Source: Choristocarpus tenellus KU-1152
Taxonomy: Eukaryota > Protista > Phaeophyceae
Direction: 5' to 3'
Assembly (NCBI GenBank): GCA_964200185.2
Contig: CAXNAD020000047.1
Span: 1-36,014, forward strand
DNA: 36,014 nt
In this document: piece by piece, positions 1-36,014 of the stretch
Numbering within the stretch: the stretch's first letter is position 1
Layout: each line of letters begins with the position of its first letter
Program-made: the position numbers and the translations under genes
Notes under the pieces: model-generated
The model's database searches: none
Told to the model about the DNA's origin: nothing
Seen by the model: the letters and a program-made list of their open reading frames with translations, nothing else

Positions 1-178
1 CATCACTGGGTGGGGCTCACCAATCCTTACACTGAATGACTCAGAATACCAAATGACTCAACAGTTCTCTAGTATACATCAGAAACACCCTGACCCTAAC
101 AGTCCGCCAATTACTTCTGGTCAAATACCCTAAATATCCCAAATGTCCGCATTATTCTCTGTGCGTACATAAGATAAT

Positions 179-346
179 ACTTCAAATCATATTATCACAA
201 ATGGTCAAGCATAATCTTGACACACTCCCCTGCTCTGACTATGCAGTGAGAATCAAATCAGTCCAACAACAAACCCCAGCTTGAAATCACTCAATCTGCA
301 CACTTCAAATCTTATTCCCACACATGGACAAGCAAAAATCTTGACA
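179..346 (+). repeat. Degenerate ~45-bp direct repeat, ~123 bp spacing
   Basis: ACTTCAAATCATATTATCACAAATGGTCAAGCATAATCTTGACA (179-222) versus ACTTCAAATCTTATTCCCACACATGGACAAGCAAAAATCTTGACA (302-346); about 38/45 identical by eye. Confidence 0.65.
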
Positions 347-1987
347 GGAGAGGCTCATGATAACAATTAAATGTACGCCCATTTCAGTGTTGTACCTTCA
401 GTAAAAAAAAAGAGCAATACGCTGCAATCATAGATGCTACAAGAGTTCATGCCTCTGGTGATGGAGAAAGACCGCAGAGCAGAAGTAGATCTTTGTCAAA
501 TTTTGTACCTCAAGAGGGACCCCATTCCAGTTGGGGGGACCTTTTTCTGCCTCTTTGATACATGCCACTCTACACAATTTGTTCAAACTAATGAAAAAAA
601 TTGTCAATTTAACTACCAAAATTTCTTCCAGTTCACAACACTAAAGAATGATTTTTAATTTTTTTATGTAGGGGACCTTGCACAGGTGTTATTGTATGAG
701 TGGACGAAAAAAATATTGTGATCTCCATCTTGCCTCCAATGTCCCTCCAATAATGAGCCTTCACTTTGAGCAAGTAAGAACAGGTGAGTGGAAGTGAAGA
801 TCTCATAGCTCATACGTACCCACATATACATTAAAAAAAGCTAAAGGATTTCAAAAAAAAAAATGTACGGTCTCAGTCTCTCAAGACAAAATCTGAATTG
901 AAAAACTGCACTTCCAGCACGTACCTGTATTGGAGGAATTTCACTTCTTCTCGTAACAATAGGCTTGCATTGTCTGTGCAGTAGTCTAGAGTGATAGCTT
1001 GGGTATTTTGCCAACATGGTCCTAATGATTTACAAAAGTAAGTCAAGCTTGCTGAAATATACAAAAACCCTCATTGTTGCTCTCAAGGTGACGAGTTTTG
1101 TTTGGCTCCATACTATGTGTATTCAGCACTCAGTACTCATGGAGGGACCTTCATGGGGTGGGAGTACCAAAGATGGGGTGAAGACTGCCTTGATCCCATT
1201 AATGAAATCAGTTCCCTTGCAGGCACTTGGGTGACCTTTTTCCCCTGAACGGTAGGTTTTGGTCCTATCACATAAATTTCTAAATTCAAAAGTTGCTATG
1301 AAGCTTGTGTAGACTTCCCACACCTGCAGAGATGCACTAATCAGCTTAATCCAACACAATACAAAGCAGTAGGTGCTGGCTGAGCAGAGTATACCAAGAA
1401 ACTGAAGAAAACAATCTAACACATGTGCCACCAGTCCACTACATACACACATGACATACATGTTTCTACATGTATCCATGCAACTGTGATGCTAGGACCA
1501 CAATTGTACATACTAAGGACAGGAAGTCACAGGATGTACACGTCTAATGAGATAAAATAAAGTGCGACTGATTACCCCTTCATAGCTGCTCCTCCATCAG
1601 GTTTGATTATTATCTATGCCATCAGAACTCACTCTTTTTTCATGATACTGTAAAGTACCAAATGAAAATTTTGACTGAATATTCCAAGAAATTCATGGCC
1701 TTAGCAACCAACCAAATAGAACATGCTCACCATGGAAAGATTCCATGAAAATGAATGCAACAAGTTGCATCTCATGAAGTTACAATAAGAAAGGAGGGAC
1801 ACAAATCCAATGATTTTCTACCACCAATAGCAAACACTTGAGACCCACAGTAACAGCACAGGCATTTAAGCAACACATTGTAAGATGGCCAGCAAAGAAA
1901 CATCATATTCCTAACTCAAAACACCAAAATGGAACAACAGTCACACATCCAAACATAATGATATTATCCAAAAATATTAGAACCACT

Positions 1988-4900
1988 CTACTTGCCATTG
2001 CTTGTGTTCCGTCTCTTGTGGTCGTGCCCATCTTCTGCCTCTTTTGACATCTCCCGAGAATGTCCTTTCCCACCCACATAACTCTTCTTGGTGCTATGAC
2101 ATGTTTGCTTCCCCATTACAGGATGAACCAAAGTCATCCTTGCCCCGTGGTGTTCAGCACTGTTGACCACATCAACATGAACCCTCACTGTAGGGATAGG
2201 GGTGACAGAAAGATATATTAATAATGCATCACCTGTACACTGATTCTTACAATTATTAATCAAAACGGAAAAAATTCTCTCCTTTGAAGCCAAGGTTATC
2301 CTGAATGCTGGGTCCAGTACATGTCAGGGTCAGACCAGGCAAATACACAGATTCTGAGACAATGTTCCAGCAGGGGGGATTCGTTTGGTTGAGGGACCTG
2401 AGGTTGCTGAAGCTTTATTAGGGTATGGTTGCCACATCTCCACGAGGTCAGCACGCATGTACGGTGTGTCACTCTGCAATGGAAAGAGGTGTTGACAGGT
2501 GCAAGTTCAACATCGAGGATCTTCAGCAGGATCTGGGGTCTTCTTTGAGGAAGGCCCTGCTGTGCAGTATGCTTGTTTCCTCTTCTTAACCTTCCCAAGA
2601 ATGGAGGTACAAGTTGTTACTATACAAAAAGGACCCATTATCTTGCACAACATCTGCATCGCATGTTACATTACTATATATTACTACGACAGGAGTTGGA
2701 TGAACAGAAGCTCAACCTTCTGTGGTAAGGAATGGAACACTAAGGCTACAGCACGTCTGGAATGGGGTGACCAACATGTGAGGGTGTCATGTGTGGAGGA
2801 GTTCCTGATGCCTAGCAATGGTATTGGGGATATTGGTGTCAGAACTGGAGTTGTGTCCTAGACTGTTGTAAATGGGGGGTGTCATTGCGTTCTCAAAGGA
2901 GACTTACCAGAGGGGGGACCTGGAACTGGAGTTGACATCTGTACTAGAGAGTTGGTATGGGAAATATTCAGTCTTAACTCACTCTCCACAGATGTAGGAG
3001 TGGCCAATGTGCATAATGTGACAAAAAGAGCCCTGAAGATTATTGAATTAGGCTAGATACTACTAAAAGTAAATGCTTGCTACAGGATCCAGGGTATAAT
3101 GACAAACATTAATAACTTGAGTTTGACAAATATGGTGGAATATGGGGACATAAGACCTTGTTATCTATATTCTGAATGGCTTATCTGATTCTTGGACACA
3201 CACCACAAACATTGGGTCATTATCCTCATAATGATAATTACCCGGCAACTCCAGCAGCATTGTGGTCATTAAAAAATACAGCATTTTGAGTGTTGTGTGA
3301 AGAATCAGTGGTTTTTCTGTCCTTGGAAGTGACAGGTCTTACTGGAGGTCCACCAAGTTCACGTTTTAGTTTAAATATTCTTGGTTGTGGGCTCACGTAG
3401 TTCTAGTTATGTTTTGCTGTATGTTCTTTTGATGTGAAAATGCAGGATTAGGATTAGGTTTTATAACTGTCATTTGTTAAACTTCCACTTTTCCAACCTG
3501 TCTTGGTATCATGTTTGGCTTTGGACATGTTGTAGACCCTGATTGGAGTTTTCTTTTGGGTATCATTGTATTATTACATTTGAATGACCTGAGGCCACCC
3601 AATTTATCAAAAATAGTCAAGTGTATGCTGCAGGTCTGCAAGGGAAGAGAATCCTTGCACCAGTAGACCAAACCTGGCCCTCACCTCAGGCACAGTTTGA
3701 GATTAAACTTGGAGTATTCTGCAACATCAGTGGTTCCTACAAAGTCATCATTTACATGGTATGTATATCATTACCATCTGATATTAGGGTCAGGAATGAT
3801 GACGAGCCTCACACATGCATAAGACCTATAGAAAGCGCAGCTATCAATTTGACCAGACACCATATTTTACACTGGGGATTGTTTGCCCTCTGTGTGGAGG
3901 TCAAACTCACCTTTATCCAACACCTGGACACTCGTTTCAGGCGCAGTCTCCACAGTTAAGGGAGGCAAGTACCTCAGCTTCAGCTTCTCCACATCAAATA
4001 AAAACTCACCATCACCTGCATCAAGCTTGATCTGGTGATCAGAGCAAAGCAAATGAATCCAGACAGTTTGTAACTGAAGTCTTCCGGCATCTCAATGATA
4101 CTACAGAGTACAAAGTAAGCACTTACCAAGTGTGGGGCTGTATCATGGAGCAGATTAAGGCACTACTTCCAAAATACCTTGCAATGTTTGCCTGTTTCTG
4201 ATCACTAATTCTCATTACACTAAATGGTTGCCCTTGATCCTTATTTTGTCTATGATACAGATGTTAACCAACTATGAATACAGCATTTTCTCTTTCAACA
4301 CCCTTCACCCCTCTTTGTCATTAAAGAACATTTCACCAAACTTAGAGTGATCTTGTGTGTTTTCCCCCGGCAAATATTCAGTCCTAGTAATGATCTCTTT
4401 GACAGACCTCAGAATATGCAGCAAAAGTAGGTATTATAGTGTAGAGACTAATTATGGTTAAATAAAGGTCATGTATTTAGTTAAACAATCAAGCGTGCAA
4501 TTGAAAGGTTTCAATTTGTCAACAGGTTCATGTCCACATCACACACTCTGCTTCAAAACCTGTTAGAGCACTTGGTACTCACTTCACATCATGTACATGT
4601 ACCTTGCCTCATATACGCATCTCTAGTTTGTAAACTTTGAGTCAATCTAATCAAATCAAATACCTTCAAGCCAAGTAAAAACAATAACAAATGATTTCAA
4701 ACTTTTACACTGAAATATGTGGTGTTTACTGTGCAGCAGTTGGCTACCAAGCTAACTCACCGTCCCCTCTATCCCAAATCGTGGCACAATGACTGTCAGT
4801 TTTGACATATCCACCGTGAGCACGTAAGCATTTTCTTCCGTTGGGTTCTGTTCAAAGTACAGTTCTGTATGCAGAGCCACTGAAGCTCTTCCTATCAATT

Positions 4901-7900
4901 GTAAGAGAAAACTTTGTTGTGAACATGACCAGACAAAAAGAAAAAAGTAACATGTAAAGTAACATGTCTAGCCAACGAAGTGGTGACAGTAGACCCAACA
5001 AATTAGTTACTGCTTGAGGAACTTAAAGGAAATGAGGTGCTACCGATGCATTAACAGGTACAATCTTTTGAATGACCCTTGCATAAGCTCTCATTTCTTA
5101 TTGGCAATGTCACATTTCAACTTGAAATTCATTAAAGCATCTGTTTTACAGGTCTTTTTTTATGATTGATTGTATGTAATGGATTTTGAATCGTGCTGAT
5201 TCACAGGTGATGAGGTGTGTGCAATGTCATGAGGAGAAACTGGAATACACCATAAGAAAAAACATGACTATAGTATATTCCAGGGGGAAAGATGTGTTCT
5301 TGAAGGCATCCACTAGGGTCTGTAATACAATCTGCTTTGTCTAGGTCAGTAGATACAACTCTTTGAATCTACAAAACAATGTATACTTGTATGTACATTA
5401 CATTCTCATCCAGAATGGTACTATCATCAGCAGTATGAAGTATCACAAGTAAGTTAATAATAAATTGAAAAAAACAATTTTGAGGCTACTCTAACACTAA
5501 GTACCAACCTGTCCCAAAAATTACATACTTAAATAGGTGAAGGATAAAAAGATGTAACAGATTCTTGGATTTCCTAGTTAAGCAGATCAGAACATTCTCT
5601 ATATAGTATGATGAGAATGCACTTTCAGCAGTAAGTTAATTATGTCCTGGAGTATACCAACCCTTGACATTCAGAATTAGATCACGTGCAAATCATTGCA
5701 TCAAAAGAAAGACAACTTTATCAAGGAACACTGCACATCCAACAATTACTTTTTTCTTACACACCAGCTTCAGTCTTGAACATGCTTTAAGTAAAATATT
5801 TGAAGGGTATACCCCTGGGGATTTCAGATATTTTCTGTTGCTAGACTAGTCCATCACATTTTTTAGTATGGAGGGCGAACATTGGTGGTGCTCACCTGCA
5901 AGCTGGGCTGCTCTATGGCGCCGATTCATGTTCTCTGTCAGGTCGTGTAAGTGTGCCTGCAGGAGTATATAATTGAGAAGACCGTTACATATGGAACTCA
6001 GTGACACCAGAAGCAACATCAAAAAGGCATGTATTATTGAGATAACTATATACCTTATCCATGAGGAAGGTTGGTAATGGTGCCACACCAATCGCAGCAC
6101 CAAGCAGGCGATGTACACAGATATCGGCATAGCGACGGATGGGACTTGTGAAATGTGTGTAGACAGGGGCAGCAAGACCATAGTGGTGCCACTCATCTTG
6201 TGACTTTTCTCCAGAGCAGAAGTATTGTGCAGGCATCATGCACCTGTGGTGGAGAAACAATCTCAAATGAGCCACATTGCAACCACATCTCGCATAAAAC
6301 TTATGTGGCCTGAAAATCAAATATGTGTAGAAGGTGGGAACAGAAGGCAAGAAGTGTGTACAAAAGACTTATCTGACTTGAGGAAGGCTTACATCTCCTC
6401 CTCATGGAAGGCTACTGAAAGACCTTCCCAACACAAAGTGTATTCAATAGGTACAGGTACAGAGCGATTTGAGTCTCACAGCAGGTCAGGAAATGTAGAA
6501 AAAATGTATTAATATTACAGTTGATTTGAAATGGTTGCAGGGCATCCCACATGACAAGGCAGAATATTTTGAGTCACCTTGTACTGAGAATGCGCAACAA
6601 CTTATTGAAGTAAGGGTCTTCATCCCTCACTGCCTCATCCAGTGAATCAGCTAGCTTCTTCGAGTCATCAACTTCAAGCTTAACCCCTACAGCCTCTGCA
6701 GTGGAGAGAAGTCCTTCGAACTGTTGCCTTGATGGAGCAGGGTGCCGCCGCAGAACTGACAAAGTAGGGAAGTGCCTGTGGTGAGAAAACGTGCAACAGG
6801 ACTTGAGTCCACACAACAGGACTCTCTCCAAGTGGGAAACACCATTTCTCATGTTTGAACTGTGTACTCCACAGTTAGAAGTGTGCAGTTATCTCCACTT
6901 TCAAGTGCAGATCTGAATTGAGGTCTTTAAATTCTGTCAGGTATTTTAGTGTACAGTGTGTCTTTCATATCGAGGTACAACTTATGGTAATTCAAATGAG
7001 TGTACATGTGGAAAAAACACCAGAATTCGTGAACACCATCTGAGAGTGTGAGGTGTCATGTGACAAATTGACAGGCCAAAATAAAATTGCAAGCAACTGT
7101 TGACCTTCCAGGCAATTAAAAGAGCAAATACAAGTAGCATCTTTGACATATTTTCTATACTTAGAACAGTAGGAACTAGTTGAAATACCAGATGAACCAT
7201 CTCTTTGTTTTCACAAGATGGTTGAGAAGTAACTACAGGGTCTTGAAAGTCATGAAGGATGCAATAGTGGGGCATCTATATCCAACAAAATACAATACCA
7301 GAAAAAATTCAAATGAAAGATAGGCCTAACAGAACATCTAACGAAGCACCAGTCCCACTCTTTTGAAGTGGTTCACAGTAAAATACCCACTCAGATATTG
7401 TCAACTAGGCCAAACATATGTAGGCAAATGAACCAATTCGCATGAAATCTCTATGGGAGGCATGGATTGTATCTCTTTCACATTCTTAAGTAAGATTAGA
7501 TCCAATCAAGGGTGACCCACAGTGCCCAACGTTTTCAGTTCACCTTAGTATTTTTTTTCCCACTGTAATGTTGGCCAGCAACATGAATTCCTCAACAAGC
7601 GCATTGGCCTCCTTCAAAGCATACATTTGCACATCAGTGGGGTTCTGACTTTCACTGTCCAGAACAAAACGAACCTGTCAAACAGGTCATCACAAGGTGG
7701 AGGAAGTAAACAAGGGCGAGGGTAAAAGCTCTCGGTACACTAAAAAGTCTAGGAAGGGGTGCCCTTTACCAAAATTAACAGTGTACAGAACAGGAATGAA
7801 TAAAGAACTTCCGCATCCCACAAAAAGCCCACCTCTGGGGAAGCCAGTGTTAGGGCTCCAGCATCAAGCCTTCGTTTCCGGAAAACCTTTGCCAGATCAT

Positions 7901-10900
7901 TGAGTCGTCTTACGCTCTGTGCCTTGATATCATTGGTGTTGGGATTATCAAGCATCAACTGTGCCTCGTTGTATGTTAGAGATGCCACGCTATGTATTAT
8001 CGACTTGCAGAAGTCAGCCTTGATTATCTCACCAGAACAGGTCATCTCCCAGATAACACTAAATGCAAACCTGTGGTGGAATGTTGTAAGTCAGCTTCAC
8101 ATACAACAGGTTGTTGTAATAATGCAAGATCAGACACATTTTGGGTAGAACACATTGAGCAGTCTACTATTTGCCCTGTGTGAGGTCAAAAGTTTTACTT
8201 CAAGGAGGTACAGGCATAAAAATATACCTATCAACATTTGCCCGAAGTGAGCACAGTGTTTCTGTGAGCAAGCCTGGCAACATATCCAGGCGTCGCTCAA
8301 CAAGGTATGTGGAGGTACTACGTAGAGCTGCTTCTTCATCCATAGCAGATCCCGCTTCCACAAAATAGGTCACATCGGCAATGTGCACTCCCACCTACTT
8401 CGGAAGTATAGAGATCATTGGGACAGTCTGGTCGATTGATGCAGCTTCAACAAAGTAAAGGGGAAACTGTAGGTTTATTTGGGCGGTGAGGTAAAGATAA
8501 AACCACTGTTCGAAGTGTACCATGACATAATAATTACCATACTTCAACAAATAGTTCAGAAAACAGTACACTTCATCTTGAAGACTGCAGATGGTGACTA
8601 ACCAGTGAGAAGCTTCCATAGATAAGAACTGTACACTGATGTGACATGTACAAGAGCCCTTTCCACAGTCCACAAGGCTTGACAGTGCAGTATGTTGAAG
8701 ACAAGTTGGACATTCCTTGAGACAGCATCATTGCCCAAACAAGTACAGGTAGAATCTACATACATTCACAATAGCTACATCCTAAGGTAATTCAATTCCT
8801 GGGGTTCCGATGGGGATTTTGATTTTGAAAGTATGGTGTGTGTGGCCTTTTCATTGGTAAGCAGAAGCGACCTATTCATCAATTCCCTGATTGGGTATTA
8901 CAGGATACTACAAGACACCTTTGCACATGATCTGGTATACCTCCATTTGATGAACACCTACACGTCAGTCACAGAATTCTTGCAAAATGTATGCACAAAT
9001 CATACCCATGATGCAGATGTTTCCATCTGCTCTTTGGTTCTCATTTGGAGGCTCCACAAAAAAAAATCATTCACCAGGTCAAACAGGAGCGTTCTTGACC
9101 AACATCCTTGGTAATGAACAATACCCTCCAAGAGTTGTCCCATCATTGCACAATTCTTGATGAAAGCAGAATGCTTGCCTACTTAAATAGGAAGAGACAA
9201 ACCACCTACATGCACACATCAACGCTCTGTACTGAGTACAGTGTTGGAGCAAATCATTTACTGTCCCTCTCTTATGTTTATCGGGAGCAATCAGAAGGAT
9301 ATGACATGTAACATGTGACATTAGACAAAAGTAGGACCATATTGAAGCACTGAAAGGTGTCTAAATCCCAAACATTTCAAGCCAAAAACAACAGTCAAAT
9401 TATGGAGGATTGGGACCCTCACCTGCTTTGTTATGGATATCATTTCTCTAGACGATCATGAAGGAGAAATTATTAATATACTCTGGAGTATAAAATAAGG
9501 TACTGTGCAAACATGCTCTCGTAAAATTGGAGAGTATGCGCCTACTTGAACCACAGTTCTAATCCATGTGGCATCAGTCTCAAAAAATTAGAAGAAATTG
9601 ATATGTTTCTTCACAGGTACCACAATGCATAAATCGTATCGAGCACAAATCACCACTGGAGTACACACCATCAGCCTACAACAAACTTGACTTACGCTAT
9701 GAGTAACACATAAACAGGCTGGCACATGATAACTGAAAATATCCTAAACTGAGTGAGACTATACGACTATAGAATATTGTATTGCAATGACCTTCACTAA
9801 CAATTAGAGTTCTTGATAGAAACATACTTTGAAGAACAAATAAATGTAGATGCTTAAAGGACATTACATTTTCTGACTTTTAGACATGGTCAAGAAAGTG
9901 GTATTCCAGTATGTAAACATCATCATTCACAAAATAATATAAATACATGGATTGTTTTGCTCTGGTACAACTGCAATCTATATAGCAGGGGAGAGAGTCC
10001 AAAGCATTAAGGATGCCACCAGCAGGAAGAGCATCACTGCATAAGGCATAAACTTCAAACATACATTGTGAAATATACAATACCAGTTTGGCATCCATGA
10101 CAAGGAACATACCAAAATCTGTGACCCTCTTGAGGAACATTTCAACGCACCTCAATATTACCATTTTCCAGTGTGCGAGCATGTAGGGCATCATCAATAT
10201 CCTTGCACCCTGGAGGGTCAATACTCAGCACTGGCAAATGCCGAAGGTCTTTCCTTCCCAGAGAATTAGCAGCAGTGATAGCCCAATCATTGGGCGGGAG
10301 ACAAGCTATCACCTTCCCAGAAAAACTCTCATGGGGTATATCATGCTCCATGAGAATCATCTGCAATAAGGGTAGACATACACAAAAGAGTTTCAAATGT
10401 GAGCAGTACATCAAGTAACTAGAATTTCACCCCATACCACAATATTTTAGCTACAGTAGATGACAAGCAATTCCATAGGTACAGCAAATGCTTAACAAGT
10501 ACACTATAGTCATTCTGAGCAGCCAAAACCTTGTGTGGAGTTGTCAATTGCATGTCTCATGGAGTCTAGATGCATTGAATAGTTACATGCTAGAGTGAAG
10601 TCCTAAAGTCAACTTGAAGACCAAGGAACACAGATTCAACTATCACATGCCCAATTTTTGTGCTGATGTAGAATACTTACTGATACTATAAACTGATTTC
10701 CTCAATCGCAGTAAATTTACTAAAACTCAAGTTTTCACAAGTATGAAATGCATTTACACTTGAAGTAGTGGCAGGAGTGCCTACCTCGGTCTCTGTTGCC
10801 TTTTCTCCCTTCTCTCCCACAGTCTTCACATAATGTCCAGTGGGATATCTGTTCTTGCACATGACAGGAAACGGTTTACTAGAGCTAAGGATGTCTGGGC

Positions 10901-13900
10901 ATGAACAATTATTTACAGTAATTGAACAAAATTAGAAAAATAAAAGACCTCCATGGTTATGGGTTGCATTCATTACACCACTTGTTACTTGTGTAAATCG
11001 AGTTCTTAGCAACAATTATTTCCAAATTGAAATCTTCTTACCTTGACCAAGCTGGCCAGGAGTCCATTGCCACAAGTATGCGTTTGTTCCTCAGAGCTGC
11101 CCGTTGACGGGTCTGAATTCGAACCCATGGGATCTGAAAAAAAATTAAATGTTGAGGTTGGTCTGTGCTATTTAACCCTCCCTCAACATCATCCAAATAT
11201 TTTGCGAGGCACATTACCACTCAGTTCCACGCCTTAGGTTAGCCTAACATGCTACAACATGGAACATTCTGACACCGTATCTAGAAAAAGAAGTATGTTG
11301 GGGACACCGCACAAGGGTCCTATTGCCTGATGTCATTATACTAACACTCTTATGCACTATTCAAATCGGTACACAATTTTGATCTTGTAGGAAGGTGGTT
11401 GATTCTCCATTTGACTGAAAGAGTCAGTCCACCACAACCACATACAGGTCCATTCTCATCACTCTCATCCAACCACTTTCACTTACTCCCACTTATCTAC
11501 CCACCTTTTTGTCTACCGGCACAAAGAGAGCACTTGTGCTTTGTCCATTGCCACTTGTCACCACCCTATCTCCCTCATCCTTCAGACTCCCACAATACTG
11601 TTTTTCCCGCCAATGTCTTCGGATAATACCCACCACCCTTCCACATGGTTGTTTAGCAGTTGTGCTCGAGAGGTTCTGGAGCTTCTCTGTATCCTCTATA
11701 GCTGGCTGTGCAGTGATATCAGGCACCAGTGTGTCACTGCTCTCTGCATTCTCAGTGTTGCTATCCTCAAGATTATCCTGTTACATAGCAGTAAAGATTA
11801 TCTCAGTTTTTGTATGAATCTATTGAGTATTGTTATTAATATCACTCAAGGGATATATGCATTGTTCACATATTGAATCAAACTTGGACAGAAGAACATC
11901 ATATGCCAGAACCCAAGGATGAACCCATGTACATCAATCAATTCCATACCTTCCTTGCGTGAGAGCACTATGTGGAGGTGCATTAGTAAATCATTGGCAT
12001 GTTTGCTACCCTTGATATTTTCTCAAGATGCTCTATAATCCTAACACACACTGAATACCCTCACCTTTAACTTGGTGTCAGTGTCACCGTCTCGAGAAAA
12101 CCACTGGGCCTCAGGGAGTAGCTCAAAAGCCACAATGTCACCATCGACACCCCTGTTGATACATTCTGCACCTCTGATGTAAACAGCAATGCGTTCATAT
12201 TCCTGGAAACCACAGAGAGAATATAGAAGGTAAAAATTATTCAGGAAACATGCACACCATGAAACTCTTTTGGCTACTCAGTCTTCTGGTTGAGATGTTG
12301 ATGTGTGTAGAATTTTGGTGTTATGATATGCAAACCTAGTCTAAGTCGCAAATCTTTGGTCTCAGCAGTGGGTCAGCAAAACGGAGGCAGTAGCCTCATG
12401 ATGCCACAAACTAAATGAGGGGATACAGAGATACAGAAAATAACACACCACTAAACAAGCCAATTTCATGGACTCATAACTCTGTAGTACGTACAAAAGA
12501 GATAGGCAGAAGGGGGACAGGAGGAATTTGCATCTCTACTTAATGAAGTTGCAAGCCCAAGTAAGAGGTAACATTGATAAGACCCTTACCAACAAACCAA
12601 ACAGAACACAGTGTGTGCTTTTCTCACTGTAATTTCTGAGAAACAAGTGTATTGAAGACAACTTTCACAAACCTGCATCCCTTGTGCAACAACGTAACAT
12701 TTGTTTGAGCTTCCACGTTCTGCCCGCAAAGTGCCTTGAAAGAACCTGACAGCACACAATAAATTAAATATTCCAGTATGAAGTGAAACCATTTAATGCA
12801 GGCATGTGTGGAAAAGTGTTAAGGTGTTAATCAAGCATGTCTTGATTCAATAACGAAAAGGCTCTGTATTACTATTAATAGTGATATGTGAGCTAAGGCG
12901 CATCCTACCTTAGACATAGGTGGTCTACTTTTACGACCTCTACACATACATGTAGATGTGTGCTGTGTTTTGGATCTCTAAACAGGGGGGCAGTCGGTAA
13001 TCTGCTCCTTCAAGCCCTCATTCCTATATTTTGACCCAGTAAAAAAATTACACTATTAAAACCCAGATCCTCATTGAAAATAACATTCTGGGTCATACCA
13101 GCTTTTAAGAAACATAAAATAGTCATAAATATGCTGTGTTGATGCTCTAGTGTCTTTGCAGACATGAAACTACACACCTTCCCTACCATCCCTTTGTGTA
13201 GAACAGATTTTTCAACTGGACCTGGCAACAAGGTTTTGTGCAGGCAACAGATGACTCTTTGCTTCGTTCTCTTCAACCTTCATGGCAATTTGTCAGGTAG
13301 AAACTCTTCCTGGTGATGTCTTTGCCTGATGTGATGTAGAGACACAAACCCTTCCCAAAAATAACTTGGTAAAATGCCAGTCCTTACAGTAAACAGCACC
13401 ATGCAAATCACATGCACCTGTACATTTACTGTCTTCAACTATAATTTTGAAACTGTTCTGTAGGTACTAATCCACTGATCAAAACAACCCATACAAACAA
13501 GTGTAGTTCCCAGCTCAATCCACAGGACAATACTGATTCTAAATGAGACTTTTCATCCCACACACACCAGGCACCTATATTGTTACACTTGGAATGGAGT
13601 GGTTTAGTGCTGAGGGCATCTATGCCTGCAATAGTCTAGCCTAACTAAACTGGGGTAGATTGGGTCTAGGTAAAGATGGATGTCTCCACATCCTCCCCCA
13701 CCATAAAATATTCAAGAACAAAAGTTTGATGAAGTCATGTAAAATCTTTTGGGCCACCACTGGCGCCACTGCACTATAGAGGCTCCTGCCATGATAGAAC
13801 AGCAAGGTCCCTCCACTTCCACATAAAATTCTAGATGCCTCAAACATCCCAAACCAATCTCATGGCTTGATCCATGCCCACTAACCAGAGGAATACAACT

Positions 13901-15645
13901 CTAACTTTTACTATACCAAATGGTGCTAAATCCATGGTAGAACAGTCAATGTCGAGGGTGACACCATCACAATACATAAGACTTAACCTACACCTCTTAT
14001 CCTGGCACAAAGCATACACCTTGACGCACTTGCACAAATACATAACCATGTGCCTGACCTACATTTCGAGTCCCATCTCACAACATACGCACATGGTAAG
14101 AGGTGTGAACAATTTGGACAAGGTGCTCCAAAGCCTCAACCCCATGGAATTTTTTCGTTCTCACAAACATTGCAAAGCGTACCAATCACAGCTTGCATCG
14201 AGATTAATACAGAATGGACACCAAAATGTCCATCTGCCATCCAAGCTACACCTTGCCCCATCTTGGGCCCCACAGGTCAAGCAATGTGCCAAACAAATTT
14301 TGAAAGAATATGACACACAAACGATTTGATATAAATCGCCCCTGAACAGCTTTTGCTCATGAGACCATGTGCTCACTGCTACACTATTTGCACAATTTCG
14401 GCACCAATGGAAGAGCATGCTTTATGCAGCACAAGCTGTGAGTTCAAGAGAACTCACCTGCCTTGTCGGATTCCAGCTGTCAGCTCAGACATGGGTCTAT
14501 GCTCTGGGAAAAGTAAAGTTCTTTGCCCGGGAACCCTTGCACCCTCGCTGGTGCCATTGGCAACACTAGCGTCTGTAGCAGTTGCTTCTTCTGGAACAAG
14601 GAGCTCTGGAAGGTCTGGGTAAAGTCCTTGAAGTGACGCTACGTAGGAGTGGATTGTCATAACAGACATATTAGCTTCCCTCGCCAAACCAAGGTTGGCC
14701 CGATCATTGGTCAAAAGTAGCACATCAACTTCATTACCAAGCTGTTTTCCAAACCTGCAAAGGCAGCACAGGCAGCACATTGTAGACAAGTAGGAAACTT
14801 CACTAGGTCTTCCGCGATCCTGAAACCATAAACCTCTTCTATCCGTGGTTGAGGGAAAACTGATCGAGTTGAAAATGCCGCCACTCACCAAGCCGTTGAC
14901 TGACGAATGGCCCTATCATTGCGGTCATTTGGTGACTCGCCGGGCAACTCAGCGGGGTAGGTTTCGCAATGATGCTCGTTAGCAAAGAAGACAAACACCC
15001 GAGAGTCGTCTTTGATGAGCTGCTTCAGGCGACGGTATAAGCTAAGGTTGTTGTGGCGTGTTTCCTGTACAAGAGATAGGGCAACAGGGCACCACATCTA
15101 AGATAGATTACACAGAGAGCTTTTCAAAAAAAAGACCGAGAGTTCGAAGTCCTCGAATCACGAGACACCAACCCAGTATAGACAAATCACTCGCCTCCAT
15201 CACAGTCTGAAGTACTATCACGCAAGAAAGTGCTGGGCTGGGGAACTCCAGCAAATCCATTTGGTTCAAAACCACGTTCGTGTCCAAGACCTGAGGACGG
15301 AAGCAAGGTGGTAAGACAAAGGCGAATTTCAAGTTCCTCTTGTCCTGCATCACCTTGAGCTGCCCTTACCAAGAATCGCTTCATGACAGCATCGCCACCC
15401 AGCTGTACAAGGTCAACCTGGGGTGGAGAGAAGTGTTCTGGTCATTTCAGTAAACTGCTTCCTTGGCATCGAGCATGTAGTCTAGTTGCACATCATCTGT
15501 TGGGTTAAAAGGTGCCACTCACCCTAGACAAGGCGTTGCCAGCGAGCGACCCACAACCAATGTCATCCCTCAGGAAGTGATCAGCTACAATGCGGAGGAT
15601 TTTCCCTCTACGGGTTTTCTTGAAAAAAGATCTGCTCTTATGCAT
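1988..15645 (-). CDS. DIS3: Exosome complex endo/exoribonuclease DIS3/RRP44 (PIN, cold-shock, RNB and S1 domains), 20 exons, 1008 aa
   Basis: Hand-spliced exons (minus): 15645-15523, 15417-15370, 15290-15195, 15064-14889, 14754-14458, 12745-12673, 12202-12065, 11777-11505, 11133-11042, 10848-10785, 10360-10151, 8394-8228, 8070-7833, 7674-7544, 6775-6578, 6243-6054, 5956-5896, 4891-4761, 4031-3911, 2187-1988. Total 3027 nt with all phases compatible. Motifs: N-terminal [23 protein letters not shown]; PIN VLDTN / QTVMEE / NDRNDRAIR / LLTND; RNB catalytic [54 protein letters not shown]; S1 [10 protein letters not shown]...VLDKVRVHV; basic C-terminal tail HKRR. Confidence 0.96.
15065..15194 (-). 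other. GC-AG intron (DIS3 intron 3)
   Basis: The donor GAG|GCGAGT is the only nearby donor that gives in-frame QTVME|ETRHN, preserving the conserved PIN EE. The GT 4 nt downstream is out of phase. Confidence 0.85.
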
Positions 15646-15848
15646 GTCCCTTCCTCGACCACCAAGTCCCCACACACACAACACTCTCAACCGTGAGTTC
15701 AAAAAGGGTTTACATTGGTATCATCAAGAAAGCAGAAGGCCTTCATACAGCATAAAAAACTTATAATATTGAACATGAACCTTACACTAAAATAACTGTT
15801 TGTCACCTTCACACAATAGTTTTGGGGTGTGACGTTCCCTCCTCTACG
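15646..15848. promoter_or_regulatory. Bidirectional promoter and 5' UTRs shared by DIS3 and the Tim17/22/23-family gene
   Basis: Only 203 nt separate the two divergent ATGs (15645 and 15849). There is an AT-rich core (TTATAATATT, 15761-15770) and a TGACGT motif at 15830-15835. The region lies within the CpG-retaining segment. Confidence 0.7.
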
Positions 15849-17880
15849 ATGTGGCATCACGTGAAAATCACCCTTCTGTTATGCTTAGCAATGCTGATTA
15901 ATGTGAATTCGCTGACGTGCTCTTCGAGCTTTGCTCTGACCTCCCCACGCCGTTCAAACTACAGTTCAGGTAGAAGGTGAGAGAGTTTTGAGTCTTCTGT
16001 CCACTTCAAGTGAGGTGTTAGCATGGGAATTTGATCTTCTCTAATGGTATGCAATCTATCGCCGAAATCTCTTGACCCCCAATTCGTCACTTCAGGGGAA
16101 CTATTACTTTGGCATCTTCTGCCTCACATCTGGAAACAGGGAGATCAAGTAGGGGGGTGTTGGAGAACTGTTTCGAGGCTACCGTGGGTACCATCAATGC
16201 CTACATTAGTGGATATATCACTGGGTAAGTGACTGCATGGAAAAAGTATTGTGATAAAACAGAGGACAAGGTGCAGCTGACTTCCTTCGCTTTACTGACT
16301 CGTCGACATCCCTGTCCCAAGGTTCCCCTTAAGGATTTAGTTGCAATAGTTTTGTCATTAACTCGTTTGTAGAGTGTACACATTTGTTGGCATATACACC
16401 AGGCCAAGCGCCTCCCCAGCGGTAAACTACTGTCTTGTTGGAGATAATAGTCGGGGACATAATGAGATGTGGCATGTATCTTTGACCATAAAAGTGAAGA
16501 AGATTCCAATGTTCTGAAGTGAAAGTCGAAGCTCGACTGTACAAACAACTGCATCTTCTATGAGTAGTAGATGCAGCTAGTTCCTGTTTGTGTGCATTTT
16601 CATTTGCAAATATGCTCATCTCCCTAAACGTATTCCCTTCCCTTGCACTAGAGACTCTTGTAGCTATCACATTATTGTGAACTAAATTGTAGTGATTTGA
16701 ACTCCACTTGCCAATAAAAAACAACGAGTCTAGCAGTATGGCCAACTCACCATTTGTGATCGTTTGGAATTGACACTCATCCCATCACCCTTGTTGTAGA
16801 GGGAATCGCGGAGGAGAGGCTAAATATTTCATCCCTTCATTATTATGTCATTGTTGTGTACAAGTACTGCATGGAATGGTAGGCTGTTTTTTGAAGCTGC
16901 AAGTCCCAAACATCTGCAGAAAGAGGTCAGAGAGAAAGCTTGCCGATGGTGGTATTTGTGAAAAACTATTGACTGAAATCTGCACATAGTGCACCAATGC
17001 CTCATGTTTTGTGTCTAAATAAATAGGGTGAGAAGACCCCAAGGGATATTTCTTAACTGATGGTCAATTGCAGGTATAGGCTGAATTCTTGATGAGCACT
17101 AGAGTTGAGCAACAGATAGTTAATGATAGGATCTTTGTGGTTTGTGTCAATGGTACTGCTGGGGCTGTTTTCATAAGCCACGACTCCAAGATTTAAATTT
17201 CTCTCACCCATTTTCTTTGTCCCAGCCTTGTATGGGGAGCGATCATGGGCAGTACATGGGCAAGGGTACCTGATGTTGGGTTCTTCAGCAGCGTTCGGAC
17301 CAAGTCAGTTCAAATGGGTGGAACCTGGGGAATGCTGACTGCTTCGTTTCAAGGTTTCACAGCAATATCACGGGTGTTGAGGGGGAGGTGGGTGAACATT
17401 GTCCTCATATTGGAAAAGCAACTGGGATGGAAGGGGGTCGCTTTATGTGGATTTTTTGTAGACAACAGGTTGAAGGTGTTGTCCATTGTTGTGCGAGTTG
17501 CAACAAAAGAGACATGCCATGGAAAAATATTTGTAGAGGTTACATGACTGAATATAGTTGATCCTTCAATTTTTCCTTTTAACAGTGCCGCTTGATAAAA
17601 CAAATCAATCATATTCTTACACATCATTTGCCTTGAAGCAGGATTTTTGACCTTCCTCTTTGAACTAACTTCCTTCTTTTTCTCATGCAGGGACGATGAA
17701 TGGGATCAAATTTTTGGAGCTTGCGGAGCTGGGGCATTTTTATGCAAGGATAAGGGACCACAAGCAATGGCACAGGGGTGCTTATCGTATGGACTCCTAT
17801 CGTATCTTTTTGCATCTATGGGAAAGAAGGATGAACTTGATGTTGTTGACATCCCTGTGAATACTTTTAAAGAGCTGTAG
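15849..17880 (+). CDS. Tim17/Tim22/Tim23 (PRAT) family membrane protein with an N-terminal signal peptide and transit-peptide-like extension, 4 exons, 202 aa
   Basis: Exons 15849-15976, 16096-16224, 17226-17387, 17691-17880 (609 nt; three phase-2 GT-AG introns; CTAAC branch point near 17665). Translation: MWHHVKITLLLCLAMLINVNSLTCSSSFALTSPRRSNYSSGRRGTITLASSASHLETGRSSRGVLENCFEATVGTINAYISGYITGLVWGAIMGSTWARVPDVGFFSSVRTKSVQMGGTWGMLTASFQGFTAISRVLRGRDDEWDQIFGACGAGAFLCKDKGPQAMAQGCLSYGLLSYLFASMGKKDELDVVDIPVNTFKEL. The glycine-zipper TM1, the RGxDDxW..GxxxAG motif and GPQAMAQGC match the Tim17/22/23 family. Confidence 0.88.
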
Positions 17881-18803
17881 GACTAGCATCTATGTCACCA
17901 TGCAGTACTTCTGGTCATTCCCACACTGGGTGATCCCTAAAGGGGCAACAGAATTTATTTTTTACAAGGGATGTATGACAGCAAGATAACTTTCTTGTCC
18001 TTTGGAATGATCATTTATAGGTCATGAACTGTTGAGTTTTGAAATTGTAGAGCAAAGAGTATTATGGGTTGCATTGTAAATTTATTCCAGTCTTTTGAGC
18101 ACAAGCAGGTGACACAATAAAGAGCCAACTCAGCAACAGCCTGCCAGTTTTGTCATGATGTGATTGACTGCTTGTTGACCAGTGGTTTTGCAGCCTCACA
18201 ATGTTACAGATTCTATGTAGGAAAAGACCACATTCATTTGTCTTTTATACTGATACAGTTTTGTCCATGAAATATGTTTGATTGTAGATGGCTTCGTGAG
18301 TAAGAGGGTCTATCTATTGCACAATCAAATTGTGAATATGGTCACATTGGTTGTGTCCCAATTCTATCGTCAAAATTTTCATAGAAAGCACACATCCACC
18401 AATATATGGAAAAGTTACAATGGTTTCTTGATTTTCACATTGGTTTGAATTATATTGTGGTGATGCTTGAAAGAGAAAAATAATTGACAGATTTTGTTAA
18501 GGAGAAGGAAGCAACATACACCATATGCTCGAACCTGTGGTCAGAAATGCAAGGCAAAAATATGTCTAAAGAGGTTGGACCTGTGTGCCAAAAAAAGGCA
18601 GAACCATCAGTGAAGTCCACAAGAGATAAGAAATAACAAGAAAAAGCATAATTTAAGGATCAGGTCGAGCATGAAGGACCATGATTGGTTCAACAAGGAG
18701 CACACATCCATAAGCACTTCAGAGAATCTAAGTTAAGTCCTTGCATCCACTACAATGCTGGCAGTCGCCATCTAGGATGGGACCAGTCTTGATTTTTTTT
18801 TAA

Positions 18804-19074
18804 AGGGTTGGCCAGCGAGTTAAACAATGATGAACATATCAAATGAAAGCTCTGGATCTAAGCTATCACCGGTGCAAAGGAATTTTTTCAGAAAAAAAAA
18901 TGGTAAGGTTAAATTTTACCCTAATGGTTTCGCCACAACCTTGGAAATGTTCCGGAATGAATTACCATGACCAAAGATATTTTTTTCTGAAAAAATTCCT
19001 TTGGGCCAGTGATAGCTTAGATCCAGAGCTTTCATTTGATATGCTGATCCTCGATTAACTCATTGGTCAACCTT
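18804..19074. mobile_element. Non-autonomous MITE with ~100-bp TIRs, TTAA target, Kolobok-like
   Basis: Starts TTAA|AGGGTTGGCCAGCGAGTTAA and ends TTAACTCATTGGTCAACCTT|TTCA (16/20 match). A perfect 35-bp inverted repeat lies at 18835-18869 / 19009-19043, with a further IR CAAAGGAATTTTTTCAGAAAAAAA / TTTTTTTCTGAAAAAATTCCTTTG. TTAA target plus RR...YY termini is the Kolobok signature; the family call is inference. Confidence 0.82.
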
Positions 19075-19128
19075 TTCAAAAATATCAAGATTGGTAACCG
19101 CCAAAACGGTACATGGACTAACCTCGGC

Positions 19129-19432
19129 TTAATACTGTTTAAGCCACTCACAATACACTGTGAATTGAACCCAATCGAGAGATGGCCTGGGGGTGGGCGA
19201 AGAATTATGTACAAGGCCATTGTGACTACACCTTGCCTGGAATGAGAGCCAACATTCCTATCAGTCTTAAGGATGAAGGGGGGCTGTCCTGAGTAATTGT
19301 GGAGAGCTTCAGGATGAGTATTGCTTACCACCTGATATATTCCAACAAGGCATGGAGTGCACCAAATTGGACAGGGTATACAAGACCTTCAAGTCTCACA
19401 GGAGGCCTGCACCTTCAGAATACCTCATTTAA
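19129..19432 (+). pseudogene. Frameshifted DDE (IS630/Tc1, DDE_3-like) transposase C-terminus
   Basis: HCELNPIE at 19156-19179. After a 2-nt AG duplication (19180-81) it reads MAWGWAKNYVQGHCDYTLPGMRANIPISL. A later disrupted segment gives IFQQGMECTKLDRVYKTFKSHRRPAPSEYLI* (KSHRR 19391-19405, stop 19430-32). This matches the HCELNxIE..W..AK.Y...CDY...KSHRR pattern of this transposase group. Confidence 0.85.
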
Positions 19433-22400
19433 CTTAGCATGGATTGTCTGGTTCAAAGGCCTGGGCCCCCATGAGTGAGCCTTAGCCAGCCTGTGATAAA
19501 TAACATCACATAAATGGAAAATAATGGAAAGAATGGAGAGACAACAACACCCATGTTGTCCAGGTGAAGATAGCCTCATCAGGCGTCAAATTCATCCTTA
19601 AATGTGCGGTTCGCGCGAGCCGTGCGCGCAAACTACTTGATTTAAGTATGGTCCTGTGTTTTTCACGATTATTGTAAATTGACCAACCGAGACCCATCAA
19701 ATAAGGTTAAGCATGCTGATGGAATCACAACATACTAATTTTCATGAAAAAATTTGCTGTTGATCAAAAGTTATGGAACGAAAAAATTGATGCAGAAGGC
19801 GACTGCCAACACTATAGATACAAACCTACTGTCATCAATACCAAGAATAGTATCTCCTGTCCCCTTCCCCTCCAAAAAGTAGAATTATCACATGTGGTTG
19901 GTGGTCAAGTTCACTTTTGCGTGATGGATTGTGACTGCTTCGATGTCAGTGGTATGTCAGGCATACATCAAGTATTTTGCTAACGCTCATACTGCAGGCA
20001 TCCTGCACAGAAGAATCGAAGACCACTACCCACCTCCACACATCTGTACGACCTGTTTTGAGTTTATTGCAAGAGGAACCCACTGATCAGCTGTAATGTC
20101 AGAACCCTATACATGGCACTACCACCAATTTTTCTCTAGACCTCCCTTCTCCCCCCTTGTTCACTGAGCATCGAGTTCTCCAAGCAGCATGCGGTTTGGG
20201 GCAAAGACGTAAGACTTTTTTGTTGTAGTGGACGGAGGCTACTAAAATTGGTTCCTGAAAAAACAATAGTACAGACCGCTGGCATACACCCATTTCCTTG
20301 AAGGTGAACAAGTTCGTGGTGACAAGTGGGAGGTATGTATCAGTGTGGTTGACCTTAATGAACCTCGGCCAATTTTGCTGGGTGGAAGGTATGAAGGTAT
20401 GGATTGGAGTTAAAGTGATGACAGTGTCGAGGTCCTTCCTGTTACTCAAAAATTCCTTCATTCCATCATACCACCTTGCAGATCTTTTAATTGCAACAAC
20501 CTTCCTGGCATGAAATCATTTTCAGTATCAACCAGAGCCAAAATTTTAGAAATTTCAGCACATTGGTGGATCCTCACCAAATTGGGCTGAAGTTGACGTT
20601 GGGCAGGAGCATAGTATAATGAGCAATGTAACATGATTGGAAAGCCACTGGTTGAAAAGCCCTGAGTACCTGTGTTTATCAACATAATTTGTGTACTCCA
20701 TGCAACTTATGACTGGAGAGTTCTACCGTACAACCATATTACAGAACCATTTGTATACAGTGAAATGTTCAGTATTAATACAAGAAGTGTTGACTATTCC
20801 AACGAGCCCTATGCTCAAAGCTCATCCATTTCTGCATTCATTCTGATCCCTGTCACATATGAGCCTCATGCATGCCCTATCAAGGCGAAGTTCATTCCTA
20901 TATCTGAGGTGTCATGAATCAAAATGTCCAGTGAAAGGAATAAAATATATTGACTCACAGCCATTGATGCACTTGACTGAAATCAAACATGCATGTAGCA
21001 CACAAAGCTTCAAGAGTTGGGATGGATTTATAGCGGTGTGTTTCCAGCACAACTACACCAGAAAAAATAACCAATTGGATCAGGGTTTCAATCCAGATTA
21101 GCAGCTAACTGAGCATGCCCATAGCTAGGTCCCTTCACATCTGTCAAGGCCCAGCCCAGTCCCATCAAAAGATAAATTACCTGGGCTTGGTCATTTTTTT
21201 TATCCTAGCCTAGTTAAATTGCATTTTTCCAGGGTTGGCCCTGTCAAAAATACTACTTCAAAGTATACACCAACTAAAAACAGCACTAAAAATAGTTTCA
21301 AATAGATTATGTCTAAATCCAAGAATATATCTTACATATTGCATGTTTTTACAGGGATTTACACAGTAATACCATGCATAGGTGTCAGAATTCCCCAACT
21401 GTATCATGGGTTCTTATATAAGGGTGCTTTTCACCCTACCATACCACATTGTCCACAAGTGTACTAAAATAGTAAGATACTTCAAAGTACCATAATCATA
21501 CTGTCCACTTATCCTTATACTGTGACTGTAGCATAGCTGTACCATGCTGAGGTGCACCTACCTTAACCATACCATCCAGTAGCGCACCTAACATGAAAAT
21601 ACAAATACAACAAATATGATCTAGGGAGAGAAATATGTATGCCTATGTTAAAAGGGGTGTGTTTGACTGGAGAATAATATGATCGAACACATTGTTAGTG
21701 TACAATTTTCTTCTGTGTTTGGATTCACTCTTTTCAAGAAGTGACAGTAAAATATCTGATCAAACTCTTGATTGTGTTCAAGAAAAATTTCTCCCAAACA
21801 AATTTTGTATACATGGAAGAATAGTCGAAAATGCCAACTATTTGCTGTGCATGCGTGTAATTCATTTTATCCCATTTTCACAGTATGTGAACATACTGAC
21901 CTACCAATTCATTCTTGACGCAGCTTTTCTTGTGTGCATCATACATTTTATTGTCAGACCAAGACCATCTTTATGTCCTGTTTTGTCCAATGATTGCTGA
22001 TATGTGGCCAGGTCACTTTCTCATGCTCAATGATTGTACAGAGCATTAGATTCTCTGGCATTATATGCTCTATATCAGTGCAGTTTCCACAGTGTTTCTG
22101 ATCACCATCTTTGTAAGTGTTAATGGGGTTAGAGTTCTCTTAATTACCGTGGACAACTGTGGAAGGGTCATGGTGTGATCACTGTTAACTGTTGTAAAAA
22201 AGCTACAACCGTAATCATACCATCAAAAACTAAACTACATCCATACACACAAGCACAATGTTGCACCATTAAATGAAACTACAATCATAACCTTGACATG
22301 TATATTATCTTCTGTGGATTGATGTTTTTACAATATTATACAGTTTGGTTTAATTCGAGCTTCAACTGCTTCTCATCATGGCAATAGCAATGGCAGTATT

Positions 22401-24049
22401 TGTTTCCATGTCAACATATCTCATGGAACAACTACCATTACAAAAGTTAAGACAAATCTCCACAGTAGGTAACCAACCATATAGTGAAAGTGTAGTAGTG
22501 CAGATCCCTGTATCTTGATATGTTAATTTTTAATTTTTTAGACATGGATGTGTGCAACGTGGCTAACAACTGAGATCCAACTCAGTCCTTTCAAAATATA
22601 TCTTGCCCCCCCAAAGTTCCTACAATCCTGATGCGCCCCTTACATAAAAAAAAGTCCCAACCTGACCTAAATTCTTACAGCCGTTGTTCTTGCGTACAAA
22701 AAAAGTCCGAGCCAACTCTTCTGGCCACATAACAACTACCCAGTCTATATTGTAAAGCCCTGAATGGAATTGCAACCTTGGATTTCAACTAAGAAACCAA
22801 TATGGGGTGCACCTCCTTAATAATAGCATAGTTGCTATGACAAATAAAAAACTCTTACATTGTACTAACAGTCAAGTCAATATGATACTCACCACCTGAG
22901 TATGGACATGGCATCATATGCAACTGCATTGGCAGCTAGCTAGTCATACTATGGTTTTTCCAATCATTTGAATCATAGATAGCAATGCCAATTTCTATCA
23001 CTCCTTACCAGGAGAACAGTTATACAAGACCTGCTTACTTCATCACCCAACACTATAATAGCGAGCACCCATGATCATTTCGTTAGTTAACTATATCGTG
23101 GCTGGCAGGTGTGCAATAGACTGATAGCTCACCAATAAGTCCGGAAGTTGCACAAACCTGAACAGGAGGTAACACCGCCAGCATAGTATAGCAATCTCCC
23201 TCCTTTCCATGCACTTTCCTTCTTTTGTGGAGTCAAATGGATTCTCTACTATGCCAATCAATCTCTTCTATCTTGTTGATCCTTTAGTGTTCTTGTATTT
23301 AATTAATACATCAAAAGAATGCATTACAATATTGTTCTGGAACGTGAATATGTGCATACAGAAACATGCTTTGAAGTATGAATACTTACTAATAGTTCCC
23401 AAGTCTGCATTGGTGTGCATGTCATTAACTGTGTAAACCTAGATACAGTAAATAGGAATGTGAGCATCAATGAACAGGATGTTGAAGGAGAAACTTGAAA
23501 CTTTACAAACGTGTGGTGTTCGACAATCCACACCCTCCCGAGTACAATCCACCCCACACACGTACTACGACGTACATCAAGACATCATCATCATGCCACC
23601 AGTCAGTCCACATCCTGGTGTAAGCCTCTATTATTTTCAAATGAAGTCAACCATGGCGATCTCTGCAAACTACAAAAAGGTGAAGGAAGCACATGTTACT
23701 ACAGACTGCAAATATCGCCAACCTACAAACCAAAGTTGAAGTATTGTGAACATCGAATATAGCAAATATGAAAATTAATTTAAAAAACCCTTATTTGCAT
23801 GGAAAGACACACATGCCCCAATTCTAAATGGTTGTAGTGACCAACTGTCTGACTAGTGCATGGTAGAATTTTTACAATGCCACTCACCAGAGTAGTATAC
23901 AAGGTGCAGATTAAGTTGGAGTCCTTTTCTATACACCCACCAAACTGGATCTTCTATAAAAATGGTTTCCTAATCCATTCCATCCGTACATCAATCGAAA
24001 ACCTACTTTACCACCTTGAATGTACCTTCAACAATTAATAGGGAAGGGT

Positions 24050-27000
24050 TTATTGTACAGATGTCCGTATCCTTTTCTCTAGATCTGGCCCAAGCTCTTT
24101 TACCATTTGTGACAATGCACTATCTACTTTCTGCAATAACTGTTTTGGTTTCCCATCCTCAACAATCAACCCAGCATCTAACACCACTACCCGGTGGCAT
24201 GCAATGATATCTTCCAATCGATGTGCAATGATCATCACAGCGGCATTGCTCAGATGAGATTGGATAAGCTCCTGGATCATAGCATCTGTTTGGGCATCCC
24301 TGTTATAGTCAACCACAGGCGCAAAAAAATCAAGTTTTACACCAATGATTCAGGTAGTTGGTCCTAATTATAGAGAGACATGCAAGGGGTGAGATCCATT
24401 GATAGCATGGAACTTACACTTTCAATGTTTTGGAACTATACTTACAGTCAATACTTGAGCTGAATTACTACAGAAAAAAAGTGTGAGTACAAATAAACTA
24501 CAGCATCACCTTGACCAAGATGACAATGAGAGCTGAAGGTGTTTACACACAATCGCCTTACATGATCTATGGTAGAAACATAACCGGGCAGTGTAAATTT
24601 CTCAAGAGCTACTTTAGGATTCTCCTAAGGGATAGTGATGATGCTCAATGTGGTTGTGCATTGATCAGGGGGGGCAATGGGTCAAAAGTCAAAATGCAGA
24701 GTTGATTTATCCTATCATGCCTTTCACTGGTCTCACATCAACATTTAAATTAAACTTGCCAGTACAACTGATCCAACATCGATTCCCTTCAGATAAATCA
24801 ACATTCTTGAAAACAAAGAACGATTCATGGTCTCTTCTGTGCATTGCTCACATCCTGCACATCATGCGCTTCACTCTGAATAAAATGGATCAGAGAAGTG
24901 TGCATCAGAATGTGAAATCTCCTCAATCGAGACTAGAACAGCAATTAGGGCATACTATTTTCAAAAGTTACACTGGTTTAGGTACTTGTCACATAAGCAT
25001 ACACTACAAGAGTATGTACACTTACACATTGGCAGTGGCTTCATCAAATACCATAACCCGTGGCTCATTGACCATTGCCCGTGCAATGCACAGTAACTGC
25101 CTCTGCCCTGCACTCCAGTTGCTCCCCCTATGGCTGACAGGACTATCCAGACCAAGAGAGAGCTCACCCAGAAGCGACTTCATCCCAACCATCTCAACAA
25201 TGTCCCAGATCTTAGCATCAGAGCACTGACAGGGTAGAGATGATAGCTTAGGCAAGTTACAGGTGACTGGAGGAAACTGCTCAATAGAAGAACAAAGAAG
25301 TTGACAGGAATACCAATTTATACACAAAACCTACGAAATACAAGTATAAAGCCTTTGAGTCAAATCCCATTCAAATAACCAGGGCTTCTAATCTTTCGGG
25401 GCAGTTGAAATGGTCAAGGTCCAGGCCATGGCCACGGGCTTGTGAGTGGCCTGGACATGTTGAAACAGCTGATAACCATGCTCCGACCCTGTTAGAATAT
25501 TCTGGTACAGGTAAACCTGCAGCACAGTCTTGCTAGAAGATTGACAGCCATGGATCAGCCCTGTGAAGGCTCGAAGAATCTGGGGGGGGGGTCTACACCA
25601 GGGTATCCATTCGGGCCCTAACCAGGAAAAGTGCACTTACATTATCCATCCGATACATGCAACCAAATCACCCAGAAACCATGTCATATAAAAAATGGGT
25701 CCCAAATGGACAGGTTCCATCCCCCTCCCAGATACTTTGCGCTGAAACACATTTGTACCAGACTGGCTCATGGCCCAGGAATGTTCAAATCATTGGTCAC
25801 AGGTAAAAAACATAAAACGTTTCAAATACCCAAATACAAATGGAATGTGTGTAATTTTAATGTGTATCTTCAGCCACACCTAACTGATTTAACTTCAACG
25901 AACTAAAGCAGATCAGCTCATGCTGCCCTCGTATCATATACATTTTTGTGACTACAGGTTGACCTACGGTCCACTTCACTTACAATAACGCATAGTTCTG
26001 ACCCAGACATATCAGTGAACTTTAGAACTGGTCCAGCCTGCAGGCTGATCCCCTTGCATTGCCCAGTCTGATTAAAAACCCTAAAAATAACTCAGAGCAT
26101 ACTTTGTTACTCCATACCTTTCCCATAGGGTCAATGATCTCACGGACTGTACCAGAAAAGAGGTGAGCGTCCTGAGATATGACTGTCACCCTGGACCGCA
26201 GCAACTTGAGGGGGACTCCATTCACATTACGCCCATCCATGGTCACAGATCCTTCATAGCAGTCCAGACCCCTAATCAGGGCCATTGCCAAGGTGGACTT
26301 GCCACTCCCAGTACGGCCACAGATACCAACACGCTCTCCAGTTCTATGTTACATGTCAGGATGGCATTGAAATGACAATTGTTTCATGGTGGGATTTGAG
26401 AAGCAGTCATTTCCAGATGATTGACTACTTACTCCCTTACACAGAGCGGATATCTGTCTATAAAAGCAGTTCCCCAAATCCAAGAGAATAAAAAAAAAAT
26501 GGTCAATGTACTATAGAGGCAATCTTACCTGAATGAGAAGGACACCCCCTTCAGTACCGGTGGAAGATCCGCGCAGTATCTTGCATACAAGTCCTTCACA
26601 TCAACTTTCTCTGATGGCCACACATCATCAACCTCTTCCTCCACACCATCACCCTGTATTATGTGGGACATGTTCAGTTCAACCCAGCATTGACGGAGCC
26701 TGGTGCACTAAAAGAGAGTACGAGGAACGCAGCAATACTGAACAAGAAAGCCAGTGGCAATAGATCGAATCCCTTCCATTTGTTGACTCAAGGGTACAGG
26801 ATTGCTGTCATGCAGGCAGGATACAATGCAACAGAGGGTGACTACTCAGGAAATAATCAGCACCAAAATAAAAGTGAGAGTACTGTTACACATGAAGTAA
26901 ATATTCCTGGTCAATCAACATGTTTGGATGTGCCTTACTGCTGAGATGTGGTGTGACTGCCGATAGAGAGTTTGTTCAAGCAAGCAAAGTTTATACTATG

Positions 27001-30000
27001 AAAGGATCTGTTTCAAGAGTACTGTGTGTCACTGTCAAGTTTTCTTTCCTAGTAAAGGGTGCCTCTTCTATGATGATAGATTGGAAATGATGGCATCCAC
27101 ACCTTCCACACAATCCAGAAAATCAATACAGAGTTCAAACACACTACCTCTTGTTGTTCTTGCTCCAAGGAAATAAATTCCTGAACTCGTTCTACAGAGT
27201 TGAAGTGGTTCTCCATTGCTGTTGAAGAGCGAACACCAAAGCTCAGTGTGCGTGTTATTGTTAGGGCATATGAAAGCCCAAGTCCAACCTGCATAATAGA
27301 CATGATCAATGGCACGGTACCAAACTTAATTGCTTGCTAAATCAACATTGCTACTACAAATGCGCATTGTGGTCCGGCTTGTTTTTCTGCTATGTCAATA
27401 TGCAAGCCAGTTGTGTATTACAGATCCCCTGTAATCAATCAAGGTCATACAATATATACCCAAACAATATCCTACGAAGTACTAACATTGAGTGGTCTCC
27501 ACTGCATACAGACGTCCAAGCATAAAAACACTTCCCCTCACTACGAGATCAAATAATGTGAGAACCTACATCTAGTCCCCCTGACTCCCTGGTTAACTGA
27601 ATCCCCTGGCCAACATTCTACTGGAGAGTACCATTATTAGTATATAAATATATTAGTATATAAATATATTTCATAATACTAGTACAATATCATGAGCACT
27701 TTTATTTTTATACCAAGAAATCATACTTCCAAGTACAAAGTCTCCAAGTACCCCACAGAAATTACTACTAGTAGTACAATACACACCCCCTGTGAAAACA
27801 ATGTCACTTTGTAACTGGAATCTTACAAGTACATCAAGTACAATAGGTTCAACCTGCTTGTCTGAAATTGTGGTAGCCACAAAGATGAGGGAAGGGAGAA
27901 GCAACACATTACATCATATATACCAGAACATACAATGCCTGGAGATGCGTTCCCCACAAGGATTGCCAGAAGAGCTGCAAGAAATACCGTCAACGCCCCA
28001 AGTAAGTCCAGCCGAATGCCAAGCCACCTGATTGAAGGTTGGGGGGGAAATTTACGAGATAAGAGAGGTGCAAGACATCCCTGTTGGACACCATCAATGA
28101 ATCAATGCAACTAATAGTTTAATACTCAAGAACGATAAGGATTCAATTCACATATTTTCTTATGAACTAGACTCCTTGACGCACCATTAAACAGTAATAT
28201 AAAAGTAGTTATATGTGCCTGTCGCACCTGTTGGTGGCATCCCAGCAGAGGCGGGCGCGCATGTTAGCGTCTACCAGGGAAAAGTTTTTCTGTGTCATCT
28301 TTTCTGTAGTTCTGTATGCCTGCACACTCGATAATCCGTCCAGTGTCTCCTCTAAGTGTGAATATATGGGTGACTTGGTGGCACTGTCAAGTCGCTTGAG
28401 CTGTGAAAGTAGGAAACAATTCCAACAGATTGCGGTTATGTGTGACATTTTAAAAAAAAATTAGAGTAAGGCAACCTCTCATAAAACTAAAAATGTGATG
28501 AACCTACCCATTTTCATTACCAAATTTGGCCAGTCAATTTCCTTCCAGTAAACTAAGTAACTGAGAATTCAACAATTCAGCCAGATTTGCTATGATGAAT
28601 GTCCCATAATTCTAAGGACTGCCAAGGAATGAAAACAATGGCAAGGACTGTTCTACTGTATACTCAAGAGGCAAATTTCCAATCTCGAAAAACTTTCAGC
28701 ATTAAATGCATCAACTCTAGGAAGCCAATACTACCATATCACACTATAATATTAATAATAATACAGAATAGCATCTGTAATGGGAGATTTCCTATTTTAC
28801 TTATTCTGTTTGAAGACCAAAAGACAGCAGTTGTATGATAATCACCCCCATACTAGGCATACCTCAACACAATTGAGCACTTCACCTCCTTTGCCGTTAT
28901 GCGGTATCGCAGCTGTACCCTGTAGTAACTTAGAGCAATGGGTCCAATGAAAATCAGAAATGCAGGTGTAGTACCAACCAAAACACCTACAGCAGTGAGC
29001 ATTGTCAGCAGAGCGTCTGCAAAGGAGGCCACAGTGGTGGGGATGACCATGTCGATGGTATCAAAGTCAGACGCAAACCTCGATGTGATGCGTCCACTTT
29101 CTGTCACTTGGAAGAATCTAAGTGGAGCACCAAGAACCTGTATGAGGAACACCAAGAAATGCACATTCAAAATACGGTATACAAGGGAATTACACACTTC
29201 ACAAGTTGGTCAAATAAGGCACACATTATGATATGAGGCACACATTATGGTGTATAGACCACTCCTAAGCTTCCATAAACACTCTAATATAGGTGCATCT
29301 CTGCATGAGGTTAGCAAATGTCCTATCAATAGCAATTGATTCTCTCGTTGCTGAATAGGAGATTTGCCCAAACCTGCAACAGTAGAGACTGATGAAGGGT
29401 AGTACTTGCTCGCAGACCAAACCAGCACATGACAAAGAACCGTATGCAGTTGATCATTACCACCACAAGGCACACTGTAGAATACCTGTGGATGAGAGAG
29501 GGTAGTCACCAAGTCAAACAGAGTCACCTTAGGTAGTCTATCTGCATGTCTAACTAGTACAGGCATTGGAGTCACCTACCATTTCCTCCAGTGAGGTGGA
29601 TGAGACTTGTGTAATGCACTAGCATGTTGAATTGGTGCAAGGCAGTAAACAGAAGCACCATATCATATATATATGTGGGCTGAATGCTATTACAAATAAT
29701 AATATCAATGAAATGATATTCAAATATGAGCAGGAGTGCAGTTAGGTTTACACTAGGTTGTACTTTCAGTAGAGAGGTTTAGCATTCTGTTTCACCAGCC
29801 GCCCACTTAGACAGTCATCAAGACAGTTGTATGTATGTGGTTGACTCAAGTAGTGTGTGCAAGACAGGAGGTACAGTATAATATTTGAGTGGTCCAGTAA
29901 TGTATACAGAGAAGGTGCTCCATCCCCCACAGAAAATCAATGCTCACACAGTCCTCTGGGCTATGAGTAACCACACCAGTAAAATTTAAAAGACAGGCAA

Positions 30001-33000
30001 TAACATATCTAGTAAACAATCTGTGCTGAGCTGTTGACTGAAAATGATTGACAAGTTAGTCCTAATTTTAGGAATAGTTTAGGAGAGAGCAGTTTAATAT
30101 CCAGGTGTAGTTGTAAGAGAGGACGGCACACTGAGTGGTGTATTGAATCAAGGCACACTTGCCATTTCAACCATCTGTGCACGTGTGGGGGGTTGAGCAA
30201 ATATTACAAGTGTTTTCAAGCTTCAAGCATTACAAGGATTCTAAAACTAAAGTGATAACCTGCCAGAACAGAGATATGACAATGTGGTTGAGCATAATCT
30301 GACCTTCAGCTCAATTTCAGCACTACAAAAGGGAGGAGGCAATTCCATCCTTGGACTTTGAAGTATTTAAAAGGGTGCATGCAATGCCTACTATTCAATC
30401 TGTTCACCCACACAGTCTAGGGGTCTCCCCAGTCCACCCCTAACTACAGAAGGCAAACAAAAAGCAGATATTGGGTGGAAAAGGAAGAATCTCATCTAAA
30501 TTCCTTGCTATCATTATGGTAATCATATTAAAAGGCTAGGTACTATAATATTACATGCAAGAGAATTGAGGAAGACTCTAAAAAATGACCACAAGTAGCA
30601 ATAGTGCAGCATAAACTAGTGTGGACTCACGCTGATAGATATGTCATCACTGGTGCTGAGGAAGGCCCATCAGATGTGTCAGACCACAGAGCCAGCACAT
30701 ACTCCTTGGACACACTGACAATCTACAAAAGTTGCACACCCACAGGCATCCAAGAGGACAGCCATTGAGTCATATTCAGTCCAATAGTGAGAAATGAAGT
30801 AGCACTTACCACCCCACCTCATATCAGGCTTAACCTTCCATGGAATAAGTCCAAGTTAGCCCGTATTAATTTCATGTTAACAAATACTGAGTCCAACTTC
30901 CAATACCTGGGCCAGAAGTGAGACAATAATTGTGACCACCACTGCTTGTGCTCCACATGCTCGCATGTAGGCAGTATACACAGACAAGGAGACCCCGCCT
31001 TTGATCCTGTCTGCATTAACCTGGTCCATAAATTCCTTTGATAACTTGTGTTGAACCTGGTGAAGGCATGAATAGCAATTTTCTCTCATTGTATTAGATA
31101 CTTGCCAATGATAGCATAACAAGACATGTGAAGGACTATTGAATCAGTAATAGCCTAGATCAGAAGTTGAACATTCTAGGAAAATTCAATTGCTGCATAT
31201 CAAAAAGTTAAAGAGGCAACAGTGCATTCCAGGGTGGCAATCACAGACTGCAACTACAACTGACCTCCTTGGAATTGTTTTGAGGTGGTGCAGCTGTTCC
31301 ACTAAACAGAGGCTTCCTTTTGCTATCTCTCCCACCATCCTCAGAGGCATCAGTTGCCTAACACATGGGTTTGCAATTTGTTGTTAATTGCGTCTATTCA
31401 TTTGTGAGATGCAATGAACAATTTCCATATTTTGTGGTGCCAAAAACAACCTTGCTCTGGACAGTGCAAAACTGCCAACTCTGTCATTCTATGTCATTCT
31501 GAAGAGCTGTTCTGCTGTTTACCTTGAACACTGTCAACCCTTTCCCAACATCCGGCAGCAAGTGAAGGTCTTCACCCATCTTCACACTCCCATCCTTGAT
31601 CAAAATTATATTGTCCGCATCCTCAAGATACTGTAATAATGGGGACAGAAAGGCATCAGATATGATGTCATATGACAACCCCAACCAGTACACATGCTAC
31701 CATTGATAGTATTGGGATATCCCCTGTCATCACTCCATGAAGCAGACAACAGTACACAATCTGTTGAACAGGAAAGACTTGCTAGGGTATGTTGGGGAGA
31801 AGAGTTTCCTGCTCTGGAATCTTTCACACCTCCATGCAAATTATAGACTCTCCAACACAGGCATCAATGTCAAGAGTGCAATTTAATCAGCTCAATCCTT
31901 GTGTGTATGATGTCCAAGGGATTGATTTGCAGCCCTCCTCAGATAGTTTACTTGGGTGTACAACATTTAATGGGGCAGGACCCTCAACATGGAAAATCTC
32001 TTAAATGGCATTAACAGAAACCTCATAATGGAGAATAATAGGGTTGGAGATATTACTACCTGCTCCTGATGGGTAGACATGATTACCACCCCTTTGCTTG
32101 CCATCTCACACACAGCATGGTCAAACACCCATCGCCCTACGATGGTATCCAAAGCTGAGAGGGGGTCATCCAGCAAGGCCACCTGACATCCAGAGTAGAG
32201 GGCCCGAGCCAGTGCAATTCGTGCCTTTTGCCCCCCACTTATGGTTATACCTGATATCACAAAGTAATGCATCTTCTCAGTCATGATTTTCAAAAGAAAA
32301 AACAAATGGGCTTTGACTGGGGGTTGGAAAATTAGAACAGAAACACAGCACAAAGTAACAACAGCTCACAGAGCCGAGAGTCTGCATCACAAAGACTAAC
32401 CTTTGGCCCCAATGATTGCCTCATCTCCACCAGGCCATTCAGCAAAGTCTAGTTCCAGGGCACAGGCGTGTATGCAGTGCTCATACAGCTCTAGATCAAA
32501 AGTTGTGCGGGTGGACCTAACGATGGGCACAGTACAGCAAAACCAGAAAAAAATTGACCAGTTGCATATTCTTTCACAGAAACCAAATCATACCAAAGAT
32601 TCCTAAATTAAACATTTTGAAAAACAGTTATGAAGTCTGTTCACAACGTAGGTAGAATAGTACTCTGGAATGTACGAGAGTTTGATCTTCATTATCAATA
32701 TTCTTGTGGTAGGAGATAATATTAAAATATAAATTACGACAGGAAGAGGCAGTTCAGTTGGAAGGCACACACCCTAAGCATATGTTCTCCCTTGCAGTGG
32801 CGTTCACTATCCATGGTGTGTCTGGGCATAATGCAACACTATCATTCAGAGTCTGGATTATAACCTCCCCTCTGTCAGCTATTTGGTGCTCAATGATACC
32901 CCGCAGGAAAGTACTCTTGCCCGAGCCAACAGGTCCCACAATTATTGAGAGGCCAGTGCTGATTTCTGCTGAGACATTGCCCAAGCATACCTTGCCTAGT

Positions 33001-35803
33001 AAGGGGACAGAAAAAAAGTCAATAAAGTGTTACAAGATGGACAACCAAACAAACGTAGCAAATTCAAGGTAGGATGCAGGTTGACTGCAAGTCTGGGGAG
33101 TAATGGATTACTTATTGTTCTTCAGAAATGTGCGATGTCATGATATCCTGAGAGGCCTATGAACATATTGTAGTCTATCTCGCGTATGGTCAACAAACCC
33201 TCTGAAAACATGGTCATCAAATGTAATTGCTCATGGTATTGGTGATTTTGTCTATTGGAAATACAGGTTTCACATCTCCAAGACTCAGCACTCTCACCTG
33301 GGGCAAGTGCAAAATCGACATTCTCCACCTTGACTAGTGGTCTTAAGAGGGTGCAATCTGGTGTGCATGTATTTCCTCGAGTAGTCTCTTTCTCTAGTAG
33401 GAAATTCTCAAGCCTCTTAATAGCCACCTTTGTTTTGCACAATTTTGGGGAAACATTCACAATTTGTGATGAGGGTAATTTTGGTATACTGTTCCATTTA
33501 TCTTTCTATATACTTTAAAGTAGAATCCAATGGCTTTCACAACCTTCACAGAATGTTTTATGCATGCACAGCGAGACTTGCGGTTATGATCGGTTGTGGT
33601 ACAACTCTTGAAATTAAAGAGTAGCCTTGTTGTTTCATGCACCACTGGATGTGATATACTTTGCAATAACATACAGAGTTCTTGAAAATATGGAGCTCAT
33701 GACAGCTCCAAAAAAATAGGACATACACAATCAAGACATCATAGCACATACCTTACAGGGTATGAACCTTCCGTGACTTCAGGACAGATATGAAAATGCA
33801 TCCTGAACTTATCTCTATGCAAATGTCAAAAAGATGTCATATGTTTACGCTGCTGTAGGGTGATACCACCCATCCCATGACAAGCACTGAACACTTGACA
33901 CTACCTTCAATATACCATAAAGCACCTCAACAACCTCTCAGTTGTTCTTGGGAGATCCCCACCAATAGGTAATACAATGAAATAATCCCTCCACTTCCTG
34001 TCAGTAATTAGGCAGATCCCTCTCATAGCTTGCCTTGGCCTAAAAATTCTCACTAATTTGGCTGGTTCTAGTATCAGGTAAGCATTCCCTACATGTGCAA
34101 TATACTATAAAACCATAACTTCATCAAAAGCAATGCACAACTTTCATCACATGTAAAATATGCCTAAAGTTTCTGGAGTTTATTTTGATGTAACAAAGAC
34201 AAGTGCTGTTCACTACTGTGTGCGGAACCTTTGAGTATAAACACATGTACATGCATGGAGAGTCGTATGAACCCAAAATAACTTGGTGCTGGGTGGCTAA
34301 CTGGTGTCACATTCTGGGCCCATGTGGATACGCACTATTATTATTAATAAAACATGTACCAAAAAGAAAAATGTTCTGGGCAGACCATTCTGGTGCATTC
34401 TTGCATTACAGATGGGGAGCGGGGTTTGATGAAGGTGACAACTACCCACACAGCTTTGTTTCTAGCAACAGTTACAACTATCTCACAAAAATAGGTAGCC
34501 CTTACACTTACAGTATACTCACTCCTCCTCTTCAATTTATATTATCTATCAGGAGCCTCAGTCAAGCCTTTACTCTGGATTATTGTTGACTACTGAGATT
34601 TCTTGCATTTCTAACCTTTGTGTTCATAACAACCTTAACATGAAAGGACTATGTCACCAAAAAATTGATGCCAACCTCTGCATTTCAAAGAACACCACAA
34701 CTCAACGATATTGTTAGCCTGGGATATGTCAAAACCTCCAAAACGAAACACATACTCCTTGCATAGAGATCGATTCATGATAAGACTTGGGGAGGAAGAA
34801 CCAAACCTTTGAATCAGCTAGGAGCTGAATTGCTTTGGGCATGACGTGAAAGGGATGAGACACGGTGTTGAACAGAGCAAGTGCCGTAAACGCAGTCTCT
34901 GCATTAAGCTCATTCCCAGTGAGCACATACGCACTGAAGGTGGCAAGGGCAACCAAGATTGGACTGGAGCGCATAACAGCCTAAGGGAGTCAGGGAAAAA
35001 ATTGGAGAAGGGTCATCATCATGGTGAGGAAGGGCTGTGAATCTAAAGGATGTGTTCTGAACTTGACAAGGATGGCATGCTGGTGCACTCACAAATTAAT
35101 CAATCGATCAACATAGACTATTGTGGAACACAACAGACCTACCATACTCCATGTGCAGTCAACAATTTTCATGGGGTCCACACATGCACACTATCCATAG
35201 CAAACAAGGATATCATCGAGGTTCCTATGGTTTCATTGCACATGCCACCTGCCTGATTGCACGCATTCAGATTCAATGCCTTTCGAATACTCCCAAGCTC
35301 CTTTGACCTCAACCTCTCCACGTGGGATTGGAACATATCCCCGAGAGAGTTTAGCTTAATTGTCTTAATACCGTCAATAACCTCAGTGATGAGATTGATT
35401 CGAGAGTCTGACACCTTAAGGACACTCTTGCGATAAGCTTGTGATCTTAAGAGAAAAGTCAAAAAGAAGAAAAAAATGACATGTCACAGAGAGGGGACAG
35501 AAAGTTGAAGGATTGGTCAATGGTAAACACATAGGCATCATTGCACAGCCTCTGGAGAGACTTTGTGACAAATTTAAATAAGAGCAACAACAAGAGTCCA
35601 TGACCTGTGTCCAAAATAAATCCTCACCTCCGTGCAACCCAGGTCTCCAGAGGTATGAGGATGGGTATTGTGCACACACCAACCAATGCAGAGGGACCAA
35701 GCACATAAATCAGCAGAAACGTACAGCCCACAGCTGTTAGAGGAGCAGCCCACAGATTGTGAAAAAATACCACCATTTCCCGAAGCGTGGAGGCATCCTT
35801 GGC
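24050..35803 (-). CDS. ABC transporter subfamily C (MRP-like), 5'-partial: end of TMD1, NBD1, TMD2, NBD2
   Basis: 20 frame-consistent exons (minus): 35803-35628, 35445-35253, 34980-34807, 33427-33298, 32995-32773, 32516-32401, 32250-32060, 31630-31523, 31357-31265, 31056-30907, 30722-30631, 29485-29374, 29137-28886, 28400-28228, 28027-27934, 27288-27148, 26653-26529, 26343-26118, 25225-25026, 24299-24050. NBD1: [39 protein letters not shown]2: APLRFF...[43 protein letters not shown]2: [32 protein letters not shown]. The gene continues beyond 36014. Confidence 0.95.
27635..27670. repeat. Tandem duplication of 16-bp TATTAGTATATAAATA (2.25 copies), intronic
   Basis: Exact copies at 27635-27650 and 27651-27666, followed by TATT. 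Confidence 0.85.
34981..35252 (-). other. GC-AG intron (ABCC gene)
   Basis: The donor CAG|GCAGGT joins ...LNACNQ|[10 protein letters not shown] in phase 0. The adjacent GT (G|GTGGCA) is phase 1 and would frameshift. Confidence 0.75.
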
Positions 35804-36014
35804 CTGGTAACAGTAGAGGGTGCCCTTGGTTTCAATCTTTGATTGATTGACGTTCAATTTCATGCCCAGGAGTTATCAACTTGAGTAATCTAAAATATTT
35901 ACATACTGGCTGCACATAGATAGAAAAGGTGCAGAGAATAATAGAATGTGTGGGTGTATTACATATATAGCTATACAAAGGGATACATCATGTCTAGGGT
36001 CAAAGTATCTGGGG

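Follow-up and report, generated by a model that had tools for sequence, protein, structure and literature searches.

Little is understood of how four-membrane plastids insert polytopic proteins into their inner membranes, and we know of no dedicated insertase in the parts list of red complex plastids (SELMA, Omp85, Tic20/22/110). A gene of Choristocarpus tenellus bears on this gap. The window analyzed here, a stretch of 36,014 nucleotides from the genome of this alga, carries at positions 15849–17880 a gene that the initial annotation, made from the sequence alone, described as a Tim17/22/23-family channel with a bipartite presequence and read as a mitochondrial-translocase paralogue that had been retargeted to the secondary plastid. 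The locus raises the question of whether a Tim22-like protein acts in the envelope of a complex plastid, and from which ancestor such a protein would have come.

Gene structure and expression

The Tim22-like gene is a real, spliced, and expressed nuclear gene. Spliced contigs of one public RNA run (X2) define four exons and three GT..AG introns on the + strand, with joints at 15976|16096, 16224|17226, and 17387|17691, which are exactly the exon borders of the initial annotation. The spliced product is 202 amino acids long. Exon 1 (15849–15976, +) opens with the first in-frame ATG after a stop and comprises 42 codons plus two bases of AGG. It encodes a signal-peptide-like helix (~15849–15911) and the start of a transit-peptide-like part, and the joint 15976|16096, in a contig of depth 315, places it in the mRNA. 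Intron 1 (15977–16095, 119 nt, +) is followed by exon 2 (16096–16224, +), which according to its joints and translation holds the remainder of the acid-poor, Ser/Thr/Arg-rich leader (to ~16162), an ENC motif, and the first transmembrane helix (TM1). Exon 2 matches brown-algal orthologues across SSHLTTGRT..ENC and corresponds to residues 62–102 of P0005, the nearest full-length orthologue. Intron 2 (16225–17225, 1001 nt, +) is also covered by an unspliced contig (record 12, 16195–17254), at a depth of 18 as against 315–900 in the spliced contigs. Exon 3 (17226–17387, +) encodes the TM1–TM2 loop and TM2, and is 54% identical to P0005 residues 100–153. Beyond intron 3 (17388–17690, 303 nt, +), exon 4 (17691–17880, +) encodes an R-x3-D core, TM3, TM4, an acidic tail, and the stop codon; it shares 74% identity with the Discosporangium fragment P0001 and 63% with P0005. 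The gene as a whole matches those of early-branching brown algae best. The acidic tail (~17824–17877) contains the motif DELDVVDIPV, and the protein ends 18 residues past TM4. A 3′ UTR of at least ~780 nt (17881–18662, +) is covered by contig record 13, which runs from 17689 to 18662 at a depth of 199.

The gene is divergently arranged with a DIS3/RRP44 gene on the minus strand, whose exon at 15508–15645 resembles the N-terminus of human RRP44 (1.6e-8). The 203-bp spacer between the two starts (15646–15848) is a presumed bidirectional promoter that also holds both 5′ UTRs. Contig record 11 extends unbroken across 15521–15974 and into the divergent DIS3, and the contigs are strandless, so they do not place the 5′ end of the Tim22-like transcript relative to 15849. 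Public brown-algal models of this gene are often fragments in which single exons are joined to intron-derived residues, and the family is therefore easily overlooked in proteome surveys.

A Tim22-type domain

Exons 3 and 4 give collinear matches to the Pfam Tim17 profile (PF02466), exon 3 to profile positions 40–75 (E 0.025, 15.3 bits) and exon 4 to positions 77–111 (E 1.5e-4, 22.5 bits). Scanned singly, each exon of the window gene falls below the PF02466 cut-off of 32.7 bits, while ten full-length homologues, including P0005, score 33.3–59.4 bits. Exons 2–4 align with orthologues of 200–236 amino acids at 44–58% identity. Single-exon searches of the PDB returned nothing for exons 2 and 3 and only a chance SH3 match for exon 4, and a family profile (A2) was therefore needed to reach solved relatives. 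With this profile, the closest Tim17-family subgroup is Tim22, both yeast (6.4e-15) and human (1.2e-12), and the matches to Tim17 (5.5e-7), OEP16-3 (2e-5), and Tim23 (1.8e-3) are weaker. The four-transmembrane-helix Tim17 fold is evident in the AF2 model of the orthologue P0005, which has helices at residues 74–107, 116–151, 156–170, and 176–194 and a domain pLDDT of 83–97. The top Foldseek matches of this model are Tim17 (8e1m_A, 4e-4) and Tim22 (7cgp_A and 6lo8_A, 3e-3), together with B14.7/NDUFA11 and Tim23. On these sequence and fold comparisons, the protein belongs to the Tim17/22/23 (PRAT) family, as the initial annotation had supposed, and is of the Tim22 type.

Certain family hallmarks are altered. 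The canonical PRAT motif, the pattern of which we take to be [GA]x2[FY]x10Rx3Dx6[GAS]Gx3G, was matched in none of 38 family members by regular expression, whereas a relaxed core, R-x3-D-x6-[GAS][GA]-x3-G, is present in 27. Profile alignments show that the window gene lacks the conserved disulfide cysteine pair of Tim22. The TM2 cysteine of yeast Tim22 (C141, in GVECVIE) falls on a non-Cys column of the family and aligns with Ala in the window protein, in keeping with the absence of a TM2 partner noted at the outset. The cysteine of the ENC motif, which had been taken for the N-terminal member of the pair, does lie immediately ahead of TM1, but the Tim22 cysteines of human and yeast align 4 and 7 residues further on, so that a positional match to the disulfide cysteine is not supported. 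Among the homologues, no others than the brown algae and a single Tribonema paralogue retain this ENC cysteine.

The N-terminal leader

The hydrophobic signal-like stretch proposed for exon 1 is apparent as a core of 11 residues starting at residue 7, with a mean Kyte-Doolittle value of 3.05. According to our home-made hydrophobicity and (-3,-1) rule, several compatible cleavage sites follow the core, among them the predicted VNS|L and SSS|F. The second in-frame Met is codon 15, and a start there would drop the hydrophobic core. The acid-free stretch that had been put at about 30 Ser/Thr/Arg-rich residues extends to 34 residues after VNS without Asp or Glu. The whole 65-residue pre-domain region has a single acidic residue, with seven Lys/Arg and 19 Ser/Thr. 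It thus has the acid-poor, hydroxylated, and basic composition of a transit peptide, and the disorder expected of one is found in the P0005 AF2 model, where an N-terminal helix is predicted at residues 2–22 and pLDDT is below 50 at residues 22–70. In five of six brown-algal orthologues, the pre-domain region of 63–82 residues contains no or one acidic residue (the long Pylaiella model has three in 98). This clean acid-poor profile is confined to the window gene and the brown algae. Taken together, the leader appears to be a putative cleavable ER signal peptide followed by some 40 disordered, acid-poor, Ser/Thr/Arg-rich residues.

Of the full-length homologues examined, all those from brown algae, Chrysoparadoxa, Tribonema, Parmales, and diatom-type clusters have a signal-like helix, the diatom Corethron included. 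Across 25 homologues of these signal-bearing groups, the N-terminal hydrophobic maxima lie at 1.7–3.5. The Skeletonema model begins just after the helix, which longer members of the same cluster possess. Exon 1 aligns with the signal regions of orthologues from Tribonema, Chrysoparadoxa, and brown algae, and one Cys is invariant. Orthologues of the red-algal type instead have a non-hydrophobic N-terminal extension of 45–65 residues, with hydrophobic maxima of at most 1.6 ahead of TM1.

In diatoms, the residue at +1 distinguishes cargo of the stroma and inner membrane from that of the periplastid compartment. The initial annotation had placed Leu or Phe at this position, which is possible in the window protein (L, S, or F), although the site homologous to the Tribonema cleavage site would give S. 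The expectation does not extend to the orthologues. Their likely cleavage sites would put L or M at +1 in brown algae (M in Undaria and Pylaiella), V or S for Tribonema, M for Chrysoparadoxa, and one of R, G, or K for diatoms and Parmales. As judged from these predicted sites, the aromatic/Leu rule (F, W, Y, or L at +1, as in ASAFAP-type motifs) is not conserved among orthologues.

Distribution and origin of the family

An exhaustive search with exon 4 against 1.84 billion representatives yielded 35 matches. The bacterial repeat protein P0014 was discarded as spurious, only its C-terminal tail being matched. The named homologues belong to brown algae, Chrysoparadoxa, Tribonema, Parmales, diatoms, and the red algae Porphyridium and Eucheuma, all of them plastid-bearing algae of the red lineage. 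No oomycete, animal, fungus, or plant was present among the named matches of the exon-4 search, and none of our searches returned the Tim22-like family from any named plastid-free organism. Among the named homologues, the restriction to plastid-bearing algae that the initial annotation proposed to test holds, with red algae as well as ochrophytes in the set. A second signal-bearing clade (P0047–P0057) has one member in assembly GCA_041443065.1; no copy of this type was found in the C. tenellus genome. Word-based profile searches (A2 and A3) reached neither plant PRATs nor canonical Tim22, and a search with a red-algal profile returned only close proteins of the red type.

The leader-bearing Tim22-like gene is single-copy in the C. 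tenellus genome. A separate canonical Tim22 exon lies on contig C10438 and matches yeast Tim22 at 2.1e-14 over just 59 residues, which makes the leader-bearing gene an extra paralogue and not, as one possibility had it, the only Tim22 of the genome. As the Tim22 orthologue of this genome, the C10438 sequence is the better candidate, the window gene having a leader of 60–65 residues. A weak exon-4 match elsewhere in the genome, on contig C4923, is a chance similarity in a PHD-finger-like frame.

The phylogenetic tree unites the ochrophyte sequences in a single starred clade (96/97), separate from the red-algal orthologues, and branching within this clade tracks organismal relationships. The tree samples members of this family, with the 59-residue Tim22 exon of the same genome as its one outgroup, so that its direction is weak. 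The acidic C-terminal motif DELDVVDIPV is found in the ochrophyte clade only. The initial proposal that a mitochondrial paralogue was retargeted to the secondary plastid fits poorly with the existence of red-algal orthologues and of an ochrophyte clade apart from them. Because these orthologues have a non-hydrophobic extension and the ochrophytes form a separate clade, inheritance from the red plastid is favoured over retargeting of a host Tim22. The simpler reading suggested by the sequences would be that a plastid PRAT was already present in the red-algal endosymbiont and acquired its signal peptide once the gene had been transferred. The N-terminal extensions of the red-algal proteins could nevertheless serve as mitochondrial presequences and not as transit peptides.

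Proposed role and alternative explanations

We see about an even chance that the protein is a Tim22-type PRAT with a bipartite-looking leader that acts in the envelope of the four-membrane plastid. By means of its signal peptide, the precursor would enter the ER lumen that belongs to the outermost plastid membrane, and the transit-peptide-like part would guide it onward, through the periplastid and envelope translocons, to the plastid envelope. Once mature, the protein would most likely sit in the innermost membrane, since a simple N-terminal extension is all that the red-algal orthologues have. Its role there may be that of an insertase or a translocation channel, with polytopic envelope proteins or those lacking a transit sequence as substrates, in the manner of mitochondrial Tim22 and of the role proposed for plant HP20/HP30, or alternatively that of a channel for amino acids or metabolites. 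The design is kept across brown algae, diatoms, and their relatives, and the protein is therefore a good candidate for a plastid insertase or channel.

Entry into the plastid could also end earlier, with the protein arrested in a membrane that borders the periplastid compartment, either the periplastid membrane itself or the third one (the equivalent of the outer envelope), where it would be a channel for solutes or preproteins similar to OEP16 or HP20. We regard this as rather unlikely. Diatom leaders without an aromatic residue or Leu at +1 keep their cargo in the periplastid compartment, and the +1 residues R/G/K of diatoms and Parmales, V/S of Tribonema, and M of Chrysoparadoxa, Undaria, and Pylaiella would agree with such an arrest. 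However, most homologues have an aromatic residue no more than four positions away from the candidate site, and alternative cleavage gives F at +1 in both the window protein and Corethron. Most outer-envelope proteins of primary plastids are without N-terminal extensions such as the 45–65 residues of the red-algal orthologues. Plant HP20 is reported from the outer envelope (PMC5072337), but the present family is much nearer to Tim22 than to OEP16-3.

Two further readings dispense with a plastid location. A signal peptide by itself targets only the ER, and plastid entry is argued here from composition and an imperfectly followed +1 rule, so that an ER or endomembrane Tim17-family protein of the PMP24/TMEM135 kind, with a signal peptide only and no plastid role, has to be considered. 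Such a protein is improbable given that the named homologues are limited to red-plastid lineages, that the red-algal orthologues have an N-terminal extension yet no signal peptide, that the post-signal region is almost free of acidic residues in the window protein and in five of six brown-algal orthologues, and that the family profile is closest to Tim22. The same closeness to mitochondrial Tim22, the best solved relative, could point to a second mitochondrial or dual-targeted paralogue, with an N-terminus that is not an ER signal or with translation starting at Met codon 15. Relatives are labelled ‘TIM22’ in public annotations, the strandless contigs do not fix the 5′ end of the mRNA, and the red-algal extensions could be matrix presequences. 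Against this, mitochondrial Tim17/22/23 proteins use internal signals and not N-terminal hydrophobic leaders, whereas the N-terminus is hydrophobic in all full-length signal-group homologues examined. A canonical Tim22 is encoded elsewhere in the genome, and the Tim22 disulfide pair is not retained in the family, which leaves a mitochondrial role very improbable.

Returning to the plastid-envelope reading, a Tim22-type protein with a plastid-style leader, occurring from red algae to diatoms and kelps, is a concrete candidate for the insertase, and the existence of diatom orthologues makes it testable in Phaeodactylum or Thalassiosira. A bolder extension, which we put forward only tentatively, is that the family may be an unrecognized, conserved component of plastid biogenesis throughout the red lineage, in red algae and ochrophytes and probably also in further algae whose complex plastids are of the red type. 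It would be an endosymbiont-derived, Tim22-like insertase of polytopic envelope transporters in the innermost membrane, fitted with its signal peptide after the transfer of the gene. If true, it would be to the plastid what the carrier translocase is to the mitochondrion.

Comparison with known translocases and channels

The window protein shares with Tim22, the core of the carrier translocase (PDB 6lo8_A and 7cgp_A), the four-helix fold, the R-x3-D core, and a Gly-rich TM3. Tim22 lacks the signal-like helix and acid-poor leader of the window protein, which in turn is missing the TM2 disulfide cysteine and has the added DELDVVDIPV tail of ochrophytes. OEP16, B14.7 of complex I (PDB 8bef_Y), and NDUFA11 have the Pfam family and the fold in common with it, but their sequence similarity is far weaker (2e-5 and above 0.1, vs. 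6e-15 for Tim22).

A survey of Ectocarpus listed Esi0019_0065 and Esi0046_0104 as two extra Tim17/22/23-family members without a subfamily and left their role open, noting no signal peptide and proposing no plastid role for them (Delage et al., 2011; PMC3097184). P0037 and P0038, the orthologues that we recovered from Ectocarpus, probably correspond to one of these two genes. Our literature searches found no paper describing a Tim22-like PRAT in a complex plastid.

The closest functional parallels are in plants, where HP20/HP22 (PRAT1) and HP30/HP30-2 (PRAT2) are Tim22-like PRATs of the plastid envelopes that have been implicated in importing inner-envelope proteins without a transit sequence or in transporting amino acids (PMC5072337; PMC5948301); of these, HP20 is described as an outer-envelope protein (PMC5072337). 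No significant plant protein was retrieved in the exon-4 search or the word-based profile searches. The nearest shapes in the ESM Atlas are streptophyte Tim17-family and HP30-2 clusters at a TM of ~0.5, which are family-level leads only. The architecture of HP30, with its C-terminal SAM domain, is not shared, none of the 10 homologues scanned having a SAM match. Unlike plant HP20 and HP30, the window protein has a signal-like leader that is predicted to suit a four-membrane plastid. The family also bears on whether plastid PRATs, represented in plants by HP20/HP30, go back to the common ancestor of Archaeplastida.

Gene structure and transcripts

The Tim22-like gene lies on the forward strand at 15849-17880 and comprises exon 1 (15849-15976; 42 codons from the ATG at 15849), exon 2 (16096-16224), exon 3 (17226-17387) and exon 4 (17691-17880). 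The junctions split the codons AGG, GGC and AGG, and the four exons encode 202 amino acids, the length given in the initial annotation. Three sequencing runs of one public study were compared over window positions 13300-18800. X1 and X3 resemble genomic assemblies, and spliced contigs are found in X2, which is RNA-like. Its joints 15976|16096, 16224|17226 and 17387|17691 (all GT..AG, forward strand, depth 315-900) coincide exactly with the exon borders proposed earlier. Exon 1, whose omission from the transcript would have told against the earlier proposal, is with certainty joined to exon 2 by splicing. As the N-terminus is conserved among orthologues, the mRNA presumably starts upstream of 15849. 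A long 3′ UTR is marked by a 974-nt X2 contig that starts in exon 4 and extends as far as 18662. Intron 2 is also present in an unspliced X2 contig (16195-17254, depth ~18 against 315-900 for spliced joints), which could represent pre-mRNA, intron retention, or DNA carry-over. At 15872, X2 has G for C; this turns the eighth codon of exon 1 from ACC into ACG, both Thr, and probably reflects allelic or strain variation.

X2 contigs carry no strand, and the contig with exon 1 merges into a neighbouring minus-strand gene, extending left past 15521 into four CT..AC introns. The minus-strand exon at 15508-15645 encodes the N-terminus of the exosome nuclease DIS3/RRP44 (1.6e-8 against human RRP44), so the start codons of the two genes are divergent and only 203 bp apart. 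The DIS3/RRP44 gene (5000-15645, minus strand) further includes exons at 14456-14752 and 5988-6350, among others, the latter matching the RNB domain. The two genes are thus head-to-head, and their RNA contigs fuse. Minus-strand exons of an ABC transporter, probably ABCC-type as judged by eye, are found at 28856-33460 (ABC_membrane, 28856-29197; ABC_tran, 31970-32353).

Family assignment

Searches relied on single exons and on publicly available orthologues. Exons 3 and 4 match the Pfam Tim17 profile (PF02466) in order, at profile positions 40-75 and 77-111. Scored singly, both fall below the Pfam cut-off, and no single exon found a relative among solved structures; 10 full-length homologues score above the cut-off (33-59 bits). 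When exon 4 was compared exhaustively by phmmer with 1.84 billion representatives, only 35 matches at E ≤ 1e-3 were returned, led by a Discosporangium fragment (74% identity) and, among full-length proteins, by Hapterophycus P0005, the nearest full-length orthologue (63%). Brown-algal orthologues can be aligned with exons 2-4, and P0005 recovered exons 4, 3, and 2 collinearly from the genome, with no other locus found in that search. A profile built from 19 family members and compared with solved proteins matched yeast Tim22 best (E 6.4e-15), followed by human Tim22 (1.2e-12), Tim17 (5.5e-7), OEP16-3/B14.7 (2e-5) and Tim23 (1.8e-3). In the AlphaFold2 model of P0005, computed from 38 aligned sequences, residues 2-22 form a helix, 22-70 are disordered, and four confident helices follow; the model's top Foldseek matches in the PDB are Tim17, Tim22, B14.7/NDUFA11 and Tim23. 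From the profile ranking and this model, the protein is therefore a member of the Tim17 family of the Tim22 type. The canonical PRAT (Tim17/22/23 family) motif is matched in 0 of 38 family members.

Searching all six frames of the 164-Mb genome with Pfam detected two other Tim17-family loci, on contigs C10438 and C1201. The C10438 exon matches yeast Tim22 at 2.1e-14 across 59 residues, much more strongly than do the exons of the window gene, which is therefore not the sole Tim22 of the genome, a possibility that the initial annotation had held against its own proposal. The C1201 exon has a weak likeness to Tim23 (E 0.12).

The N-terminal leader

Exon 1 encodes an 11-residue hydrophobic core starting at residue 7 (mean Kyte-Doolittle 3.05), followed by several possible cleavage sites compatible with the (-3,-1) pattern. 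The acid-free stretch reported behind the putative signal is borne out, with 34 residues after VNS lacking Asp and Glu; the 65 residues ahead of the Tim17 domain contain 19 Ser/Thr, 7 Lys/Arg, and 1 acidic residue. Hydrophobic N-terminal maxima of 1.7-3.5 occur in 25 homologues from the signal-bearing groups. In five of six brown-algal orthologues the pre-domain region (63-82 residues) has 0-1 acidic residues, the exception being a long Pylaiella model (3 in 98); beyond brown algae it is less clean (1-12). At its N-terminus the window protein can be aligned with its counterparts in Tribonema, Chrysoparadoxa, and brown algae. A Cys near the end of their hydrophobic segment is invariant (C24 in the window, codon 15918-15920), which is unusual for a supposedly cleaved segment.

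The Leu or Phe originally proposed at position +1 is possible in the window protein (L, S or F, according to which site is taken) and is inconsistent across orthologues: L or M in brown algae, V or S in Tribonema, M in Chrysoparadoxa, and R, G or K in diatoms and Parmales. An aromatic residue mostly lies ≤4 positions past the +1 site. The +1 residue is the weak point of the bipartite-leader argument.

Distribution and phylogeny

By the names attached to cluster members, the family occurs in brown algae (Hapterophycus, Scytosiphon, two Ectocarpus, Pylaiella, Undaria, Sphacelaria, Discosporangium), Chrysoparadoxa, Parmales, the diatoms Corethron and Skeletonema, and Tribonema, which has two paralogues, each with a putative signal peptide. 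Many public brown-algal models are fragmentary, consisting of one exon plus intron-derived residues (P0002, P0003, P0004, P0006, P0007, P0013, P0015, P0042, P0043), so that surveys based on proteomes under-represent the family. Red-algal members are found in Porphyridium purpureum (annotated "TIM22-3") and Eucheuma denticulatum. None of the named matches belongs to oomycetes or other plastid-free stramenopiles, or to animals, fungi, or land plants. With so short a query, this gives modest evidence of absence rather than proof.

In a maximum-likelihood tree (41 rows, LG+C20), ochrophytes form a clade (96/97) in which diatoms and Parmales are separated from Chrysoparadoxa, Tribonema, and brown algae (95/88). 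A red-algal clade includes Eucheuma (96/96), and the tree does not resolve the place of Porphyridium on the backbone. The outgroup was the 59-residue Tim22 exon of the same genome alone, so the root is weak. A second signal-bearing clade (95/85) comprises P0047-P0057, P0069, P0029 and P0035, with its own motifs ARSVDQV and QKDPFEQYV; assembly GCA_041443065.1 holds one member, and a search of the present genome found no copy of this type.

An acidic C-terminal tail, encoded at 17824-17877, carries the motif DELD(V/F)VD(I/V)PV from brown algae to Tribonema. Diatoms have a weaker version (SELMYTDVPV); the homologues concerned are P0005, P0011, P0012 and P0044-P0046. The motif is not present in the red-algal orthologues. 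The tail could be a sorting signal or bind a partner.

Plastid candidate and origin

No protein that carries a conserved signal peptide can be an ordinary mitochondrial inner-membrane protein. The acid-poor stretch that follows, clearest in the window protein and brown algae, fits plastid delivery, and limitation to red-plastid lineages fits it too. In the red-algal proteins the N-terminus is not hydrophobic (maxima ≤1.6 ahead of TM1); it carries 45-65 additional residues with abundant Ala, Pro, Arg, and Ser, frequently with an early Phe or Trp (e.g., LAF in three). These extensions fit plastid targeting in the manner of red-algal transit peptides, though they may instead be mitochondrial presequences. 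Such extended, signal-less orthologues also fit plastid delivery. Together, the conserved leader, the red-plastid restriction, and the red-algal extensions support the core of the initial annotation, a Tim17-family protein with a plastid-type leader. Its further suggestion of a retargeted mitochondrial paralogue, taken as a host Tim22 copy redirected once secondary endosymbiosis had occurred, explains the history less simply. Preferable is a red-algal endosymbiont whose plastid PRAT gene would have been transferred to the host nucleus and have acquired a signal peptide there. The innermost envelope membrane would be the most economical location, with the periplastid-facing membranes also in play given the variable +1 residue. 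The initial observation is borne out and its interpretation partly supported: the gene product is a candidate plastid Tim22-like PRAT whose leader is of bipartite type and whose acidic C-terminal motif is specific to its lineage.

We found no paper in the non-subscription literature describing a Tim22-like PRAT in complex or red-algal plastids. Algal PRAT homologues were mentioned only for three green algae (Marchand et al., 2018; PMC5948301), and two Ectocarpus Tim17-family genes were placed outside every subfamily, with a role still to be clarified (Delage et al., 2011; PMC3097184). Streptophyte Tim17-family and HP30-2 clusters are named among the ESM-Atlas rows, as leads only. The plant plastid proteins HP20 and HP30 have been placed with Tim22 (Zarsky and Dolezal, 2016; PMC5072337). 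Unlike HP30-type proteins, the present family lacks a SAM domain (none in ten full-length homologues scanned). By analogy alone with Tim22 and plant HP20/HP30 (PMC5072337; PMC5948301), its members may act as an insertase or translocation channel, or as a solute channel.
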